Below are positions 1-64,000 of a stretch of 64,000 nt of DNA, one piece after another. The notes below the pieces were generated by a model, which saw only the letters and a list, made by a program, of their open reading frames with translations, did not search any database and was not told where the DNA came from. Source of the DNA: Clostridiales bacterium (lineage in GTDB: Bacteria; Bacillota; Clostridia; Christensenellales; CAG-138); contig WREI01000006.1 in assembly GCA_009779405.1 (NCBI GenBank), positions 1,171-65,170 of the forward strand, in the 5' to 3' direction. Numbering within the stretch: the stretch's first letter is position 1; every line of letters starts with the position of its first letter. The position numbers and the translations under genes were made by a program.

Positions 1-954
1 GCGCATCTCTGCCTTGGATACCGAAAGGTTGTCCCGCAGGCGCAGTCTTGCGCGGCTGTCTTTGGCGAACAGGCGCGAAAAAATATAACGTGGTCTGCCG
101 AGCAGGCGCAAAAAATGAGACAGTCTGCCGCCGCTCTGCGCGAGTTCGTTCGTCTCCCGCTGTACAGAGCCGCCCAGGGCAGTACCGCTGAGCAGATATT
201 TTGAGAAGGCAAGCTGTGTTGTATCCAACTCCACGCCGGACATCCATGCCGCGTACAGCGTCTCCGCCGACCTTGCCAAATCTGTGTCGGCAAACGAGCC
301 GTATGCCCCGCCATACAATCCGATATCCAGAATAAAGCGCGCGCCCGCGCCCGCCGCGCGCAGATGTTTGGCGAAATGCGTAAGCAGCGCGGCATAAAAA
401 TCGGCGGCGCGGAGCCTGCCGTCCGCCGCCCGCGCCCGCATCCCGTCCTCGCGCCCGCGCGGAATCCCGTCCAAACGAGCGTGCAGTTCCACACAGAGAC
501 AGGGCGGCGCTGTCAGCACGCTCTCGTCCGCCTTTTGCGCATACAGACTATAGCCCTCCGCACAGAGCAATGCTGTCGCCCGCGCCAAGTCCTCGTGCGC
601 GACCCAAAAATCCAAGTCCGTCATATGCCGCAGATGCGGCTCGGGATACAGTTCGCGCAGAACGATCCCGCGCAGGGGAAGACAGTCCGGCAGTAAAGTC
701 AAAACCCTCTCCGCCGCCTCCGTTTGCAAGCGCGCCCGCTCCATATCCAAGACTCGCACCTGTTCCAAGGCGTGCAGCAGGCTCGTCGGCGTATCCGCTC
801 TCCGCTCCAAGGCCCGCAAGATGAGACTCTCCAAATGCTGGCGCCGTGCCAAGTCAAACAACACGCGCCCGCGCAGAGCCGACGGCGGCGCGGGTGGGCA
901 AGTCTCTGCCAACCCATGCCGCAACAGCACGAGAAAATATAACTCTTCGGGCAT
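1..954 (-). CDS. Nucleotidyltransferase-family protein (uncharacterised NTP_transf_5-like); 3' end cut by the window edge
   Basis: Absent from the ORF track because it runs off the left edge. My minus-strand translation from ATG 954..952 stays open to base 1 (MPEELYFLVLLRHGL...LRGIVLRELYPEPHLRHMTDLDFWVAHEDLARATALLCAEGY...). The Y-x5-R-x3-D-L-D-F block resembles the uncharacterised nucleotidyltransferase family seen in polysaccharide loci. It starts 11 nt after the upstream GT2 stop. Confidence 0.55.
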   Translation of the reverse strand, partial: MPEELYFLVLLRHGLAETCPPAPPSALRGRVLFDLARRQHLESLILRALERRADTPTSLLHALEQVRVLDMERARLQTEAAERVLTLLPDCLPLRGIVLRELYPEPHLRHMTDLDFWVAHEDLARATALLCAEGYSLYAQKADESVLTAPPCLCVELHARLDGIPRGREDGMRARAADGRLRAADFYAALLTHFAKHLRAAGAGARFILDIGLYGGAYGSFADTDLARSAETLYAAWMSGVELDTTQLAFSKYLLSGTALGGSVQRETNELAQSGGRLSHFLRLLGRPRYIFSRLFAKDSRARLRLRDNLSVSKAEMR

Positions 955-965
955 CAGCGCTGCAC

Positions 966-1934
966 TCATACGTCCAAATCCCTGTGCAAAATCCTGTGCA
1001 GCAGACAAAACAACAGAGGGGAAATATAGAAAATCAGAAATTTCACGCGGACAGAGAAGCGCAGTTCCCGCCCGCGCTGTGGATAGAGCCTGCGAAACGC
1101 TGCGGCGACCTCGCGCCGCTTCGCCTTCCAATTCTTTTTATCGGCATACATATCAAAATAGATACTGCACATAAAATGCAAGCCGCTCATGCGTTGCAGT
1201 TGCGCCGCTTCCGCGTCCCACTCTTGTAGTTCGGCAATCCATTCCTGGATCTTGTCCACCATGGTCAGCTGGCTTGCGCGGAAAGCACCGCGCACCGCGC
1301 TGTCCTCGCTCTGCACATAGTGATAGAGCGGACGACTGTCCAAATAAACGCGTTCCGCGCGCATCAGCACGTGCCGTGCAAATTCCGTGTCCTCGCCCCG
1401 CGCCAGACCGGGGGTAAAGCGCGTATCGCCGACTATCGCGCGGGTAAACAATTTCGCCCAGGCAAAGGGTGAGCAGCGGTACAGCGCCTGCACGGCACCC
1501 CTGCCGTCAACCAATCCATACTGCGCCGCGTTCAGTTCGTGCAGAGTTTCCGTCCCGCCGCGCTTGACCCAATGTTCCAAACCCACTGCGTCCGCATTTT
1601 GCGACGCCGCAATTTGCAATAAATGCGCGTATGCGTCCGGTTCCAGATAATCGTCGCTATCCAGAAAGTGCAGCCACTGTCCGCGCGCAAGTTCGAGCCC
1701 TGTGTTCCGCGCAACACTGACGCCGCTGTTGGGGATGGAACGAAAAACCACGCGCCCATCCCTCTCGGTGTACTCGCGACAAATTTCGCCGCTCCCGTCC
1801 GTGCTGCCGTCGTCCACCAGAATCAGTTCCCAATCCGAAAAGCTCTGCCCAAAAACGGACTCCACGCAAGCACGCAGATAACGCCCGGGGTTATACACGG
1901 GTACGATCACGGACAGCGTGGGTTGTTCGCTCAT
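966..1934 (-). CDS. Glycosyltransferase family 2
   Basis: Carries the GT-A signature LSVIVPVYNPGRYLRACVESVFGQSFSDWELILVDDGSTDGS and a DxD motif (LDSDD). The ORF-track start at 1940 is GTG. ATG 1934 overlaps the upstream stop as ATGA and has GAGGG upstream. Confidence 0.85.
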   Translation of the reverse strand: MSEQPTLSVIVPVYNPGRYLRACVESVFGQSFSDWELILVDDGSTDGSGEICREYTERDGRVVFRSIPNSGVSVARNTGLELARGQWLHFLDSDDYLEPDAYAHLLQIAASQNADAVGLEHWVKRGGTETLHELNAAQYGLVDGRGAVQALYRCSPFAWAKLFTRAIVGDTRFTPGLARGEDTEFARHVLMRAERVYLDSRPLYHYVQSEDSAVRGAFRASQLTMVDKIQEWIAELQEWDAEAAQLQRMSGLHFMCSIYFDMYADKKNWKAKRREVAAAFRRLYPQRGRELRFSVRVKFLIFYISPLLFCLLHRILHRDLDV

Positions 1935-2926
1935 TTGCACACCCTCTTCTTCGGGTTGATGCCATAGGTGTAAGAAATATCCGCGGCATAGTCCCGCAGC
2001 CTACGCTTGAGGGAGCGGGGCGTATGCAAGAAGGCCCGCCTGTCAAACAGGAGCGATATCGCAAGAAAAGGATTCCTCGTCTCCTGCAAGCGTATGCGCT
2101 TTTCAATATATGCAGCCGCTTGTTCAATTTGTTTCGCCTGTTTTGCCGTCAAAAGCGCGGCAATTGTGGGCGTCTCCAAAAACCACCTGTGCGCGGCGGC
2201 GGCCTGTTTCCAGCGTGACAGGCGCAAAGTGGGCGTCGTCCCTTGCACGGTAGAGGAACGAACCCGCTCCCTGGAAGAATTCTGCCCATGGATGCGATGC
2301 AAAAACGTAACGCGCCGCAGTTTTTCGACCCCGCCCATCGCGCAGCTCATCACCGCTAAAAACCAATCCTGCCCGATGCTTTGCCAGCAATCGGGCGAAC
2401 CCAGCTCTCTTGCCGTTCGGATCACATCCCCGCGCACGCAGAACGCGCAGCCCGGATGCACCGAATGCGGTAGAAAATCAGTCAGCGGTATGGGATGCAA
2501 AGTATTATCTTCGCGATCCCATTTCTCCCGCCAAAACGGCTCCGAATGCGCGTCGCAATACCCATAGCCGCCGATCAAGAGCGACAGCTCCGGCCGCTGC
2601 TTCATCAGCGCCGCCATCACTTCCACCTTATCGGGCATCCAAATATCATCATGATCCACCACAAACACCAAATCGCCGTTCACGCGTTCCCATAGCGCCC
2701 TGTGTCCGCCGTCCAAACCCAAATGGGCATGGTCCTCCAACAAGTGCCAGTCCTTCAACCCATGTTTCGCAATAAACGCCGCAACAAGCGCCCGCGTCGC
2801 GTCCGAGCTGCCGTCATCGCGCACAAACACCTCATCCACGCGCCGCGTCTGCGCGCGTATGCTCTCCAACTGTTCCTCAATATATTTTTCGCCGTTATAA
2901 GCGGGGATATAGGCGGAGATTCTCAT
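1931..2926 (-). CDS. Glycosyltransferase family 2 (rhamnosyltransferase-like)
   Basis: ISAYIPAYNGEKYIEEQLESIRAQT...VFVRDDGSSD plus VVDHDDIW (DxD). The start overlaps the rfbB stop as ATGA. Confidence 0.85.
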   Translation of the reverse strand: MRISAYIPAYNGEKYIEEQLESIRAQTRRVDEVFVRDDGSSDATRALVAAFIAKHGLKDWHLLEDHAHLGLDGGHRALWERVNGDLVFVVDHDDIWMPDKVEVMAALMKQRPELSLLIGGYGYCDAHSEPFWREKWDREDNTLHPIPLTDFLPHSVHPGCAFCVRGDVIRTARELGSPDCWQSIGQDWFLAVMSCAMGGVEKLRRVTFLHRIHGQNSSRERVRSSTVQGTTPTLRLSRWKQAAAAHRWFLETPTIAALLTAKQAKQIEQAAAYIEKRIRLQETRNPFLAISLLFDRRAFLHTPRSLKRRLRDYAADISYTYGINPKKRVCK

Positions 2927-3942
2927 CGCGCGTCGTAGTTCCTTACATAATATGACTTATATTCGCCGCTTAAGATTTCCCGCCACCAGTCGGCATTGGC
3001 AAGATACCATTCCACGGTCCGACGCAGACCTGTATCAAAGTCAACGCGCGGTTCCCAGTCCAACTCCCGCCGCATTTTGGTCGCGTCTATCGCATAGCGC
3101 AAATCGTGGCCGGGGCGGTCGGTGACATACTGAATCAGGTTCTCGGGTTTGCCGAGTGTGCGCAACAGGGTTTGTACGACCTTCAAGTTCGACCGTTCCG
3201 CGTTGCCGCCTATGTTATACAGTTTGCCAATGCTGCCCCGCCGCAAAATGGCGTCGAGCGCGGCGCAATGGTCTTCCACATAGAGCCAGTCGCGCACGTT
3301 TTGCCCCTTGCCATAGATGGGCAGGGTTTCATCGGCCAGTGCGCGCGTGATCATCACGGGTATCAGCTTCTCGGGGAATTGATAGGGCCCGTAATTGTTT
3401 GAGCAGCGCGACACGGTGGCGGGCAGCGCAAAGGTGCGCGCATAGGCCAGCGCTAAGAGATCCGCCGCTGCTTTGCTCGCCGAATAGGGGGAGGAGGGGG
3501 AGAGCGGCGTGGATTCGGTGAACTTCAAATCGGGCCTATCCAACGGCAAATCCCCGTACACCTCATCCGTGCCCACCTGATGGAAGCGGATATTGCCAAA
3601 ACTACGGCAGGCATCCAGCAGCACCTGTGTACCCAATACATTCGTCCGCACAAAGATACCGGGATCCATGAGGGAGCGGTCGACATGGCTCTCCGCCGCG
3701 AAGTGTATGACCGCATCCGGCCTTTCCGCTTCAAAAATATCGAAAATCGCCGCTCGATTCGCCACATCGGCCTTATAGAATCGAAAATTTGCGTGCTCCC
3801 GCGCGCGTTCCAGCGACGCGAGATTGCCCGCATAGGTCAGCGCGTCCACGCAGGTGAGGGAATCCGCCGGGTATTTGGCCAGTATATAATAGATAAAATT
3901 GCAGCCGATAAAGCCCGCACCGCCCGTGACAAGCAGTTTCAT
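2923..3942 (-). CDS. rfbB: dTDP-glucose 4,6-dehydratase
   Basis: KLLVTGGAGFIGCNF Rossmann motif and YSASKAAAD (YxxxK). Full-length and colinear with RfbB/RmlB. The start overlaps the rfbC stop as ATGA. Confidence 0.95.
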   Translation of the reverse strand: MKLLVTGGAGFIGCNFIYYILAKYPADSLTCVDALTYAGNLASLERAREHANFRFYKADVANRAAIFDIFEAERPDAVIHFAAESHVDRSLMDPGIFVRTNVLGTQVLLDACRSFGNIRFHQVGTDEVYGDLPLDRPDLKFTESTPLSPSSPYSASKAAADLLALAYARTFALPATVSRCSNNYGPYQFPEKLIPVMITRALADETLPIYGKGQNVRDWLYVEDHCAALDAILRRGSIGKLYNIGGNAERSNLKVVQTLLRTLGKPENLIQYVTDRPGHDLRYAIDATKMRRELDWEPRVDFDTGLRRTVEWYLANADWWREILSGEYKSYYVRNYDAR

Positions 3943-4502
3943 AGTTCCTCTCCATACACAAAATTACAATCGCCATCCGCAAAGAACGGCGCGTTTTTAT
4001 CCTTCTCAGACAAGATCGGCTCCGCAACACCCCAGTCGATGTCAAAGAGCGGGTCGTTGAAACGTATGCCCCTGTCTAACGCGGGGGCATAGGTGCTGTC
4101 CACCTTATAGGAGAACAGCACCGCATCGGTCAGCGTCACAAAGCCGTGCCCGAAGCCCCGGGGGACAAAGAGCTGGCGCCCGTTTTCCGCACTCAGATGC
4201 ACCCGCACCCACTTGCCGAACCTGGGCGAGCCGCGGCGCAGGTCGACGGCAACGTCATACACTTCGCCGCGCAGTACGCGCACCAGCTTCGCCTGCGCCG
4301 CCGGGATATTCTGAAAATGCAGGCCGCGCAGGGTGCCGCGTTGGGCCGTGAAACTCTCATTGTCCTGCACAAAATCACAGGTGATGCCGCATTCAGCCAG
4401 CTTGGCCTTGGAATAGGTCTCGCAAAACCAGCCGCGGGAGTCGCCGTGGCGCGCGGGTTCCAACAGGATTACCCCGGACAATTCCGTTTCCGTGTATCGC
4501 AT
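3939..4502 (-). CDS. rfbC: dTDP-4-dehydrorhamnose 3,5-epimerase
   Basis: ORF-track entry 3939..4832 carries a 110-aa Arg/Ala-rich extension that overlaps rfbA. The real start is ATG 4502 ([30 protein letters not shown], the cupin epimerase signature), with a TAATG overlap on the rfbA stop. Confidence 0.93.
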   Translation of the reverse strand: MRYTETELSGVILLEPARHGDSRGWFCETYSKAKLAECGITCDFVQDNESFTAQRGTLRGLHFQNIPAAQAKLVRVLRGEVYDVAVDLRRGSPRFGKWVRVHLSAENGRQLFVPRGFGHGFVTLTDAVLFSYKVDSTYAPALDRGIRFNDPLFDIDWGVAEPILSEKDKNAPFFADGDCNFVYGEEL

Positions 4503-5377
4503 TATCTTCCCTCCGCCACTCGAATCAAATACTGCCCGTAGGGGGAGCTGCCATAGCGCCCGGCGGACGCCAGCAGTTCGCCGCTTGTCAGCCAGCGGTT
4601 GCGGAACGCAATCTCCTCCGGCGCGGAAATCTGAATGCCCTGGCGGCTCTGCACCATGCGCACAAAGTCGGCCGCTTCGCAGAGCGAATCCGCCGTACCC
4701 ATATCGAGCCACGCGAAACCGCGCCGCAGCAGTTGCGCCCGCAGCGCACCCGCTTCTAAGTAGAGCCGATTCAGATCGGTAATCTCCAATTCCCCCCGCG
4801 CGCTCGGGCGCAATGCCTTCGCGAATTCGCAAACCCGCGCATCGTAAAAATACAGTCCCGTCACGCAGAGATTCGACTTCGGCGCGGCGGGCTTTTCCTC
4901 TATGGAAAGCACGGCGCCATCCGCATCCAACTCCATAATGCCGAAGCGATGCGGATCCGGCACATGATAGCCGAATACGGTGGCTATACCATCCGCGGCA
5001 TCCCGCGCCGCCTGCCGGAGATAGCCGCCCAGTCCGTTGCCATAAAAGAGATTGTCCCCCAGCACCATCGCGCAGGCGTCGCCGCCCACAAACGTCTCGC
5101 CAATGAGAAAGGCCTGCGCCAGCCCGCCGGGCGCACTCTGTACGGCATAGGACAGGGAAACGCCCATGCCCGCGCCGTCCCCCAGTAGCTGCGCAAAGCG
5201 CGGCGTGTCCTCGGGCGTGGAGATAATCAGAATCTCCCGTATCCCCGCCAGCATCAGCACGGAGAGCGGATAATAGATCATGGGCTTGTCATAGACGGGC
5301 AGGAGTTGCTTGCTGGTGACCAAGGTCAGCGGATACAACCGCGTACCCGCCCCTCCCGCGAGGATAATGCCTTTCAT
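4502..5377 (-). CDS. rfbA: Glucose-1-phosphate thymidylyltransferase
   Basis: [36 protein letters not shown] signature, full length. The start overlaps the upstream stop as ATGA. Confidence 0.95.
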
Positions 5378-6507
5378 TTGGGTCTCCCCCCTTGTGCTTT
5401 TTCCATCGCTTCCCGCAAGAACGCAATGGAAGTTTCTCTTTCCGTTAATAATTTTCCATCTAAAGCACTATAATCTGGAGGAACATATTTTCCTCTGTCA
5501 ACATACCCACCCGTTATGCTCAACTTGCCCAACAGGGTTCCAATGCGGTCATCGCTCTTATACCCCGATTCCGCGCGAACAAACGCCGCAAATGGCTTGC
5601 GAAACAAAACAGAGAAGGCAACGCCGTGGAAAGAATCCGTGCAGAACAAATTGGCGTGGGCTATGAGCCAAAGGAATTCCGCGGGATCGTATTGATATTC
5701 TATCGACTTCTTCGGATTTTGCAACTCTATAATTTCCAAACCCCGTTGCGCCGCCAACCTGTGTATATCGCGCCTGTATTGCCGCGTCATTTCGCCCAAA
5801 AAATAGCACAACACATAGGGGTTTTGCGGCACGTCTGCAGGCGCGCGGCCCATGTGCTCCCAAACCGCCGCGTCTATGCACAGGGTCGGATCCAGCACAA
5901 CGGGCGCCTGACGCCCCGTCAGTTCCGCAATAATTCTCGCTCCGCTTTCCTCCCGCACCGACAGATGAGGGATATCGGCGATCCACTTCGCGTAAAGTTC
6001 CTTTCGGATTTCCGGGATCTCCTGCACCCCAAAACTGGGCGCGTAGGCGATGCGTTGTTCCTGCGGCGCGAATTGCAGAAAGCGAACGGAGGAGGTATGC
6101 GTATAGAGAGGATTCCAAACCTGATCCGAGCCCGTGACAAACGCGGCATATACGCGCAACATATCCGAATCGGAAAAGGACGCGTTGGACAAAGAAACTT
6201 CACTGTCAACAACATAATCCTGCAAGAACGCATCAAAACGCTGCTTGCGCGCGGTCTGCAAGGCCTTACATTTCCGTCGCCGCGCCGCCAGCAGGCGATA
6301 GCGCAACACCTCCCATATATGCCCGGGTCGCAGACGTCGGCGCAATGACTCCTTGGGCAGCGGATCGGCAAACCCGCAGACCGTGCTATCCCGCAAGGTC
6401 TCCACTTCCACGCCCAAATCGCGCAAAAGCAGCACCATGGCGACATGCTGCAGCGCATTGCCATAGTTGCTGCCCTCCCGCAATGTCATCAATGCAACCT
6501 TCTTCAT
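5374..6507 (-). CDS. Polysaccharide pyruvyl transferase family protein
   Basis: Motifs [15 protein letters not shown] and [10 protein letters not shown] are typical of CsaB/WcaK-type pyruvyl transferases. I chose ATG 6507 as the start because it overlaps the upstream stop as ATGA. Alternative starts are 6522 and 6582. Confidence 0.8.
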
Positions 6508-7595
6508 CGCTGCCAAATCCATTTCCACTCCTGCAAACCCCCCGCTTCGACGAACCAATATACGATATATAGCGCAACACAAAGCGCGGTTACCAGTGAG
6601 CGCACCTTTTTATTGGGCGCGAGTTCCAATATATGTGGGATGCCGATGACGGCATACAAATTTGTATATATGCCGATACGTGCGAAATACGCGCTGTTCA
6701 TACTGGCGGTCACCAGCGCGGCATTAAAGAGCGTGAGATTTGCATAAAACTCCTTTTCGGTGTCCCAAAGGGGCAATTCACTCCATGTCTTCCTCTCCTT
6801 AAAAAAGTATAGGAGCAGTATTGGTGCCCAAGAAACCAGAATGCGGGGAAGCTGCACGACCCTCGTCGCATAGTTGCCCCCAGCTCCCAACAGATAGTTT
6901 TCCTGCCCGCGCACCTCATCCACAAAACTAAAAATGCGATCATAGGAGAGCATGCCAACAAGGACAATAATCGCTATAATTGTCCACTGTCGTTTATCTA
7001 AATTCTTGCCTGCAAAGAAATAGGGGAGTATCAAGAGCCATGCAGAAACGTGAAACAGCCCGCCAAAAAAGATGACGATCGCGTACCTCCAGAATTTCCT
7101 CTCCAAAATCAGCCGATGTCCTGCGAATACAACGGCGGCAGCCGCACATTGGCGTATGGCATTGAATGTGACATGCCAACCGCCCATCAGCATATAGAGT
7201 AAAATGCTTAGACATACGACGGGGGAATATTTGCCGATGGTGATAACCACAAGTCCTATAGTAAAAAGTGCTGACACGAAAAAGAAAGACGCATAGTCAG
7301 CATAGAACAGCTTTCCGATTTTTGCCAGCACATAGATGCCCGGTTCCTGCACACGAATGATTTCCAGAAAACCTGCTGGTGAATAATGCGCGTCATAGTT
7401 GAGGGCATATTGTGGATAATCCACACCGACGCGATAGCGTAGCCCCGCCACAATGGCGAGCGAGAGAAAAAGGAATACTGCAATCAGGGGCGATTTGCCA
7501 AGGGGTTTACTACGGATAAATCTCTCCCCCGACTGCCTGTCGACAATCAGCCAGGTGAAAAGGACAAGCGCGATCAGCAAGTAATACTGTACCAT
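6504..7595 (-). CDS. EpsG/Wzy-like polysaccharide polymerase (integral membrane)
   Basis: 363 aa, hydrophobic almost throughout with roughly ten helices, and no soluble domain. It lies among GT genes in a visibly AT-richer block. Confidence 0.7.
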   Translation of the reverse strand: MVQYYLLIALVLFTWLIVDRQSGERFIRSKPLGKSPLIAVFLFLSLAIVAGLRYRVGVDYPQYALNYDAHYSPAGFLEIIRVQEPGIYVLAKIGKLFYADYASFFFVSALFTIGLVVITIGKYSPVVCLSILLYMLMGGWHVTFNAIRQCAAAAVVFAGHRLILERKFWRYAIVIFFGGLFHVSAWLLILPYFFAGKNLDKRQWTIIAIIVLVGMLSYDRIFSFVDEVRGQENYLLGAGGNYATRVVQLPRILVSWAPILLLYFFKERKTWSELPLWDTEKEFYANLTLFNAALVTASMNSAYFARIGIYTNLYAVIGIPHILELAPNKKVRSLVTALCVALYIVYWFVEAGGLQEWKWIWQR

Positions 7596-7596
7596 G

Positions 7597-8427
7597 CTAA
7601 CCCCCTTTTTTGCGCCGCAGATAGCGCGCCGCCTGCATACGTCGGAATATGCGTTGCACCCAATAGGGTGTCAGACTCTTTGCAGAATTTCCGATAAAAG
7701 CTGCCAAAAGCCAAAGCCGTGGATATTCCAGCAACTTGTGCGCGAAAACGATGCTGGGCCAAATCTGCCAACGGACGCGGAAAGAACGCCGTGCAATGGC
7801 GTTTGCGTCCTCTCGTACCCGGTAGAGCGGCTCCGCTAAATTCGCCCCTTGGAACCCGGCGTGAAAGAAGCGCGCCCAAAGGTCATAATCCTGCCCGCGC
7901 TCTGTGCGCGGCAATACGGTATAACCGCTGAGCGCGTCGTACACGCGCTTATAGGTCAAAATCGTCGCGTGGAAGAAGGGAGTGCGTTTGCGCAAGGTAA
8001 ATTTGTCCGGTACCGGCAATGCATACACAATATCAGTCAAACCGACTTCCGAAAAACGCTGCATGGCCGTGCCAACCAAATCCAGATTCGAATGTTCGGC
8101 CAAAAAAGTCACCTGTTTTTCCAACCGTGTTGGCTCAGAAATATCGTCCGCGTCCATGCGCGCAATGAGACTACCCGTGCAATGCTCCAAGCAGCGGTTC
8201 AGGCTGAAAGCGAGCTTTTTGTTCTCCGCGTTTTGCAGTAAGATAAATCTGTCCGGGTGCTTCTCTTTGTATTCACAGAGTATCGCCCCAGTACCATCCA
8301 CGCTGGCGTCATCGCAAATCACAAACTCAATTTCCGCATAACTCTGCGCCAAGATGGAATCCACCGCGTCGCGTAGGGTTCCTTCGGCATTGTAAGCAGC
8401 CATTATGACGGAAATTTTCTCAGCCAT
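7597..8427 (-). CDS. Glycosyltransferase family 2
   Basis: ISVIMAAYNAEGTLRDAVDSILAQSYAEIEFVICDDASVDGT and MDADD (DxD). Confidence 0.85.
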   Translation of the reverse strand: MAEKISVIMAAYNAEGTLRDAVDSILAQSYAEIEFVICDDASVDGTGAILCEYKEKHPDRFILLQNAENKKLAFSLNRCLEHCTGSLIARMDADDISEPTRLEKQVTFLAEHSNLDLVGTAMQRFSEVGLTDIVYALPVPDKFTLRKRTPFFHATILTYKRVYDALSGYTVLPRTERGQDYDLWARFFHAGFQGANLAEPLYRVREDANAIARRSFRVRWQIWPSIVFAHKLLEYPRLWLLAAFIGNSAKSLTPYWVQRIFRRMQAARYLRRKKGG

Positions 8428-9391
8428 GCTTTCCTCTCAAAACGATATGCGGGTTATTCAGATTAATCCAACTGCCCATGCGCAAATCCCACTCCGGCGG
8501 TTGTATATTCCTGCAACCCCCGGAATGGTAAAGTGTAATTTCCCCGAAATAGATTTTCCCATCCACATTGTAAAGATCCACGCGGCAGAATGGAAAGGGC
8601 TCACTTAGTTTTTGTGCAATTTCCTTCATTCGCGCATAGTTCTCAGGTTGTGGGTGCACAACGCCTGAGGTGCGATCCATATCGCTTATAGGCAGCGTGT
8701 GCAGTTCTGCGTCGCAATAATCTAGTGTGTAATTGCGGTTATAGGTTCCATTCGCATGAAAAGAGTCCTCCTTTACGCAGACCAAGCGCACTTCCCCTTC
8801 AAAAGAGAGGAACTTGTAATCTGTAGGCCAATGCCCGGCGCTATCTCGCAACATCCACTCCGCTATAATCTGCGGCGCTATGTTTTTATAGTTCCACTCT
8901 CGCGATAGCCATTGATATTTCCATCTGCTCTCAAAGGCAAGCGCGCGGCGAATCAGTGCTCTCCCCGTCTCATTATCCAACTCTCCGTCTTTACGAAAAA
9001 AGATATTCCCACCCGAACCTTTGTTGCACTTTAGGATACTTTCTTCGCTCAAAACATTGAAATCTATATTTTGTGCTCTATCCCAAATTCCGTACAACGG
9101 AACCAAAATATCCGCAAAACCGCATTCTGCCACATAGTCCCGCACGGCCAGCTTATCGCTGCACCTCGTCAATTGCGGATCTCTATTGTTCAACTTCAGC
9201 CACCACTGCTTATCGTCAAAGGTCTTCGGTTCTTTCAGATGCAATTCTTTATTACATGTGCGCCAATACACCCATTTTGCATATAAAACATCGGGTACAA
9301 CGGAAAGCAAAACAGAGCGTAATGCCATCCATTGCCTGTTGCGCAGTTTTTTTCGCAGCTCGCGGACAGAAGGGTTATCATTTTTTCGCAT
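8420..9391 (-). CDS. TupA-like ATP-grasp amidoligase (paralog 1)
   Basis: KLAVRDYV..GFADILVPLYGIW, PTDYKF and the C-terminal CRVDLYNVDGKIYFGEITLYHSGG match the teichuronopeptide TupA-type ATP-grasp family. AGGAG lies upstream of ATG 9391. Confidence 0.75.
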   Translation of the reverse strand: MRKNDNPSVRELRKKLRNRQWMALRSVLLSVVPDVLYAKWVYWRTCNKELHLKEPKTFDDKQWWLKLNNRDPQLTRCSDKLAVRDYVAECGFADILVPLYGIWDRAQNIDFNVLSEESILKCNKGSGGNIFFRKDGELDNETGRALIRRALAFESRWKYQWLSREWNYKNIAPQIIAEWMLRDSAGHWPTDYKFLSFEGEVRLVCVKEDSFHANGTYNRNYTLDYCDAELHTLPISDMDRTSGVVHPQPENYARMKEIAQKLSEPFPFCRVDLYNVDGKIYFGEITLYHSGGCRNIQPPEWDLRMGSWINLNNPHIVLRGKHG

Positions 9392-10382
9392 AACTTTTTC
9401 TCCTTTCGCTCTTATAAACTATGTGTTCACTGTTCAAATCTATCCAGCTGCCCAGGCGCAGATCCCATTCCGGTGGCTTTATATCATTGCAGCCGCCACC
9501 ATGATAGAAAGTAATCTCCCCGAAATAGATTTTTCCCTCCAAATTATAGAGGTCGACGCGGCAAAAGGGAAAGGGCGCGGAGAGCGCGCGGCAGATATTG
9601 ATCATACGTTCCCAATTATCCGGCCTTTCGACCGCCATATCCGAATTCTCCCGCGTCTCGAGCATGGGGAGCAATTGAAAATTCATATCATACACATTGC
9701 GGCGATAATGATGATTCAGGCTGCCATCCTCGTGCAACACACCCAAATCCAAAGTCAGGATGCGCGGTTCCCCGCCGAAACAGAAGAATTTGTAATCCAG
9801 CGGCAGTCTGCCATCCTTGTCGCGCAGCACAGCTTCGGCAATAATTTTCGGTGGCACATTTTTATAGTGCCACTCGCGGGAAATCAGGTGATATTTCTGT
9901 CGCAAAGCATAGTCCATCACCTTGCGCATATAGCGATGCTTTTGCGGGTTATCCAGCTCTCCGCCCTTCGCGAAGAGGAAGTTATCCCCGCTGCCAACAT
10001 TGGGTTTGACCATGGCTTCGTCGGCGAACGTGTCAAAATCTATATCCTTTGGACGCTCCCATATACCGAGTGTCGGAACCAAAATATCCGCGAAGCCCGC
10101 GTTTATCACATAGTCGCGCACGGCAACCTTGTCCGCGCAGTGCGTGAGCAGAGGATTGCGATTATGCAGTTTCAACCACCATATTTTCTCATCAAAGGTG
10201 CGGGGATCTTCTAGATGTAAGCTTTTACCCGTATACCGCTTGTACATCCATTTGGCATATTTGGTGTCCGGCATCACGCATAGCAGATGCGCGGTGAAAT
10301 TACGTATGCGCATATAATGCAAACGAAAAGATACACGGGTATCCGCCAATTTGCGCAGCCTTTCCTTTATTCCATACAACAT
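9378..10382 (-). CDS. TupA-like ATP-grasp amidoligase (paralog 2)
   Basis: Colinear with the downstream paralog, at roughly half identity by eye (KVAVRDYV..GFADILVPTLGIW..CRVDLYNLEGKIYFGEITFYHGGG). The ORF-track start 10385 is GTG. ATG 10382 overlaps the upstream stop as TGATG. Confidence 0.75.
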   Translation of the reverse strand: MLYGIKERLRKLADTRVSFRLHYMRIRNFTAHLLCVMPDTKYAKWMYKRYTGKSLHLEDPRTFDEKIWWLKLHNRNPLLTHCADKVAVRDYVINAGFADILVPTLGIWERPKDIDFDTFADEAMVKPNVGSGDNFLFAKGGELDNPQKHRYMRKVMDYALRQKYHLISREWHYKNVPPKIIAEAVLRDKDGRLPLDYKFFCFGGEPRILTLDLGVLHEDGSLNHHYRRNVYDMNFQLLPMLETRENSDMAVERPDNWERMINICRALSAPFPFCRVDLYNLEGKIYFGEITFYHGGGCNDIKPPEWDLRLGSWIDLNSEHIVYKSERRKSYAKK

Positions 10383-11350
10383 CACATATCCCCCCTATAC
10401 CAAGCAATCGCCCTCTCCATCCCCTCGGCAAACCCAAATATCGGGTCATACCCCAAAGTCTCCTTCGCTTTCGCAATATCCGCATTGCTGTGCGGAATAT
10501 CTCCGGCGCGCGGCGGGCCGAAGCGGGGCGTGGTGTTTACGCCGAGGGCCTTGCAGATGCCCGCGTAGACGGAGAGCAGGGTCTCGCGCCCGCCGCAGGC
10601 GATGTTATAGGCGTGACCGCAGGCGGACGCAGGGGCGGTCAGCGCCGCCAGATTCGCCTGCACGGCGTTGTCCACGTAGGTGAAGTCGCGGCTCTGCGTG
10701 CCGTCGCCGTCAATGGTGGGCGTCTCCCCGCGCAGCAGTTGGGCGATGAATTTGGGGATTACGGCGGCGTATGCCCCTGCGGGGTCCTGGCGCTGCCCGA
10801 ACACGTTGAAATAGCGCAGACCCACGGTTTCCAGCCCATAGTGCAGCGTATATTGCCGCGCGTATTCCTCGTTCACGCGCTTGGTGACCGCGTAGGGCGA
10901 GAGCAGGCGCCCCTCTTCGCCTTCGCGCTTGGGCAGCTTCGGCGCATCGCCGTAGACCGAGGAGGAAGACGCATAGACAAAGCGTTTCACGCCCGCTTCC
11001 CGCGCCGCTTCGAGCATATGGAGCGTACCGCGTATATTGATCTCCTCATAGAGCAGGGGCAGCTGCACACTGCGCGGCACGGAGCCCCAGGCCGCCTGAT
11101 GAGAGACATAGTCCATGCCCTCGCAGGCGCGGCGGCAGGTCTCGAAGTCCCGGATATCGCCCTCCATCAGCGCAAACTGCGGATGCGCCGTAAAGGCCGC
11201 GATATTCTCCCGCTTGCCCGTGGAGAAATTGTCTAAGCAGCGTACAAAATAGCCCTCTTGGAGCAGGGTCTCCACAAGGTTGCTTCCTATGAAGCCCGCG
11301 CCGCCCGTGACGAGCACGCGGGCATTTTTCGGCAATTTCGGCAGCTGCAT
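10382..11350 (-). CDS. NAD-dependent UDP-sugar 4-epimerase (TviC/WbpP-like)
   Basis: VLVTGGAGFIGSNL Rossmann motif and YAVTKRVNEEY (YxxxK). The ORF-track start 11362 is TTG. ATG 11350 (MQLPKLPK..) overlaps the upstream stop as TGATG. Confidence 0.8.
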   Translation of the reverse strand: MQLPKLPKNARVLVTGGAGFIGSNLVETLLQEGYFVRCLDNFSTGKRENIAAFTAHPQFALMEGDIRDFETCRRACEGMDYVSHQAAWGSVPRSVQLPLLYEEINIRGTLHMLEAAREAGVKRFVYASSSSVYGDAPKLPKREGEEGRLLSPYAVTKRVNEEYARQYTLHYGLETVGLRYFNVFGQRQDPAGAYAAVIPKFIAQLLRGETPTIDGDGTQSRDFTYVDNAVQANLAALTAPASACGHAYNIACGGRETLLSVYAGICKALGVNTTPRFGPPRAGDIPHSNADIAKAKETLGYDPIFGFAEGMERAIAWYRGDM

Positions 11351-12693
11351 CACAATCTCCAATAGGTATAGCCCGCGGCTTCCATCTCGCCGCGATTCAA
11401 AATGCCCTTGATATCCGCCAGCAGGCGGCAGCGCGGGCCATATAGCGCGGACAGCTTTTCCGCGTCCAGATCGCGGAACGCCTCATGCGCCACGGCGATA
11501 ATCACCGCGTCCATATCCGCAATCGCGGTCAACGGCACCAATTCCAGCCCGTAATGCGCCCTCGCTTCGGCGGCGTCGGCCACAGGGTCGCAGACAGGCG
11601 GCCGGATGCCGTGGCGACGCAGTTCTTCTATAATATCCGTCACGCGGGTGTTGCGCGTGTCGGGGCAGTTCTCCTTAAAGGTCAGGCCCAGGATGGCGAT
11701 TTTCGCCTCGCCGACGCTTACGCCCTGTGCAAAAAGCGCATCGATTACGCGCTCCGCGACATATTTCCCCATCCCGTCGTTGATGCGCCGCCCGGCGAGT
11801 ATCACCTGGCTCGCATAGCCCAATTCCTCGGCCTTATAGGTGAGATAATAGGGGTCGACGCCGATGCAGTGGCCGCCGACAAGCCCCGGATAGAATTGCA
11901 GGAAGTTCCACTTCGTACCAGCCGCGGCGAGCACATCCTTTGTATCGATCCCCATCCTGTCAAAGATGAGGGAGAGCTCATTCATAAAGGCGATATTGAT
12001 ATCGCGCTGGCTGTTTTCGATGACCTTGGCTGCTTCGGCCACGCGTATCGTGGGCGCACGATGCACGCCCGCGTAGACCACCAGCTCATAGACGCGCGCA
12101 ACGGTATCCAGCGTTGCTTCATCCATGCCCGATACGATCTTGATGATGCTCTCCAAGCGGTGCGCGCGATCGCCCGGATTGATGCGCTCGGGCGAATAAC
12201 CCACAAAGAAGTCGCGCCCGCAGACCAGATTGCTCTCGCGCTCCAAAATAGGCACGCAAATCTCCTCGGTAACGCCGGGATAGACCGTCGACTCATAGAC
12301 CACGATGCTCCCCGCCCGTAAATACTTGCCCAGGGTCTCACTCGCACTGCGCAGGGGTCGCAGATCGGGGCTGTGGTCGGCATACACAGGGGTCGGCACG
12401 GCGACGATATGAAATTCCGCTTCCGCCAGCGCTGTCGCATCCGCGCTAAAGCGCAGTGTGCTCTGCGCCAAAACGTCATCGCCCACCTCGCCCGTGGCGT
12501 CGCGCCCGGCCATATATTGCGCCACCTTCGCGGTATTGCTGTCATAGCCGATCACTTGCAGTTTCTTCGCAAAAGCGACGGCGATAGGCAACCCAACATA
12601 GCCCAGGCCGATGACAGAGAGGGTTGCTTGTTTGGCTATGAGACGGTCGTATAGTTCCAAACTATATATCCTCTTTCTTCGCGGGCGAGGCAT
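11350..12693 (-). CDS. UDP-N-acetyl-hexosamine 6-dehydrogenase (TviB/WbpO-like nucleotide-sugar dehydrogenase)
   Basis: LSVIGLGYVGLPIAVAF NAD fold and the GGHCIGVDPYY catalytic-Cys motif. ATG 12693 lies inside a palindromic repeat. An alternative start is TTG 12660, 8 nt after AAGAGGA. Confidence 0.8.
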   Translation of the reverse strand: MPRPRRKRIYSLELYDRLIAKQATLSVIGLGYVGLPIAVAFAKKLQVIGYDSNTAKVAQYMAGRDATGEVGDDVLAQSTLRFSADATALAEAEFHIVAVPTPVYADHSPDLRPLRSASETLGKYLRAGSIVVYESTVYPGVTEEICVPILERESNLVCGRDFFVGYSPERINPGDRAHRLESIIKIVSGMDEATLDTVARVYELVVYAGVHRAPTIRVAEAAKVIENSQRDINIAFMNELSLIFDRMGIDTKDVLAAAGTKWNFLQFYPGLVGGHCIGVDPYYLTYKAEELGYASQVILAGRRINDGMGKYVAERVIDALFAQGVSVGEAKIAILGLTFKENCPDTRNTRVTDIIEELRRHGIRPPVCDPVADAAEARAHYGLELVPLTAIADMDAVIIAVAHEAFRDLDAEKLSALYGPRCRLLADIKGILNRGEMEAAGYTYWRL

Positions 12694-12732
12694 GCCTCGC
12701 CCCTACACGGGCGGATGATATCCGCCCCTACG
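12681..12732 (-). repeat. Two tandem GTAGGGGCG-type palindromic (REP-like) units
   Basis: The minus strand reads cGTAGGGGCGGATATCATCCGCCCgtGTAGGGGCGAGGCATGCCTCGCCCgc. The units lie between the GT4 gene and the tviB-like gene, and the second hairpin contains ATG 12693. Confidence 0.8.
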
Positions 12733-12735
12733 ATT

Positions 12736-13866
12736 TTATGTTCCCAATAGTTCCTCCAAAATCACCCGGTTCACTTCCCGCACGTCAAAGCGTTCCTGTG
12801 CGTATTCGCGGCTGCGCTTGCCCATGCGCTTGGCTAATTCACGGTCGCCCGCCAGCTTGCGCATGGCGTCGGCCAGGGCGTCCACATTGCCCACGGGGAG
12901 CAGGAATCCGTTCCTTCCGTCGCGTACCGTCTCGCGGCAGCCGGGCGCGTCGGTGGTGATGATGGCCCGTCCCGTCGCCATCGCTTCCAATGCCGAGCGC
13001 GGCGTACCCTCGTGGTGGGAGGGGAGGACAAAGGCATAACAGTCGCAGAGCGCGGGGCGTATATCTTTCAAAAAGCCCAAAAACTGCACGCTGCCGTCCC
13101 GGATATAGGGCTCCACATCCTCGGGCTGCATCGCGCTCGGGTTGCTGTCATAATAGCCCGCCATCGCAAAGGTCGCGGGCAGGCCCTCCCGCGTCAGGCG
13201 CCGCGCCGCTTCCAAAAACTCCGGCAGACCCTTATCGGCCAAAAAGCGGCCCACAAAGAGGAAACGCTTTTCGTTCGGCAGGGGCGTCGGCAGAAAATTC
13301 TCCAAATTGACCCCGCTGCCGTTCAAAATGCGCAGCTTATCGGGATCCACAATGCCGCCGTCGACAAAGAGCTTCGCGTTGTCCGGGTTCTGAAAGAAGA
13401 CTGTCCGCGCCCGCTTCAGCGCGTAACGATATTGAAAGAGCAGCAGGCGGCGCAAGAGCTTGCCGCGCAGATCCGTCCCCCTGTGCATCAGCACGGAACC
13501 CAAACCGTTGATCAGCGCGAAGCGCGCCGGAACCTTCGCCACCTTCGCCGCAGGCAGTCCGTAGACCACAGCCTTGGCGTGGAAGCAGAAGAGCAGGTCC
13601 GGTTGCAGCGCCTGCAGCACCTTCTTCACCGCCCGCGCCGCCTTGATATCCGCCGAAACCTTGGTGCCGTTGCGATCCAAGGGTACGGGGATGAAGGACA
13701 GCCCCTCGGCCAGCAGCGCGCGCTCCGTCTTCGGATCCGCTGGTGCCAGCACGGTCGTCTCCAAACCCGCCCGCATAAAGTCGCGCAGCAGGTCCAAACG
13801 CAAAGTCAGGAGCGTCGGCGCATCGCAACAGAGCACGGCCACCTTTTTATGTACATTTTCCGCCAT
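12736..13866 (-). CDS. Glycosyltransferase family 4 (GT-B)
   Basis: C-terminal EGTPRSALEAMATGRAIITTDAPGCRETV (E-x7-E signature). Confidence 0.85.
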   Translation of the reverse strand: MAENVHKKVAVLCCDAPTLLTLRLDLLRDFMRAGLETTVLAPADPKTERALLAEGLSFIPVPLDRNGTKVSADIKAARAVKKVLQALQPDLLFCFHAKAVVYGLPAAKVAKVPARFALINGLGSVLMHRGTDLRGKLLRRLLLFQYRYALKRARTVFFQNPDNAKLFVDGGIVDPDKLRILNGSGVNLENFLPTPLPNEKRFLFVGRFLADKGLPEFLEAARRLTREGLPATFAMAGYYDSNPSAMQPEDVEPYIRDGSVQFLGFLKDIRPALCDCYAFVLPSHHEGTPRSALEAMATGRAIITTDAPGCRETVRDGRNGFLLPVGNVDALADAMRKLAGDRELAKRMGKRSREYAQERFDVREVNRVILEELLGT

Positions 13867-13948
13867 ATATATACCCCACCCACAATATCACATACAGTAT
13901 ACTCGAAAACGTTCGATTATTCAATGCCCTGCGTATAACAAATACGCA

Positions 13949-14878
13949 TTATACAAACCGCTTCAAATACCCGCTCAAGTTCCCATACGCAATCGCATAG
14001 ATATCCACGTCGCGCAGTCCCGCTTCCTGCAAGGCGCGGCAAAGACGGTGAAAGTCCAGTGCGTTCTTCAAATCCTTGGGATAGGAGGTCATGCCGTCGA
14101 AATCCGAGCCGAGACAGCAGCAGCCCACGCCCCCCACGCGTATCATGTGCAGGATGTGCCGCACGATATCGGCGATGGCGCAGGCTTTGCTGCCCGTCAA
14201 TTGCGGGCCGTAGAAATTGACGCCGATCACGCCGCCGCGTGCGGCAATCGCCGCGATATGCTCGTCGCTGATGCAGCGTTTCGCGCCGCAGAGGGTGCGG
14301 GCATTGCTGTGTGAAGCATAGACGGGCAAGCTTGACAGGTGCAGGGCGTCCTCAATCCCCTCGTCGCAGAGATGCGAAACGTCCAAGGCCATGCCTATCG
14401 CGTTCATCTCCGCCAAAATCTCCCGCCCAAGGGAAGTGAGTCCCTTCTGTTTGCGTCCCGCGGCGGCCCCGGCCAATTCGTTGTCCGTGTTCCAGGTCAG
14501 GGCCAGCGCGCGCGCGCCCAGCCGATAGAAATTGCGCAATACGGCCTTGCCGGCCGCTATGCACTCCCCGCCCTCGATGGTCAGCAGCGTGGCGATCTTG
14601 CCGCTCTGCGGCGTATAATCCGCCGAAAAGGGCGTCAGGTCGTCCGCGTATTTTTCCAGCATTCTGTGATAGGCGTCGATCATAGAAAGAGCCTGCAGTT
14701 CCGGGCTCAAGCGCAGGTTCTCGTCCGTCCAAACCGCAAAGCATTGCAGCGCGACATGCCCGCCGCGCAGATGCTTCAGGGTCGTCACCTGCTCCCGCCG
14801 CTGGCTGCCTAAGTCATAACCGTGTTCCATCGCCCCGTATAGAAAATCGCAGTGCGCGTCCGCGATCGGAAAAATCAT
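13949..14878 (-). CDS. Membrane dipeptidase (peptidase M19 family)
   Basis: IADAHCDFL, YASHSNAR and LGSDFDG are metal-ligand motifs of the renal-dipeptidase family. Confidence 0.8.
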   Translation of the reverse strand: MIFPIADAHCDFLYGAMEHGYDLGSQRREQVTTLKHLRGGHVALQCFAVWTDENLRLSPELQALSMIDAYHRMLEKYADDLTPFSADYTPQSGKIATLLTIEGGECIAAGKAVLRNFYRLGARALALTWNTDNELAGAAAGRKQKGLTSLGREILAEMNAIGMALDVSHLCDEGIEDALHLSSLPVYASHSNARTLCGAKRCISDEHIAAIAARGGVIGVNFYGPQLTGSKACAIADIVRHILHMIRVGGVGCCCLGSDFDGMTSYPKDLKNALDFHRLCRALQEAGLRDVDIYAIAYGNLSGYLKRFV

Positions 14879-14905
14879 ACCAATACCCCATTCAAAATGT
14901 CTTGT

Positions 14906-14931
14906 AAAAAAAGGGTATGCCGTGCATACCC
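14906..14931 (-). terminator. Rho-independent terminator after rny
   Basis: The minus strand reads GGGTATGCacgGCATACCC followed by TTTTTTTT, about 20 nt after the rny stop. Confidence 0.8.
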
Positions 14932-14952
14932 GTATGTTGCAATCAATAGGCT

Positions 14953-16503
14953 TTACTTCGCGAAGTCCACGGTCCTTGTTTCCCGGATCACATTGACTTT
15001 AATCTGCCCCGGATATTCTAATTCCGCTTCGATGCGCTTGGCGATCTCCTTGGCCAAGAGGGCCGTATCCGCATCGCTCACGCGCTCGGGCTTGACGACC
15101 ACGCGCACCTCGCGCCCGGCCTGGATGGCGAAGGTGGTGTCCACGCCGTCAAAGCTGTTCGCGATCTCTTCGAGCTTCTCCAAACGCTTGATATAGGTCT
15201 CGAGCGTCTCGCGCCGCGCGCCCGGTCTGGCCGCCGAGATGGCGTCCGCCGCCTGCACCAGCACGGCCTCGATGCTGTTTGGCTCAATGTCCCCGTGGTG
15301 CGCGAGTATGCAGTGGATAACATGGTTGCTCTCGCGGTATTTCTTCGCGATATCCGCGCCGATCTGCGTATGCGTACCCTCGACCTCGTGGTCGATGGAC
15401 TTGCCGATGTCGTGCAGCAGGCCCGCGCGCTTGGCCAATGAGATATTCGCGCCCACTTCGGCGGCCATGATGCCCGCCAGATGCGCGACCTCGATGGAAT
15501 GCTTCAATACGTTCTGTCCGTAGCTCGTGCGATAGCGCATGCGGCCCAGCAGGCGCACGAGCTCGTGGTGCAGACCGCCCACGCCGGAATCGAGCACGGT
15601 CTGTTCGCCCGCTTCGCGGATCTGCGTATCGACCTCGCGGCGCGCCTTCTCCACCAGCTCTTCGATGCGGGCGGGGTGTATGCGCCCGTCCATGATCAGC
15701 TTTTCGAGTGCGATGCGCGCGATCTCGCGGCGCACCGGGTCGAAGGCGGAGAGTATGACGGCTTCGGGCGTATCGTCGATGATCAGGTCGCAGCCCGTCG
15801 CCGTCTCGAGCGCGCGGATATTGCGGCCCTCGCGGCCGATGATGCGGCCCTTCATATCGTCGTTCGGCAGGGGTACGACGGAGACCGTGGTCTCGGCCAC
15901 ATGGTCGGCGGCACAGCGCTGTATGGCCAATGTAACGATGTTGCGCGCGCGCTTGTCGGCCTCCTCCTTGGCCTTTTGCTCGATATCGCGGACGAGTATG
16001 GCCGCGTCGCGGTGGGCCTCCTGCTCCACGCTGGTAATCAGCAGTTCCTTGGCGGCTTCCTGGGTCAGTCCCGAAATGCTCTCCAAACGCTTCAGCTGTT
16101 CGTTGCGCAGGGCGTTGATCTCGGCTTCCGCGCGGTCTATCGCGGCCAGGCGCTCGTTAGATCGGTTTTCGCGCGTCTCCAAGACTTCCTGTTTCTTGTC
16201 GAGGTTCTCCTCGCGCGTGGCGAGACGGCGTTCGACGCGCAGTACCTCGGCGCGGCGCTCACGGACTTCCTTCTCCGCTTCGGTCTTGGTTCGGAGGGCC
16301 TCCTCCTTGGCTTCCAATATCCTCTCTTTGCGTATCTCTTCGGCCTTGCGCTGGGCCTCTTCATAGAGACGTTTCACCGATTGCTCGGCGGTTTCAATCT
16401 TGGCTTCGGCGACCTTCTTGCGGTAATAGAACCCGCAGGCATAGGCGGCAATCGCCGCAACGGCGGCAACAATGAGCCAAATCCACCAGAATCCTTCAAA
16501 CAT
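14953..16503 (-). CDS. rny: Ribonuclease Y
   Basis: N-terminal TM helix, a Lys/Glu coiled coil, a KH motif ([15 protein letters not shown]) and an HD motif (LLHDIGK). ATG 16503 is preceded by GGAGAG. The ORF-track start 16563 adds 20 unlikely residues. Confidence 0.95.
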
Positions 16504-16937
16504 AATTTTTCTCTCCGAATCTATAACAATAATATAACCGGGCCGTGCTGCCCGGTTATGCAAACAAAACGACGCGTCAGTTCGCGGGAATAATAGACAG
16601 AATACGCCCTGCGTAACGGATGTATATATGAGCCCTGCGGATAAACGTCCGCTCCGCTCAAAAAAAGTTCTGTAAATCTATATCCCAACACGTGCGGCAG
16701 CACATGATTACTCATAGGTTACAATAACAGAGCTTGGGAATCTTGTCAAGAAAAATTTAGCAGTGGCAGCATGCCGCGCGCCGTACACATTACCGCCGTC
16801 CCCCAAAATCCCCTTTTATACTGCAAAAACATGAATAAACCCGCTATTTTCCGTAAAGAAACCATGAATTCCCGAATGCGCCTACATATTTTATGTATAG
16901 TGTGTCCACATATAACATTTTCTGTAGGGAGAGCAGT

Positions 16938-19900
16938 ATGTTTATTTTGAAAAAGACGAGACGCACGCTCTGCGCGCTGCTGGCGGCCTTGCTCTGTGCG
17001 GCCGCGTTGCCTTTCGGTGTCCTGAGCCGTGCCGTCAGCTTTGCAGGAAATCTGGACGACCCCGACTGCTCGGCGTGGCGGCCCATTGGCGGGGGTACGA
17101 TCTTCGATATCGAGGCGGACGCGCAGACGGGTGGTTCCTCGGTTTCGCAGGATATCGTTGGCAACGCCGAATATCCGCCCGCCTACATGCAGTTCAGCGA
17201 GAGCGGCGACGCAATCGCCGTGCGCATACGCGTCGACGGCACAGACAGCCCCGCGCCCAACCTGCAATTCAAACGCTTTGCGCATGTGGGCATAGATGTG
17301 GACGGCGACGGCGCGATGGATTTCTACATGGGTACCTATAACCCGACGGGCAATTCCGGGCGCATGGGCATTTACCTCGCCGACCCCGCGCTGGCCAACA
17401 CCGGCCCGAGCAACGCGGGCGTCACAAAGCCCATCGCCTCCTATCAGCCGCGGGCGGGGGAGAACTATTCCTTTATCGAGGTGGGTGTCGGAAGCAACGG
17501 CTTTTCCGGCAACGAGGATTATTTCATCAGCTTTGTATTCACATTGGAGGATATCAACGCCGCGCTCATCAAGGCGGGCAAGCCGGAACTCTGTCTCACG
17601 CCGACCACCTCCTTCTATTTTTGCGCAGGCACGGCCATGCAGGACAACACCTTGAACGCGGATATCTGCGGCATGGACGGCATCGAGAACGGCCCCTGGC
17701 CCAATATCCCGCCCATCTCCACGGATGGCGCGGAATATTTTATCGTGACCTATGACAACAGCATCGGCGACTCCGAGGCCGCCCCGCGCACGATCCCCTT
17801 CAAGGAGGATGTGCAGACGAAGCAGGCGACGGCGGACCGCTATCCCGCGACCAACCCGAAAAAGCGCGTCACGGCGGACGGCAAGAGCTGGACCTTCGAG
17901 GGCTGGAGCACGACAAACCCCTATGACGAGAACGGCGACTTCATCGGTCCCGTCACCCCCTTTACCGTACCCGCGGCCATCGGCGCGAACATAACGGTCT
18001 ATGCGGTGTGGCAGAGCCACGACAGCGAACAGGTGGTGGAGGACCTCGTCGTCCACTTCAACCCCGGCGGCGGCACATGGACAGGTTCGGATATACAGGA
18101 TGGCCACAACAACTATTGGCACATCGAATCGGATGACGGCATCATTCCCTTCATGCCGCCCAACCCCGGCACGGCGGGGCTTCCCTCCCTGACGGGCCAA
18201 AACATCTATGTATTTGGCGGGTGGGTAACCACTTTCCAGGTATACGGAAAGGGCAGCAATCCCAACATTGTAGTGCTTTCCGACGGTTCTACGGGCGCGA
18301 TCGGCGAGCTGAATTTCCACATTTGGAGCAACCTGGTCAGCGAATTGATGACGCCCAACCAAGCGGGCATAGCGTCCTTGGCGGGGCATGGAGATGAACC
18401 CACGGTCTATGCCCTGTGGCTGGTGGTGCAGGGAAACAAGATTCCCTACAAAATAAATTTCTACGACAACATATATACGGGTACGCCCGTTGCCCCGGTC
18501 TACGGCACCCTCCTGTACGCAATTTTCGGCGCGAATGGCGGTAAGACAAACTATTCGCCGATGGCGCCGACGCGGCAGGGCTATGCCTTCCGTGGCTGGG
18601 ACACAAACCCCAATGGCACGGGTACGCGCTATGAGGATCCGTATAATGGCGCAAGCGCCCTGATCACGACGATCTCGCTGTCGGCGGATATGAACCTCTA
18701 CGCCATCTGGGAGCCCGCGCAGTACGCGCTGCAATTCCTGCCAAACAGCGTGGATATGAACGGCAACGCCCTGATCGGTCTGCCGCAGGGCAGCTTCGGC
18801 GGCATACTCTGCCCGCCCGCCACGGACGGCATCAAATATCCCGCATTTCCCGCCGCGCCGATGCTTGCGGGCTACACGTTCAAGGGCTGGAACACCGACT
18901 CCGACGCGTTCGGCTATTGGGTGAATTATGACGCGCAGAGCGCCGCTTACAGCGGCGAGAATATCACGCCCGGCGGCAATCTCCGCTATTCCCTGCTCGA
19001 CTATGCCGTGCCGGAAAACCTCCTCCCCGGCACGGTTCCGGAGGCCTATAATCGTCTCTATGCCATCTGGGAGAAGGATGTGACGTCAGGCGACGAATAT
19101 TCCGTCGTCTTCTATGCCAACGGCTATGAAGCGGATGAACTGACCCCCGAAACGGGCGGCCTGTTCACGGACGGCGTATCACTGACCCTGGCCATCCCGG
19201 TCGTGGACAACCATGTGCCGGGCGCGCACTATGCGACTTTCGCGCCGCCGACGAAGGAGGGCTATGTCTTCGTCGGCTGGAGCTATCAAAGCGATCCCAA
19301 GCGCGCGGCGGCCTTCTTCCATCCCGCCGCGAGCGAGCTGATTTTTCTGGGCCAGACCAATGTCTACGCGGTCTGGACGCCGATCCCCGATATCTATACC
19401 GTCGCCTTCCACCCGAATAGCGGCGCCTGGCCCGAGGAGAACCCGGACTATATCGCCGAGCTCCCGAACGGCCTGAATGGTCCCATCGAGGTGGAAACGG
19501 ACTATTTCGGCATGGTCGTCTATGTCCCCTATTCCGCCAATCCGACGGGTCCTGTGAAGGAGGACTTCGTGTTCATGGGCTGGAATCTCGCGCCTGACGG
19601 CTCCGGCGCGGTCTTCCTCTCCGACACGGAGGTGACGGCCTACACGCAATACCTCGTCAGCGACCCGAACGATGCGGGCAAAAAACTGCTGCCGGTCTAC
19701 GCCCAGTGGCAGAGCGCGCTGGTGGGTACGGTGCTCGTCGTCTTCTATCGCAACGACGGCAGCACGGGCAACGGCGCGTACTATATCGATCTGACGCACT
19801 ATACCGAACAATATACACCCTGGCCCGCGGGTACGACGATCCAGGAGCCCCTCAATCCCGACAACGGCAAGGGCTGGACCTTTGCGGGCTGGTATAAGGA

Positions 19901-21269
19901 CGCCGCCTGCACAACCGGACAGGCCTGGAATTTCGGCAATGACCTCGCGGGGCGTGACCCCACGAACCTCTATGCCAAATGGCTCGTCGACCTCGTATTC
20001 GACTGGAACTGCGGCACGCCCAATATATACCACAGCGCCACCGTGCAATATGGCGCGGCCTATGCCGAGCCGACCCCGCCCACCAGGCAGGTCGCCACCT
20101 TCCTCGGCTGGTATGCGGACGCGGCCTGCACCATACCCTGGGACTTTGAAGCCCCCCGCCTTGCTCCCGCAACGGTCTATGCCGCCTGGGACGAGCCCGA
20201 ACCGCACGAGCACGACTTCGTTTGGGATTCCGAAGAACCCGCGACCTGTACGGAGGGCGGATGGAACATATGGGTCTGCGAATGCGGCGAAGAGCAGCGG
20301 GAGCCCACCGATCCCCTCGGCCACGACTGGGGCGAATGGTACGAGGTCTATCCGCCTGAAGACGTAGAGCGGCGCGACTGCCTGCGTGAAGACTGTGAAG
20401 CCTATGAGACCCGCCCCCTCCTCCCCGCGCACGAGCACGACTATACGGAAATCATGATCCACGCAACCTGCACAGAGGAGGGCAGGGTGACGACTGCCTG
20501 CGAATGCGGCGATGCGGCGATGGAAATCCTCCCCGCCCTCGGCCACGACTGGGGTGCGTGGTATGAAATGATCGCGCCCCAAATCGGCATACCGGGCGAG
20601 GAGCGGCGCGAATGCCTGCGCGGTTTTTGCGATGCCTTTGAAATCCGCCCCATAGACCCGTTGCCGCCCCTGCCCGCCATAAGCGTTACAACCCTCGGCG
20701 CGCAGGCAAAAACCGACGCCTCCGCCCTGCGCTATGGCGCGTCCCTGCGCTTGAGCGAGCTGCAGGCCCTGCTCAAGCCCGGCGATATCCTGATCTTCGG
20801 CTTCTATGATATGATGCTGACGACCTACACGAACGGTCTGCTCCACCTGACAACGGGGACAGATGCCCTGCGCCGCGTCGTCTGCTCCGATGGCACGAAC
20901 AACAATTCGGGCCGGAGCATCACCTGGACCGAAGAATTAGATACGGCCAAAGATGCCCAGGCCTGGTTGGATGCCCTGCGCGCGGGCGGCCGCACAGACG
21001 TCAAAATCTTCTCCGTCCACGGCGATATCATCGAATACTGCGTAATGCTGGACAATGCCCCCACATCCATGCAGAGCGCGTTCGTCGCATTCATGCCCTT
21101 CGTCGAAGCGCTGCTGCTTGGAGAAAATTCCACATATTTACCCTTGTCAGAAGACGGGATTTTGGGTATAATGAAATACAATTCGATCAACAATATACTG
21201 TTTGCCGAGATCAAGCGTAGCAGAAACCTCTCCTATCCCTATGATCCCGCCAGCCCGTATAACGAATAG
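16938..21269 (+). CDS. Giant secreted surface protein with eight Listeria-Bacteroides (Flg_new-type) repeats and a duplicated Cys/His module
   Basis: Start at ATG 16938 after AGGGAGAG, with a signal peptide (MFILKKTRRTLCALLAALLCAAALPFGVLS). Eight G-[YW]-x-F-x-G-W repeats are present (WTFEGW, YVFGGW, YAFRGWDTNPNGTG, YTFKGWNTD, YVFVGW, FVFMGWNLAPDGSG, WTFAGWYKDAAC, TFLGWYADAAC). I saw no LPXTG, SLH or dockerin anchor. Confidence 0.85.
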   Translation: MFILKKTRRTLCALLAALLCAAALPFGVLSRAVSFAGNLDDPDCSAWRPIGGGTIFDIEADAQTGGSSVSQDIVGNAEYPPAYMQFSESGDAIAVRIRVDGTDSPAPNLQFKRFAHVGIDVDGDGAMDFYMGTYNPTGNSGRMGIYLADPALANTGPSNAGVTKPIASYQPRAGENYSFIEVGVGSNGFSGNEDYFISFVFTLEDINAALIKAGKPELCLTPTTSFYFCAGTAMQDNTLNADICGMDGIENGPWPNIPPISTDGAEYFIVTYDNSIGDSEAAPRTIPFKEDVQTKQATADRYPATNPKKRVTADGKSWTFEGWSTTNPYDENGDFIGPVTPFTVPAAIGANITVYAVWQSHDSEQVVEDLVVHFNPGGGTWTGSDIQDGHNNYWHIESDDGIIPFMPPNPGTAGLPSLTGQNIYVFGGWVTTFQVYGKGSNPNIVVLSDGSTGAIGELNFHIWSNLVSELMTPNQAGIASLAGHGDEPTVYALWLVVQGNKIPYKINFYDNIYTGTPVAPVYGTLLYAIFGANGGKTNYSPMAPTRQGYAFRGWDTNPNGTGTRYEDPYNGASALITTISLSADMNLYAIWEPAQYALQFLPNSVDMNGNALIGLPQGSFGGILCPPATDGIKYPAFPAAPMLAGYTFKGWNTDSDAFGYWVNYDAQSAAYSGENITPGGNLRYSLLDYAVPENLLPGTVPEAYNRLYAIWEKDVTSGDEYSVVFYANGYEADELTPETGGLFTDGVSLTLAIPVVDNHVPGAHYATFAPPTKEGYVFVGWSYQSDPKRAAAFFHPAASELIFLGQTNVYAVWTPIPDIYTVAFHPNSGAWPEENPDYIAELPNGLNGPIEVETDYFGMVVYVPYSANPTGPVKEDFVFMGWNLAPDGSGAVFLSDTEVTAYTQYLVSDPNDAGKKLLPVYAQWQSALVGTVLVVFYRNDGSTGNGAYYIDLTHYTEQYTPWPAGTTIQEPLNPDNGKGWTFAGWYKDAACTTGQAWNFGNDLAGRDPTNLYAKWLVDLVFDWNCGTPNIYHSATVQYGAAYAEPTPPTRQVATFLGWYADAACTIPWDFEAPRLAPATVYAAWDEPEPHEHDFVWDSEEPATCTEGGWNIWVCECGEEQREPTDPLGHDWGEWYEVYPPEDVERRDCLREDCEAYETRPLLPAHEHDYTEIMIHATCTEEGRVTTACECGDAAMEILPALGHDWGAWYEMIAPQIGIPGEERRECLRGFCDAFEIRPIDPLPPLPAISVTTLGAQAKTDASALRYGASLRLSELQALLKPGDILIFGFYDMMLTTYTNGLLHLTTGTDALRRVVCSDGTNNNSGRSITWTEELDTAKDAQAWLDALRAGGRTDVKIFSVHGDIIEYCVMLDNAPTSMQSAFVAFMPFVEALLLGENSTYLPLSEDGILGIMKYNSINNILFAEIKRSRNLSYPYDPASPYNE
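20205..20660 (+). repeat. Tandem duplication of a ~75-aa Cys/His-rich module inside the giant protein
   Basis: Copy 1: HEHDFVWDSEEPATCTEGGWNIWVCECGEEQREPTDPLGHDWGEWYEV..ERRDCLREDCEAYETRP. Copy 2: HEHDYTEIMIHATCTEEGRVTTACECGDAAMEILPALGHDWGAWYEM..ERRECLRGFCDAFEIRP. Five Cys and three His are conserved in register. Confidence 0.8.
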
Positions 21270-21279
21270 GAGACGTGTT

Positions 21280-21465
21280 ATGCTGCAATACAACACTCCA
21301 AAAATAGAGATCATTAAGCTGCGCGGTGCGGACATATTGGTCGACTCCTCAATTTGGCTCGGCGATGACGACGAGGAAAAACCGCCCGGCGACGGCACGA
21401 AGCCCGGCTGGCCGACGGACGCCACAGAGCCCAGTTCCCTCCTCGATCTGCTGCTCGGCGGTTGA
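21280..21465 (+). CDS. Small acidic hypothetical protein (61 aa) ending in Gly-Gly
   Basis: ATG 21280 lies 10 nt after the giant-gene stop and is preceded by AGGAGA. Sequence: MLQYNTPKIEIIKLRGADILVDSSIWLGDDDEEKPPGDGTKPGWPTDATEPSSLLDLLLGG. It is followed by a palindromic repeat or terminator. No homology recognised. Confidence 0.45.
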   Translation: MLQYNTPKIEIIKLRGADILVDSSIWLGDDDEEKPPGDGTKPGWPTDATEPSSLLDLLLGG

Positions 21466-21484
21466 TCCCGAATTTAGTAAATCC

Positions 21485-21511
21485 GTAGGGGCGCGATATA
21501 TCGCGCCCTGC
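21485..21511 (+). repeat. REP-like palindromic unit (possible terminator)
   Basis: GTAGGGGCGCGATATATCGCGCCCTGC. The 20-nt perfect palindrome spans 21489..21508 and is followed by a T-rich stretch. Confidence 0.8.
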
Positions 21512-21520
21512 TTGATTTTA

Positions 21521-21529
21521 TGGTATAAT
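21521..21529 (+). promoter_or_regulatory. Extended -10 element (TGGTATAAT) upstream of ttcA
   Basis: TGnTATAAT lies 30 nt upstream of GTG 21560, directly after the REP hairpin. Confidence 0.45.
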
Positions 21530-21559
21530 CTCTGCGCAAGCAAAAACGCAGGAGGTCAT

Positions 21560-22294
21560 GTGAAAACAGTTCTGGGTTGCATACGCCGCGCCGACGAGCG
21601 CTTTTCCATGATCGAGGACGGCGACAAAATCTGCATCGGCGTCTCGGGCGGCAAGGATTCCCTGCTGCTGATGCAGGCGATGAAGCTCTATCAGCGCTTC
21701 AGCAAGCGCAGTTTTGAAATCATCGCCATCGCGCTGGATTTGGGCTGGAAGAAGCAGGACTATACGGCCATCCGTGCATACGCCGAACGTATCGGCGTCC
21801 CCTTCGAGGTGTATTATAGTGATATCGGCAAAGTCGTGTTTGAATACAGACAGGAGCGCAGTCCCTGTGAGCTCTGCGCCAAACTGCGGCGCGGCGCGCT
21901 GAACCGCGAGGCCGCGGCGCGCGGCTGCAACAAGGTCGCGCTGGGCCACAACCGCGAGGATGTGCTGGAAACCTTCTGGCTCAGCTTGCTCTACGAGGGC
22001 CGCCTGCACACCTTTGCCCCGGTCACGCCCCTCTCGCGCAGCGGCGTCACCATTATACGCCCGCTCATCCTCCTGCCCGAGTCCTATTGTCTCGGTATGG
22101 CGCAAAAGCTCGAACTGCCCATCCTCCCCCCGCACTGCGACGTCGCCGGGCATACCAAGCGCGAGGAGATGAAAGAACTGATGTGCACCATCCAAAAAAC
22201 AATGCCCGACCTGCGCGAAAAGATGATGCATGCGCTGTTGAACCCCGACAAATACGGGCTCTGGGACAACGTCTACAAAAAGAGGGAACCATGA
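21560..22294 (+). CDS. ttcA: TtcA/TtuA-family tRNA thiolation PP-loop ATPase
   Basis: ICIGVSGGKDSLLL PP-loop, a CELC motif and a later HCD cysteine. In-frame GTG 21560 sits just after AGGAGG. The ORF-track start 21326 adds an implausible Arg/Pro-rich extension. Confidence 0.85.
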   Translation: MKTVLGCIRRADERFSMIEDGDKICIGVSGGKDSLLLMQAMKLYQRFSKRSFEIIAIALDLGWKKQDYTAIRAYAERIGVPFEVYYSDIGKVVFEYRQERSPCELCAKLRRGALNREAAARGCNKVALGHNREDVLETFWLSLLYEGRLHTFAPVTPLSRSGVTIIRPLILLPESYCLGMAQKLELPILPPHCDVAGHTKREEMKELMCTIQKTMPDLREKMMHALLNPDKYGLWDNVYKKREP

Positions 22295-22875
22295 TCGAAA
22301 CATTCAGAATTCTGGCCGAACAAATCTGCGAAGCCGGGCGACGGCTCTATCTGCACAATCTTGTCGCGGGCAGCGACGGCAATATCTCCGCGCGCCTGCC
22401 CGACGGCATGCTTCTCATTACGCCCACAGGCGTCAGCAAGGGCTATATGGATCCCGACCAATTGACCATATTGGACGAAAACGGCAAATGGCTGGCAGGC
22501 GCACCCGCCAGCTCCGAGCTGAAAATGCATCGCGCCATCTATGCGGCCAGACCCGACATCTCCGCCATTATCCACGCCCACCCGCCGACGGCCATAGCCT
22601 GGTCCCTGCATTTCCCCACATTTGAAAAAACCTTATCCCTGCTCCCCGAAGCCGAATACGCCCTGCAAAACCTTTCCCTCGCGCCATTCGCTCCGCTCGG
22701 CAGCGAAACTCTCGCGCGCGGCGCGGCAACGGCAGCGCAAAACACAAACACAATCCTATTGGAACGCCACGGCGCAGTAACGCTGGGCAAGGACATATTT
22801 GGCGCCCTCTTCCGTATGGAAAGCTTGGAACACTGCGCAAGCATCGCCCTCGCGAATCACCGGATCGCCCTGTAA
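22291..22875 (+). CDS. Class II aldolase/adducin-domain protein
   Basis: GSDGNISAR, ITPTGVSKG and IIHAHPP motifs. ATG 22291 overlaps the ttcA stop as ATGA. Confidence 0.8.
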   Translation: MIETFRILAEQICEAGRRLYLHNLVAGSDGNISARLPDGMLLITPTGVSKGYMDPDQLTILDENGKWLAGAPASSELKMHRAIYAARPDISAIIHAHPPTAIAWSLHFPTFEKTLSLLPEAEYALQNLSLAPFAPLGSETLARGAATAAQNTNTILLERHGAVTLGKDIFGALFRMESLEHCASIALANHRIAL

Positions 22876-22935
22876 ACCCCTGTATGGGTAAATAATCATT
22901 TGCCCTCTCCGCCACCCCCGCCAACCCAACAACCC

Positions 22936-22963
22936 GTAGGGGCGGATACCAATACGCCCGTCG
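22936..22963 (+). repeat. Degenerate REP-like unit
   Basis: GTAGGGGCGGATACCAATACGCCCGTCG shares the GTAGGGGCGGATA head and CGCCCGTCG tail, but the stem is imperfect. Confidence 0.55.
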
Positions 22964-22998
22964 AACCAGCACACTCCAACCCCCAAAGGAGGCCCACC

Positions 22999-24642
22999 AT
23001 GCCAAAAATCCTCATCATCGGCGGCGTAGCCGGAGGCGCCAGTGCCGCCGCCCGTCTGCGTAGGTTGGATGAACACGCCGAAATCATCCTCTTCGAGCGG
23101 GGGGAACACATCTCCTTCGCCAACTGCGGTCTGCCCTATTATATCGGCAGCGTAATCGTGGACAGGGATGATCTCCTCGTGCAAACCCCGCAGAGCTTCC
23201 GCAGTCGCTTCAACATCGATGTGCGCGTAAAAACCGAAGCCCTCGCCATCAACCCCGAAGCCAAAACTGTCACGGTACGCGACGGCACCACAAACACCAC
23301 CTACACCGAACCCTACGACAAACTCCTCCTCGCCCCCGGCGCGGAGCCCGTCCGTCCGCCCATACCCGGCGCGGACTTTCCCCGCGTCTTCACTCTGCGC
23401 AATATGGCCGACACCGACCGCATCAAAGCCTACATGCAGGCGCACGCCCCCCAAAGCGCGGTCGTCATAGGCGGCGGCTATATCGGCGTGGAAATGGCCG
23501 AAAACCTGAAAAACGCGGGCCTGTCCGTCAGCATCGTAGAGCTGGCCGACCAACTGATCGCCCCGATCGACATAGATATGGCCTGTGACGTCCACCACTA
23601 TGTGCGCCGCTGTGGCATATCGCTATACCTGCGCAACGCCGTGCAATCCATCGCCGAAGACGCAAACGGCCTGCGCGTCCAAATAACGGACGGCGAACTC
23701 CACGCGGATATGGCCATTATGGCAATAGGCGTACGCCCCGAAAACAAACTCGCCAAGGAAGCGGGGCTCTCCATAGGCCCGCGCGGCGGCATCGTAACGG
23801 ACGCCCATATGCGTAGCTCCGACGCCCATATCTACGCTGTGGGCGACGCGGTGGAGACAGAGGATTTTGTCACGGGCCAAAAGGCCGTCATCCCCCTCGC
23901 AGGCCCCGCGAACAAACAGGGCCGTATCGCCGCCGACAATATCTGTGGCATCCCTTCGGCGTACAGCGGCACGCAGGGCTCGGCCATCCTGAAAATCTTC
24001 GACTTGACGGTCGCCGCGACGGGCGTCAACGAAAAAACGGCCCGCCGCCTGCAACTGAATTACGACAAGGTCTTCCTATGGCTGCCCGGCCACGCGGGCT
24101 ATTATCCCGGTGCGAATTCCAACGCCCTGAAAGTCATTTTCGAGAAGGAGAGCGGCAGAATCCTCGGCGCGCAGATGGTCGGCTACTATGGCGTGGACAA
24201 GCGCTGCGACGTGCTGGCCACGGCCATCCGCGCGGGTATGAGCGCCCGCGACCTCACCCAGTTGGAACTCTGCTACGCGCCGCCCTATTCCTCGGCCAAG
24301 GATCCGGTCAATATGGCGGGCTTCGTCATCGAAAACCTCCTCACGGGCAAAGTAAAACAAATTCATTGGCACGACGTCGCCACCCTCCCCCGCGACGGCA
24401 GTGCAACCCTGCTCGACGTCCGCACCAAGGGTGAAGCGGCCAACGGAATGATAGAAGGCTTCACAAACATCCCCCTCGACGAACTCCGCGCCCGCATAGG
24501 CGACCTAAACCCCGATAACCCCGTATACCTCCACTGCCACAGCGGCACAAGAAGCTACATAGCCGCCCGCATCTTATCCCAACACGGATTTGAAACATAC
24601 AATTTAAGCGGGGGATACAGGTTGTACAAGAGTTGCAGTTGA
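22999..24642 (+). CDS. CoA-disulfide reductase/NADH-oxidase-family flavoprotein fused to a C-terminal rhodanese domain
   Basis: KILIIGGVAGGASAAARL FAD fold, SFANCGLPYYI redox Cys, VVIGGGYIGVEMAE NAD fold, and a C-terminal rhodanese loop YLHCHSGTRS. ATG 22999 follows AAAGGAGG. Confidence 0.85.
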   Translation: MPKILIIGGVAGGASAAARLRRLDEHAEIILFERGEHISFANCGLPYYIGSVIVDRDDLLVQTPQSFRSRFNIDVRVKTEALAINPEAKTVTVRDGTTNTTYTEPYDKLLLAPGAEPVRPPIPGADFPRVFTLRNMADTDRIKAYMQAHAPQSAVVIGGGYIGVEMAENLKNAGLSVSIVELADQLIAPIDIDMACDVHHYVRRCGISLYLRNAVQSIAEDANGLRVQITDGELHADMAIMAIGVRPENKLAKEAGLSIGPRGGIVTDAHMRSSDAHIYAVGDAVETEDFVTGQKAVIPLAGPANKQGRIAADNICGIPSAYSGTQGSAILKIFDLTVAATGVNEKTARRLQLNYDKVFLWLPGHAGYYPGANSNALKVIFEKESGRILGAQMVGYYGVDKRCDVLATAIRAGMSARDLTQLELCYAPPYSSAKDPVNMAGFVIENLLTGKVKQIHWHDVATLPRDGSATLLDVRTKGEAANGMIEGFTNIPLDELRARIGDLNPDNPVYLHCHSGTRSYIAARILSQHGFETYNLSGGYRLYKSCS

Positions 24643-24643
24643 G

Positions 24644-24979
24644 TCATTTCCTAAACGCCGACATCATCTGCATCATCTGCATCATCTGCTCCATGCTCAT
24701 CTCCTTCTTCTTGGGCGGTTCATGGGGCGGATTGTGATGTTCGTGCTCCTGTTGCCCGCGGGCGTGCTCACAATGCGGCTCGGGCGGGCGGTGCGGCGGC
24801 TCACAGGATAGGCGGCAGGCCAGCTGTTCGCACAATTCAAAGGGCAGAAAGCGGCACATGCAGTGCACAAATTCCTGTACCCCGCGCTTGCCCACCTCCG
24901 CGCGCACAAATTCCCCCAGCGCAATCGCGCAGCTGAGGGGCGTGAGCTCGGGAATATGGCAATGCGGGTGCTCTGGCAT
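24644..24979 (-). CDS. Small Cys/His-rich hypothetical protein with Met/Gln-rich tail
   Basis: 111 aa counted from internal ATG 24979: MPEHPHCHIPELTPLSCAIALGEF..FVHCMCRFLPFELCEQLACRLSCEPPHRPPEPHCEHARGQQEHEHHNPPHEPP..MSMEQMMQMMQMMSAFRK. The Shine-Dalgarno sequence is weak and no family was recognised. Confidence 0.45.
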   Translation of the reverse strand: MPEHPHCHIPELTPLSCAIALGEFVRAEVGKRGVQEFVHCMCRFLPFELCEQLACRLSCEPPHRPPEPHCEHARGQQEHEHHNPPHEPPKKKEMSMEQMMQMMQMMSAFRK

Positions 24980-25051
24980 GCTATATTCTATGCTTCTCGT
25001 ACAAAAAATGCACAGTTCCGCATATATTGCTATAAATATTGGGAGGTGCCT

Positions 25052-25261
25052 ATGGAACTGACACAAGGGGAAATGCAGAGTATTTTGGCCCGAAACGCGG
25101 GCAAGAGCGAATCGGAGCTGATGGACGCCATCGTGGATAGCGCTCGCGACGCCGGCGGCCCAAGTGTATTGGAAAGCGCATACGCGCAGATTTACCCGCA
25201 TCTAAACGATGCCCAGCGCGCCAAAATGGAGGAAGTGATACGGCGGATGAAGGGGACGTAG
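25052..25261 (+). CDS. Small hypothetical protein (69 aa)
   Basis: ATG 25052 lies 5 nt after GGGAGG. It is divergent from the Cys/His-rich ORF, and its stop lies inside a palindromic repeat. Confidence 0.4.
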   Translation: MELTQGEMQSILARNAGKSESELMDAIVDSARDAGGPSVLESAYAQIYPHLNDAQRAKMEEVIRRMKGT

Positions 25262-25284
25262 GGGCGGATATCATCCGCCCGTCG
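25258..25284 (+). repeat. REP-like palindromic unit between convergent genes
   Basis: GTAGGGGCGGATATCATCCGCCCGTCG is almost identical to the minus-strand unit at 12706..12732. It overlaps the stop of ORF 25052..25261. Confidence 0.8.
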
Positions 25285-25290
25285 TCTTCA

Positions 25291-26496
25291 CTAAAATACC
25301 GCCCACCCCACCCAAACCACCAAACTCAGCGCCAAAAGCCCCAGCCCCAACCACGGCTTCCCCTTTCGGTTCGGCAAAAAGAGCGGGGAAAGGAACGGGA
25401 TAGCGACCAGCCACAGCGCAATGGTCAGGACGGGAGGGCGGGGGAGGGGTATATTTTGCGTGTCCATCAGCAAAAACAGCCGCTGCATGCCCCATAAACC
25501 CGCGCGGGCTGGCCAGTGCAGCACCCAGGCCAGCCCCGGCCACAGGGGTTGCGCAAACATGGCGAGCACGCCCGGGATGACGATGAAGGGGCAGAGCGGG
25601 ATAATCAGGGGCGAGAGGAAGAAACTGATCCACGAAAAGCCGCCGAAATAGTATATGCCGAGGGGCAGGACGGCCAATTGCACGGCGATGGTGGAGGAAA
25701 ACAGGCGGTAGACGCTCTTATCGGGAAAACGCAGCAGACGGCGTATGGACGGTTCCAGTGCAATCAGCCCGAGCATACAGGCGAAGGACAGCTGGAACGA
25801 GATCGTCACCCAGGCAAGGGGCTGCAAAAAAACCGTCCCCGCAAATGAGAAGAGCAGGGCCGTGGTTCCGTCGCTGCGGCCCGCGAGCGGCGCGGCCACC
25901 CAAAATGCGAAGAGCATCAGCGCGGCGCGCACGGCGGGCGCGGAAAAGCCCGTGATCGCTACATAAAATACAACCACGGCAAAGCGCGCGAGCAGTCGCC
26001 CCCATTTGGGCAGTGCCTTTGTGGGTTGATTCAGTATAACAGCGAAGATGCTGATATGCAGGCCGGAGACCGAGAGGATGTGCACTTGCCCGCTGTTGCG
26101 CATGGAGAGCATCAGGCCTTCCCCGATTTGGGAAGTGTCCCCCAGCAAAACGCCCCGCGCCAGTGGCGCTTCCGCGCCGAAGAGTGCGTCCAGCGCGGAC
26201 GCAAACAGCTCACGCAGCGGGCGCAGCAGCCGGAAAGCCGCGCCGCCATAGGGATCCAGCAAATCGGGAGCCAGCCAAAGCGTCCGCGCCAGCGCCAGCG
26301 CAAGGCAAAGCGGAATAACAGCAAGCAGCGGTTTCCTCGCGACAAAAAGCAGTACAGTAAACCCAAGCGCCGCAATCAGCAGCGACAGTGCAAGAGCAAA
26401 GGGCAGATAGCTGCCCACCAGTACCCCGGCGCAGACACCCGCCGCAATCCCGAGCATGGGCCGATAATGAAACCACTTTTCTTTGGGAAACAGCAT
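25291..26496 (-). CDS. ComEC/Rec2-family membrane protein (competence-channel core only)
   Basis: VLLGDTSQI...NSGQVHILSVSGLHISI signature with multiple TM helices. At 401 aa it lacks the N-terminal and metallo-beta-lactamase domains of full-length ComEC. Confidence 0.8.
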   Translation of the reverse strand: MLFPKEKWFHYRPMLGIAAGVCAGVLVGSYLPFALALSLLIAALGFTVLLFVARKPLLAVIPLCLALALARTLWLAPDLLDPYGGAAFRLLRPLRELFASALDALFGAEAPLARGVLLGDTSQIGEGLMLSMRNSGQVHILSVSGLHISIFAVILNQPTKALPKWGRLLARFAVVVFYVAITGFSAPAVRAALMLFAFWVAAPLAGRSDGTTALLFSFAGTVFLQPLAWVTISFQLSFACMLGLIALEPSIRRLLRFPDKSVYRLFSSTIAVQLAVLPLGIYYFGGFSWISFFLSPLIIPLCPFIVIPGVLAMFAQPLWPGLAWVLHWPARAGLWGMQRLFLLMDTQNIPLPRPPVLTIALWLVAIPFLSPLFLPNRKGKPWLGLGLLALSLVVWVGWAVF

Positions 26497-26497
26497 G

Positions 26498-27043
26498 CTA
26501 TACGAAGGGTACGAGCAGGCCCAACAGGCCGCCGCCCAGAATAAACAGAATCGGATCCCACTTTTTCACCTTGGGAATTTGCAGGCATGCAATCAAGACG
26601 GCAAGGACGCCAAGATTCCATGGATTAAAGCTGCTTGCGGGGAACACGGTTTCCATCAGCATGGCAAAGGCGGTGGCGGCAATCAGGCCCAGCGATACGG
26701 GGCGGAGTACGGAAAAGAGCTTTTGCACGAGCGGTGCGTCTCGGAAGCGCGAGAGCGCCCTTGCCACGAAAATCATCACAATGACCGAGGGCAGCACCAG
26801 CGCAAAGGTGGCGACGGTCGCGCCCCATACGCCGCCCACATGAAAGCCCACATAGGTCGCGGCGTTCACGCCGATGGGTCCGGGTATGCTTTCGCCCGCC
26901 GTGATGCTGTGCATCAGCTCCGCTTGCGACATCCACCCGTGCGTGTCCACCATGCGCTGCAAGAACGGCACAGTCGCCAGCCCGCCGCCAAACGCCAGCA
27001 AGCCCGTCTTGAAGAATTCCCAGAAGAGCAGCAAGTAAATCAT
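26498..27043 (-). CDS. Chromate transporter (ChrA-family half protein)
   Basis: FFKTGLLAFGGGLATVPFLQ and IPGPIGVNAATYVG motifs. ATG 27043 overlaps the upstream stop as ATGA. The ORF-track start 27265 gives an implausible extension. Confidence 0.85.
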   Translation of the reverse strand: MIYLLLFWEFFKTGLLAFGGGLATVPFLQRMVDTHGWMSQAELMHSITAGESIPGPIGVNAATYVGFHVGGVWGATVATFALVLPSVIVMIFVARALSRFRDAPLVQKLFSVLRPVSLGLIAATAFAMLMETVFPASSFNPWNLGVLAVLIACLQIPKVKKWDPILFILGGGLLGLLVPFV

Positions 27044-27573
27044 TTCTTCACCCTCTCCCTGCCCCACAGCACAAAGCCAAACAGTAACGCCCCGAGCACG
27101 ACAAAAGCGGGATTCACATGCAGGGCCGCCACCAGCAGCAGCGCGGCGACGCTGAGCAGAACGGCCAGCCAATCGCGTATTCCTTCGCGCACCAGCTTGA
27201 TCAGCGTATTGACAATCAGCGCGCAGACGGCCACGCGCATGCCCGCAAAGACGCGCAGCATCCACGGAAAGTTCATGGCATAGCGCATCAGCCAGTATAG
27301 CCCGAGTATCATCAAAAACGGCACGGTCACAACGCCTATGGTGGCGACAATCGCGCCAAGCACTTTGTGGCGCTTATAGCCGATAAAGGTGGCCGTATTG
27401 ACGGCGATCACCCCCGGCATGCACTGTGCTACGGCGAAAATATCGAGTATTTCCTCTTCGGTCGTCCAATCCCGCTTTTCAGCCAACTCACGCACCAGGA
27501 GCGGCAGCATAGCATAGCCGCCTCCCGCCATAAACGCACCAATTTTGAGGAATGCGAGAAAAAGTTTCAGCAT
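27040..27573 (-). CDS. Chromate transporter (ChrA-family half protein)
   Basis: FLKIGAFMAGGGYAMLPLL and MPGVIAVNTATFIGY motifs. It pairs with the downstream half-gene. Confidence 0.85.
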   Translation of the reverse strand: MLKLFLAFLKIGAFMAGGGYAMLPLLVRELAEKRDWTTEEEILDIFAVAQCMPGVIAVNTATFIGYKRHKVLGAIVATIGVVTVPFLMILGLYWLMRYAMNFPWMLRVFAGMRVAVCALIVNTLIKLVREGIRDWLAVLLSVAALLLVAALHVNPAFVVLGALLFGFVLWGRERVKK

Positions 27574-27587
27574 GGAATCACCCGTTT

Positions 27588-27710
27588 GGTGAAGTTACGA
27601 GTGAAGAGTTAAGAGTGAATAGTTATGGTAAGAATCGCAGGCGATTCTTTAGTTAAAGAAATGCCATAGGTATTTCAACCAAAACTTTTAATTCTTCACT
27701 CTTAACTCAA
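27588..27710. repeat. Composite nested-hairpin intergenic element (type A)
   Basis: The outer inverted arms GAGTTAAGAGTGAA and TTCACTCTTAACTC enclose two inner hairpins, AGAATCGcaggCGATTCT (27631..27648) and GAAATGCCataGGTATTTC (27658..27676). The right arm contains the upstream gene's stop codon. Confidence 0.75.
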
Positions 27711-29536
27711 TACACCGGCCCCATCGTCAAGTAAATATAGAAGTAAACCACATAGCAGGCCCCGAAGATGAAGCTTATGAGAACATCCACCCACCAACGC
27801 TTTCTGGTCCCCAGCGCGAGTGCGATCAGGATGGGGAAGCAGCAGAACAGATAGCGCGGCGCGGATAGCAGCCAGCGTGTGGAGGTGGCAATTATGATAT
27901 ACAGCCCGCCATAGGCGATATAGGACGCGCGGAGCTTCCTGTGCTGGCTGATCAGCAGGATCAGGGAGAGGAAGATGGCCAGCAAATTGGGCAGGGACAG
28001 GCCAAAGATGGTGCGCGCGTCCGCGCCGATCATGTGACTGAACTGTATGGCGGGCGTGCGGAAGAAGGGCGAGAAGCCCTGGTACCAATTGCTCTCTTGA
28101 TAGATGAGGAACTGGAACGCGTTGCCCGAGATCTGCCAGTTTTGGAAGAGGTATATGCCGAGCCCCAGCGGGATGAGCAGCAGGGCCAGCGCATTGAGGG
28201 TCTGGCGCAACGGGAACGAAGCGACAAGCGTCTTCTCCGGCCTGGCCCAATAGGTCTGCATATATTCCAAAAATATCGGCGCGAGGATCAATATGCCGAG
28301 TATGCGCGTATAGGCCGACAGCGCGCCCAAGATCCCCGCCAGCAGGAAATTGCGCTTGCGCGCGGCATAGAGGGCGGAAACGGAGAGCATAAAGAAGAGC
28401 CCGTCGCTCATCGTCACGCTGAGTATAAAGGAAATGGGGACGAGACAATAATAGAAGATGGCGCGGCGGGCGACCTTGCGGTCAAAATCAAAGAGTATGA
28501 GCCGATAGAACACCGCACCCCCGGCGATGGTCGACAGGTTGGAGACCAGTATGCCCGAGGGGACGATGCCGTCGCCGCCTATGCCCAGGAAAAGCCGCAC
28601 AAACAGCTTCACAATCGGCGCCAGGGCGCGCACGACATAGGAATAGAAGGGCAAAAACACGAGACGCAGATATTCGGCACCGTCCGGCGTGGAATTGGCC
28701 ACAGTCGTATATCCGCCGTATCGCGCGATCGCCATATAGTGGTAGGCATCGTTTCCGAGCGCGGGACTGGACCAAAGTTTTGTCACTTCTAAGAAGGTGC
28801 CCTGATAACCGCCGATGATATAGTGGAGGGCATAGCCCGCCACCATGAGCACAAAGCGGAACAAGAGAAGCCCGCCCACGACCCAAAGGATTTCGGGCAG
28901 GCGGTATTTGCGGCCCGCGCGCCGCGTATGCGCGTCCATGCCGAAGAGCGGCTGCAAGGCTTCGTTTTTCAAATTGAGCAGCTTTGGCACAAAGAGCGCG
29001 AAGAGCACGCAGACCAGCGCCAGCATAAGGAAGGAGACGGCGAGACTCGAAAAGTTCCAGCCGCGCATGTTGTAGAAATACCAGAAGCCAAGTCCGGTGA
29101 TGGGAAATACGGTGAGCAGAATCTGCGCGGTCTCAAAGCCGCTGAGCTGCTTCTTTTTGTGGGGCGGGGGCAACGTGCGCGCAGGGTTCTTCGTCTTCGG
29201 CACGCGGGGCAATGGCGTCGGCGGCGGCTCATCCAAAACCCGCGTAATTTCCACGGGCCGCGGCGGCTCGGCGGGTTTTGGGGCATCCTCTGCGGGCCCC
29301 GCTGCCGTCTCCTCCGCCATCTCGGGCGCAACAATATCCGCCGCGTCCTCGGAAGCAACTTCCTCCGCCGCGATTTCGGGCGCGGCAAGTTCTTCCGCGT
29401 TAGGCGACTCTTCCGCGCCTATCTCTTCCGCCGCATCTGCCGCGGCTTCCGCTTCCGCTGCCGTATCTGCCGCGGGCGCAAGCTCTACGGGTTCCTGCGG
29501 CGCAGAGCCTTGGGTTTGTTCAATATCTCCGACCAT
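27707..29536 (-). CDS. Integral membrane GT-C-like (PIG-V/mannosyltransferase-like) protein with a long acidic Ala/Glu/Pro N-terminal tail
   Basis: About 110 low-complexity residues come first (AAEAEAAADAAEEIGAEESPNAEELAAPEIAAEEV..), then more than ten TM helices. DAYHYMAIARYGGY...LVFLPFYSYVVRAL resembles the PIG-V-type mannosyltransferase motif. The function is tentative. Confidence 0.6.
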   Translation of the reverse strand: MVGDIEQTQGSAPQEPVELAPAADTAAEAEAAADAAEEIGAEESPNAEELAAPEIAAEEVASEDAADIVAPEMAEETAAGPAEDAPKPAEPPRPVEITRVLDEPPPTPLPRVPKTKNPARTLPPPHKKKQLSGFETAQILLTVFPITGLGFWYFYNMRGWNFSSLAVSFLMLALVCVLFALFVPKLLNLKNEALQPLFGMDAHTRRAGRKYRLPEILWVVGGLLLFRFVLMVAGYALHYIIGGYQGTFLEVTKLWSSPALGNDAYHYMAIARYGGYTTVANSTPDGAEYLRLVFLPFYSYVVRALAPIVKLFVRLFLGIGGDGIVPSGILVSNLSTIAGGAVFYRLILFDFDRKVARRAIFYYCLVPISFILSVTMSDGLFFMLSVSALYAARKRNFLLAGILGALSAYTRILGILILAPIFLEYMQTYWARPEKTLVASFPLRQTLNALALLLIPLGLGIYLFQNWQISGNAFQFLIYQESNWYQGFSPFFRTPAIQFSHMIGADARTIFGLSLPNLLAIFLSLILLISQHRKLRASYIAYGGLYIIIATSTRWLLSAPRYLFCCFPILIALALGTRKRWWVDVLISFIFGACYVVYFYIYLTMGPVY

Positions 29537-29934
29537 ATCATTCCTTGTACGATTGCGTTCGCATCCGTGGCGAGGGCGAACGCGGGTTCATCGGTGGCCT
29601 CCGCCAGGCCCGTATGCTCCACCGCGCAGAGTTCCTGATGCACGGAGCCGCTCATATTGGAGGACAACACCGTGTATGACGCGGGCCGTGGCGGCGCGGA
29701 AGGCCGCGCGGCGCTCTGTACGCGCTTCTGCGCCTGCACTACCTGCGGGCGCAGGGTGTGCGGGGGGGTGCCCTCCATATATTCGGGCTCTGCCACCGCG
29801 TCCGTTTGTGTACCCATAAAGGATGGGGGCCTTGCCTGCGCGCTCTGCATGGCCTTCTTTTGCGCGGCGCGCGAGACCGCACCGATTATCACAAAAATAG
29901 CCGTTAAGACGATCCAAATTACAGCGCCTTCCAT
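29485..29934 (-). CDS. Membrane-anchored hypothetical protein
   Basis: Starts at ATG 29934, 4 nt after the floA stop. It has one N-terminal TM helix (MEGAVIWIVLTAIFVIIGAV), a Pro-rich linker and a C-terminal IVQGMIWSEILNKPKAL. It overlaps the next gene by 52 nt. Confidence 0.5.
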   Translation of the reverse strand: MEGAVIWIVLTAIFVIIGAVSRAAQKKAMQSAQARPPSFMGTQTDAVAEPEYMEGTPPHTLRPQVVQAQKRVQSAARPSAPPRPASYTVLSSNMSGSVHQELCAVEHTGLAEATDEPAFALATDANAIVQGMIWSEILNKPKALRRRNP

Positions 29935-29938
29935 GGCC

Positions 29939-30955
29939 TTACGAATTCTTATGCTCGGTCGGTGCAACTGCGGGCGCGGCACCCTTGCCGATGGCCTCGC
30001 GCATACCGGTATCCGCCACGACGTTCTGCATATTGTAATAGTCCAGCACGCCCAATCTGCCACTGCGGAAGGCCTCGGCCAGCGCCAGCGGCACCTGTGC
30101 CTCGGCTTCAATCACGCGCGCGCGCATGCCCTGCGTAGCGGCAATATTCTCCTGCTCCTGTGCGACGGCCATCGCGCGGCGTTCCTCCGCCTTGGCCTGC
30201 GCGATGCGCTTATCCGCTTCGGCCTGGTCGATTTGCAGCTGTGCGCCGACATTGCGGCCCACGTCCACATCCGCGATATCGATACTGAGTATCTCGAACG
30301 CGGTGCCGCTGTCGAGTCCCTTGTTGAGCACGGTGCGGGAGATCAGGTCCGGGTTCTCCAAAACCTGCTTATGGCTGGCGCTGGAGCCGACCGTGGTGAC
30401 GATGCCCTCGCCGACACGCGCGATGATGGTTTCCTCGCCTGCGCCGCCGACCAGACGGTCGATATTCGCGCGAACCGTGACCTTCGCCTTGGCGCGCAGC
30501 TCGATGCCGTCCATCGCGACCGCCGCGATGATGGGCGTCTCTATCACTTTCGGGTTGACGCTCATCTGCACGGCTTCCAGCACGTTGCGCCCCGCCAAAT
30601 CGATGGCGCAGGCCTTGTCAAAGTCGAGCGGTATGCCCGCGCGCTGGGCGGCAATCAGCGCGTCAATGACGCGGTTGACAGAAAACTTGCCCTGCGCCGA
30701 ACCGCCGCGCGCCAGATAATGCGCTTCCAACTTGTTCATGGAGATGGTCAGCCCCGCCTTCGTCGCCTTAATCATGGGGTCGACGATGTGCGTCGGCGCA
30801 ACCTTGCGGATGCGCATGCCCACGAGCTGGAAGATGCCGATGCGCACGCCCGACGCGCCCGCGGAAATCCAAAGCCCCACGGGGACAAAGGAGAAGAACA
30901 GGATGATGAATACGATGATAAAGATAACCACCAATACGATTCCGAGGGTTCCCAT
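29939..30955 (-). CDS. floA: Flotillin-like protein FloA
   Basis: The N-terminus [30 protein letters not shown] and the SPFH body are colinear with Bacillus FloA/YqfA. AGGAGG lies upstream. Confidence 0.93.
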
Positions 30956-30974
30956 GATAAAAATTCCTCCTGTG

Positions 30975-31469
30975 TTATATTTTCTTGACGACGATATTCA
31001 AGCCGCTTACGGACAGTATCTCCACCTCGCGACCCGCTTCGATAAATTCCCCGTTGGAATTCACAGTTTCACGCCGCTCCCCAAATGCGGCGATCCCGGA
31101 CGGGCGCAGGGGTGTCGTGGCCACGCCGCGCGTGCCGACGCCCAAAAGCGCCGTCTCCACCGCAGGGGCTGCGTTCTCCCGCACGGCGTCCTGTAAAATC
31201 AACTTGGAGCGCGATAGCTTCCCATATTGGAAGGAGTGCACCATCCAATACAGCAGTCCGATGGTAATGATCAGCAAAATGGCCGTCACCAGCCAGGCGG
31301 CAGTGCGCGTGTTGCCCACAAACTGCAACACGATGACGACAATAAAGGCGACGATCCCCAAGGAACCCGCCACGCCAAAGCCCGGCGTAAACATCTCCAC
31401 CACCAGCAAGGCCAGCCCGATCACAAAGAGGATAATACAAACGACAGCATAAGTCCCCAACACAGCCAT
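30975..31469 (-). CDS. NfeD-family membrane protein
   Basis: N-terminal TM helices plus a C-terminal OB-like NfeD domain ([40 protein letters not shown]). ATG 31469 lies 6 nt after AGGAGG. The ORF-track start 31478 is a GTG inside the Shine-Dalgarno sequence. Confidence 0.8.
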
Positions 31470-31530
31470 ATGGCCCACCTCCTTTCACAAATAACAGTAT
31501 AGCATATATGCGTGCATTTGCATAGGGTGA

Positions 31531-31686
31531 TTAGGCAATAGGCGAAAAAAGGCATAGGCAGTAGGCAATAGTGCCTTGTATTCAAGCTGTAAGGCTTAAA
31601 TCAGAAATACCCCCGCCCATAATCTGTGCAGATTATGGGCATGGGTATCTTTCACCGCATTCAAAACTACTGCCTATTGCCTACCC
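31531..31686. repeat. Composite nested-hairpin intergenic element (type B)
   Basis: Outer arms TAGGCAATAGGC..ATAGGCAGTAGGCAATAG and CTACTGCCTATTGCCTAC enclose GCCTTgtattcaagctgtAAGGC and a nested hairpin whose core is GCCCATAATCTGtgCAGATTATGGGC (31615..31640). The right arm contains the ilvE stop. Confidence 0.75.
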
Positions 31687-32751
31687 GCGCGCCACAACCC
31701 GCGTCCAACCCCGCGTGTCTGCCAGCCGCCCGCACTGAATCCCGGTCAGCTCGTCATAAATCTGTCTCGCGACAGGCCCGATCTCCTTGCCCAAATGAAT
31801 GTTCCTGCCCTTATAGGACAGCTCGCCGATGGGGGAGATGATGGCCGCCGTACCCGTGCCGAAGGCTTCGGTCAAGAGCCCCGCAGCGCTGGCTTCAAAC
31901 AGCTCATCGACGGAAATCTGGCGTTCCTCGACGCAAATTCCCGCATCCCGCGCCAGGGTCAGCACACTCGCGCGCGTAATTCCGTCCAAAATGCTGCCTG
32001 TCAAGGCGGGTGTCACCAATTTCCCGTCGATGACAAATATAATGTTCATCGCGCCAACCTCATCGACATAGCGGTTCTCGCGCCCGTCGAGCCACATCAC
32101 CTGGTCAAAGCCGCGCTTGGCGGCAATGCTGGCGGCCAGCAAACTGGCGGCGTAGTTCCCGCCCGTCTTGGCCGTGCCGGTGCCACCGCGCACGGTGCGC
32201 ACAAAGGCGTCCTCGATATGGATGCGCACGGGTACGATACCATTCGCGTAATACGGCCCACTCGGTGAGCAAATGATATAGTATATATGCTTCGGCGCGG
32301 GGCCGACGCCCAAACGGCTCCCGTCGCCTATCATCGTGGGGCGTATATATAGAGAGGTGCCCTCGCTCCCCGGCACCCAATCGCGCTCCAGATCGACCAG
32401 GGTCTCAATCGCCTGCAATTGCAATTCCTCGGGAATCTCGGGCATGCACATGCGCGCCGCACTGCGGTTCATGCGCGCCGCGTTCTGCTCGGGGCGGAAC
32501 AGACCCACCTCCCCGTTCGCATAGCGGTATGCCTTCATGCCCTCGAAGATATCGACGGCATAGTGCAGTATGGGCGAGGCCGGGTCGATGTGCAGTGGTC
32601 CGTATGAAATGATCTTCGCGTTGTGCCAGCCCTTTTCCTCGTCGTGGTGGATGATGCACATATGGTTCGTGAAAACGGTGCCGAAGCCCAGCGTCCGTTC
32701 GTTCGTATACTTCGCCTTGGGCGCGGGATTGCGGGTAATGGGAATCTGCAT
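31681..32751 (-). CDS. ilvE: Branched-chain amino acid aminotransferase
   Basis: FGTVFTNHM, LYIRPT and GGTGTAKTGGNYAAS motifs. ATG 32751 (MQIPITRNP..) follows AAGGAGA. The ORF-track start 32868 lies inside a repeat element. Confidence 0.93.
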   Translation of the reverse strand: MQIPITRNPAPKAKYTNERTLGFGTVFTNHMCIIHHDEEKGWHNAKIISYGPLHIDPASPILHYAVDIFEGMKAYRYANGEVGLFRPEQNAARMNRSAARMCMPEIPEELQLQAIETLVDLERDWVPGSEGTSLYIRPTMIGDGSRLGVGPAPKHIYYIICSPSGPYYANGIVPVRIHIEDAFVRTVRGGTGTAKTGGNYAASLLAASIAAKRGFDQVMWLDGRENRYVDEVGAMNIIFVIDGKLVTPALTGSILDGITRASVLTLARDAGICVEERQISVDELFEASAAGLLTEAFGTGTAAIISPIGELSYKGRNIHLGKEIGPVARQIYDELTGIQCGRLADTRGWTRVVARG

Positions 32752-32810
32752 GGGGGGTGTTCTCCTTGTATTTGATTTATTCGGGGGGTTAAGGGGCTGG
32801 TTGTGGCAAG

Positions 32811-32933
32811 GGTTTGGAGTGTGGAGAGTGGAGTGTGGAATTGCGGCAGGAATCGCAAGCGATTCCAAATTTAATTGAAAATTCCGCAGGAATTTCTACC
32901 ATAACTCCACACTTCACACCCCTCACTCCAAAC
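32811..32933. repeat. Composite nested-hairpin intergenic element (type A-like)
   Basis: Outer arms GGTTTGGAGTGTGGAGAGTGGAGTGTGGAATT and CCATAACTCCACACTTCACACCCCTCACTCCAAAC enclose GGAATCGcaagCGATTCC (32849..32866) and GAAAATTCCgcaGGAATTTC (32877..32896). The inner hairpins resemble those of the 27.6-kb copy. Confidence 0.75.
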
Positions 32934-32934
32934 T

Positions 32935-32961
32935 GCGCGGACGGATTTCATCCGTCCACGC
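32935..32961. repeat. REP-like hairpin variant
   Basis: gcgcGGACGGAtttcaTCCGTCCacgc. It overlaps the stop codon of the OFOR gamma gene. Confidence 0.55.
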
Positions 32962-33487
32962 ACCCCGCTCCCCGCCGCAGCGCCTCAACATTCAGCTCCA
33001 CCAGCGCCGCTTTCGGCCCTGTAAAGATATGGGTCAGCATCTCGCGTATGGTCTCGGGTCGGATAAAGCCCGTCGCGGCGATATACGCGCCGAGCATCAC
33101 CATGTTTGCAACTTTCGCGCTGCCCAATTCGTGCGCAATCTCGAGACAGGGGATATAGTAGGCCACAATATCCGTTCTCTGTGCCTTGATTTCGGTGATG
33201 CTGCTGTTGACAAACACCATGCCGCCCGGCGCGATGGTCGGCTCAAACTTGGTCAGCGAGGGCTTGTTCATCGCAATCAGCTCGGTCGGCTCCTGCACCA
33301 TGGGCGAGATAATCTCGCCGCTCGTCAGCACGACCGCGCAGTTAGCCGTGCCGCCGCGCATCTCGGGTCCGTAGCTCGGCAGCCAGCTCACGGCCAGCCC
33401 CTCGTGCATGCCCGCTTCCGCAAGGGTCTTGCCAATGGCCATCACGCCCTGCCCGCCGAAGCCGGAAATAATAATCTCATGTGTCAT
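32948..33487 (-). CDS. 2-oxoacid:ferredoxin oxidoreductase, gamma subunit
   Basis: IIISGFGGQGVMAIGKTLAEAG...SYGPEMRGGTANC signature. The start overlaps the beta stop as ATGA. Confidence 0.9.
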   Translation of the reverse strand: MTHEIIISGFGGQGVMAIGKTLAEAGMHEGLAVSWLPSYGPEMRGGTANCAVVLTSGEIISPMVQEPTELIAMNKPSLTKFEPTIAPGGMVFVNSSITEIKAQRTDIVAYYIPCLEIAHELGSAKVANMVMLGAYIAATGFIRPETIREMLTHIFTGPKAALVELNVEALRRGAGCVDG

Positions 33488-34215
33488 TGCTTATATACCC
33501 CCAGCGGAAAATATGGGACCATATTTTCTTTCAGCCACGCAATCGCGTCCCGCGGCGTCAATCCCCAGTTGGTCGGGCAGGTGGATAATACCTCGACAAA
33601 GGTAAAGCCTGCGCCCTCCAACTGCAACTGGAACGCCTTCTTGATGGCGCGCTTGGCTTTCAGGATGCCCGGCACATCGACGGCCGCCACGCGCTCGGCA
33701 TAGACGCAGCCGTCTATCGTCGCCAGCATCTCGCACATACGCAGGGGCGAACCCTGCCGCTCCTTGTCCCGCCCGAACGGCGCGGTCGTGGCCTTCTGCC
33801 CAACCAGCGTTGTCGGCGCCATCTGCCCGCCCGTCATGCCGTAGATGGCGTTGTTGACGAAGATGGTCGTAATCTTTTCGCCGCGCATCGCCGCATGCAC
33901 GATCTCCGCCGTGCCGATAGCGGCCAAATCGCCGTCGCCCTGATAGGTGAACACGGCCAAGTCGGGATGCACGCGTTTGATGCCCGTCGCAACCGCGGGC
34001 GCGCGCCCGTGTGCCGCCTCCTGCATATCGCAGGCAAAGTAGTTATAGGAAAAGACCGAGCAGCCCACAGGTGCCACGCCGACAGTCGTCCCGATAATGC
34101 CCAGTTCCTCCAGTGTCTCCGCCACCAATTTATGTATCACCCCATGCGTGCAGCCGGGGCAATAGTGCGTGGGAGCATCCATCAAGCCCTTTGAACGTTG
34201 ATATACTGTCTTCAT
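33484..34215 (-). CDS. 2-oxoacid:ferredoxin oxidoreductase, beta (TPP-binding) subunit
   Basis: YCPGCTHGVIHKL and GDGDLAAIG (TPP motif). The start overlaps the alpha stop. Confidence 0.92.
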   Translation of the reverse strand: MKTVYQRSKGLMDAPTHYCPGCTHGVIHKLVAETLEELGIIGTTVGVAPVGCSVFSYNYFACDMQEAAHGRAPAVATGIKRVHPDLAVFTYQGDGDLAAIGTAEIVHAAMRGEKITTIFVNNAIYGMTGGQMAPTTLVGQKATTAPFGRDKERQGSPLRMCEMLATIDGCVYAERVAAVDVPGILKAKRAIKKAFQLQLEGAGFTFVEVLSTCPTNWGLTPRDAIAWLKENMVPYFPLGVYKQ

Positions 34216-35267
34216 GCCAACACCTCCAAAGCCAATTCCACCAACTCCATCGGCATAGGCATCGCCCCGCCGCTTCTGCCAACCAAATACACTGGCCTGA
34301 TGCCGTTCACCGCTAACTTCACATCGTCGATCATCTGCCCCGTGCTCATCTCCGCCGCAATGACGGCCTTCATGGAGGGCATCGCCGCCCGCGCGTGCAG
34401 GGCCACTTCCGGGAAGGGCCAGAGCGTAATGGGACGGAATAACCCGGCCTTCACGCCCTGCGCGCGCAATTTCAGCACGGCGGCGCGGGCCAAGCGGGCG
34501 CTTGTGCCATATGCCACAAACAAAACTTCCGCGTCCTCGGCCATATATTCCTCATAGCGTGTCTCCCGCTCGGCAATCAGCTCATACCGCTCCTGCAATC
34601 TGCAATTCTGCTCCTCGCAGTCGGCGACGTCGAGGAAGAGCGAGTTGATGATATTGTGCGGCCGTTCGCCTCGGTGGCCGTTCGTCGCCCACTCCTTCGC
34701 GGGCAGTTCGCGGCGCGGCGGTGTCCGCCATTCAATCGCTTCCATCATCTGGCCTATCGTCCCGTCCGCCAGTACAATGACGGGCATGCGGTATACGTCC
34801 GCGAGGTCAAAGGCCTCCTGCGTGAAGTCCGCGGCCTCCTGAATGCTCGCGGGCGCGAGGACGATGGTGCGATAGTCCCCGTTCCCGCCGCCCCGCGTCG
34901 CCTGATAATAATCCGCCTGCGAGGGCGCGATATTCCCCAGCCCCGGCCCGCCGCGCATCATATTGACAATGACCGCGGGCAGCTCGGCGCAGGCGAGATA
35001 GGTGATGCCCTCCTGCTTCAAACTGATGCCGGGGGAGCTACTGCTCGTCATCACGCGCGCGCCCGCGCCGGACGCACCGTAGATCATATTGATCGCCGCA
35101 ATCTCGCTCTCGGCCTGCACAAAGACCCCGCCCCGCGCGGGCATATGCTTCGCGAGATACTCAGGAATCTCATTCTGCGGGGTGATGGGATAGCCGAAAA
35201 AGTAGCGGCAGCCCGCCCGCATCGCGGCCTCCGCGACCGCCTCATTGCCCTTCCAAAGTTCTTTCAT
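34212..35267 (-). CDS. 2-oxoacid:ferredoxin oxidoreductase, alpha subunit
   Basis: GNEAVAEAAMRAGCRYFFGYPITPQNEI is the typical N-terminus of VorB/KorA/PorA-type alpha subunits. Confidence 0.92.
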   Translation of the reverse strand: MKELWKGNEAVAEAAMRAGCRYFFGYPITPQNEIPEYLAKHMPARGGVFVQAESEIAAINMIYGASGAGARVMTSSSSPGISLKQEGITYLACAELPAVIVNMMRGGPGLGNIAPSQADYYQATRGGGNGDYRTIVLAPASIQEAADFTQEAFDLADVYRMPVIVLADGTIGQMMEAIEWRTPPRRELPAKEWATNGHRGERPHNIINSLFLDVADCEEQNCRLQERYELIAERETRYEEYMAEDAEVLFVAYGTSARLARAAVLKLRAQGVKAGLFRPITLWPFPEVALHARAAMPSMKAVIAAEMSTGQMIDDVKLAVNGIRPVYLVGRSGGAMPMPMELVELALEVLA

Positions 35268-35268
35268 A

Positions 35269-35478
35269 TCAATCCCTTTCCACAGTGATCACACTGTCCG
35301 GGCACATGCGCGCGCAGGATGCGCAGCCCGTGCACTCCTCCATGCGCTCCACATGCGCCGGGTGATAGCCCCTGCTGTTGGTCGCGCTGTCCATCCCGAT
35401 GATATGCCTCGGGCACACATCCACGCACAGCTCACAGCCCTTGCAGCGGTCGCGGTCGAATAGTACTCTGCCTGCCAT
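35269..35478 (-). CDS. 2-oxoacid:ferredoxin oxidoreductase, delta subunit (2x[4Fe-4S] ferredoxin)
   Basis: Two CxxCxxCxxxCP motifs are present (CKGCELCVDVCP and CTGCASCARMCP). 69 aa. Confidence 0.9.
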   Translation of the reverse strand: MAGRVLFDRDRCKGCELCVDVCPRHIIGMDSATNSRGYHPAHVERMEECTGCASCARMCPDSVITVERD

Positions 35479-35503
35479 TGTTGTCCTCCTTGGTTTTAAT
35501 TTT

Positions 35504-35528
35504 GTACGGGCGCGATATATCGCGCGTG
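35504..35528 (+). repeat. REP-like palindromic unit
   Basis: GTACGGGCGCGATATATCGCGCGTG, lying between the OFOR delta start and the AT-rich orphan gene. Confidence 0.75.
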
Positions 35529-35549
35529 GAAACTTATTTATTGTACTCC

Positions 35550-35577
35550 GTCAGGGCGCGATATATCGCGCGCCTAC
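35550..35577 (+). repeat. REP-like palindromic unit
   Basis: GTCAGGGCGCGATATATCGCGCGCCTAC. It contains the stop codon of the orphan gene. Confidence 0.75.
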
Positions 35578-36317
35578 CGGATCAATACCGCGTCATAAAA
35601 GCCTACAAATGTGGCTTTCGTTTCTCCTTCATCTTTGTCGGTGTAAATTATCTTTATAATCAAATTATGCTTCGCGCTAACATCTAAATCCACAGGCAAA
35701 GAAGGATTTCCGGGCGATAGTTTATATCTTCCTAATTCCTTGTCGCCATCACCTATGATTATTAAGGTACAAGTTGCCCTGCTCCCACTTGAACGCTTTG
35801 TCAGAGCAAAGACGCCCTGCAACTGTGTGTATTTTCCTTCTATGTTATAGTGACATTGTATTTGTTGCTCACCACTGCCCTTCATGTAAAATATAAGTCC
35901 CGAAGTATACGTTGCATTATTACTGGCAATATACATGTCGCTCGAACTTGCATAATCTTTGAGTGTACGGAAGGAGCTATAATCATTTGAACGTTCCGTT
36001 CTAAAGGGAGTTTTCTCTTGCAATAATGCAATCGGTTCGGGTGTTGGGGTAGGCGGTGGTTCGGGAGTAGGTGGTGGTTCGGGAGTTGTTATATCTTCAA
36101 TTGCTTGAGCATAGCCTTCCTGCCAAGCAGCATCGCGTGCAGTAACTATCTTGGCTTCATTTTCTTCATTGGCCTTTTGATATCCTTCAGCATATCCCTT
36201 GTTGTAATTTGGTATAAGGACAACAAGGGCAGCTATTATTGTGCATATACCCGTAATGATTGCGGCAAGAATATAACCTTGCCTGTTGTTTTTTGTTTTT
36301 GCCTCTGCATTCTCCAT
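35574..36317 (-). CDS. Membrane-anchored hypothetical protein (AT-rich orphan; C-terminal beta-sandwich-like region)
   Basis: ATG 36317 follows GGGGGAG. It has one TM helix (GYILAAIITGICTIIAALVVLI), a TPEPPPTPEPPPTPTPEP linker and an unknown ~150-aa C-terminal domain. The gene is visibly AT-richer than its neighbours and is bracketed by palindromic repeats. Confidence 0.6.
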   Translation of the reverse strand: MENAEAKTKNNRQGYILAAIITGICTIIAALVVLIPNYNKGYAEGYQKANEENEAKIVTARDAAWQEGYAQAIEDITTPEPPPTPEPPPTPTPEPIALLQEKTPFRTERSNDYSSFRTLKDYASSSDMYIASNNATYTSGLIFYMKGSGEQQIQCHYNIEGKYTQLQGVFALTKRSSGSRATCTLIIIGDGDKELGRYKLSPGNPSLPVDLDVSAKHNLIIKIIYTDKDEGETKATFVGFYDAVLIR

Positions 36318-36378
36318 AATAATCTCCCCCTTCTTTCGTTCACACATGATTTCCCCCAACCCAGCCGGAGTTATTCCT

Positions 36379-36404
36379 GTAGGGGCGCAATATATTGCGC
36401 CCTG
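36379..36404 (+). repeat. REP-like palindromic unit
   Basis: GTAGGGGCGCAATATATTGCGCCCTG, immediately upstream of the orphan gene. Confidence 0.8.
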
Positions 36405-36545
36405 AAACATCCTTCATGTACTCCGGGCGTCCGCGTGCGTCCCTACTCCCACGGCTTCTTCACCCGTCATTGCGAGGAGCAGAATCAAACATGCGGTGAA
36501 CCCTCACGACGAAGCAATCCATGCTGCCAAGTTTGCCCTAAGCCA

Positions 36546-37199
36546 TTACTCCCACGGCTTCTTCATATATATATCCATCAAAAACAACTCGCCCTCCATA
36601 GAATTCAATTGCGCCGCCAGCCCGCGCTCCACGGCATGGTACACAAGTGGCAGGCCCGCCAGTGCGGCGGTCTCCCGCGCCAAGGCCGCGCCGCGCAGGA
36701 CGTCTTCCGCCGTCGTCTCCGTGCAGAGGTGTGTATTGTTGACCAGCCCCGTAACGCGCAGTTTACTGCTGCCCTCAATCTCCCGCAAATACCGCAAAGC
36801 TTGTTCGGGCGTGGCCGTCTCGGGGCGGTTAAAGTTCAATACACAATACAGTTCATGGGGCACAGCCGCAATCCGCGCGGCAAAGCGGCCCAGCACGCGC
36901 GCGCCGGCCGCGTCACCGCCCACATCCATCACGCCCACGCCGCCCGCTTCAAACATGGCCAAAAGCGCGGGATTCAGCGCGGGCAAGTCCCCGTGCCCCT
37001 TGCTCGGCAGTATGGTCCGCACCTCCGCCGCTTCCAACTCCGCCTTGCGCTCGCGGGAGCAGAAATAGGGGTTGACGATATCCAGGTCGGCCAGAGTCAC
37101 AGAGCCGCCCGCCTGCGCAAGCTGCAACGCAAAATTCACGGCAAACTCCGTCTTGCCGCTGCCGTAATGCCCTGTGATGATGTATAATTTATTTTGCAT
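36546..37199 (-). CDS. P-loop NTPase (MinD/ParA/CooC-like SIMIBI class), function unknown
   Basis: Walker A motif ITGHYGSGKTEF, DLD (Walker A'/switch) and VNNTH. 217 aa. It lies between buk and the OFOR genes. Confidence 0.75.
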   Translation of the reverse strand: MQNKLYIITGHYGSGKTEFAVNFALQLAQAGGSVTLADLDIVNPYFCSRERKAELEAAEVRTILPSKGHGDLPALNPALLAMFEAGGVGVMDVGGDAAGARVLGRFAARIAAVPHELYCVLNFNRPETATPEQALRYLREIEGSSKLRVTGLVNNTHLCTETTAEDVLRGAALARETAALAGLPLVYHAVERGLAAQLNSMEGELFLMDIYMKKPWE

Positions 37200-37249
37200 T
37201 TTCCCTCGTTCACCACGGGATGCCGCTACACGGCGTCGCCCCCTACTGC

Positions 37250-38296
37250 CTAATACGCCATCAGCGTCTCCTCACCCCTGAGCGCCCTTAACGCCGCCTC
37301 ACTCAGCGCCCGCAGCTCATCCTCGCCGGGTATCACAAGAATCTCCGCAATAAAGCGCACCCGTTCGGCAATCCACCCGACCAATTCCTCGTCCCGCGCA
37401 AAACCGCCTGTGAGTATAATCGCCGCCACCTCGCCCGAAAGCACCGCCGCACAGGCGCCTATCTCTTTGGCGACCTGATAGGCCATCCCCTCATACACAA
37501 TCCGCGCGGCCTTATCGCCCTCCTGCGCGCGGCGGCTGACTTCCAATCCGTCATCCGTGCCGAGATAGCCCAAGAGCCCCCCGTCGCTCGTCAGCTTCTT
37601 GGCCATCTGCGCGGGTGTCAGTTTCTCCGTATCATATAATTTCAACAGCCCGAACGCGGGCAGGCCGCCGCAGCGCTGGGCGCTGTAAGGCCCGTCGCCA
37701 CCCAATCCGTCGTTCACGTCGACCACGCGCCCGTATTGGTGCGCGCCGACCGTCACCCCGCCGCCCATATGCGCGACGATCAGGTTCACGTCCTCATAGT
37801 GCAGCCCCCGCGCGGCGCAGAAGCGCTTGGCAACGGCCCGCTGGTTCAGCGCGTGGAACACGGAGCGCCGCGCAATCTGTGGATGCCCCGAGAGCCGCGC
37901 CAGCGGCGAAAGCTCATCCGTCACCACGGGATCGGCGATATAGGCGGGTATGCCCAAGGGCTCCGCCATGCGCCGCGCCAACTGCGCGCCCAGATTGCTG
38001 GCATGGTCGCCATAGACGCAGTTGCGCAAATCGCGCAACATCGCCTCGTTCACGGGGTAGACCCCGCCGGGTATGGGCCGCAGCATCCCGCCCCGCCCGA
38101 TAATCGCGTGCAGGGATTCCACGGCGACCTCGTATTCGGCCAGCGCGTCCAAAATCATGCGTTCGCGCACGGCGAGGGATGCGTCCCCTCCCGCGTCGTG
38201 GCGCACCGTGCTCTCAAAGAGCGGCGCGTCGTTCTCGTAAACCGCGATCTTCGTACTGGTGGAGCCGGGGTTGACGGCGAGTATCCGGAATATCAT
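37250..38296 (-). CDS. buk: Butyrate (branched-chain acyl) kinase
   Basis: ILAVNPGSTSTKIAVYE ASKHA motif. Full length and colinear with Buk. Confidence 0.95.
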   Translation of the reverse strand: MIFRILAVNPGSTSTKIAVYENDAPLFESTVRHDAGGDASLAVRERMILDALAEYEVAVESLHAIIGRGGMLRPIPGGVYPVNEAMLRDLRNCVYGDHASNLGAQLARRMAEPLGIPAYIADPVVTDELSPLARLSGHPQIARRSVFHALNQRAVAKRFCAARGLHYEDVNLIVAHMGGGVTVGAHQYGRVVDVNDGLGGDGPYSAQRCGGLPAFGLLKLYDTEKLTPAQMAKKLTSDGGLLGYLGTDDGLEVSRRAQEGDKAARIVYEGMAYQVAKEIGACAAVLSGEVAAIILTGGFARDEELVGWIAERVRFIAEILVIPGEDELRALSEAALRALRGEETLMAY

Positions 38297-38297
38297 A

Positions 38298-39203
38298 TCA
38301 AGCGTTCCTTTCCGCGGCGATATGCAGCGCCAGCGCGATAGAGCGAAGCTTGAACTCCTCGCTGTCCACGCGGCTGGTGATCACAACGGGCGCGCGCGCG
38401 CCGACCAGAACGCCCGCCCCGGGCGCCCCAAGCACCATAGAGAAGGCTTTATGCAGCACATTCCCAGCTTCAATATTCGGGACGAGCAATATATCCGCCC
38501 GCCCCGCGTTTTCGTCCTCTATCCCCTTATGCAGCGCCGCTTCGCGATACAAACAGTTATCGAGCGCCAGCGGCCCGGTGACGATACAGTTTTGTATCTC
38601 TCGCTCTTGCCACAGGCGCACCAATTCCGCAGCGTCCAAAGTCGGCGGCATCTTGGGGTTGACCGTCTCGAGCGCGCAAACGCAGGCGACCACAGGCAGC
38701 GCCACGCCCATGGCCCGCGCCACGGACACGGCGTTGTGGATAATATGCTTTTTCGCGTCCGTATCGGGATACATATTGAGCGCCGGGTCGGTCAGGAAAA
38801 TCAACCGTTCAAAGCCGGGCAGTTCAAACACACTGACATAGGAGAGCAGTGCGCTCTCCCGCAAACCTGTCTCGGCATGCAACACTTCGCGCAAGATCGT
38901 CGCCGTCCCGCAAAGCCCCTTCATCACGGCCTGCGCCCGCCCCTCGCGAACGAGACGCACGGCGGCGCGGCAGCATTCGACATCCCCCTCGCAGGGCAGG
39001 ATCTCCATATCGCCGAGCGCCACGCCTGCGGCGTCCGCCGCCGCAAAAATGGCCGCCTCGTTTCCAATCAAGAGCGGCCGACAAAGCCCCGCGTCCGCGG
39101 CATTGCGCAGTGCAAGCAATACATGCGCGTCCTGCGCCACGGCCACGGCCAAAACAGGCTTGGGAGAGAGCGCGCGCACAAGAGCGTCCAAACTTCCGAT
39201 CAT
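38298..39203 (-). CDS. ptb: Phosphate butyryltransferase
   Basis: Phosphate acyltransferase fold with ADILLVPNIEAGNVLHK and VVITSRVDS. It sits directly upstream of buk. Confidence 0.9.
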   Translation of the reverse strand: MIGSLDALVRALSPKPVLAVAVAQDAHVLLALRNAADAGLCRPLLIGNEAAIFAAADAAGVALGDMEILPCEGDVECCRAAVRLVREGRAQAVMKGLCGTATILREVLHAETGLRESALLSYVSVFELPGFERLIFLTDPALNMYPDTDAKKHIIHNAVSVARAMGVALPVVACVCALETVNPKMPPTLDAAELVRLWQEREIQNCIVTGPLALDNCLYREAALHKGIEDENAGRADILLVPNIEAGNVLHKAFSMVLGAPGAGVLVGARAPVVITSRVDSEEFKLRSIALALHIAAERNA

Positions 39204-39229
39204 ATGTAAATCCCACCTATACGCCCGGA

Positions 39230-39243
39230 TTTTGTATACAAAA
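39230..39243. promoter_or_regulatory. 14-bp perfect palindrome TTTTGTATACAAAA in the ptb leader (candidate operator)
   Basis: Lies between the predicted -10 and the ptb Shine-Dalgarno sequence, 27 nt upstream of the ATG. Confidence 0.35.
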
Positions 39244-39265
39244 AGTAAAAGCCTTGTATGCTACT

Positions 39266-39294
39266 ATATTACAACGATGCGGGGCCTATGTCAA
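39266..39294 (-). promoter_or_regulatory. Candidate sigma-A promoter of the ptb-buk operon
   Basis: The minus strand reads TTGACA, a 17-nt spacer, then TAATAT. It lies about 60 nt upstream of the ptb ATG. Confidence 0.55.
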
Positions 39295-39361
39295 GGCGAT
39301 ATGTAAGGGAATAGGCAGTTCTGTTCCCATATATTTCTAAATGTTAATTTTATGAAAACAC

Positions 39362-39391
39362 TTGGAATTGGGGGGGGGAGGGGGGTATTAT
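39362..39391 (+). promoter_or_regulatory. Candidate promoter whose 18-nt spacer is a G9-A-G6 tract
   Basis: TTGGAA (39362..39367), spacer ttGGGGGGGGGAGGGGGG, then TATTAT (39386..39391). It lies about 70 nt upstream of ATG 39460. Confidence 0.45.
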
Positions 39392-39459
39392 GTACATTAA
39401 CACCGTAAACTGACACGGTTTCACATTTCAATGCAATAATTTATACGGAGGAGAGAAAA

Positions 39460-41172
39460 ATGAAACGCAATCTAAGAAAAATCTTGACCTTGTGCATAGC
39501 CTTGGCCCTGCTGTTGGCCCTGCTTCCCGCAGCCCCCGGTCTCGCAGCGGAAGCCCCGCTAAAGCACGGCGACGCGAACGGCGACGGCAAATTGGACGCA
39601 AGCGATGCCGCCCTCATTCTGCGCCATCTGGCAGGCCTCATCACGCTCGAAGGCGCGCAGCTCGCCGCGGCAAATGCCGACGGCATAGGCGATGTGACCG
39701 CCGCGGACGCCGCCCTCGTCCTGCGCCACCTCGCAGGCCTCGCCACCATCCCCGACTGGGTGGAGCAGCCAAGCCATGGGTTGACAATTGCAGAAGCCTA
39801 TGAAATGGCGCGGGGGAAGGATTTTATTACGAACATTGAGCCCCTCGTCGGCGAGACGAGCGATTGGGAGGAAGTCTGGAATTCGTTTACCCCGACGGAT
39901 TTGAATGATTTCTATCTCAACGAAGGCCGTTATTTTATCTATGTAGAGGAGGAGACCGTCGGGCTTTGGATTCCTGATTGGGATGGGTATCTTTTAATTT
40001 GGGATCTCGAAACAGGGGATACTGCTGCGGAAGAATATTTCACGGAGGAGGAGGACGTGATCGCGTTTCTGAACGGATTATTTGGCGCGGGCGCGTGGAC
40101 ATGGGAGTATCAGGGGTATACCCGGCTGATTTGGATCAACGTACCCGACCCGCGTTTCCCGGATGGTATGAAGGTCAGTATTTGGTATTATTCGATGGAG
40201 GATTGTTTCTATTGTGATTTCATAGACGCCGAACTGAATGATTACGTCTATTATGAGATACCGGGAAGTACGCTGGAAGACTTGATTCTCGCTCTGAACG
40301 ACATCTTTACGGACGGATGGGAATTTGTAGAGTCTACCTTTGTTGAAGGGCCGACTACCGAAGTATGGTGGGCTGTCAGGATGGACTTCACAAACGAATA
40401 TATCGATCCGTTCAGTTACCACAAGGGTACATATCCCGATGACTTGCTCTGTTCCGCCATGCTCGAGTTTGATTGTTATGATTACGAAAACGGCGGCTAT
40501 ATAGACATTGCGAATGCTGTCGCGACAGAACTATCTGTAAAAACGTATCAAATAATAATTGACGAATTCGTGGGCGTATGGTACATGCCCATTGAAGTGC
40601 AGACATATAACGATCCGTCCGAAATAGCGGAAGCGCTGCAGACGTTTTTCGCTACATACGAAGGAACAGGGAAATCCGAGTTTATATCTGAAATCCCGGA
40701 TGTATTAGATGCGTTACAGATGTGGGAGACACTTCGAGCAGAAATGCCGCGCTTGACGAAAGAGGAAGAACAGGAAAACGAGGAAAACCCAAATCAATAT
40801 AAAGGTATTGGGTTTGGTGTTATATCAACGAACATGTACGGATATCGCAACACGGGCTACACTGTCTCTCCACGGGATGAGGATTTCCCGAACGTGCCAT
40901 TAGAGAATGTGGCGTGGGTATTGCAACTGGGTTATCTCGGCTATGGCGAATGCGTGCCATGTACACCTGCGTACTCGTGGAATCCACTCGTATCATTGAA
41001 GGCAACCATCGCCGTGGATAAGGCGGGCGCCGCGCACGTGTCGCAATACTTTTCTGTATCATCCGATATGTACCCGCAGGGCTTCGTCCCCTCATCGGGC
41101 GCAAGCCAATGGCAGGCGTTCATAGAATTCATGGCATATGTGATGGATGCATCCAATTGGACCCTCCCATAA
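39460..41172 (+). CDS. Secreted protein: N-terminal dockerin plus a ~470-aa acidic, aromatic-rich domain of unknown function
   Basis: GGAGGAGAG lies upstream of the start and a signal peptide is present. Two Ca-loop/helix segments form the dockerin (GDANGDGKLDASDAALILRHLAGL and ANADGIGDVTAADAALVLRHLAGL). No domain was recognised in the remainder, and the 3' half is visibly AT-richer. Confidence 0.85.
   Translation: MKRNLRKILTLCIALALLLALLPAAPGLAAEAPLKHGDANGDGKLDASDAALILRHLAGLITLEGAQLAAANADGIGDVTAADAALVLRHLAGLATIPDWVEQPSHGLTIAEAYEMARGKDFITNIEPLVGETSDWEEVWNSFTPTDLNDFYLNEGRYFIYVEEETVGLWIPDWDGYLLIWDLETGDTAAEEYFTEEEDVIAFLNGLFGAGAWTWEYQGYTRLIWINVPDPRFPDGMKVSIWYYSMEDCFYCDFIDAELNDYVYYEIPGSTLEDLILALNDIFTDGWEFVESTFVEGPTTEVWWAVRMDFTNEYIDPFSYHKGTYPDDLLCSAMLEFDCYDYENGGYIDIANAVATELSVKTYQIIIDEFVGVWYMPIEVQTYNDPSEIAEALQTFFATYEGTGKSEFISEIPDVLDALQMWETLRAEMPRLTKEEEQENEENPNQYKGIGFGVISTNMYGYRNTGYTVSPRDEDFPNVPLENVAWVLQLGYLGYGECVPCTPAYSWNPLVSLKATIAVDKAGAAHVSQYFSVSSDMYPQGFVPSSGASQWQAFIEFMAYVMDASNWTLP
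39568..39741 (+). other. Dockerin module (N-terminal)
   Basis: Duplicated D-x-N/D-x-D-G-x-[LV]-x-x-x-D-A-A-x-[IV]-L-R-H-L-A-G-L segments. Confidence 0.85.
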
Positions 41173-41188
41173 AACCGCAGCCATAAAT

Positions 41189-41216
41189 GAAAATCCGCTC
41201 CGGCGGGTTTTCGTTT
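41189..41216 (+). terminator. Rho-independent terminator after the dockerin protein gene
   Basis: AAATCCGCtccgGCGGGTTT (one G-U pair) followed by TTTTCGTTT. Confidence 0.6.
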
Positions 41217-41287
41217 GCTGTAACCTACTTCAAATGCAGCGGTAGAGCACCCCGCATCATCTAACGTTTTTGCGGTTTAGGTATACC

Positions 41288-41314
41288 ATAGGGGCGGATA
41301 CTATCCGCCCCTAC
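41288..41314. repeat. REP-like palindromic unit
   Basis: ATAGGGGCGGATACTATCCGCCCCTAC is nearly a perfect 26-nt palindrome, lying between convergent genes. Confidence 0.8.
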
Positions 41315-41435
41315 TACACAGTTTTAGCTGTCGCGAAGTGTGGGGGGCGCGATTGGCACCCACCAAAACAGGTTTTGGCGAGATCCGCCGCATGCCCTGA
41401 TAGAGTAAAACCCACTCTGTTCTACTGCCTACTGC

Positions 41436-42638
41436 CTATTGGCTATTGCGTACTGCCCGTTGCCTGCCCCGCTCCCCCCGCACAACCCCCCAAATCAAAC
41501 AACCCGTCCCCAATGCGCTGATCCCCGTCCCAATCCAAATCGCGTTCTGCACGACAAGATATTGCATCCCAAACCCGCCCGCCAGATTGCTGAATATCCC
41601 CGCGATCACGGTGCTGGCGGTCAGCCAGGCCTGCCCCTTCACGCGGTCGCTCTCCGCGAGGTTGCGGTTCACCCAATAGGCCGTGCAGGGTACAATCAGG
41701 GCATAGGCGAGCATCTGCGTGCTCTGCGAGAGATAAAGCACCCAAAGCCCCGCGCCCGTGAACAGCAGCAGCGCGGACTTGATGGTCTGTACCAGCGCGG
41801 CAAAAACCAAGAGCGGCGCAACGCGGAATTTCCGCTCAAGGGGTACAAAGAGCAGCATGGTCGGCACTTCGCAAAAGGCTGCCAAGCCCAAAAGCAGGCC
41901 GAGGGTCTGGCGGTCACCGCCCGCGTTGTCCGTGATGCTCCATAGATAGGTATTGATAATATTGTGCTGAATAAAGAGCAGGGTCAGGCCAATAATCATC
42001 AGCAAGAAGGCCTTGTTGTGCCAAAGCAATGTGAAATTGCCCTGCGCGCGCACCTGCTCCTGCGGCAGCGCGGCCTTCTTCGGCCCTCTCAGCAGATACA
42101 GAGTCCAGAAAAACAGCGCCGCGTTCAGGAGTATATAGTAGGGCAGCAGCACCTGCTTCGGCGTACCCGCATGCTCCAAAAGCCAGCCGAGCGCGATGTT
42201 CCCGCCTGCAAAGCAGGCGGAGCCTATGCCGCGAGCGAGCGAAAAATTGAGCTTGTGTCCCGCGCTCTCGAGCGCAAAGCCCGCCGCGTTCAGAAAGGGC
42301 TGGGCGCACATGGTGCAGATGGCCAGCCCGCAAAACAGCGCGCCGATAACGAGCAGCGGGCTGTCCAAAACCAGGAACAACGCCAGAGCCACGGCCACGC
42401 CCACCAGCGCGCAGATCACGGCCTTCAGCGAAAAGCGCCCCCGATCCAGGGCCGCCGCCAGCGCGGGCTGTACCAGCATAGAGCAGACATTGGCCAGCGC
42501 CAGCGTCAGCCCCACCTGCGCGGTCGCAAACCCAAGGCTCTCCAAAAAGGTCTGGGAGTTGACATAAATCAAACTCGCGGTCATCCAGTACATGCCCTGG
42601 GCGACAGCGTATTTGACCGTATAGCGCTTTACTTTCAT
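41436..42638 (-). CDS. MFS transporter
   Basis: 400 aa with about 12 hydrophobic helices. Its start lies 4 nt after the upstream stop. The last residues are encoded by a CTACTGCCTATTG-type repeat arm. Confidence 0.85.
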   Translation of the reverse strand: MKVKRYTVKYAVAQGMYWMTASLIYVNSQTFLESLGFATAQVGLTLALANVCSMLVQPALAAALDRGRFSLKAVICALVGVAVALALFLVLDSPLLVIGALFCGLAICTMCAQPFLNAAGFALESAGHKLNFSLARGIGSACFAGGNIALGWLLEHAGTPKQVLLPYYILLNAALFFWTLYLLRGPKKAALPQEQVRAQGNFTLLWHNKAFLLMIIGLTLLFIQHNIINTYLWSITDNAGGDRQTLGLLLGLAAFCEVPTMLLFVPLERKFRVAPLLVFAALVQTIKSALLLFTGAGLWVLYLSQSTQMLAYALIVPCTAYWVNRNLAESDRVKGQAWLTASTVIAGIFSNLAGGFGMQYLVVQNAIWIGTGISALGTGCLIWGVVRGERGRQRAVRNSQ

Positions 42639-42642
42639 GCTG

Positions 42643-44382
42643 TCAGGGAGTTGTAAGCGAACCCAGTCCCGCCAAAGACCGCAGTATTGCCGCCGCGTCT
42701 GCCGCGTCGACTTCGCTGTCGCCGTTTACATTTGCGTTAATCAGCCCCTGCGCGCTGAGCGTGCCCAGTCCCGCCAAATGACGCAGTATTGCTGCGGCAT
42801 CGGCGGCATCGACGCTGCCGTCGCAATTCGCGTCGCCCAAAATGTAGCAGATGTGCGTGTCGTCGCAAATCCAGTGTCCTGCGATGCCGCAGGCCGCCGC
42901 GCCATGCCCGTGCTCACCTTGCCAGCAATTGCTGTGATAGGCAAGTCCGCATTCTGCGTTGCCGTGGTTGCCACCATCGCAGCCAACATGTTCAGGATTG
43001 CCGCAGGGCGCCGCATTATGGTTTGCGCCGTCGCATGCAAAGTGCGCGGGATTCCCGCAGGGCATGCTGCCGCCGTGATTTGCCCCATCGCATCTGAAAT
43101 GCGCGGGGTTGCCGCAGAGCGCCGCCCGGTGGTCACCGGTCGCGCAGTGTAAGTGCTTTCCGCAGGCAGCTGTAGTTGCGTGATAAGCGTCGCCGCCGTG
43201 GCAGTTATAATGGTCGGGATCCCCGCAGGACGCCGGGCTGTGGTCAAGGCCGTCGTTCTCGCATTTATAGTGCCGCCATATACATGGCTGCAAGCTGTGG
43301 TCGCCGCCCTGACAGGTGCAGTGCCAATAGCAGGCGGGCTGATGGATGCTGCCGTCGCAATAATAACCGTTCCCGCAGGCTGTCGGTCTATGGTCGCCGC
43401 CGTCGCAGATAAAATGCCGCATGCAGTTTGGAGATAAGTTGTGACTGGTCAGCCAATAATCTTCTTCGCAGGCAAAGTGATCGTCGCACTGCCCCTTCGA
43501 TTCATGGTCGCCCGCGAAAAATCCGGGTGCGCAGCGATAGTGATTCCCGCAGGCGCCTGTCGTATGCTCGGACGAAACATAGCCGTCCATGCAAAAATAG
43601 TGGTTTCCGCAAGGAGCCGCCCAGTGTTCGGGCGGGCTGAAATTCGCGTCGCAGGCATAATGCTGCCCGCAGATGGCGACGGCGTGCGCGTTTAAGATAA
43701 AGCCGGACTCGTCTTCGTAATGTTTGTTGCAGTCGCCTGCTTCAATGATTTTGCCGCCGGAAGTGAATCGGAAAAACGGGGCTATATACGAAGCTGTACC
43801 TCTCGCGACATACAGACGATCCAAAGCGGGCGCCGTCCACAAGGCATAGCTGCTGTGTGCTTCTACGACCTGGAAAGCGCCTGCCCACAGCAGGGGATTG
43901 TCAAAGCCGCCGGGCAGCCATGTGTTTCGGAATACCACGGTTTTCAGGCTTTGGCACTCACGAAAGGCATAGCCCTGTATCTCTCTGAGATTGGCCGGCA
44001 ATGTGACTGATTTGATGTTTGTACAACCGGCAAACGCGCCTTTATTATACGATGAAACACCTTGCCAATATATGGAGCCCATGATATGCGTAACGGTATC
44101 GGGTATGACCACGGATGTAAGCTTTTTGTTGTTCAGAAACGCGCCGGTTCCTATGTAACGAACAGGGCAGCCGCCGAGCGTAGCGGGAATCACGATATCG
44201 CCGCCGCTGCCGGTGTAGCCGGTGACTGTCGCCCATCCCGCGTAAACAGTATATTCGTAATCTCCCTCCGTCAGGGCCGAACTCTTGCGTGGCGCCGCGC
44301 CGATCACGGCGAGCGCCAGCATAACTGCCATCAACACGGATAGGACGCGAACAGACGCGGGCCTGTCATGCGATGTATTCAT
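42643..44382 (-). CDS. Secreted BspA-type LRR protein with a Cys2His2-like mini-repeat array and a C-terminal dockerin
   Basis: Signal peptide, then a BspA-like LRR region (IPATLGGCPVRYIGTGAF..LTSVVIPDTVTHI..GAFAGCTNIKSVTLPANLREIQGYAFRECQSLKTVVF), about 16 CxxH[YF]xC..H units, and a dockerin (GDANCDGSVDAADAAAILRHLAGL / NVNGDSEVDAADAAAILRSLAGL). Confidence 0.85.
   Translation of the reverse strand: MNTSHDRPASVRVLSVLMAVMLALAVIGAAPRKSSALTEGDYEYTVYAGWATVTGYTGSGGDIVIPATLGGCPVRYIGTGAFLNNKKLTSVVIPDTVTHIMGSIYWQGVSSYNKGAFAGCTNIKSVTLPANLREIQGYAFRECQSLKTVVFRNTWLPGGFDNPLLWAGAFQVVEAHSSYALWTAPALDRLYVARGTASYIAPFFRFTSGGKIIEAGDCNKHYEDESGFILNAHAVAICGQHYACDANFSPPEHWAAPCGNHYFCMDGYVSSEHTTGACGNHYRCAPGFFAGDHESKGQCDDHFACEEDYWLTSHNLSPNCMRHFICDGGDHRPTACGNGYYCDGSIHQPACYWHCTCQGGDHSLQPCIWRHYKCENDGLDHSPASCGDPDHYNCHGGDAYHATTAACGKHLHCATGDHRAALCGNPAHFRCDGANHGGSMPCGNPAHFACDGANHNAAPCGNPEHVGCDGGNHGNAECGLAYHSNCWQGEHGHGAAACGIAGHWICDDTHICYILGDANCDGSVDAADAAAILRHLAGLGTLSAQGLINANVNGDSEVDAADAAAILRSLAGLGSLTTP
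42661..42837 (-). other. Dockerin module (C-terminal)
   Basis: Duplicated Ca-loop plus AADAAAILR[HS]LAGL helices. Confidence 0.85.
42847..43734 (-). repeat. About 16 tandem 15-21-aa Cys2/His2-type coding repeats
   Basis: Example units: CGQHYACDANFSPPEHWAAP, CGNHYFCMDGYVSSEHTTGA, CGNHYRCAPGFFAGDHESKGQ, CDDHFACEEDYWLTSHNLSPN, CGNPAHFRCDGANHGGSMP, CGNPAHFACDGANHNAAP, CGNPEHVGCDGGNHGNAE, and others. Confidence 0.85.
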
Positions 44383-44425
44383 AATGTACTCTCCCTCTGT
44401 AAAACATTCCTTATTTTACAGGGCT

Positions 44426-44434
44426 ATTATATCA
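44426..44434 (-). promoter_or_regulatory. Extended -10 element (TGaTATAAT) upstream of the LRR/Cys-His/dockerin gene
   Basis: The minus strand reads gTGaTATAAT about 45 nt upstream of ATG 44382. A CTGTAAAA..TTTTACAG hairpin lies in the leader. Confidence 0.45.
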
Positions 44435-44441
44435 CAGAAAC

Positions 44442-45446
44442 TTATTTTTTCACATCATATTTGAACGCTTTCACCAGCGTTGTGACAATTTCGAGCAGCA
44501 GCGTAAGGCTGAGCGCACCCAAAACAACCAAATGCAGATTGGCAAACAGCGGTATGAGCTTAGCCCCCTCGCCCTCAAACAAAACAGCTATATTGGAAAG
44601 AAAGACCGGGTTCACTATCCCGCTGCCCGAAAAGACCGCAACCAAGCAGACCAGCATCAGGACATCGGCGACGACGGTCACAACGGCGAGCCGCTTCGTA
44701 TACTGCCCCTCTATGAGCTTCGCGACCTCTTTCCCGATCCCCAGCAAGCCCCACAGAATGATCGGCAGCCAAAAGCCGCGCACGGTCTCGGTGACAAACA
44801 CGGGAATCCAGCCCACGCCCTCCAAGTATACCCCCGCAAACCACGGCACGGCCAGAAAGAGCACGGTGAAGATAAAGGCCCAAACGATACCCATAATGGC
44901 GTCGTGCGGCTTGATACGTGTCTGCTCCTGCGGCACGGCGGGCAAGCGCGCGAACATATCCCCCTCGGGCAGTTTGACTTTTTTACGCTCCAAAATCGCA
45001 AAGATGAAGGTGATAATGGCAAAGGCATTCACAACGCCGCTGAACGCCCCGCCTATGCACTGTGCGAAAAAGCGCCCCACCAAAAGATAGGGGTTTGCGG
45101 GCAGTGGCTCCCCGAAAAGCAGCGCCATCACGCCCGCAATCATCACCACCGCCGCCAGTATGGGCAGCACAATCCTCAAAACGCGCTTATAGAGCAGCAA
45201 ATAAGTACCCGAAATCAGCGCGCGCTGCTCCTCGCCGCTGTATTTCACAGCCAACTCCTCGGGCGTCCCCAATTCCGTCAACACAATCCGCAGATCCTTC
45301 TCGGTCGGCAGCACGGCCCCACAGCGCGTCTCGAGCATATCCGAAATCAGGCTGTCCAGCTCCCGTTCCACCTCCGCCCGCGCCTTCTGCGGCAAGTGGC
45401 GCACCACGGCATAAATATAGCGCTTAATCAGTTCGTGTTCCATCAT
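44442..45446 (-). CDS. PadR-associated membrane sensor protein (DUF1700/HAAS-like)
   Basis: N-terminal HELIKRYIYAVVRHLPQKARAEVERELDSLISDMLE..GTPEELAVKY helical module followed by about six TM helices. ATG 45446 overlaps the padR stop (TGATG). Confidence 0.75.
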   Translation of the reverse strand: MMEHELIKRYIYAVVRHLPQKARAEVERELDSLISDMLETRCGAVLPTEKDLRIVLTELGTPEELAVKYSGEEQRALISGTYLLLYKRVLRIVLPILAAVVMIAGVMALLFGEPLPANPYLLVGRFFAQCIGGAFSGVVNAFAIITFIFAILERKKVKLPEGDMFARLPAVPQEQTRIKPHDAIMGIVWAFIFTVLFLAVPWFAGVYLEGVGWIPVFVTETVRGFWLPIILWGLLGIGKEVAKLIEGQYTKRLAVVTVVADVLMLVCLVAVFSGSGIVNPVFLSNIAVLFEGEGAKLIPLFANLHLVVLGALSLTLLLEIVTTLVKAFKYDVKK

Positions 45447-45787
45447 CAACCCTCCAGCAGTCTTTGTATATCCCGCACATTGCCCAACCAATGCGCCCGC
45501 ATCTCGGCCAAAACTTCCCCGCCAAACGCGGTTAAGACATAATATTTGCGCGGCTTCGCGCCGTCCGTATTCCACGAGCTACAGAGCAAACCCTGCCCCT
45601 CCAAACGCCTGAGCAGGGGATAGAGCGTGTTCGCTTCAATGGCCACCCCCGAATCCGCCAGCTCCGCAATCAAATTGTACCCATAAGTCGGCTCCCGCAA
45701 TTTCGCCAGCACGCAAAGCACCACCGTCCCCCGGCGCAACTCCAAAACAAACCCGGAAATCAACTCTTTCTTATCCAAATTCATCAC
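45446..45787 (-). CDS. PadR-family transcriptional regulator
   Basis: Winged-helix motif PTYGYNLIAEL...TLYPLLRRLEGQGLL..W....AKPRKYYVLT. Confidence 0.92.
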   Translation of the reverse strand: MMNLDKKELISGFVLELRRGTVVLCVLAKLREPTYGYNLIAELADSGVAIEANTLYPLLRRLEGQGLLCSSWNTDGAKPRKYYVLTAFGGEVLAEMRAHWLGNVRDIQRLLEG

Positions 45788-45808
45788 CTCTACACTATTG
45801 TACGCATT

Positions 45809-45837
45809 ATTATATAGTGTGGTACACTATATGTCAA
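45809..45837 (-). promoter_or_regulatory. Consensus sigma-A promoter of padR
   Basis: The minus strand reads TTGACA, a 17-nt spacer, then TATAAT. The -10 ends about 20 nt upstream of the padR ATG. Confidence 0.7.
45812..45832. promoter_or_regulatory. Candidate PadR operator (ATATAGTGT-ggt-ACACTATAT)
   Basis: A 9-bp inverted repeat fills the promoter spacer. A third ATAGTGT half-site lies at 45791..45803. Confidence 0.55.
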
Positions 45838-45850
45838 TAGGAATTTTTAC

Positions 45851-45882
45851 AAAAAGAAAACCCCGCAACCGGGTCGCGGGGG
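45851..45882 (-). terminator. Rho-independent terminator after the dockerin-LRR gene
   Basis: The minus strand reads CCCCGCgacccggttGCGGGG followed by TTTTCTTTTT, about 20 nt after the stop. Confidence 0.7.
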
Positions 45883-45901
45883 AGGGGGCATGACGTGTGG
45901 A

Positions 45902-47401
45902 TCAGGGCACATTGGGGGCATCATCTCCCAGTTGCGGGGAGTAGTAGAAGGATCCGGTATCCCATCGCTGCGGGTCAAACCCTACAATTTGGCTTTTGTC
46001 CGTGAAAAGGTTGTAGCGGACATCCGCATAATGCAATTCCACAAGCCCGCTCAGATCCAAATTGGTCAGCTTGTTCACTTGACATTGCAAAGCTCTCAGT
46101 CCAAGGTTGCGGCTTAGATCCAACTCAATCAATTCATTGTTGCTGCAATCGAGACCCCATAGCACAGGATTTTCGCCCAAATTCAAATTGACCAATTTGT
46201 TGTTACTGCAATAGAGCATCTGCAGCGCAATGGGCTTGCTTGCGTCCAAATCAGTCAGCTTGTTTTCAAACACATACAAGCGTTCAAGCGCAGGGTTTTC
46301 TCCCAATTGCAGATTGGTCAATTCGTTATTGTTGCAATAGAGAAGATAGAGCGCATCATTCCCGCTTACATCCAGCGCAGACAGATTGTTAAATGTACAA
46401 TTCAGATAATACAACTCGGGGTTTTTGCTCACATCCAGCGCCGTCAGTTGATTGTTACGGCAATCGAGCCACCACAGGGCGTTGTTCTTGCTCAGATCCA
46501 GTTCAGTCAATTGATTGTACTTGCAATTGAAATCTCTTAGCGCCGGATTCTTGCTTACATCCAGCCGGGTCAGGTCATTGTAATCGCACCAAAACAATTC
46601 CAACGCCGGATTTTTGGTCAGATCCAGTTCGGTCAACCGGTTTTTATCGCAGTTCAGTTCGATCAATGCGGGATTCCCGCTTACATCCAGTTCAGTCAGT
46701 TCATTGTATCCGCAATCCAGAATTTCCAGCGCAAGGTTATTGCTCACATCCAGTTCGGTCAAGCCGCTGTTATGGCAGCTGAGTTGTTCCAATGCAAGGT
46801 TGTGGCTCACATCCAGACCGGTCAGCGCATTGTCGCCGCAAAGGAGCGCTTTCAAGGCCGGAAGCCCGGAAAAATCCAAGAAACCTTCCAGTCCGAAATC
46901 ATTGAGAAACAGTTTTACAATGCGCCTATTGGTCACATCCTCCGACCAATATAGAATAGGCCCGTCGTGCATCGTCTCCTTCTTCCAATCCTCCGGGATA
47001 TAGCTGCCGTCGGCGGGATCGGCTTTCTCCCACGACCACCCATTGCTGTCAATGAACGCATTGATAAAGGCCACATCCCCGGGATGATAAAGCGGTTCCA
47101 TCCCCCAGTCCGGCAAGCCGCCCAGCCCCGCCAAATACCGCAGAATCGCGGCGGCATCCGCGGCGCTGACAGCGCCGTCCAAATCCGCGTCGGCGGCAAG
47201 GAGAGCGTCGCCCGTGAGGATACTTGCCCCCGCCAGATGGCGAAGAATCAGCGCGGCATCCTCTGCCGTAATGACGCCGTTGCCATCCACATCGCCGTTC
47301 CGAAAAGGGCTTGCCGCAAGGGACGACGCAATGGCGCAAAACGACGACATAAGCGCCAAAGCAAGCAAGAGAAGCGCCGCTTTTTTTGCAATTGATTTCA
47401 T
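45902..47401 (-). CDS. Secreted protein: N-terminal dockerin plus an array of 22-residue leucine-rich repeats
   Basis: ATG 47401 follows AGGAG, with a signal peptide (MKSIAKKAALLLLALALMSS). The dockerin is GDVDGNGVITAEDAALILRHLAGA / ADADLDGAVSAADAAAILRYLAGL. Then come at least 13 units of L-x-x-L-x-C-x-x-N-x-L-T-x-L-D-[VL]-S-x-N-P-x-L. Confidence 0.88.
   Translation of the reverse strand: MKSIAKKAALLLLALALMSSFCAIASSLAASPFRNGDVDGNGVITAEDAALILRHLAGASILTGDALLAADADLDGAVSAADAAAILRYLAGLGGLPDWGMEPLYHPGDVAFINAFIDSNGWSWEKADPADGSYIPEDWKKETMHDGPILYWSEDVTNRRIVKLFLNDFGLEGFLDFSGLPALKALLCGDNALTGLDVSHNLALEQLSCHNSGLTELDVSNNLALEILDCGYNELTELDVSGNPALIELNCDKNRLTELDLTKNPALELFWCDYNDLTRLDVSKNPALRDFNCKYNQLTELDLSKNNALWWLDCRNNQLTALDVSKNPELYYLNCTFNNLSALDVSGNDALYLLYCNNNELTNLQLGENPALERLYVFENKLTDLDASKPIALQMLYCSNNKLVNLNLGENPVLWGLDCSNNELIELDLSRNLGLRALQCQVNKLTNLDLSGLVELHYADVRYNLFTDKSQIVGFDPQRWDTGSFYYSPQLGDDAPNVP
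46007..46924 (-). repeat. 66-nt periodic coding repeat (22-aa LRR units)
   Basis: Units include LTGLDVSHNLALEQLSCHNSG, LTELDVSNNLALEILDCGYNE, LTELDVSGNPALIELNCDKNR and LTELDLTKNPALELFWCDYND. Confidence 0.85.
47123..47296 (-). other. Dockerin module (N-terminal)
   Basis: Duplicated Ca-loop and helix segments directly after the signal peptide. Confidence 0.85.
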
Positions 47402-47646
47402 ACCGATACTCCTATTCTTCTCTCCCCCTTCATTATAGCAAAGCGCAAAAACCGCGACAATATATGACTGCATCCTTACGAAAACTTTATGTATATGTGA
47501 CAATTGCAACGTGTTTCGGGGACAAAACGAACGAATGGGGGAGGGCATATACAGCTTAAGGATAATAATATTTCGTCGCTTCCAAATGCAGGGCTTTCGA
47601 TTCGCGCAGGGAGGTCTCGTCAAAATAATCACATTTGCATAACACA

Positions 47647-47675
47647 TTGTCTTTATACAAAAACCGTGATACAAT
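47647..47675 (+). promoter_or_regulatory. Candidate promoter of the lipoprotein gene
   Basis: TTGTCT, a 17-nt spacer, then TACAAT preceded by TGa (extended -10). It lies 45 nt upstream of ATG 47720. Confidence 0.45.
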
Positions 47676-47719
47676 GCAAGGGCAAAACCACATATACTGC
47701 TTGCAGGGAGGACAAAGTT

Positions 47720-48448
47720 ATGGCGATCACGAAGAAACTATGCACCCTCGTCCCGGCGCTGCTGTTGGCGCTGTCCCTTGCCGCGTGCGCGGGCATCCCC
47801 GGCGTCCCCGATGCCCCTTCAAACGACAAGATAAGTGCAAGCGCCGCACCCGCCGCTGACCCCTGTCCCTGCTGCCCCGACTGCATACAGGAAGACTGCG
47901 CTTGCGCCGACTGCGGTGACAGCGAAGCCTGCGAATGTGCCGCGCCCGGCAGCGGAGCCATCTATACGATAAGCGCGGGAGGTACAGATAAGCATATCGA
48001 AAATGAATATGCCAAATTCGACTTTACCATCATGTTTTCGGCGGAGAATGAAGGCGACGGCTTGTACGGTGACTACACAGGAATCGGAGAGTTGCGGATT
48101 GACTATGACGAGACCGATTACCTCGCAGCGATGGGCGGCCAAATGACATCGGCAAAATTAGTCATTGACGGGTTGCTGAACAATATCCGCTTCACATTAG
48201 AAGAGCCCCGGTCCGAGGACGAGCCCAATATCATAGCGCGGGGCAGCGGGGCGATGCAGTGGGATAATGCCGTGATCGAAAACATATTCGTCACGAAGGA
48301 CGGCGGCATCACGTTCATCCCGTGGAACGGGAACAGCACAGAGCATTTCACGATCGAAATCGAGATATACGACAGCGGCGACGGCGTGCTTTATATCAGT
48401 TATTATTTCGCATCGCTAAGCTATCCGCTTCGTCTCACCATGCATTGA
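47720..48448 (+). CDS. Lipoprotein with a Cys-dense linker, function unknown
   Basis: ATG 47720 follows AGGGAGGA. Signal peptide with lipobox LSLAAC, then DPCPCCPDCIQEDCACADCGDSEACECAAPG, then a ~170-aa domain I could not assign. Confidence 0.7.
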   Translation: MAITKKLCTLVPALLLALSLAACAGIPGVPDAPSNDKISASAAPAADPCPCCPDCIQEDCACADCGDSEACECAAPGSGAIYTISAGGTDKHIENEYAKFDFTIMFSAENEGDGLYGDYTGIGELRIDYDETDYLAAMGGQMTSAKLVIDGLLNNIRFTLEEPRSEDEPNIIARGSGAMQWDNAVIENIFVTKDGGITFIPWNGNSTEHFTIEIEIYDSGDGVLYISYYFASLSYPLRLTMH

Positions 48449-48497
48449 CATCCACCCCCCCTTTGTGAACAAACCGCAACAATACGCCCGTGCTTGT

Positions 48498-48525
48498 TTG
48501 CAAGCGCGGGTCTCTCGTATATAAT
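48498..48525 (+). promoter_or_regulatory. Candidate promoter giving a leaderless GH13 mRNA
   Basis: TTGCAA, a 16-nt spacer, then TATAAT. Only 6 nt (ACCCAT) separate the -10 from ATG 48532, and there is no Shine-Dalgarno sequence. Confidence 0.45.
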
Positions 48526-48531
48526 ACCCAT

Positions 48532-50454
48532 ATGAATATCCAATGCTTTCACCATTCCCGCAACTCGAACTATCGCTTCCCGCAGGGCGCGGCTCCTTGC
48601 GCCGCGCGGGTGCGCCTGACCCTCGACGCCGATGGCGGCGACTGGTATCTCTGGCTGCAAACCCCGCAGCGCGAAGCGCATATCCCTCTCATCCGCCTGG
48701 CCGGGCAATACAGCGCCGCCGTGCAGATGCCCGGCACGCCCGGTCTCGTACACTATTGCTTCTATCGCAAGGACGGCGAGGAGACCCTCTTCTATGGCGC
48801 GGAGAGCGGCGAGGGCCGCGTTTCGCGCGCCGCGCCGCAGTTCTGGCAGATCACCGTATACCGCATGGACTTCACCACGCCCGAGTGGTTCCGCCATGCC
48901 CTCTGTTATCAGGTCTTCCCCGACCGCTTCGCGCGGGGGGACTTCGATGCGTTCGCCCGCCGCGCCAAGGCGCGCATCGCCGCGGGCCGCCACCTCAGAC
49001 TGCACGAGGACTGGAGTGAGGAGCCCTATTATCTCCCCGAATCGGGCAAGCCGCACTATATCCCCGACGACTATTTCGGCGGCGACCTGACGGGGCTTCG
49101 CGAAAAGCTGCCCTATCTGCAGTCCCTCGGCGTCACTTGCCTATACTTGAATCCCATATTCGAGGCCTATTCCAACCACCGTTATAACACGGCGGATTAT
49201 ATGGAAATAGACAGCCTGCTCGGCAATAGCGGCGACTTTGACGCCCTCTGCGCCGACGCCAAGGCCATGGGCATACGCATTATATTGGACGGCGTATTCT
49301 CCCATACGGGCGACGACAGCCGTTATTTCGACCGCTACGGGCTCTATGGCGGCGGCGCCTGCGAGAGCAAGTCCTCGCCTTATTATCCTTGGTACAGCTT
49401 CCACGACTATCCGTATCGCTATGAGAGCTGGTGGGGCTTCCCGACCCTGCCCAACGTCAACGAAATGACGCCCTCCTATGTGGAATTTGTCAACGGGCGG
49501 GACGGGGTGTTGGCGCATTGGCAGGCGCGCGGCGCAAGCGGTTGGCGCCTGGATGTGGCGGATGAACTGCCGGACGATTTTATCCGTATATTGCGCAACG
49601 CCGTCAAGCGCAGTGACCCCGACGCCCTGCTCTTGGGCGAGGTCTGGGATGACTGCTCCACGAAGTTAGGCCCCGGCGGGCGCCGCGCCTATGTGGATGG
49701 CGACCTCCTCGACAGCACGATGAACTATCCGTTTTTGCGCGCCGTGCTGCCCTTCTGCGCGGGCGCGTCGGATGCGTTTGCATTAAACGAAGCCCTGCAG
49801 CGCCTGCGCGAGAATTATCCCGAGCCGTTCTATTTGGCCTGCATGAACCTCCTGAGTTCCCACGACGAAGCGCGCGCCTTGGCCCGACTCTCGGGCGGCA
49901 TAGGCAGGGAAAAATCCCCGCGCGCCGAGCAGGCCCTGTTCGCGCCGGGCGAGCAAAAGCTACAGAGCGGCAAGCGCCGCTTCCTGCTCGCCACCGCCAT
50001 ACAATTGTGCCACCCGGGCGTCCCCTGCGTCTATTACGGGGACGAGGCCGGGCTGTGGGGTCTGGACGATCCCTTCAACCGTAAAACCTATCCCTGGGAT
50101 GCGGAGGACAAGGAACTCCTCTCCGAAATGCAAGAGCTGATGCAATTGCGCGCAGGCAGCGCCGTCCTCCAGAGCGGGCATACCCGCATGGGCGCGCTGA
50201 ACGCGGGCGTCTTCGCCATCCTGCGCTATGCCGATAACGGCGAAGTCGTCATCCTCCTCGCCAACGCGGACGATGAAAGCAATACCGCCCTGCTCTATCC
50301 CGCGCTGCTCTGGGAGGGAGCCGATGGTATGTCCCCCGTACCCTTTGCGGGCGTATACGAGGAGCTCGGCACGGGCGAAACCCTATGCATCGACGCGACG
50401 CTCAACTGCGTATTGCCGCCGCTTTCCTACAAGATACTGCGAAAGGACGCTTAG
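48532..50454 (+). CDS. GH13 alpha-glucosidase/neopullulanase-cyclomaltodextrinase-like enzyme (cytoplasmic)
   Basis: GH13 conserved regions are present: DGVFSHTG, GWRLDVADE, LLGEVWDD and LLSSHDEAR. The N-terminus MNIQCFHHSRNSNYRFP..RVRLTL aligns with the family's N-domain. I saw no signal peptide and no Shine-Dalgarno sequence. Confidence 0.9.
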   Translation: MNIQCFHHSRNSNYRFPQGAAPCAARVRLTLDADGGDWYLWLQTPQREAHIPLIRLAGQYSAAVQMPGTPGLVHYCFYRKDGEETLFYGAESGEGRVSRAAPQFWQITVYRMDFTTPEWFRHALCYQVFPDRFARGDFDAFARRAKARIAAGRHLRLHEDWSEEPYYLPESGKPHYIPDDYFGGDLTGLREKLPYLQSLGVTCLYLNPIFEAYSNHRYNTADYMEIDSLLGNSGDFDALCADAKAMGIRIILDGVFSHTGDDSRYFDRYGLYGGGACESKSSPYYPWYSFHDYPYRYESWWGFPTLPNVNEMTPSYVEFVNGRDGVLAHWQARGASGWRLDVADELPDDFIRILRNAVKRSDPDALLLGEVWDDCSTKLGPGGRRAYVDGDLLDSTMNYPFLRAVLPFCAGASDAFALNEALQRLRENYPEPFYLACMNLLSSHDEARALARLSGGIGREKSPRAEQALFAPGEQKLQSGKRRFLLATAIQLCHPGVPCVYYGDEAGLWGLDDPFNRKTYPWDAEDKELLSEMQELMQLRAGSAVLQSGHTRMGALNAGVFAILRYADNGEVVILLANADDESNTALLYPALLWEGADGMSPVPFAGVYEELGTGETLCIDATLNCVLPPLSYKILRKDA

Positions 50455-50457
50455 GCT

Positions 50458-50940
50458 ATGCTGCCGCGTTTCCGCCCGGATGAATTAAACAAGACCCTGC
50501 TCTATGTCGGCGGCGGTCTGCTCCTGCTGACCTGGCTCTTGGGCTATGTCCCGCAAGCGCCCGGCGGTGCTTTCGCCTGGACCCTGTTCGCCCTGCGCTT
50601 CCCCGCGTTCGCCTGCATAGGTTGGGCAGCCTTCCGCATGTTCTCCAAAAACAAAGCCGCCCGCGCCACGGAAAACCAGCGCTGGTTGGTTTTCCAAGTG
50701 AAACTAAGGGACTTCTTCAGAGGAACCGCTCACGGTTCCTCGGGTACCCAACAACCGCGCACCAAGCCCCCCAAACCCCCGCGCAAAAAATCGAACATAA
50801 AGAAGCAATGGGAGGAAGCCAAGCAATACCGCCACCTCTCCTGCCCCCAATGCACGCAAAAACTACGCGTCCCCCGCGGCAAGGGCAAGATCCGCGTCAC
50901 CTGTTCGCGCTGCGGGAATAAATTTATTGCGAAGTCGTAG
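50458..50940 (+). CDS. Membrane protein with a C-terminal zinc-ribbon
   Basis: Two TM helices, a basic linker, and CPQCTQKLRVPRGKGKIRVTCSRCGNKF (CxxC...CxxC). Confidence 0.65.
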   Translation: MLPRFRPDELNKTLLYVGGGLLLLTWLLGYVPQAPGGAFAWTLFALRFPAFACIGWAAFRMFSKNKAARATENQRWLVFQVKLRDFFRGTAHGSSGTQQPRTKPPKPPRKKSNIKKQWEEAKQYRHLSCPQCTQKLRVPRGKGKIRVTCSRCGNKFIAKS

Positions 50941-50998
50941 GGGACGATTGCAAACGGTTCCGCAGGAGACGTTGCGCCCCGCCGTACGTCACGAACCC

Positions 50999-51021
50999 GT
51001 AGGGGCGGATAGCAGCCCGTG
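50999..51021 (+). repeat. Degenerate REP-like unit
   Basis: GTAGGGGCGGATAGCAGCCCGTG. A further GTAGGGGACGATT head lies at 50937. Confidence 0.5.
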
Positions 51022-51037
51022 AATCACAACATACCCG

Positions 51038-51063
51038 GCCGGGACGATTATAATCGTCCCGCC
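51038..51063. repeat. REP-like palindromic variant
   Basis: gccGGGACGATTATAATCGTCCCgcc, with a 20-nt perfect palindrome at 51041..51060. Confidence 0.7.
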
Positions 51064-51388
51064 GAATGATAATGCGAAGAACGTACAAAAGCCCAAGTGG
51101 TTTGCTTGAGACTTTGCGTGTAGAATGATTGCCGCGATGATTATCCGTTATCCTCGGTGGTAAGGATGCTGAGTGAACCGATGATCTCTTTCATCCATTG
51201 ATCAATATCACCCTTCGCCATATCTGATCCGGCAAATATTAATTTAAGCAATACATCCGGTGCATCAATCAAACATTCTGAGAAAGGATAGCTGCTATCT
51301 CCCCACATAAGATATGACACCCATACGGCAAAACATCCGTCTGCTTGTGTCTTTTCCTTTTAAAAGATGCTTTAATGATACGCCCCCC

Positions 51389-51417
51389 TTGTTCACTTCC
51401 AGATCCGGTAGTATAAT
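51389..51417 (+). promoter_or_regulatory. Candidate promoter giving a leaderless regulator mRNA
   Basis: TTGTTC, a 17-nt spacer, then TATAAT. Only 6 nt (ACCCCC) separate the -10 from ATG 51424, and there is no Shine-Dalgarno sequence. Confidence 0.4.
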
Positions 51418-51423
51418 ACCCCC

Positions 51424-52566
51424 ATGAAAACCTACATCACAGCCAAGGAGGCCGCGGAAGCGTGGGGCGTTTCGCGTCGCTATGTCAACCTCTGCATCAG
51501 CGAAAACCGCATCCCCGGCATATGCAGAATGGGCAATATGTGGCTGATCCCGGCCGATACGCAGAAGCCCGCGGGCAAGCGCAGACCGCAAAGCCCTCTG
51601 CCTGCCGAGTTGGCGCATATCCTCGAGACAAGCATAGGCCCCCTGCCCCTGCACGGCATGGAGGACGAGCGCCTGCATTTTGCGGGCGAGCTGGCCTATC
51701 TGCGCGGCGATTTCGAGCGCGTAGCGGACTGCTTCCGCCAAACCGCGGGCGATGAGGCCGCCCGCCTGCGCGCGGCGTCGGTGGCCATCGCCGCCGCCAT
51801 CAGCACGGGGGACTATCCCTTCTATCTGGAAATCGAAACCTTTCTGAAAGATACCATACAGAAAACAAACGACGAGAGCGTCGTCGCCTTCGCCGAACTC
51901 TGCCTTGCAACCGCCTACGTGAGCGCGCTTGCGCCGAACATGGTACCCGCCTGGCTGCAAAACGGGGATTACGCCCGCCTGCACCCCAAGGCAATCCCGG
52001 ACGCCGTATATAAACGCGCAAAATATTTCCAATGTCTCGGCAAATTCGAGTCCATGCTCGCCGTGTCCGAGATCGCGCTCGCCTTCTGTGCGACAGACGC
52101 GGGTGTCAGCTTCCACGATATCTACTTCCGCGTAGCCCGCGCCATTGCCTGCTGTGCGCTCGGGCGCGCGGTGGACGCGGAGCGCCACCTGTTGGACGCG
52201 ATGGCCATCGCCCTGCCCCACGGCTTTATCACCCCCTTCGCCGAGTCGATCACCGCGTTCGGCGGTCTGCTGGAACGGTTGCTCAAGCGCGAATATCCCG
52301 CCTTCTATGCCCCCGTCACCGAACAGTGGAACCGCAGTTTCTCCCATTGGCTCAGTTTCCACAACCGCTTCACCAAGGACAATATCACCCTGATCCTCTC
52401 CCTGCGCGACTATCAGATCGCGCATCTCGCGGCCCGGGGCGTCCCGAACGCGCAGATCGCGGCGCAATTCCATATCTCCACAGGCACGCTGAAAAACAGG
52501 CTGAACAAAATCTACGGCGAATTATTCATCGGCAACAGGGAGGATTTATCAAAACTGATCCTGTAA
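51424..52566 (+). CDS. Transcriptional regulator with an N-terminal excisionase/MerR-like HTH and a C-terminal LuxR-type HTH
   Basis: N-terminus: ITAKEAAEAWGVSRRYVNLCISENRIPG. C-terminus: LSLRDYQIAHLAARGVPNAQIAAQFHISTGTLKNRLNKIYGEL. The antisense ORF 51295..52473 has no recognisable motifs. Confidence 0.8.
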   Translation: MKTYITAKEAAEAWGVSRRYVNLCISENRIPGICRMGNMWLIPADTQKPAGKRRPQSPLPAELAHILETSIGPLPLHGMEDERLHFAGELAYLRGDFERVADCFRQTAGDEAARLRAASVAIAAAISTGDYPFYLEIETFLKDTIQKTNDESVVAFAELCLATAYVSALAPNMVPAWLQNGDYARLHPKAIPDAVYKRAKYFQCLGKFESMLAVSEIALAFCATDAGVSFHDIYFRVARAIACCALGRAVDAERHLLDAMAIALPHGFITPFAESITAFGGLLERLLKREYPAFYAPVTEQWNRSFSHWLSFHNRFTKDNITLILSLRDYQIAHLAARGVPNAQIAAQFHISTGTLKNRLNKIYGELFIGNREDLSKLIL

Positions 52567-52660
52567 TACGTGACTTTTCGGGCGGTAAAAGTCACTCCCG
52601 AAAATCCGCTTTTTCCCTTATAATAATTGTGTATGCTTATTATCATAGGGAGAATGAAAA

Positions 52661-55354
52661 ATGAAAAAAACAAGAAAAAACTTTGCCGTATTGCTGGCAG
52701 CGATCCTGATGCTGACCCTGTTGCCCATGTTTACGCTTCGCTCGGCATTGGCGCTGTCGCCGGGCAACGACGCCGCATGGATGGGGAATTGGACAGACCA
52801 ATCATCCCCCGCTGCGCTGCTCGACCCCTCGGATATCGCGGCGGATAACAACGGCAACATTTATGTTGTGGATTATACCTACCAGTTGTTATGGAAATAC
52901 ACGGCGTCAACGGGGCTTTGGACAACCATTACCCCCTCCGGTCAAATGTATCCGGGCAGGCGTTTCAAGTGGGTTGCGGTCGACGGAGCGGGCAATGTAT
53001 ACATCGCGGCCACCGAAACGTATGCGCCCGGTTACCCCCTTGTCTTAATGTATAAGGAGGGCAGCGGTTGGTCGGACATCACCCATGGCAACTTATTTCA
53101 GGAAATAAGCGGAATTGCCGCGGACAGCAAGGGCAATGTGTACGCCATCGACGCGCGCGCGGCCATCCCCAACGTTTCGCCCAACAATACCAGTGCGGTA
53201 TACAGGCTGGCGGCCGGGACGAACGCATGGGTGGGGATCACCGGCTCCTTTACGGGCGGCATCTTCAACAACCCGAGCTGGACGGACTGGAGCAGCCCGT
53301 TCCGCGCCCCTATCGCGGTCGCGGTGGATAAAAACGACAATGTCTATGTTGTGACGGAGCAGTTTACCTATGCCACCACCCTCTTTAGCAGTGCCATCTA
53401 TCAATACAATAACACGCCCGGCGATTGGGATGCGCTATTCAGTACGCGCAACCTTGTGCCAAACCCGACGGGGCTCGCCATAGACAGCCAGGGCGTCTTC
53501 TACGTGAGCGATTCGGTCAGGAAGTATGTCTATGCCATCTTCCCGGCGTCGGATACGATTTATCAGATAGAAAACGCGCCGGGCGGCACGAATCTGTTCC
53601 AGGCACCCGCAGGCATCGCGGTGGATGGCAAGGACAACGTGTATGCCCTCGACATGGTCGGCGGCGCGGGAAAGGTTTACAAGCATATAGCCTGGGTCAA
53701 CCAAATCGCCTGGACGACCCATCCCGGCGGCGGCGTGTATGAGGATCAGCCGCTGGGCAGCGCACCCGCCGTACTGCTGAAAACGACGGGCGGCGAGACG
53801 GTGACCGTCGCGGACGCGGCGTTGGTCGCACTTGCGCTCACCACCCCGAGCGGCGCAGTCCTAAACGGCACAAAATCCAAAACATGGACAAGTGGCGCGG
53901 CGAGCTTCCCCGGTCTCAGCGTGGATACCTACGGCACCTATACACTGACCGCTTCGTCCACATTACAGAGCAGCCAAATCACGCGCTTGTTCAGCGGCGG
54001 GATTTATTATCCCGGCGGAGAGACCCTCTATGGCGCGACCATCCGTTCCGCCCCCAGCAACTCATTCACCATCGGCGCGTACCCGCCCATCGAAGGGACT
54101 TTGGGCGCACTGACCTTGGACGGATCAAACGGCAGGCTGACTGCCACGGTTTCGGGCGGCTCGGGGGTTTATGTCTATACATGGTCGGTGGCGGGGCAGG
54201 GGGCGCCGGTGAATACGCCCTCCGGCAACACATATCTGCCAGCCGCAAGCGAGCTCGGCAAGGCCATCACCTGCACGGTGACCAAGGCGGAGCGAAAGGG
54301 CAGCCTGACGGCAAGCGAGACGGTCTATCGCGCGGATATCACTGCATCCGGCGCGCAGGGCGCGGACGCGGTTGCCATCCGAGGCTTCACCAGATATGGC
54401 AAGCACCTGGACACCATGATTATAGACTACACGCTGGCAAACATAGGTAACGCAAGCAACACCCTCACATATTCGGGCAAGGCAACCCCGCCCATACCGG
54501 TCACGGCGCCCGGCAGCAGTTCCTCCTATACCCAGTTTGTGTCCGGCGATGCGGTGAACGGTGTCATCACGCTTGTCGGGACATTTGCGCACACAAATCA
54601 TGTCTTGACCGGGACGGTGGGCATCGATGTGAACAGCGCCGACGGCACGCTGACGGCGAACACAAGCGCTGTCACGGGCGGCTCGGGCGCGTTTGCATAC
54701 GCATGGTCGGGCGAGAGTGTCACCGATTCCGGCGCCGCTACGCTCCCTGTGGAGAACTATAATTTGGGCCAAGAGCTCACGCTGACCCTCACCCGTGCCG
54801 ACGCCCCCGGCAGCCAGCTGACGGCGACCATCAAGGTATACAAGGTGGAAGCGTCCCTGTCCGGCAATATACCGGGCGATTCGATCACGATCGCGGGCCC
54901 CTACGGCAAGGTGGGCAGCCAAATCGCAATAGCCTATGTCGTGTCGGAGGCGGGTACGGCCAACGGTCTGACCCTGTCCGGCCCCGGCGATCTCTTCATC
55001 CCCGAAGAACCGGGAGGAAGCTACCCCTCGACCGACTGGATCGTGTCGGTGTACCCGCTCACCGGTTCCATCAACTATCCGATTCCGAACAATGTGGAGT
55101 TGGGCGGGATCATCACAATCGGGGCGGCTTTTTGGCATGAAGGATATACGCCGCCCCCCCTGCGCGGCGACGCAAACTGCGACGGCGTCGTCGATGCGAA
55201 AGACGCGGCGGCCATCCTGCGCCACCTGGCGGGCCTGTCCACTCTAACGCCGCAAGGCGAAATCAACGCCTTAGTCTCCGGCGGCACAAGCGTCTCCGCT
55301 GTCGACGCGGCGATGATACTGCGCTATCTGGCGGGCTTAATCACAGTACTGTAA
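52661..55354 (+). CDS. Secreted six-bladed NHL-type beta-propeller protein with Ig-like repeats and a C-terminal dockerin
   Basis: Signal peptide, then six blades (NGNIYVVD, AGNVYIAA, KGNVYAID, NDNVYVVT, QGVFYVSD, KDNVYALD). Repeated GGSG-x-[YF]-x-Y-x-WS Ig-like modules follow, then the dockerin GDANCDGVVDAKDAAAILRHLAGL / VSAVDAAMILRYLAGL. Confidence 0.85.
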   Translation: MKKTRKNFAVLLAAILMLTLLPMFTLRSALALSPGNDAAWMGNWTDQSSPAALLDPSDIAADNNGNIYVVDYTYQLLWKYTASTGLWTTITPSGQMYPGRRFKWVAVDGAGNVYIAATETYAPGYPLVLMYKEGSGWSDITHGNLFQEISGIAADSKGNVYAIDARAAIPNVSPNNTSAVYRLAAGTNAWVGITGSFTGGIFNNPSWTDWSSPFRAPIAVAVDKNDNVYVVTEQFTYATTLFSSAIYQYNNTPGDWDALFSTRNLVPNPTGLAIDSQGVFYVSDSVRKYVYAIFPASDTIYQIENAPGGTNLFQAPAGIAVDGKDNVYALDMVGGAGKVYKHIAWVNQIAWTTHPGGGVYEDQPLGSAPAVLLKTTGGETVTVADAALVALALTTPSGAVLNGTKSKTWTSGAASFPGLSVDTYGTYTLTASSTLQSSQITRLFSGGIYYPGGETLYGATIRSAPSNSFTIGAYPPIEGTLGALTLDGSNGRLTATVSGGSGVYVYTWSVAGQGAPVNTPSGNTYLPAASELGKAITCTVTKAERKGSLTASETVYRADITASGAQGADAVAIRGFTRYGKHLDTMIIDYTLANIGNASNTLTYSGKATPPIPVTAPGSSSSYTQFVSGDAVNGVITLVGTFAHTNHVLTGTVGIDVNSADGTLTANTSAVTGGSGAFAYAWSGESVTDSGAATLPVENYNLGQELTLTLTRADAPGSQLTATIKVYKVEASLSGNIPGDSITIAGPYGKVGSQIAIAYVVSEAGTANGLTLSGPGDLFIPEEPGGSYPSTDWIVSVYPLTGSINYPIPNNVELGGIITIGAAFWHEGYTPPPLRGDANCDGVVDAKDAAAILRHLAGLSTLTPQGEINALVSGGTSVSAVDAAMILRYLAGLITVL
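55166..55351 (+). other. Dockerin module (C-terminal)
   Basis: The last ~62 residues carry duplicated Ca-loop and helix segments. Confidence 0.85.
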
Positions 55355-55371
55355 TACAAAACATTCCAATC

Positions 55372-55397
55372 AAAAAACGCCCGCAAGGGCGTTTTTT
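55372..55397. terminator. Bidirectional terminator between the NHL-dockerin gene and pckG
   Basis: AAAAAACGCCCgcaaGGGCGTTTTTT is a GC stem flanked by an A-run and a T-run, between convergent genes. Confidence 0.8.
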
Positions 55398-55436
55398 CTA
55401 ACATTGAACATTGCGCGTTGAACACTGCGTATTGCC

Positions 55437-57233
55437 TTACCCCCGCAGTCTCGTCTCCAAAGCCGCCAACTGCGCATGCAGTTCCTCCGGCAGCGTCGCC
55501 CCGAACTTCGCATAATTCTCCTTAATGGATTCAATCTCGAGCATCCACGCATCCGCATCCACGCGCAACAACTCCTCCATATCCTCGCGGGATATATCCA
55601 GTCCCGCCGTGTCGATATCCTCCGGCGCGGGCATATTGCCGATCGCCGTGGCGTGCGCGCGGCCCTTGCCGCCCACGCGCTCGATGATCCACTTCAGCAC
55701 ACGGCTGTTCTCGCCGAAGCCCGGCCAGAGCCAGCGGCCATCGGCGGTTTTGCGGAACCAGTTGACATAGTAGATGCGCGGCAGCTTGTTTTCGTCCGCC
55801 ATCCCGCCGATATCCAGCCAGTGCTGCAAATAATCGCAGACATTGTAGCCCATAAAGGGGAGCATCGCGAAGGGGTCGCGGCGCACCTGGCCGATTTTGT
55901 CCGAAATGACGGCGGCGGTGATCTCCGAACCCATCACGGAGCCGAGGAACACGCCGTGCTTCCAGTCGAAGCTCTCGTGGATGAGGGGTATCGTGCTCGG
56001 ACGGCGTCCGCCAATCAGAATGGCCGATATGGGTACGCCCGCAGGCTCTTCCCATTCGGGGGCTATGACCGGGCATTGGTCGGCGGGCGCGGTGAAGCGC
56101 GCGTTCGGGTGGGCCGCCTTGCGTCCGCAGCCCGGCGTCCAGTCATTGCCCTGCCAGTCTATCAGGTGTTCGGGCGCGGGCGTCCCGATATCCTCCCACC
56201 AGACGTCGCCGTTGTCGGTCAGCGCAACGTTCGTGAAGATCGTGTTCTTCGCGACGGTCGCCATGGCGCTGGGGTTGGATTTTTCCGAGGTGCCGGGCGC
56301 GACGCCGAAGAAGCCCGCTTCGGGGTTGATCGCGTAGAGTCTGCCGTCTTCGCCAAAGCGCATCCAGGAGATATCGTCCCCGACGGTCTCCACGGTCCAG
56401 CCGGGTATGGTCGGCACGAGCATGGCGAGGTTCGTCTTGCCGCAGGCACTCGGAAACGCCGCGCAGACATAATTCGCATTGCCCTCGGGGTCGGTCAATT
56501 TCAAAATCAGCATATGTTCGGCCAGCCACATCTCGTCCCGCGCCTGCACCGAGGCGATGCGCAGGGCGAAGCACTTTTTGCCGAGCAGCGCGTTCCCGCC
56601 ATAGCCCGAGCCATAGGACCAGATCATGCGCTCCTCGGGGAAATGGCTGATATATTTCTGCTCCATCGGCGCGCAGGGCCAGGCGGCGTCCACGTCGCCC
56701 TCGGCCAGCGGCGCGCCCACGGAGTGCAGGCAGCGCACAAAGTCGCCATCGCCCAGCGCGTCCAGTACCGCCGCGCCCATACGCGTCATAATGCGCATAT
56801 TGACGACGACATAGGGGCTGTCCGTCACTTCCACGCCGATCTTCGCAATCGGGGAGCCTATAGGCCCCATGGAGAAGGGGATAACATACATGATCCGCCC
56901 ACGCATACAGCCACGATAGAGCTCCGTCATCGTCGCCTTCAATTCCGCCGGGTCGACCCAGTTGTTCGTCGGGCCGGCGTCCTCCTGTTTCAAAGACGCG
57001 ATATAGGTCCTGTCCTCCACGCGCGCCACATCGGAGGGGTGACTGCGGAAGAGATAACAGCCGGGCCGCTTTTCGGGATTCAAGGGTATCGCCATACCGA
57101 TTGCCACCATCTCGCCCAGCAGGCGCTCATACTCTTCCTGCGAACCATCGCAAAGGACAACGCTGTCCGGTTGGCACAAATCGGCCAGCTCCGCAATCCA
57201 CGCATGCAGTTTTTTGTTTGAAACGGTAATCAT
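55437..57233 (-). CDS. pckG: Phosphoenolpyruvate carboxykinase (GTP)
   Basis: [14 protein letters not shown] and FPSACGKTN motifs, about 600 aa and colinear with GTP-PEPCK. ATG 57233 follows AGGAGG. Confidence 0.95.
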
Positions 57234-57265
57234 AATAACAACGTCCTCCTGAAAAATATATATAC

Positions 57266-57279
57266 TCGGCATATGCCGA
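57266..57279. promoter_or_regulatory. 14-bp perfect palindrome TCGGCATATGCCGA in the pckG leader (candidate operator)
   Basis: Lies just downstream of the predicted pckG -10 and 33 nt upstream of the ATG. Confidence 0.35.
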
Positions 57280-57288
57280 ATTAAAATA

Positions 57289-57318
57289 TTTATACCATAT
57301 AGCCGCCGCCTTTGTCAA
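57289..57318 (-). promoter_or_regulatory. Candidate pckG promoter
   Basis: The minus strand reads TTGACA, an 18-nt spacer, then TGgTATAAA. Confidence 0.55.
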
Positions 57319-57340
57319 ACGTGAAATCAGATGTTATAAT
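57312..57340 (+). promoter_or_regulatory. Candidate promoter of the decayed kinase gene, back-to-back with the pckG promoter
   Basis: TTGTCA, a 17-nt spacer, then TGtTATAAT. Its -35 overlaps the pckG -35 on the opposite strand. Confidence 0.5.
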
Positions 57341-57371
57341 ATAAAAAAGCAGGAAGGGCATTTGTGCTGTA

Positions 57372-60126
57372 ATGCAAAAAGGGAAGGGCAGGCGTATGGG
57401 ACGCGCGGCGGCGTGGGCCTTGCTCTGTCTGCTCCTCCTGTCCCTCGGGGGTTGTACCATGGGCGACGGCCAGGAAACGGTCTACAGCTTTATCGAAGAC
57501 CACACGGCCTATCCCGCCGTGCTCGCACAAATGCTGCCGATCCATGCAAGAGAAAAATCCAACCGCGTCTTCGAATCCCTGCAAAGCGGGGTGGCGGAGG
57601 CCTTCGATGTGCAGGCCCTGCCCGCGTTGGAAGGCGGCGTCGCGGCATATTGGTATCCCCACTATCTCTCCACGGTCGTTATAGCAGTCGACCGTGATAG
57701 GACAGAAACCGCCATACGCGGCTGGCGCGACCTCCTCTCCGCAAACGAGACGGTCGGCTATGCGGGCCTGTATCCGAGCGAGGTGCAGTTGGCCGCCGTG
57801 GCCTGCGGGCTGGAGGGGGAGGATTTCAATCTGCGCGGCGCGGCCGATTTTCTGACGAAACTGCGGGCCGTGGGCCACTTCGACAGAAGCTTCGACCCTG
57901 CTATCTTGATCTGCTATGACCACCAGGCGGTCGCGCTGAAGCAGGCCGGGCGCAACTTGGAGATCATCGTCCCCGAGGAGTGAACCCTGGGCTATGCGCG
58001 GGGCATTTTATCGAAGGCTCCCCTCCATTTCGAAGGGGATGTGGAAACCCTGCTGCTCGCCGCCGGGTTCCGCCTGCCCGATGGGCGCTGTGACGAAGCC
58101 CTCTACCCGAGTGCCGCGGCTTATGCGAACGCAAACCGGGTGACGGACTGCGCGCGCTTTAACAACGTATGTATGGACGGCAACCGCATATACCGCCGCA
58201 TCGTGCTTCGGGAGCGCCTGTTCAGCTCCGTGGACAATCGGGAGCACCAGCTCGTTGCGCTGCTGTATATGGTTCTCGTCGTGGTCTGGTTCGCATCTGT
58301 GATGCGCCGCGCTATGCAGCGGGGCGTGCGGCGCACGGCGTTGTTTACCGCACTCATCCTGTTGCTTTGGATGTGTATGCGCCTGATGAAATGGCAAATT
58401 CCCGATAACACGCTGAGCCGCTATCTGTGGTATGGCTATTATATATGCCAGATGGCGCTGCCGTGGGCAGCTTTGCGGTTGGCTTGGAACATTGACAGGC
58501 GGGAGGATGCCCCGTTTCCGGGGTGGCTGCGCGCGATCATCGCAATCAGCACACTGCTTCTCATCCTTGTCCTCAGCAACGATCTGCACAACCTCGTATT
58601 TCAGATCGACCTGCGCAAGGGTACCCATTGCATGGGAAAGCGATTATACGATGGTTGTCGGCCTGTTCCCGTTGCTGTTTTTCGAGACCGCGATGTGCAG
58701 CGGCATGAGCTGGCCCCTGAACGCCCGCGCCCTCGTCTCCCTGCTGTTGGCCCTCGGCATACTGGCGCAGACGGCGGCGCTGGTTGCGAGCTATTTCCGA
58801 CGCCCGTTGCGCCGCACCCGTTGGCTTGAAAACGCTTTTGAACTGTGTATATGGTTCCACCTCCTCATCCTCTCCCTGCCCTATGGGCGGGGCCAGCACA
58901 GCCACTGGATAGGCATGATAGTCCCGTCGGGATACGAAACATTGCGCTATATCGCCGCCGCCGCAACTGTCCTGTCCGCCTGCATTGTAACGGTAAACGC
59001 AAAACGGGTGAGCCCGCTGCCGTCGGTCGCTGCCGTCTGCCTGACCCTGCCGTTTATGGAGAACCTCGCGCGGGGCATGTATGCCTGGCTGTATATCGTG
59101 GCGCTCCTGTTCTGGCTCCTGCGCGGCACGCTCGTTTGCATACGCCGCTTCCGCGAAATCCGCACGGGCATCTCGGCCCTGTCCATCAAAAAACGCCATC
59201 GATACCCTGTCCGCCGGACTCCTGTTCTGCGAGCCGGGCGGCTTTATCCTGCTTGCCAACGCACGCATGCAGGAACTGATGTATATCATCTGCGGCAGGG
59301 CACAGCGCAACGGCAATCGTTTCTATGAGACCCTGCGCGCGGGCGTGCTCCCGTCCGGTTGCGAACGGGCGGAATGCGAAGGGCAGCCGGTGTGCCTGCT
59401 GCCCGACAACAGCGCCTGGATGTTTATCAGGACGGAGCTGCAAATCAAAAACAAGACCTGTATCCAGCTGCATGCCGCCGATATCACCGAGCGCTGGGCG
59501 TTGGCGGCGCAGTTGCGGGCGCAGGAAAGTGAATTGATGCGCCACAGCGAAGAACTAAAGGATACAATGGCAAGCTTGCATATACTCTGCCGCGAACGGG
59601 AAATCCAGCGGGTCAAAACGCGCGCGCACGATATATTGGGCGGACGCCTGACCATACTGATCCACGCCCTGCGCAGCGGGCGCACGCAGGATCTGCTCCA
59701 CATCAATTTGGAGGATCTGCTCCGCGCCCTGCAAGGGGACGGCACCGACGCCCCGCAGAATCAGTGGGAAGCCCTGTGCCGAGCCTATGTAAGCATTGGC
59801 GTGGAATTATGTTTGGATGGAGCGCTGCCGGGAGAAGGGAGACAGGAGACAGAGGTCAGGCTCTTGTAAATATCATCGGCGAGGGCGCGAACAATGCGGT
59901 GCGCCATGGCTTTGCGACCGTGGTAAACGTGCAAATCCGGTATGCAAACGGCAATTGTCATATGGAGATAAGCGACAACGGACGCCCGCCTGCAAAGCCC
60001 GTCATGGAGGGCGGCGGCATAGGCGGCATGCGAAGCAAGGCGGCGGTATTGGGCGGCATGCTGACCGTAATCACAGAACCGCGCTTTGTGCTCAGAGCGG
60101 AGTTGCCGGGAGGGGACTATGTATAA
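57372..60126 (+). pseudogene. Decayed sensor histidine kinase (lipoprotein-type periplasmic-binding-like domain, multi-TM, PAS-like, HisKA_3, HATPase)
   Basis: Four ORF-track pieces (57372..57983, 58041..58829, 58432..59328, 59081..59869) plus 59764..60126 join into one colinear kinase. The H-box is RAHDILGGRLTILIHAL and the ATPase motifs are EGANNAVRHG..DNG..GGGIGGMR. The lesions are an in-frame TGA at 57981..57983, a frameshift near 58615..58640, a frameshift in the A6 run 59188..59193, and a frameshift near 59830..59868. Confidence 0.75.
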
Positions 60127-60736
60127 AGTATTGATCGTCGACGACCACGATTTTATCAGTGACGCGCTAACGGCCGCGCTGGAGGCTACGGGCGAATATT
60201 CGGTGGTCTGCAAATTGTCGAACGCCGCCTATGCCGAGACCTTCTGCGCGAGATTGCGCCCCGATCTGGTGTTGATGGACGTCTGCACGGACGGCGGCGC
60301 GTCGGGCATCGCCGCAACCAGGACGCTTTGCGAACTGTATCCCGATATAAAAATCATCGTAATGTCCGGCTTCAATGAAATCACCTATGCGCCGCGGGCG
60401 AAGGAAGCGGGCGCGCGCGCCTTTGTATTCAAGAGCAGGAGTCTCGATTATTTTATCGAAGTCGTCCGCAAAGTAATGCGGGGCGAATATTGCTATCCCG
60501 AAACGAAGAGCATCCCCATGCCCGTGGGCGAGACCGCGCTTACGGAACGGGAGATGGAAGTGTTGCGCCTGATGTGCAGGAATATGACGAGCCGCGAGAT
60601 CGCCGCGGAACTGTTTATCAGCGTCGATACGGTCAAATATCGCAAGGCCAATATGCTGGCCAAGACGGGCTTCACAAAATCCGTCGACCTCGTATTCTAT
60701 GTGCTCTCGGGCGGCTGGATCAACCCGATGTATTGA
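60119..60736 (+). CDS. NarL/LuxR-family response regulator
   Basis: Receiver domain (VLIVDDHDFI.., VLMDVC) plus a LuxR HTH (LTEREMEVLRLMCRNMTSREIAAELFISVDTVKYRKANMLAKTG). ATG 60119 overlaps the kinase 3' end by 8 nt. Confidence 0.92.
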   Translation: MYKVLIVDDHDFISDALTAALEATGEYSVVCKLSNAAYAETFCARLRPDLVLMDVCTDGGASGIAATRTLCELYPDIKIIVMSGFNEITYAPRAKEAGARAFVFKSRSLDYFIEVVRKVMRGEYCYPETKSIPMPVGETALTEREMEVLRLMCRNMTSREIAAELFISVDTVKYRKANMLAKTGFTKSVDLVFYVLSGGWINPMY

Positions 60737-62025
60737 GCTTTTCGCAACTCAAATAACAAAAGCACACAAAGCATCACGCCGGGCAGTATATAGGACCATA
60801 CAACCCCCTGCGCGCCCAAGATGCCGACCAGAAAATACACGAGCGCGACCTGCACGAGTCCGCAGACGATCTGATAAAACGACGCCATATTCTGCCTGCC
60901 AAGTCCATGCAGTATGGACGTGAGCATCTGCGAAAAACACATAAAGACCATCGCCGCCGTCATCGGCGCGATATAGAGGCCCGCGTCCGCGTTCTTAAAC
61001 AGCAAATTGCCCAAGGGCTTGCTCAGCGCGATAAACAGCGCCGCGGTGGGGAACACGACGAGTGCCGTAACCCGCAGGGTCTTTTTGATCTTCGCCGCCG
61101 TATCCCGGTGCCGCTGCTTCGCGCTGTTTTCGGACAGGGTCGGCACGATCAGAACGGACAGCGCCCGCAGCAGCATATTCGGCAGCATCACCAGCGGCAG
61201 CACCATGCCCGCCAGCACGCCGAACAGCGCCACCGCGTCCGCCTGCGCCATGCCCCAAGCCGTGAGCCGAAACGGCACCAAAGTCGTACAGACGGACACT
61301 ATCGCCGTCGATACGATCCGCGTCAGCGTAATCGGCGCCGAAATCTTCAGCAACGATCCCGTAGGGGCGGCTATTGGGCGTCCATCGCCGTTCTTAATGT
61401 ACCCCCGCATCCCTTTCCGATAATGCAAAAATAAATACAGCGCCCCAAACACTTCCCCGAGCACCGTAATAAAAAGCAGCCAGGCGACAACAGCATAGGA
61501 ATCATTCAGCTTCGCGATAAACGGCAGCAAAACAAAGAGCACGGCCAGCCTGAGCAGCTGTTCCAAGACCTGCGCGAATGAGGGAACCGCAATCTCATCC
61601 ACCGCGTAGAAATACGAATAAAACAGGTTGTCAAAGCCCGTCACCAGCACCAGCAGCGCCAGCACCAGCAGGGATCGCCCCTGCCCGTCTATGCGCAGAA
61701 ATGTGGCCAGCTCCTCCCGAAAAAGCACGATCAGCAGTGCAATCACCGCCGCAGCGCCGAGAATCAGCAGGGACGCCGCCCGCACAATCCTGCGCCGCTC
61801 GGCGGGATGCTCTTTGTACGGCGCGACCAACCGCATCACGGCCACGGGTAGGCCCGAAGCGATAATGGCATTGCATATCGCGTAGACGGGCATAATCAGC
61901 GCGTAGAGCCCCACAGTCCCCGCCCCCAGTTGTCGGGAGACGATAACCCTGTACAGAAAATCAATGCCCGCGGCGGCTATGCCCGCACAGCTCAGGCGTA
62001 TTGTGTTGCGTCTCAGGCTGTTCAC
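60697..62025 (-). CDS. MOP-superfamily polysaccharide/lipid-linked oligosaccharide flippase (Wzx/SpoVB/MurJ-like)
   Basis: 442 aa with about 12-14 TM helices. It has a GTG start forming a GTGA overlap with the amidase stop. Its 3' end overlaps the convergent response-regulator gene by 40 nt. Confidence 0.8.
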   Translation of the reverse strand: MNSLRRNTIRLSCAGIAAAGIDFLYRVIVSRQLGAGTVGLYALIMPVYAICNAIIASGLPVAVMRLVAPYKEHPAERRRIVRAASLLILGAAAVIALLIVLFREELATFLRIDGQGRSLLVLALLVLVTGFDNLFYSYFYAVDEIAVPSFAQVLEQLLRLAVLFVLLPFIAKLNDSYAVVAWLLFITVLGEVFGALYLFLHYRKGMRGYIKNGDGRPIAAPTGSLLKISAPITLTRIVSTAIVSVCTTLVPFRLTAWGMAQADAVALFGVLAGMVLPLVMLPNMLLRALSVLIVPTLSENSAKQRHRDTAAKIKKTLRVTALVVFPTAALFIALSKPLGNLLFKNADAGLYIAPMTAAMVFMCFSQMLTSILHGLGRQNMASFYQIVCGLVQVALVYFLVGILGAQGVVWSYILPGVMLCVLLLFELRKAQYIGLIQPPEST

Positions 62026-62702
62026 GGCACCGCAACCCCGCGCCGCAAAAAAACCAGTAAGCCCTCGGCTACGGCTATAGCAATGGTATCCTGATACGCC
62101 TCGTCCTGCAAATTCCGCTCATCGGCGGAATTGCTCAAAAACCCGCACTCCACCAGCGCGGCGGGGACGACGGGCGCGCGCGTCACCATATTGTTGCCCG
62201 CGTTGGCGATGCGCCGCTTGCGCCCGAGCGCGCCGGTCAGCGCATCGAGTATATCCTGCGCCAACTGTCTCCCGGCCTCATTCTTCGGATCCGCCTGATA
62301 ATAGGTCACAGGCCCCTGCACGGAACGGTCGCGGAACTTGTTCATATGAATGGAGAGCACCGCGTCCAAACCGGGCGCGGCCATCATCTCGGCGCGCCGC
62401 TCCATATCCTCCCGCTTGGACGCGCCCAGCGCATTGCCGTCCGCGCGCGTCAGAATCACCCGCACGTTTTCCGCTTCGAGCAGCGCGGCGATCTTATAGC
62501 CGATGGCCAGGTTCAAATCCGCTTCCGCGACCTTCGTATCCATCCCCACCGCGCCGCCGTCCCGCCCCCCATGCCCGAAATCCAGCAGCACCGTAAACTC
62601 GGGCTCCGGCACCGGGGTAGGGCTAACCAAGGGCTCCGCCACAGCAGGCGCGGCGCAGGCCGAAAACAGGACAAGGCACAGAAAAACAGGAACAATTCTC
62701 AT
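62022..62702 (-). CDS. N-acetylmuramoyl-L-alanine amidase (Amidase_3, CwlD-like)
   Basis: LLDFGHGGRDGGAVG and LSIHMN zinc-ligand motifs. ATG 62702 gives an N-terminal signal or anchor (MRIVPVFLCLVLFSACA). The ORF-track start 63017 is an implausible extension. Confidence 0.85.
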   Translation of the reverse strand: MRIVPVFLCLVLFSACAAPAVAEPLVSPTPVPEPEFTVLLDFGHGGRDGGAVGMDTKVAEADLNLAIGYKIAALLEAENVRVILTRADGNALGASKREDMERRAEMMAAPGLDAVLSIHMNKFRDRSVQGPVTYYQADPKNEAGRQLAQDILDALTGALGRKRRIANAGNNMVTRAPVVPAALVECGFLSNSADERNLQDEAYQDTIAIAVAEGLLVFLRRGVAVP

Positions 62703-62801
62703 ACCGCATCGTATGCGCCGCAATAAGGCATATATAACAGGTAGCAATCGCCGCGAAATTATGATATGCTCTGTATAAACAAAAAAAGCGAGGTAACAGC
62801 T

Positions 62802-63206
62802 ATGTCCAAAGAATCCCGACAGGCTCGGCGCGAAGCCGAAATGAAGCGGAAAAAGAAAAACAGGATCATCCTGATTGTCGTTATCGCGGCCATCCTTGTC
62901 CTCGCCGCGATCATCGGGTTCAGCGTATATCGGCAAAGCCAAATCCGCGTATATTCCGGCGGCGGCCAAACAGTCACCCTGTACAGCAACGGCAGCTTCA
63001 CCGCTAGTCTTTCCCACGGCGTCAACCGGGCGGGAGCCTACACGGAAACGATCGAGGGCGACACGATAACGATCACTTTTTCATATGGAAACACCAGCGC
63101 AAGCGGCACGATTGCGCACAATGTACTGACCCTGCCGGACGCATGGGATGACGGCCACGGCCACGGTTCAAAATTGGGCTTAACCAAGGGCCGCGGGCAG
63201 GATTAA
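62802..63206 (+). CDS. Membrane-anchored hypothetical protein
   Basis: ATG 62802 follows GCGAGGT. A basic N-terminus, one TM helix (IILIVVIAAILVLAAIIGF) and a ~90-aa extracytoplasmic domain. Confidence 0.5.
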   Translation: MSKESRQARREAEMKRKKKNRIILIVVIAAILVLAAIIGFSVYRQSQIRVYSGGGQTVTLYSNGSFTASLSHGVNRAGAYTETIEGDTITITFSYGNTSASGTIAHNVLTLPDAWDDGHGHGSKLGLTKGRGQD

Positions 63207-63898
63207 AAGATACCAATCTCCCTCGGCACAAACCCCAATGCGTCACTCGCGACAAAATCATAACGCGCCCCCGCATAAGCCCCCGAAAACGCATACTTCT
63301 GCGCAGGCCCGTGCAGGTGGCCGTATACGACGTTCTGCACCGGATATTCACCGATAATCTGCGCGAAGGTGTTGGGCGTCTGCGTATTGTCGAAGGGGGG
63401 ATAGTGCAGCATCACGACGTTTTGCGTATCCTGCGGCAACTCGTCGAGGGAGAGACGCAATCGCACTTGCTCACGGAGATAAATTTTCTCATCCTCCGCC
63501 GTATAGCCGTGCATGCCCGGCGTAATCCAGCCGCGGCTGCCTGCAATGCAGAGATCGCCGAAGCGCAGGACATTGTTCTGTATCGCAAAACAGTTTGCGG
63601 ACAGGACGGTCTTTACTTTCGCATAGCTCGCCCACCAAAAATCATGATTCCCGCGCAACAGGACTTTCCGCCCCGGCAGCGCGCCGATATAGGCCAGATC
63701 CGCCGCCGCTTCCTCCAAACGCATGGCCCAGCTGATATCGCCCGGAATAAGCACCAGATCCTCCTCGCGCACAACAGAGGACCAATTGTCCGCCAGCCGC
63801 TCCATATAGCGCTCCCAGCGCGCACCAAAAACGTCCATGGATTTGTTCTCCACGGACGCACAGAGATGCAGGTCTGCGATGGCGAAAAGTCTGGGCAT
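63203..63898 (-). CDS. Metallophosphoesterase (calcineurin-like)
   Basis: FAIADLHL, GDISW, GNHDFWW and GHLH metal-binding motifs. Confidence 0.85.
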   Translation of the reverse strand: MPRLFAIADLHLCASVENKSMDVFGARWERYMERLADNWSSVVREEDLVLIPGDISWAMRLEEAAADLAYIGALPGRKVLLRGNHDFWWASYAKVKTVLSANCFAIQNNVLRFGDLCIAGSRGWITPGMHGYTAEDEKIYLREQVRLRLSLDELPQDTQNVVMLHYPPFDNTQTPNTFAQIIGEYPVQNVVYGHLHGPAQKYAFSGAYAGARYDFVASDALGFVPREIGIF

Positions 63899-64000
63899 TA
63901 TAGCTCTAAGCTCAGCCCGCCGCTCAGGGCGTCCTCCAAATCGGCGGGGCCGGGTTCGGCGTCCTCCGATTCAAAGATATCCGCGTCGCTCTCCACTTCG
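63898..64000 (-). CDS. 3' end of an unidentified gene (acidic C-terminal tail), truncated by the window edge
   Basis: My minus-strand translation reads ..EVESDADIFESEDAEPGPADLEDALSGGLSLEL-stop, with a TAATG overlap onto the metallophosphoesterase start. It is too short to identify. Confidence 0.3.
   Translation of the reverse strand, partial: EVESDADIFESEDAEPGPADLEDALSGGLSLEL

Follow-up and report, generated by a model that had tools for sequence, protein, structure and literature searches.

Gene order of the surface-polysaccharide operon

The window analysed here is a stretch of 64,000 nucleotides from a Clostridiales bacterium, and on its minus strand lies an operon for a surface polysaccharide of the Wzy type. 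The genome is metagenome-assembled and comes from an uncultured, gut-type member of the Clostridia. Four genes of the operon follow one another in the order TviB-like dehydrogenase, WbpP/TviC-like 4-epimerase, TupA1 and TupA2. Pfam and NCBIfam matches agree with the identities that an earlier note on this DNA had given for the four genes, all of which lie on the minus strand at the coordinates it stated, and the translational coupling it described is visible in their overlapping stop and start codons. The dehydrogenase gene (11350..12693) joins the epimerase gene (10382..11350 or 10382..11362) in TGATG, and the epimerase gene joins the TupA1 gene (9378..10382) in (G)TGATG. TupA1 and TupA2 (8420..9391) overlap by 14 nt, with AAAGGAGA 7 nt 5' of the TupA2 start, and TupA2 in turn overlaps the next gene by 8 nt.

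This next gene (7597..8427, minus strand) encodes a GT2 glycosyltransferase with matches to Pfam Glycos_transf_2 and, below the cut-off, to NCBIfam EpsE (260.6 bits); it may be the enzyme for which the amidated sugar serves as acceptor. Pfam matches and gene order show that the operon continues on the same strand with an EpsG-family (Wzy-like) polymerase (6504..7595; Pfam EpsG, 151.9 bits), a polysaccharide pyruvyltransferase (5374..6582; Pfam PS_pyruv_trans, 115.3 bits), rmlA/C/B and two further GT2 genes. The pyruvyltransferase would bring a second type of carboxylate into the repeat unit.

Upstream of the dehydrogenase, also on the minus strand, is a gene for a GT4 glycosyltransferase (12736..13866; Pfam Glyco_trans_1_4 and Glycos_transf_1). 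The gap between the two genes is filled by two tandem GC-rich hairpins without a T-tail (12695..12735, minus strand), and the RNA fold of positions 12650-12745 has an energy of -36.4 kcal/mol (z = -3.5). Because AGAGGA stands 8 nt upstream of the TTG at 12660, whereas the ATG at 12693 lies in a hairpin loop, TTG 12660 is more likely to be the start of the dehydrogenase. The M19 dipeptidase that the earlier note had placed just before the operon is indeed upstream, but the GT4 gene intervenes, so that the four genes do not directly adjoin it. A promoter-like site separates the dipeptidase from the GT4 gene, and none of 38 related loci contains the dipeptidase; the suggested connection of the dipeptidase with the operon was therefore not upheld.

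Predicted acid-sugar supply and the conserved module

The dehydrogenase has all three UDPG_MGDP_dh domains, and TviB is far ahead as its family in NCBIfam, with 458.9 bits against 211 bits for the next equivalog, which is of the WecC type. Since the TviB score lies below the cut-off of the equivalog NF011729 (592 bits), we regard TviB as a functional analogy for this predicted UDP-HexNAc 6-dehydrogenase, with equivalence unproven. The epimerase (Pfam Epimerase, 215 bits) has TviC as its best NCBIfam match, at 294.9 bits and thus below the cut-off of the equivalog NF011728 (760 bits). Among solved structures in the PDB, its best named match is WbpP (307.6 bits), with WbgU at 291 bits and one unnamed capsular biosynthesis protein slightly above WbpP. 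The scores for WbpP and WbgU place the epimerase in the HexNAc-specific group of UDP-HexNAc(A) 4-epimerases. Because both enzymes are under their NCBIfam equivalog cut-offs, the exact sugar is one that we infer. This is the only gene of the UDP-sugar dehydrogenase family found in the assembly, which is 92.7% complete, and that points to one kind of acid sugar.

We defined the conserved module by gene order: a dehydrogenase and an epimerase gene are followed, within a few kb and in the same orientation, by a gene of the TupA1 clade. At 31 of the 38 TupA1-clade loci in the genome_contigs set both genes share the strand of the TupA gene and as a rule lie immediately 5' of it (59-69% identity for the dehydrogenase, 60-68% for the epimerase), which strengthens the tie between TupA and a HexNAc-uronic-acid supply that had been proposed for this DNA. 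In 27 of these 31 loci a GT4 homologue (27-49% identity) precedes the dehydrogenase gene, mostly directly adjacent to it, and this conserved adjacency makes the GT4 enzyme, encoded by the first gene of the module, the probable transferase for the HexNAc-uronic acid. The locus studied here, with the order GT4, dehydrogenase, epimerase and TupA, belongs to the module. Module loci are spread across the Bacillota and come from Oscillospiraceae, Lachnospiraceae, Christensenellaceae, Bacillaceae, Aerococcaceae, Tissierellaceae and Erysipelotrichia; Salimicrobium album DSM 20748 and Sarcina sp. DSM 11001 are examples of strains with the module. Many related loci have a GT2 homologue (38-58% identity) 3' of the TupA gene. 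The module has no conserved gene for the supply of an amine; a weak asparagine-synthase-like gene also occurs in five of the related loci. Multi-ligase loci are common, and so are tandem TupA arrays in sister genomes.

Two TupA-like ligases and the rebuilt region of TupA2

TupA1 and TupA2 are predicted TupA-like ATP-grasp carboxylate-amine ligases, with PF14305 scores of 140.1 and 112.8 bits (cut-off 25 bits) that cover positions 1-240 and 5-240, respectively, of the 241-position profile. They share 51% identity over 305 residues, and each is a stand-alone, single-domain protein of about 325 amino acids with basic N-terminal helices (13 Lys and Arg within the first 55 residues) and no membrane span. 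The AlphaFold2 models (pLDDT 93.0 for TupA1 and 94.7 for TupA2) both predict an ATP-grasp fold: the best Foldseek matches of either copy in the PDB are LysX/ArgX, DcsG, PsnB, Ddl and RimK (E about 1e-6, TM about 0.4), and there are no TupA-like proteins among the solved structures. Both copies keep 11 of the 11 columns that are invariant across 88 diverse TupA-like proteins, including K126, E170, R275, D277, E289 and T291 (TupA1 numbering). ATP-grasp roles were given to these residues by motif position, namely the central-domain Lys and the R-x-D and E-x-T/N motifs in the last two strands. Thus the loss of catalytic residues from one copy, which the earlier note had named as a finding that would overturn its reading, is seen in neither. 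A search of the assembly (92.7% complete) returned no ATPgrasp_ST gene.

TupA1 belongs to the core clade associated with the module, and TupA2 is its lineage-specific copy. Among 5.8 billion proteins the best match to TupA2 is TupA1, at 52% identity, and the search of this set returned no TupA2 orthologue elsewhere. The trees put TupA2 and TupA1 in one clade of six rows (support 100/99), where the sister of TupA2 is the group formed by TupA1 and the protein P0002 (support 92/83). The terminal branch of TupA2 (0.71-0.96) has 3-4 times the length of that of TupA1 (0.22-0.25). On this sequence evidence, TupA2 is the product of a tandem duplication of TupA1 within the lineage.

The changes in TupA2 are concentrated in one place. 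TupA2 departs from the family consensus in 27 of 120 conserved columns. No other member departs in more than 17 (median 2), which makes TupA2 the most deviant in a set of 142. Residues 188-241 include 26 of the conserved columns, and TupA2 is off consensus at 16 of them; outside this stretch it is so at 11 of 94 (Fisher p = 7e-7). In the same conserved-column analysis TupA1 has no comparable cluster. In residues 48-128 and 242-323 the distance of TupA2 from the consensus is the same as or below that of TupA1. The rebuilt stretch of about 54 residues lies ahead of the catalytic R-x-D...E-x-T strands, and the changed positions D212K, R228L, N229D, F235L, L237T, R244D and N246T are core-clade-specific; the residues specific to the core clade at changed positions are common to other TupA subfamilies in 0-4 of 10 cases. 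Given this localised remodelling, a different second specificity for TupA2 is plausible. The proposal of two diverged paralogs with two specificities is tenable in this part; on the other hand, the lineage-specific origin of TupA2 means that the pair does not represent two old, separately conserved types.

Proposed amidation and its relation to known systems

The Vi-antigen pair TviB/TviC and the Pseudomonas aeruginosa O6 pair WbpO/WbpP supply UDP-GalNAcA from an adjacent dehydrogenase and 4-epimerase, as appears to be the case here. In P. aeruginosa O6, an asparagine-synthase-like enzyme turns the carboxyl group of GalNAcA into a primary amide. The operon described here differs from O6 in that the supply pair is followed by an ATP-grasp ligase.

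The only biochemically characterised TupA-like domain is Cj1438C, the C-terminal domain of Cj1438 of Campylobacter jejuni HS:2, for which alone ATP-dependent formation of a uronic-acid amide has been shown: it amidates GlcA with ATP and serinol-phosphate or ethanolamine-phosphate, and the glycosyl transfer that follows requires prior amidation (PMC11800379). Like this domain and the C-terminal domain of HS19.11, TupA1 and TupA2 are TupA-like ATP-grasp proteins from a surface-polysaccharide locus, and the predicted chemistry, compared by description, is the same (ATP, the C6 carboxylate of a sugar and an amine yield an amide). We propose the same placement of amidation, between two glycosyl transfers. 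However, the TupA domain of Cj1438 is fused to a polymerising GT2 and acts on GlcA, whereas TupA1 and TupA2 are stand-alone tandem copies and the acid sugar would be (Gal/Glc)NAcA from a TviB/TviC-type pair; the locus thus lies outside the Cj1438 type of bifunctional GT2-amidoligase. The scanned operon genes include no supply genes for serinol-phosphate or ethanolamine-phosphate, no HAD phosphatase and no aminotransferase.

The K17 capsule of Acinetobacter baumannii contains GalNAcA in amide linkage with D-alanine, according to work cited in PMC10715181, and this amide has been attributed to Alt1 (bioRxiv 10.64898/2026.07.20.739706). Compared by description, an amino acid amide on GalNAcA is the product class predicted here, although the K17 locus is Gram-negative and has only one transferase, and the present operon has two ligases. 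In the account that PMC13419641 gives with reference to Iyer et al. 2009, TupA of the Bacillus halodurans teichuronopeptide is the namesake of PF14305 and WemR of Proteus mirabilis is a predicted member. On that account, and by description, evidence that is solely genetic or predictive connects both with uronic-acid polymers that bear amino acids. Two genomes of the same GTDB family (G223 and G225) also have tandem TupA-like arrays in glycan loci that arose by local amplification; members of one array are 55-64% identical, and members from different genomes 43-47%. These arrays are triplets, belong to another TupA subfamily (34-40% identical to TupA1 and TupA2) and do not directly follow a TviB/TviC pair.

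We consider it rather probable that both TupA copies amidate carboxylates of a (Gal/Glc)NAcA-containing repeat unit and differ in amine or acceptor specificity. By their families, the dehydrogenase and the 4-epimerase would convert UDP-GlcNAc to UDP-GlcNAcA and UDP-GalNAcA, and the GT4 enzyme would probably add the acid sugar to the lipid-linked repeat unit. TupA1 would then activate the C6 carboxylate in the cytoplasm as an acyl phosphate, using ATP, and join it to an amine that is common in the cell, an amino acid being the most likely one; on the model of Cj1438C, this would take place before the next glycosyltransferase acts and before export. TupA2 would still be a working ligase, most likely for another amine or another carboxylate. 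Such a carboxylate may belong to HexNAcA at a second position, to the pyruvate ketal or to the first amino acid, and in the last case a dipeptide would result. Every chemical step of this scheme is inferred, with amide formation resting on one characterised relative, Cj1438C.

The long end branch of TupA2, its record departure from consensus, its lack of an orthologue and its GC content of 0.464, the lowest in the operon, would also fit a redundant or decaying duplicate, with TupA1 alone of importance and the tandem pair chemically inconsequential. We think this unlikely. The TupA2 reading frame is whole (323 codons), has a strong Shine-Dalgarno sequence and overlaps its neighbours on both sides; although its branch amounts to about 0.7-1 change per site, it retains all 11 invariant residues, and neutral decay would not pack the changes into one 54-residue stretch.

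It is also doubtful, and to a greater degree, that the ligases act on the nucleotide sugar and amidate UDP-HexNAcA before glycosyl transfer instead of a lipid-linked glycan. The adjacency of dehydrogenase, epimerase and TupA resembles a precursor-supply module, and both proteins are soluble. Nevertheless, Cj1438C acts on GlcA that is already terminal on the growing chain (PMC11800379), the fusion of TupA domains to the Wzy_C membrane domain in family relatives and to GT2 in C. jejuni points to action on the assembling glycan, and the basic N-terminal helices may suit a membrane-peripheral enzyme. Least probable is a target other than a sugar acid for one or both ligases, such as a protein, which has been proposed for CfmP of Klebsiella, the pyruvate-ketal carboxylate or a small metabolite. 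The TupA-like family is not confined to sugar acids, since CfmP exerts its effect on a fimbrial protein irrespective of surface polysaccharides (PMC13419641); the pyruvyltransferase of the same operon supplies another carboxylate, and in one genome of the same genus (G001) the TupA1 orthologue has no adjacent dehydrogenase or epimerase. In contrast, the synteny of TupA1 with the uronic-acid module strongly favours a sugar acid, and both ligase genes are translationally coupled in the middle of the operon, with glycan genes around them.

Taken together, the locus does not represent a new kind of system: the TupA1 module is widespread in Gram-positive bacteria, and the prediction is sound and testable. 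More tentatively, and with somewhat less than even confidence, we suggest that TupA2 is a recently neofunctionalised ligase that places a second, chemically distinct amide, or a sugar-linked dipeptide, on a GalNAcA-containing gut-commensal capsule. If so, the seven switched clade-specific residues would be specificity-determining positions of TupA-like amidoligases, and TupA1 and TupA2 would provide a natural before-and-after experiment for the substrate code of an almost uncharacterised family.

Gene neighbourhood of the TupA-like ligases

Four genes lie at 8420-12693, all on the minus strand: a dehydrogenase (11350-12693), an epimerase (10382-11350) and two TupA-like ATP-grasp genes, TupA1 (9378-10382) and TupA2 (8420-9391), whose products are 51% identical. 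The dehydrogenase carries all three UDP-glucose/GDP-mannose dehydrogenase domains, and TviB is by far its best curated family; the score of 458.9 bits falls short of the equivalog cut-off, 592 (the next equivalog scored 211). The epimerase is of the short-chain type, with TviC as its best curated family (294.9 bits; cut-off 760) and the HexNAc-specific 4-epimerases WbpP (308 bits) and WbgU (291 bits) as its best named solved relatives. The junctions between the genes are, in order, TGATG, (G)TGATG and a 14-nt overlap with a strong Shine-Dalgarno sequence ahead, and TupA2 overlaps the next gene by 8 nt. The open reading frames, the family matches and the overlapping junctions thus agree with the translationally coupled four-gene stretch described in the earlier note. 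Between the stop of a GT4 gene (12736-13866) and the dehydrogenase start there are two tandem GC-rich hairpins without a T-run (12695-12735, minus strand), which may be an element for processing or stability, or else a partial attenuator within the operon. The fold of this region gives z = -3.5. The second hairpin holds the annotated ATG 12693 in its loop, and the dehydrogenase probably starts at TTG 12660 instead.

Downstream of TupA2 the operon continues with a GT2 gene, an EpsG-type polymerase, a pyruvyltransferase, rmlA/C/B and two further GT2 genes. The GC content is 46-54% from TupA1 through the pyruvyltransferase, compared with 59-63% in the flanks; such lowered GC is usual in the variable core of glycan loci. 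The rmlD gene, which is absent from the rmlA/C/B run, was found elsewhere in the same assembly (G000 contig C3:16163-17032, locus L058; PF04321, 324 bits), so the dTDP-rhamnose pathway is complete. The sole initiating phosphoglycosyl transferase of the Bac_transf type found in the assembly is unlinked to the operon (G000 contig C23:27839-28411; L061 9741-10421) and neighbours bacterial-microcompartment genes (PTAC, aldehyde dehydrogenase and BMC shell). No flippase was identified among the genes of the glycan operon in the window.

One genome per prokaryotic species was scanned, which gave 38 usable loci with a TupA1 relative. In 31 of them the TupA gene shares its strand with a dehydrogenase (59-69% identity) and an epimerase (60-68% identity), in most cases with these two immediately upstream, and a GT4 gene was found upstream of the dehydrogenase in 27 of these 31 module loci. 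Three of the seven exceptions had upstream sequence too short for judgement. The loci are from Oscillospiraceae, Ruminococcus, Lachnospiraceae, Christensenella, Sarcina, Salimicrobium (Bacillaceae), Aerococcaceae, Tissierellaceae and Erysipelotrichia, and the gene order in the window is that of the same module. A module of GT4, dehydrogenase, epimerase and TupA is therefore conserved across Bacillota, cultured carriers included, and its spread over these lineages indicates that the link between this TupA subfamily and the supply of HexNAc-uronic acid is old and has been kept. The synteny in 31 of 38 loci is the strongest support for uronic-acid amidation, the function that the earlier note had put forward. 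The overall reading in the note is largely sound.

The M19 dipeptidase had been placed just upstream of the operon, but the GT4 gene stands between it and the four genes. A role of the dipeptidase as amine supplier was ruled out, because no homologue was found in any of the 38 related loci and a promoter-like site (13896-13924, minus strand) separates it from the GT4 gene. This site, like a terminator-like hairpin with a T7 tail immediately past the RNase Y gene (14913-14931, minus strand), was identified by consensus matches only, and it suggests that the glycan operon has its own start. We treat the dipeptidase as an unrelated neighbour. Since the module has no conserved amine-biosynthesis gene, a common metabolite is the likely amine, and an amino acid would be the simplest candidate.

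Origin and divergence of TupA2

The best match of TupA2 among 5.8 billion proteins is its neighbour TupA1 (52%), with all others at or below 51%, while the closest relative of TupA1 is the database protein P0002 (66%). Trees were built from 65 rows and, more carefully, from 41 rows with the odd segment of TupA2 masked. TupA2 fell within a six-row clade that includes TupA1, P0002, another database relative (P0009) and the same-genus orthologue (support 100/99), and inside this clade its sister group was TupA1 plus P0002 (92/83). The end branch leading to TupA2 measures 0.71-0.96 changes per site, compared with 0.22-0.25 for TupA1. Taken together, these results indicate that TupA2 is a lineage-specific tandem duplicate that has evolved three to four times faster than TupA1. 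An origin of TupA2 as a xenologue that came with the GT2/EpsG cassette was rejected, because TupA2 groups with its neighbour TupA1 and the orthologue from the same genus (support 100/99). Recent gene conversion between TupA1 and TupA2 was not found either, as the best nucleotide match between them is 78% over 144 nt.

Divergence was measured over 120 columns with conservation of at least 90% in 140 homologues. TupA2 departs from the consensus at 27 of these columns and TupA1 at 14; for the other members the median is 2 columns and the highest value 17. The departures of TupA2 are concentrated in residues 188-241, where 16 of 26 conserved columns are changed versus 11 of 94 elsewhere (Fisher p = 7e-7); for TupA1 the same partition gives 3 of 26 versus 11 of 94. 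Outside this segment TupA2 follows the consensus at least as closely as TupA1 does. A mosaic origin of residues 188-241 was rejected: no other TupA-like clade matches the segment better, the best matches being core-clade members at 34-41% identity, so the segment is not a patch from another paralogue.

The earlier note had named an inactive paralog with lost catalytic residues as evidence that would refute its reading. Both copies keep all 11 columns that are invariant in 88 diverse TupA-like sequences, among them the lysine and the R-x-D and E-x-T motifs, which argues against such a loss. The predicted models are confident (pLDDT 93 for TupA1 and 94.7 for TupA2), and their folds match those of solved ATP-grasp ligases, among them LysX, Ddl, RimK and PsnB. 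Phmmer searches with both proteins and with the 88-sequence profile found no true relative in the PDB by sequence, so the link to ATP-grasp enzymes is by fold comparison only. The second copy, a local duplicate that has evolved fast, thus keeps an intact catalytic core and has a single segment rebuilt.

In TupA1 numbering, the changes in TupA2 are D212K, R228L, N229D, F235L, L237T, R244D and N246T, at positions that are conserved within the module-associated clade, the TupA subfamily that holds TupA1. The changed positions are common to other TupA subfamilies in just 0-4 of 10 cases. Such clade-specific conservation of the switched positions is the pattern expected of residues that would set specificity. 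Judged from its place in the sequence, the segment 188-241 would lie after the nucleotide-binding part and ahead of the catalytic strands, which would correspond to the region where D-Ala-D-Ala ligases have the loop that selects the second substrate. Two clade-conserved arginines are lost and a lysine is gained in TupA2, which hints, speculatively, at an altered charge of the substrate.

Further ligases in related genomes

An additional gene predicted to modify carboxylates is present in 13 of the 31 loci that have the module. A second, distant TupA-like gene (28-35% identity) occurs in seven, usually behind the polymerase gene; an ATP-grasp gene of the 'sugar-transfer associated' family PF14397 occurs in seven, inserted among the dehydrogenase, epimerase and TupA genes; and a weak asparagine-synthase-like gene occurs in five. 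In loci of the module such as L023 (7438-9009) and L027 (7392-9005), a gene of 523-537 aa between the dehydrogenase and the epimerase matches asparagine synthase at 20.3 bits, just below the cut-off, and may encode an amidotransferase that forms a primary amide. The locus of the TupA1 orthologue in the same-genus genome G001 (L054, contig C65, 2617-8280) has, in this order, a PF14397 ATP-grasp, TupA, a GNAT acetyltransferase, GT2, GT4 and EpsG. The TviB/TviC pair is absent from this locus, and the best dehydrogenase in the 87%-complete G001 is only 27% identical.

TupA-like genes were found in 61 of 240 genomes that belong to the same GTDB family. Two genomes of the family have triple tandem arrays of another TupA-like subfamily (L062, G223:C16, 7133-10200; L063, G225:C142, 3501-6767). 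Identity is 55-64% within an array versus 43-47% between the two genomes, which indicates independent and repeated local amplification. No tandem pair from within the module-associated clade, such as the window has, was found across the 38 loci. Proteins of about 720-730 aa with a Wzy_C membrane domain, which is O-antigen ligase/polymerase-like, and a C-terminal TupA-like ATP-grasp are encoded at L003 1489-3648 (G009) and L004 55-2253 (G007), and open reading frames of about 710-765 aa surround TupA-like matches in many other genomes of the family. Multi-ligase and tandem arrangements thus recur within the GTDB family, and the finding in the window is ordinary for glycan loci of gut Clostridia, not rare.

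Proposed pathway and significance

We propose that the dehydrogenase and epimerase would make UDP-GlcNAcA and UDP-GalNAcA, that GT4 would transfer the acid sugar onto a lipid-linked unit, and that TupA1 would activate C6 as an acyl phosphate at the expense of ATP and then join an amine. The next GT2 may require the amidated acceptor, as the GT2 domains of C. jejuni do (PMC11800379), and the EpsG-type polymerase would assemble the units last. The TupA-Wzy_C fusions in relatives, the TupA-GT2 fusion in C. jejuni and, more tentatively, the basic N-terminal helices suggest that the ligases act on a membrane-bound glycan and not on a nucleotide sugar. In the 92.7%-complete assembly this is the only UDP-sugar dehydrogenase, and neither a second uronic-acid source nor an ATPgrasp_ST partner gene was found. 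This would leave three candidates for the carboxylate used by TupA2: that of a HexNAcA, which may sit elsewhere in the unit, that of the amino acid joined first, and that of the pyruvate ketal. The pair may accordingly yield two amides or a dipeptide.

The closest characterised enzyme, the C-terminal domain of Campylobacter jejuni Cj1438, has been described as sharing the TupA-like ATP-grasp fold, and it carries out the predicted chemistry. It is fused to a GT2, acts on GlcA, uses phosphorylated serinol or ethanolamine as the amine and has a partner phosphatase (PMC11800379), whereas none of these accessories is in the window system. A D-alanine amide on GalNAcA, like the product proposed here, has been described for the A. 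baumannii K17 capsule (cited in PMC10715181) and attributed to Alt1 (bioRxiv 10.64898/2026.07.20.739706). The Klebsiella TupA-like protein CfmP works independently of surface polysaccharides (PMC13419641), so the TupA-like family is not confined to sugar acids.

In the literature searched, almost nothing was found on PF14305 and PF14397 as such. To our knowledge, biochemical data on enzymes that join an amino acid to a sugar acid come from one Campylobacter domain only. The presence of the module in many Gram-positive lineages, including cultured strains, offers a concrete and cheap test system. The duplicated pair in the window, in which the catalytic core is preserved and a single segment rebuilt, points to residues likely to determine substrate choice. 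An amide decoration takes away the charge of an acidic sugar or reverses it, and recognition of the bacterial surface by phages, antibodies and host lectins is therefore affected.

Follow-up and report, generated by a model that had tools for sequence, protein, structure and literature searches.

The gene at 42643..44382 of the window (the whole stretch of DNA analysed, 64,000 nucleotides) encodes a 579-aa exported protein in which 16 Cys-His-Cys-His mini-units stand between a BspA-type LRR domain and a dockerin (Table 1). The mini-unit, defined in this analysis under the provisional name CH unit, is a previously unnamed tandem module at the protein level. It is rare, has a distinct pattern of conservation, occurs together with extracellular partner domains and, in leaderless versions, lies in zinc operons. 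We propose with moderate confidence that the unit folds around zinc and that the array serves as a stalk and as a high-capacity zinc site on the cell surface.

The LRR_5 and dockerin matches share one reading frame and score above their Pfam gathering cutoffs (49.5 bits vs 27.7 for PF13306, 37.6 bits vs 22.9 for PF00404), which confirms the two domains that an earlier note on this DNA had placed before and after the repeats. In the dockerin, two DxxxDGxxxxxD-type loops (the duplicated Ca-binding loops) are visible. The N-terminus is a hydrophobic leader (VLSVLMAVMLALAVIGAA...SSA). As read from the sequence, the predicted signal peptide has a basic n-region, a hydrophobic core of 18 aa and a small-residue SSA site, in agreement with the export signal claimed earlier. 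The protein is present, and identical, in two independent assemblies.

Table 1. Features of the CH-array gene and its neighbours, in coordinates of the window
Feature	Coordinates	Strand	Residues	Basis
MFS transporter gene	41436..42638	-		Pfam MFS_1 and MFS_1_like
Whole gene of the 579-aa exported protein (signal peptide, LRR_5, 16 CH units, dockerin)	42643..44382	-		ORF and Pfam
Type I dockerin	42673..42840	-	515-570	Pfam PF00404, E 2.5e-9
Array of 16 Cys-His-Cys-His mini-units	42850..43731	-	218-511	Unit parse, shuffle test, unit HMM, homologues
Three near-canonical units of 18/19 aa, CGNP(A/E)H..CDG(A/G)NH	42952..43116	-	423-477	Unit HMM
Four long-loop units of 20-21 aa, CG(N/Q)H[YF]xC-x8/9-H type	43426..43671	-	238-319	
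BspA-type LRR_5 domain	43924..44163	-	74-153	Pfam PF13306, E 5e-13
Predicted Sec signal peptide, MNTSHDRPASVRVLSVLMAVMLALAVIGAAPRKSSA-LTE cleavage	44275..44382	-	1 to about 36	Read from sequence
Perfect 8-bp inverted repeat CTGTAAAA-N9-TTTTACAG, between -10 and RBS	44397..44421			
Promoter-like site with extended -10, GTGAAA-16-TGnTATAAT, 10/12	44426..44453	-		Consensus match only
HAAS-domain membrane protein gene	44442..45443	-		Pfam HAAS match
PadR-family regulator gene	45446..45778	-		Precomputed Pfam on identical contig

The 296 aa of residues 217-512, encoded by exactly 42847..43734, include 33 Cys and 34 His. The units start at residues 218, 238, 258, 278, 299, 320, 336, 351, 367, 386, 407, 423, 442, 460, 478 and 498. 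They follow each other back to back, are 14-21 aa long and share the skeleton C-x(2-4)-H-[YF]-x-C-x(3-9)-H. A strict C..H..C..H regular expression matches 13 of the 16, and 5000 composition-preserving shuffles of the segment give a mean of 0.58 units and a maximum of 4. The count of about 16 units given earlier for 42847-43734 is thus reproduced and is far above the shuffle expectation. A single-unit HMM finds 15 domain envelopes in the gene (E 2.3e-8 for the ORF) and, in all six frames of the window, no match outside this ORF. The segment is rich in Gly, Ala, Asp and Asn, and V, I, L or M make up only 7% of it, in line with the earlier remark that there is almost no hydrophobic core. The statement that every unit has two Cys and at least two His is correct for most units. 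As a counterpoint, the ligand set is incomplete or odd in three units: the cap unit at 218 (of a kind also seen in relatives) carries a single Cys, the first His is missing from unit 336 (CGNGYYC), and unit 351 contains a third Cys. The long-loop subtype is also found at the C-terminal ends of two other proteins (L009 and L040), and the near-canonical units match the family profile best, with domain E-values of 6.8e-5, 1.5e-6 and 6.6e-3 for the unit HMM.

The repetition exists at the protein level only, and TRF detects no tandem repeat in the array DNA. Units 423 and 442 are identical at 13 of 14 residues, 8 of which are encoded by different codons. The codon comparison over the near-canonical units shows an old duplication under protein-level constraint. 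An origin by DNA slippage or an assembly artefact is rejected because TRF is negative and the synonymous divergence is high.

The canonical CH unit of the family is 18 aa long, C1-G-x-x-G-H6-[YF]-x-C9-D-G-x-x-H14-x-x-A-x, with the ligand spacing C-x4-H-x2-C-x4-H. Membership was defined by tandem units with C1, H6 (or a shortened first loop), [YF]7, C9 and H14, together with a significant match to a 3-unit profile. Among 1.84 billion proteins the family is rare, with 77 clusters; the best E-value of its profile is 1e-107, and the 579-aa protein (as P0035) is found with E 7.7e-27 and 6 matched stretches. A word-indexed protein database gives three fragments and nothing more with a 3-unit alignment profile, and three matches with a 100-aa mini-protein query. 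Genomic relatives were sought with a degenerate DNA pattern. The matched genomes are MAGs without exception, mostly of uncultured gut Clostridia, and the family is therefore invisible to current annotation. Four members come from Poribacteria.

The positions of putative ligands are nearly invariant. In 17 orthologues with 10 units aligned without bias, C1, H6 and H14 are conserved to 100%, D10 to 96% and C9 to 95%, while loop positions are only 42-61% identical. Over 546 canonical units from 125 proteins the values are 100% for H6 and H14, 99% for C1 and 98% for D10, and 454 of these units have the full C-H-C-H set. A hydrophobic core is absent from the units, in which Gly, Asp and Asn are abundant. 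All partner domains (PG_binding, LRR_5, Lipase_3, Flg_new, Trypsin_2, CBM_4_9, fn3 and dockerin) are extracellular, and many relatives consist of a signal peptide and units and nothing else, or carry the array at a free end. No conserved gene neighbourhood was found for the exported relatives (contexts of P0016 and P0019).

Searches for a named domain are negative. For the whole 579-aa protein, Pfam and NCBIfam matches at E<=10 are confined to the LRR_5 and dockerin regions. Ideal canonical repeats give no zf-CCHC, C2H2 or CDGSH match in Pfam at E<=10, and the sole match of a mini-protein at this threshold is zf-HIT (E 0.7). PDB sequence and profile searches and Foldseek against the PDB return no significant match to the CH unit, and a description of the motif was not found in the open-access literature. 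Named-domain identities are rejected on the Pfam, NCBIfam, PDB and Foldseek results. The earlier view that the unit is not a named domain holds, as no Pfam, NCBIfam or PDB entry covers it, and a Pfam match over the repeat segment, which the note named as a refutation, did not appear.

The only echo among PDB sequences is 2ihx, a retroviral CCHC zinc knuckle (CGSPGHY vs CGxxGH[YF]; E 0.36, not significant). The zf-CCHC knuckle (PF00098) resembles the CH unit in being a minimal module with a core of ~14 residues, no hydrophobic core and tandem occurrence, and the chelating turn C-G-x-x-G-H-[aromatic] is common to both. However, its spacing is C-x2-C-x4-H-x4-C, whereas the CH unit has two Cys and two His in the order C-H-C-H; zf-CCHC is also a nucleic-acid binder, while the CH unit is bacterial and mostly extracellular. 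This identity is rejected on the spacing, the 2ihx score and the missing Pfam match at E<=10. Classical C2H2 arrays (PF00096, C-x2-4-C-x12-H-x3-5-H) share two Cys and two His per unit, long tandems and short linkers, but their fingers are 28-30 aa long, with a beta-beta-alpha fold, a hydrophobic core and the order C-C-H-H. With 14-21 aa per unit, no AF2 helices and no Pfam match, this identity is rejected as well.

The link to zinc comes from other genomes, in which leaderless acidic proteins of 43-100 aa are composed solely of 2-5 CH units. Their genes lie directly downstream of a CobW/COG0523 GTPase gene in the order Fur-ZnuA/ZinT-CobW-[unit protein]-ZnuC-ZnuB; the clusters hold ZnuA or a ZinT-ZnuA fusion, an ABC ATPase, an ABC-3 permease and a FUR-family regulator. 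Five loci (L011, L020, L048, L017 and L013), perhaps representing three lineages, have this arrangement, and their CobW proteins have diverged to about 70% identity. The mini-ORFs have a GGAGG ribosome-binding site, and their codon differences are 21 synonymous vs 7 nonsynonymous. No clear Zur-box operator was seen in the clusters by eye. Since disulfides would not be expected to form in the cytoplasm, the occurrence of the CH unit in these presumably cytoplasmic mini-proteins points to metal binding. The genomic context speaks for zinc binding rather than for a purely disulfide role and, together with the invariant ligand-type positions and the C-G-x-x-G-H turn known from CCHC zinc knuckles, lends indirect support to the putative metal-knuckle reading of the earlier note. 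SmtA/BmtA metallothioneins resemble the mini-proteins in being small, cytosolic and Cys- and His-containing, and they bind zinc. They differ in having a Zn4Cys9His2 cluster and induction by metal excess, whereas the CH units have seemingly independent 2Cys+2His sites and belong to zinc-uptake clusters. Bacterial metallothionein (PF02069) and Strep_his_triad are both rejected, as Pfam-A at E<=10 gives LRR_5 and Dockerin_1 alone.

We infer metal binding by the ligands, zinc as the metal with one ion per unit, and a role of the array as stalk or reservoir. In each CH unit, two consecutive C-x4-H hairpin 'knuckles' would supply the two Cys and two His that hold one Zn2+, and successive units would stack into an extended metal-stapled ribbon. 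Because about 15-16 putative sites would join the N-terminal BspA-type LRR head to the C-terminal dockerin, the array may be a stalk that depends on zinc and, at the same time, gives the cell surface a high capacity for binding zinc. Its position between head and anchor is consistent with a stalk. A pure stalk leaves unexplained why, in many relatives, the array stands at an end or makes up the entire protein. Of five AF2 models for the relative P0003, one has a pLDDT of 75-88 across the repeats. In this best model a predicted beta-bridge recurs every 9 residues, at registers 7 and 16, so that C-x4-H hairpins alternate along a ribbon with no helices in the repeats. As a counterpoint, this is the single confident model, and AF2 on residues 407-512 of the 579-aa protein has pLDDT 56 and is unusable (register-shifted alignment of 70 sequences).

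If it binds zinc, the CH unit is among the smallest self-contained metal modules, and we know of no earlier case of such small metal modules in long arrays outside bacterial cells. Zinc binding would also give a function to the unannotated gene between cobW and znuCB in zinc-limitation operons, where, to our knowledge, the clients and partners of COG0523 chaperones are still poorly understood. As a short, repetitive and modular unit, it may be a scaffold for the design of metal-binding proteins.

Zinc capture may instead be the primary function, a possibility we take seriously but regard as doubtful. Tethered or secreted arrays would then be a 'zincophore' or sponge that gathers scarce zinc in the gut and hands it on to uptake systems, and the mini-proteins would buffer zinc or supply COG0523. 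The location of all-unit mini-proteins in zinc-limitation operons and the many relatives built of little more than an exported or free-ended array favour it. Extracellular zinc scavenging also has precedents, among them the pneumococcal Pht proteins. These and the His-rich regions of ZnuA/ZinT are functional analogies only, being surface-exposed, with several zinc sites and in zinc-limitation regulons; Pht differs in its larger folded domains with HxxHxH motifs, lacks Cys ligands and is unrelated to the CH unit in sequence. The secreted, Zur-regulated ZepA of Anabaena, which binds zinc and mediates its uptake, is another precedent; its globular fold carries only one His3 site, H-x2-9-H-F/Y-H (PMC10957091). 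ZepA is not a repeat and has no sequence relation to the CH unit. Zinc capture is weakened by the lack of zinc-uptake genes or a Fur-family regulator near 42643..44382, P0016 or P0019, and by the usually tight binding and slow metal release of Cys2His2 sites. A broader reading, held still more tentatively, is that uncultured gut Clostridia have a zinc-handling system that has so far gone unrecognised. In the cytoplasm, poly-knuckle mini-proteins would partner COG0523 GTPases in Zur-type operons; outside, arrays with 10-40 sites per protein, secreted or tethered to the surface, would be proteinaceous zincophores competing for gut zinc. The CH unit itself would represent a new minimal Zn(Cys2His2) fold in which the ligand order is C-H-C-H.

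Another metal or cofactor (Ni, Co, Cu(I) or a Rieske-like iron-sulfur centre of 2Cys+2His), with an extracellular redox or other-metal function, is improbable. The Rieske ligand set is also 2 Cys + 2 His, the hosts are anaerobes, where exposed clusters could survive, and some members of the COG0523 and ABC-3 families serve metals besides zinc. The mini-proteins, however, are flanked by ZinT and ZnuA domains, and the 18-aa unit is far below the size of any known cluster-binding fold. The string C-D-G-x-x-H literally recalls the CDGSH motif of mitoNEET (PF09360), but this is the only likeness: CDGSH is a 39-aa domain with a 3Cys+1His 2Fe-2S site and the pattern C-x-C-x2-(S/T)-x3-P-x-C-D-G-(S/A/T)-H, while the CH unit has two Cys and two His with other spacing. 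At E<=10, Pfam matches neither zf-CDGSH nor Rieske nor any other Fe-S family. The adjacent genes include none for cytochromes or electron transfer and, as to the redox-active modules suggested earlier, no redox role is indicated.

Slightly less probable again is a metal-free repeat, stapled by one C1-C9 disulfide per unit in the manner of beta-helical antifreeze proteins, in which the His would have another role, for example sensing pH or contacting a ligand. Two Cys per unit in exported proteins, the regular solenoid-like period of the model and the members from Poribacteria, which are not strict anaerobes, would suit it. Identical units in leaderless proteins do not, and both His are invariant to the same degree as Cys. 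The cap units and the 33 Cys of the array would also leave unpaired Cys, and the gut-anaerobe hosts have no obvious oxidising exterior. A low-complexity or disordered linker with no specific fold or ligand, to which the low AF2 confidence for the units of the 579-aa protein and the Gly/Ala/Asp/Asn-rich composition could point, is very improbable and already disfavoured by four strictly invariant positions per unit across hundreds of units while loops drift, by the unit peptide conserved despite synonymous divergence and by family-profile matches down to E 1e-107.

Linkage to znu, cobW or zur genes, a mark (as is an upstream Zur operator) of membership in a Zur/zinc-limitation regulon, holds only for the leaderless mini-proteins of other genomes and not for 42643..44382. 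The 64 kb window has no ZnuA, CobW, ZnuB, ZnuC or ZinT homologue, no Fur-family regulator is near the CH-array gene (the neighbours are PadR, HAAS and MFS) and PadR and HAAS are the apparent regulators; therefore nothing links this gene to zinc limitation. The proposed local theme with 20205..20660 and the 47720 lipoprotein is discarded because their motifs are unrelated to the CH unit: the former is a different module in two copies of ~76 aa, and the linker of the latter is acidic and Cys-only, without His. The MFS gene starts 4 nt past the stop codon of the CH-array gene, and the two are probably co-transcribed. The PadR and HAAS genes lie upstream on the same strand, with a 12/12 promoter at 45837..45809. 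The promoter-like site is directly upstream of the CH-array gene, and the inverted repeat next to it, unique in the window, is a candidate operator.

The 579-aa window protein carries an LRR_5 domain and a type I dockerin (Table), and the segment between them has no Pfam domain even at E ≤ 10; an NCBIfam scan of the protein gave nothing beyond the Pfam result. The 296 residues of this segment include 33 Cys and 34 His, and aliphatic residues make up 7%. They parse into 16 Cys-His-Cys-His mini-repeats, here called CH units, with first residues 218, 238, 258, 278, 299, 320, 336, 351, 367, 386, 407, 423, 442, 460, 478 and 498. The strict C..H..C..H pattern is found in 13 units, whereas composition-preserving shuffles average 0.58 and never exceed 4; this bears out the earlier note's claim of about 16 back-to-back Cys/His mini-repeats between LRR and dockerin. 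The three atypical units are a one-Cys cap (218), a unit without the first His (336) and one with three Cys (351). A DNA-level artefact is ruled out as the source of the repeat: TRF detects no DNA tandem repeat across the array, units 423 and 442 agree at 13 of 14 residues, 8 of which are encoded by different codons, and the identical protein occurs in two independent assemblies.

Table. Features of the CH gene, its product and its surroundings in the window
Feature	Position	Strand	Detail
CH gene	42643..44382	-	ORF of 579 aa
LRR_5 domain	residues 74-153	-	Pfam
CH-unit segment	residues 217-512 = 42847..43734	-	sequence parse
Type I dockerin	residues 515-570	-	Pfam
Perfect inverted repeat	44397-44421		CTGTAAAA-N9-TTTTACAG; between -10 and RBS of CH gene; unique in window
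PadR regulator	45446-45778	-	
12/12 consensus promoter	45837..45809		
Dockerin-bearing exported protein	39460-41172	+	
Dockerin-bearing exported protein	45902-47674	-	
Dockerin-bearing exported protein	52661-55354	+	
Two-copy ~76-aa Cys/His module	20205-20660	+	inside ORF 16893-21269
Lipoprotein	47717-48445	+	LAAC lipobox

A search with the 296-aa segment finds 20 metagenomic proteins without a Pfam domain. Most begin with a signal peptide, continue with about ten units of exactly 18 aa and end in a conserved Cys-rich module. The canonical 18-aa unit is C1-G-x-x-G-H6-[YF]-x-C9-D-G-x-x-H14-x-x-A-x, and two further subtypes have 15-16 aa (CGH[YF]xCxxGxHxxLx) and 20-21 aa (CGxH[YF]xCx[DE]G[YF]xxxxH). 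In the window protein both kinds are mixed: the N-terminal half has the long-loop 20-21-aa subtype, and residues 423-477 hold near-canonical units. Among 1.84 billion representative proteins, a 3-unit profile has just 77 matches at E ≤ 1e-3, of which 14 reach E ≤ 1e-30; P0035, the cluster of the window protein, scores 7.7e-27. Nearly all family members have an N-terminal hydrophobic leader, and the partner domains (PG_binding_1, LRR_5, Lipase_3, Flg_new, Trypsin_2, CBM_4_9, fn3, FecR and dockerin) are all extracellular. Within this set the LRR_5-CH-dockerin architecture belongs to the window protein alone. When 185,579 species genomes were scanned with a degenerate DNA pattern of the unit (about 50 bits), 38 loci matched, every one in a MAG and nearly all from uncultured Clostridia of animal or human guts. 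Four loci (L010, L027, L033 and L041; protein P0051) are from Candidatus Poribacteria, the only clear occurrence outside Clostridia; these sponge-symbiont proteins of about 560-600 aa hold 2-3 perfect canonical units within a larger Cys/His-rich secreted protein. Locus L050 (819-4871) encodes a metagenomic giant of 1351 aa, in which about 40 CH units lie between a CxxC/CPxC-dense N-terminal region and a globular C-terminal part.

Conservation was read from an alignment of 17 orthologues, built independently of our unit definition. The invariant columns in every unit of the repeat region are C1, H6, C9 (C7 in units 4 and 8), D10 and H14. By register, C1, H6 and H14 score 1.00, D10 0.96, C9 0.95, G2 0.91 and A17 0.89, while loop positions score 0.42-0.61. 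Across 546 canonical units from 125 proteins, surveyed with a unit HMM, C1 is present in 99%, H6 and H14 in 100%, D10 in 98% and C9 in 84%, with the full C-H-C-H set in 454; much of the C9 shortfall is a variant with Cys at register 7 (10% of units). At the sequence level such a pattern marks a ligand set rather than a linker. In the database protein P0003 and its orthologues the variant (CGxxxHCxxDGxxH) occupies units 4 and 8 (P0003 residues 105-122 and 177-194). All 17 orthologues keep this register-7 Cys in every fourth unit, which may point to a superstructure of four units or to a different geometry of the site. Behind the ten CH units comes the conserved Cys-rich module of ~155 aa at the C-terminus (residues 228-385 in P0003; orthologues P0001-P0017; SKYCNAVPQHMVCQG..CRMCGLLWCD..GGHETPC..), for which neither Pfam nor the PDB gives a match and AF2 pLDDT is below 50.

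AF2 models the last six window units poorly (pLDDT 56). For P0003 with a clean orthologue alignment, one of five models reaches pLDDT 75-88 over residues 60-210, with a β-bridge each 9 residues, at registers 7 and 16; the weaker window model shows 9-residue bridges too. From the P0003 bridges, C-G-x-x-G-H and C-D-G-x-x-H would each form a tight hairpin loop, strung together as a continuous ribbon. Foldseek finds no significant match in the PDB; the best (E > 3) are RING-H2, LIM and RBR zinc modules, which we do not count as evidence. The sole sequence echo in the PDB is the CCHC knuckle of Rous sarcoma virus nucleocapsid (CGSPGHY against CGxxGH[YF]). At E 0.36 the alignment does not amount to homology, but it provides a known case in which a CGxxGH[YF]-type turn chelates through Cys and His.

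CH units also occur in leaderless proteins. Loci L011, L020, L017 and L013 encode ORFs of 79-100 aa with 4-5 units and nothing else, L048 has a 2-unit version, and the database proteins P0057, P0065, P0071 and P0073 have 43-59 aa. In L020 the order is FUR-family regulator, ZnuA, CobW/CobW_C, mini-protein, ABC ATPase and ABC-3 permease, and L011 and L048 share this core. L017 has FUR, a ZinT-ZnuA fusion, CobW, the mini-protein and a second cobW/DUF1980_C gene, and in L013 the mini-protein likewise directly follows CobW_C. In the L017 cluster (134-4352, minus strand) this second gene comes after the mini-protein; its cobW part matches weakly (E 2.5e-5) and is joined to a C-terminal DUF1980 domain. 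CobW is 95% identical within one group and only about 70% between groups, so its linkage to the mini-protein has outlasted considerable sequence change. Several features suggest that the mini-ORFs are real genes: a GGAGG ribosome-binding site, acidic products, hydrophobic runs of at most 2 residues, and 21 synonymous versus 7 nonsynonymous codon differences between L011 and L020. For an all-CH-unit protein without export signal in a canonical zinc-limitation operon, zinc binding by the unit is the best explanation.

The metal-knuckle idea is supported indirectly. We consider it somewhat probable that the CH units are, one by one, minimal knuckles of the Zn(Cys2His2) type and that the array forms a rod, stapled by metal at about 15-16 sites, between the LRR head and the dockerin anchor. 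No Znu, CobW or ZinT homologue lies within the 64-kb window; because of this missing zinc-regulon linkage and the position of the array, we lean slightly towards a zinc-dependent stalk for the window protein. Storage or capture of zinc at the surface is a strong competing reading there, and is probably the main role of the all-repeat secreted and leaderless members. Binding of another metal or an Fe-S centre by the units is unlikely. Disulfide-stapled, metal-free repeats are a still less likely reading, and the recurrence of the units in leaderless proteins of zinc-limitation operons argues against it. A disordered linker is highly improbable given the ligand-type conservation. In size and turn the CH unit most resembles the retroviral-type zinc knuckle, and as putative multi-site surface zinc binders the proteins can be likened to Pht proteins and ZepA (PMC10957091). 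The unit does not fall into zf-CCHC, C2H2, CDGSH or metallothionein, and full-text searches of open-access literature found no description of the motif. We rate it as a minimal module of the metal-knuckle kind, deployed outside the cell, with a putative metal site whose ligand order is new, and its proteins as a new unannotated family.

The earlier note also saw a local theme linking the array to two nearby exported proteins, which is not supported. The first segment (20205-20660) is a separate module unrelated to the CH unit, without Pfam or PDB match, in a 1458-aa Flg_new surface protein; its two copies are 47% identical (E 1e-21; HEHD[FY]..ATCTEEG..CECG..LGHDWGxWYE..RxCLRxxCxAxExRP). The second, in a lipoprotein without Pfam match, is an acidic Cys-only linker (DPCPCCPDCIQEDCACADCGDSEACEC) without His. 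Neighbours of the CH gene on its own strand are a PadR regulator and HAAS membrane-protein pair, 59 nt upstream, and an MFS transporter, 4 nt downstream; the CH gene has its own promoter-like site. The inverted repeat between its -10 and RBS is a candidate operator, possibly that of the PadR regulator, whose gene lies a short way upstream. Four dockerin-bearing proteins, the CH protein included, lie within 16 kb; of the other three, one has an N-terminal dockerin, one an LRR_4 domain and one faint NHL/SBBP matches.
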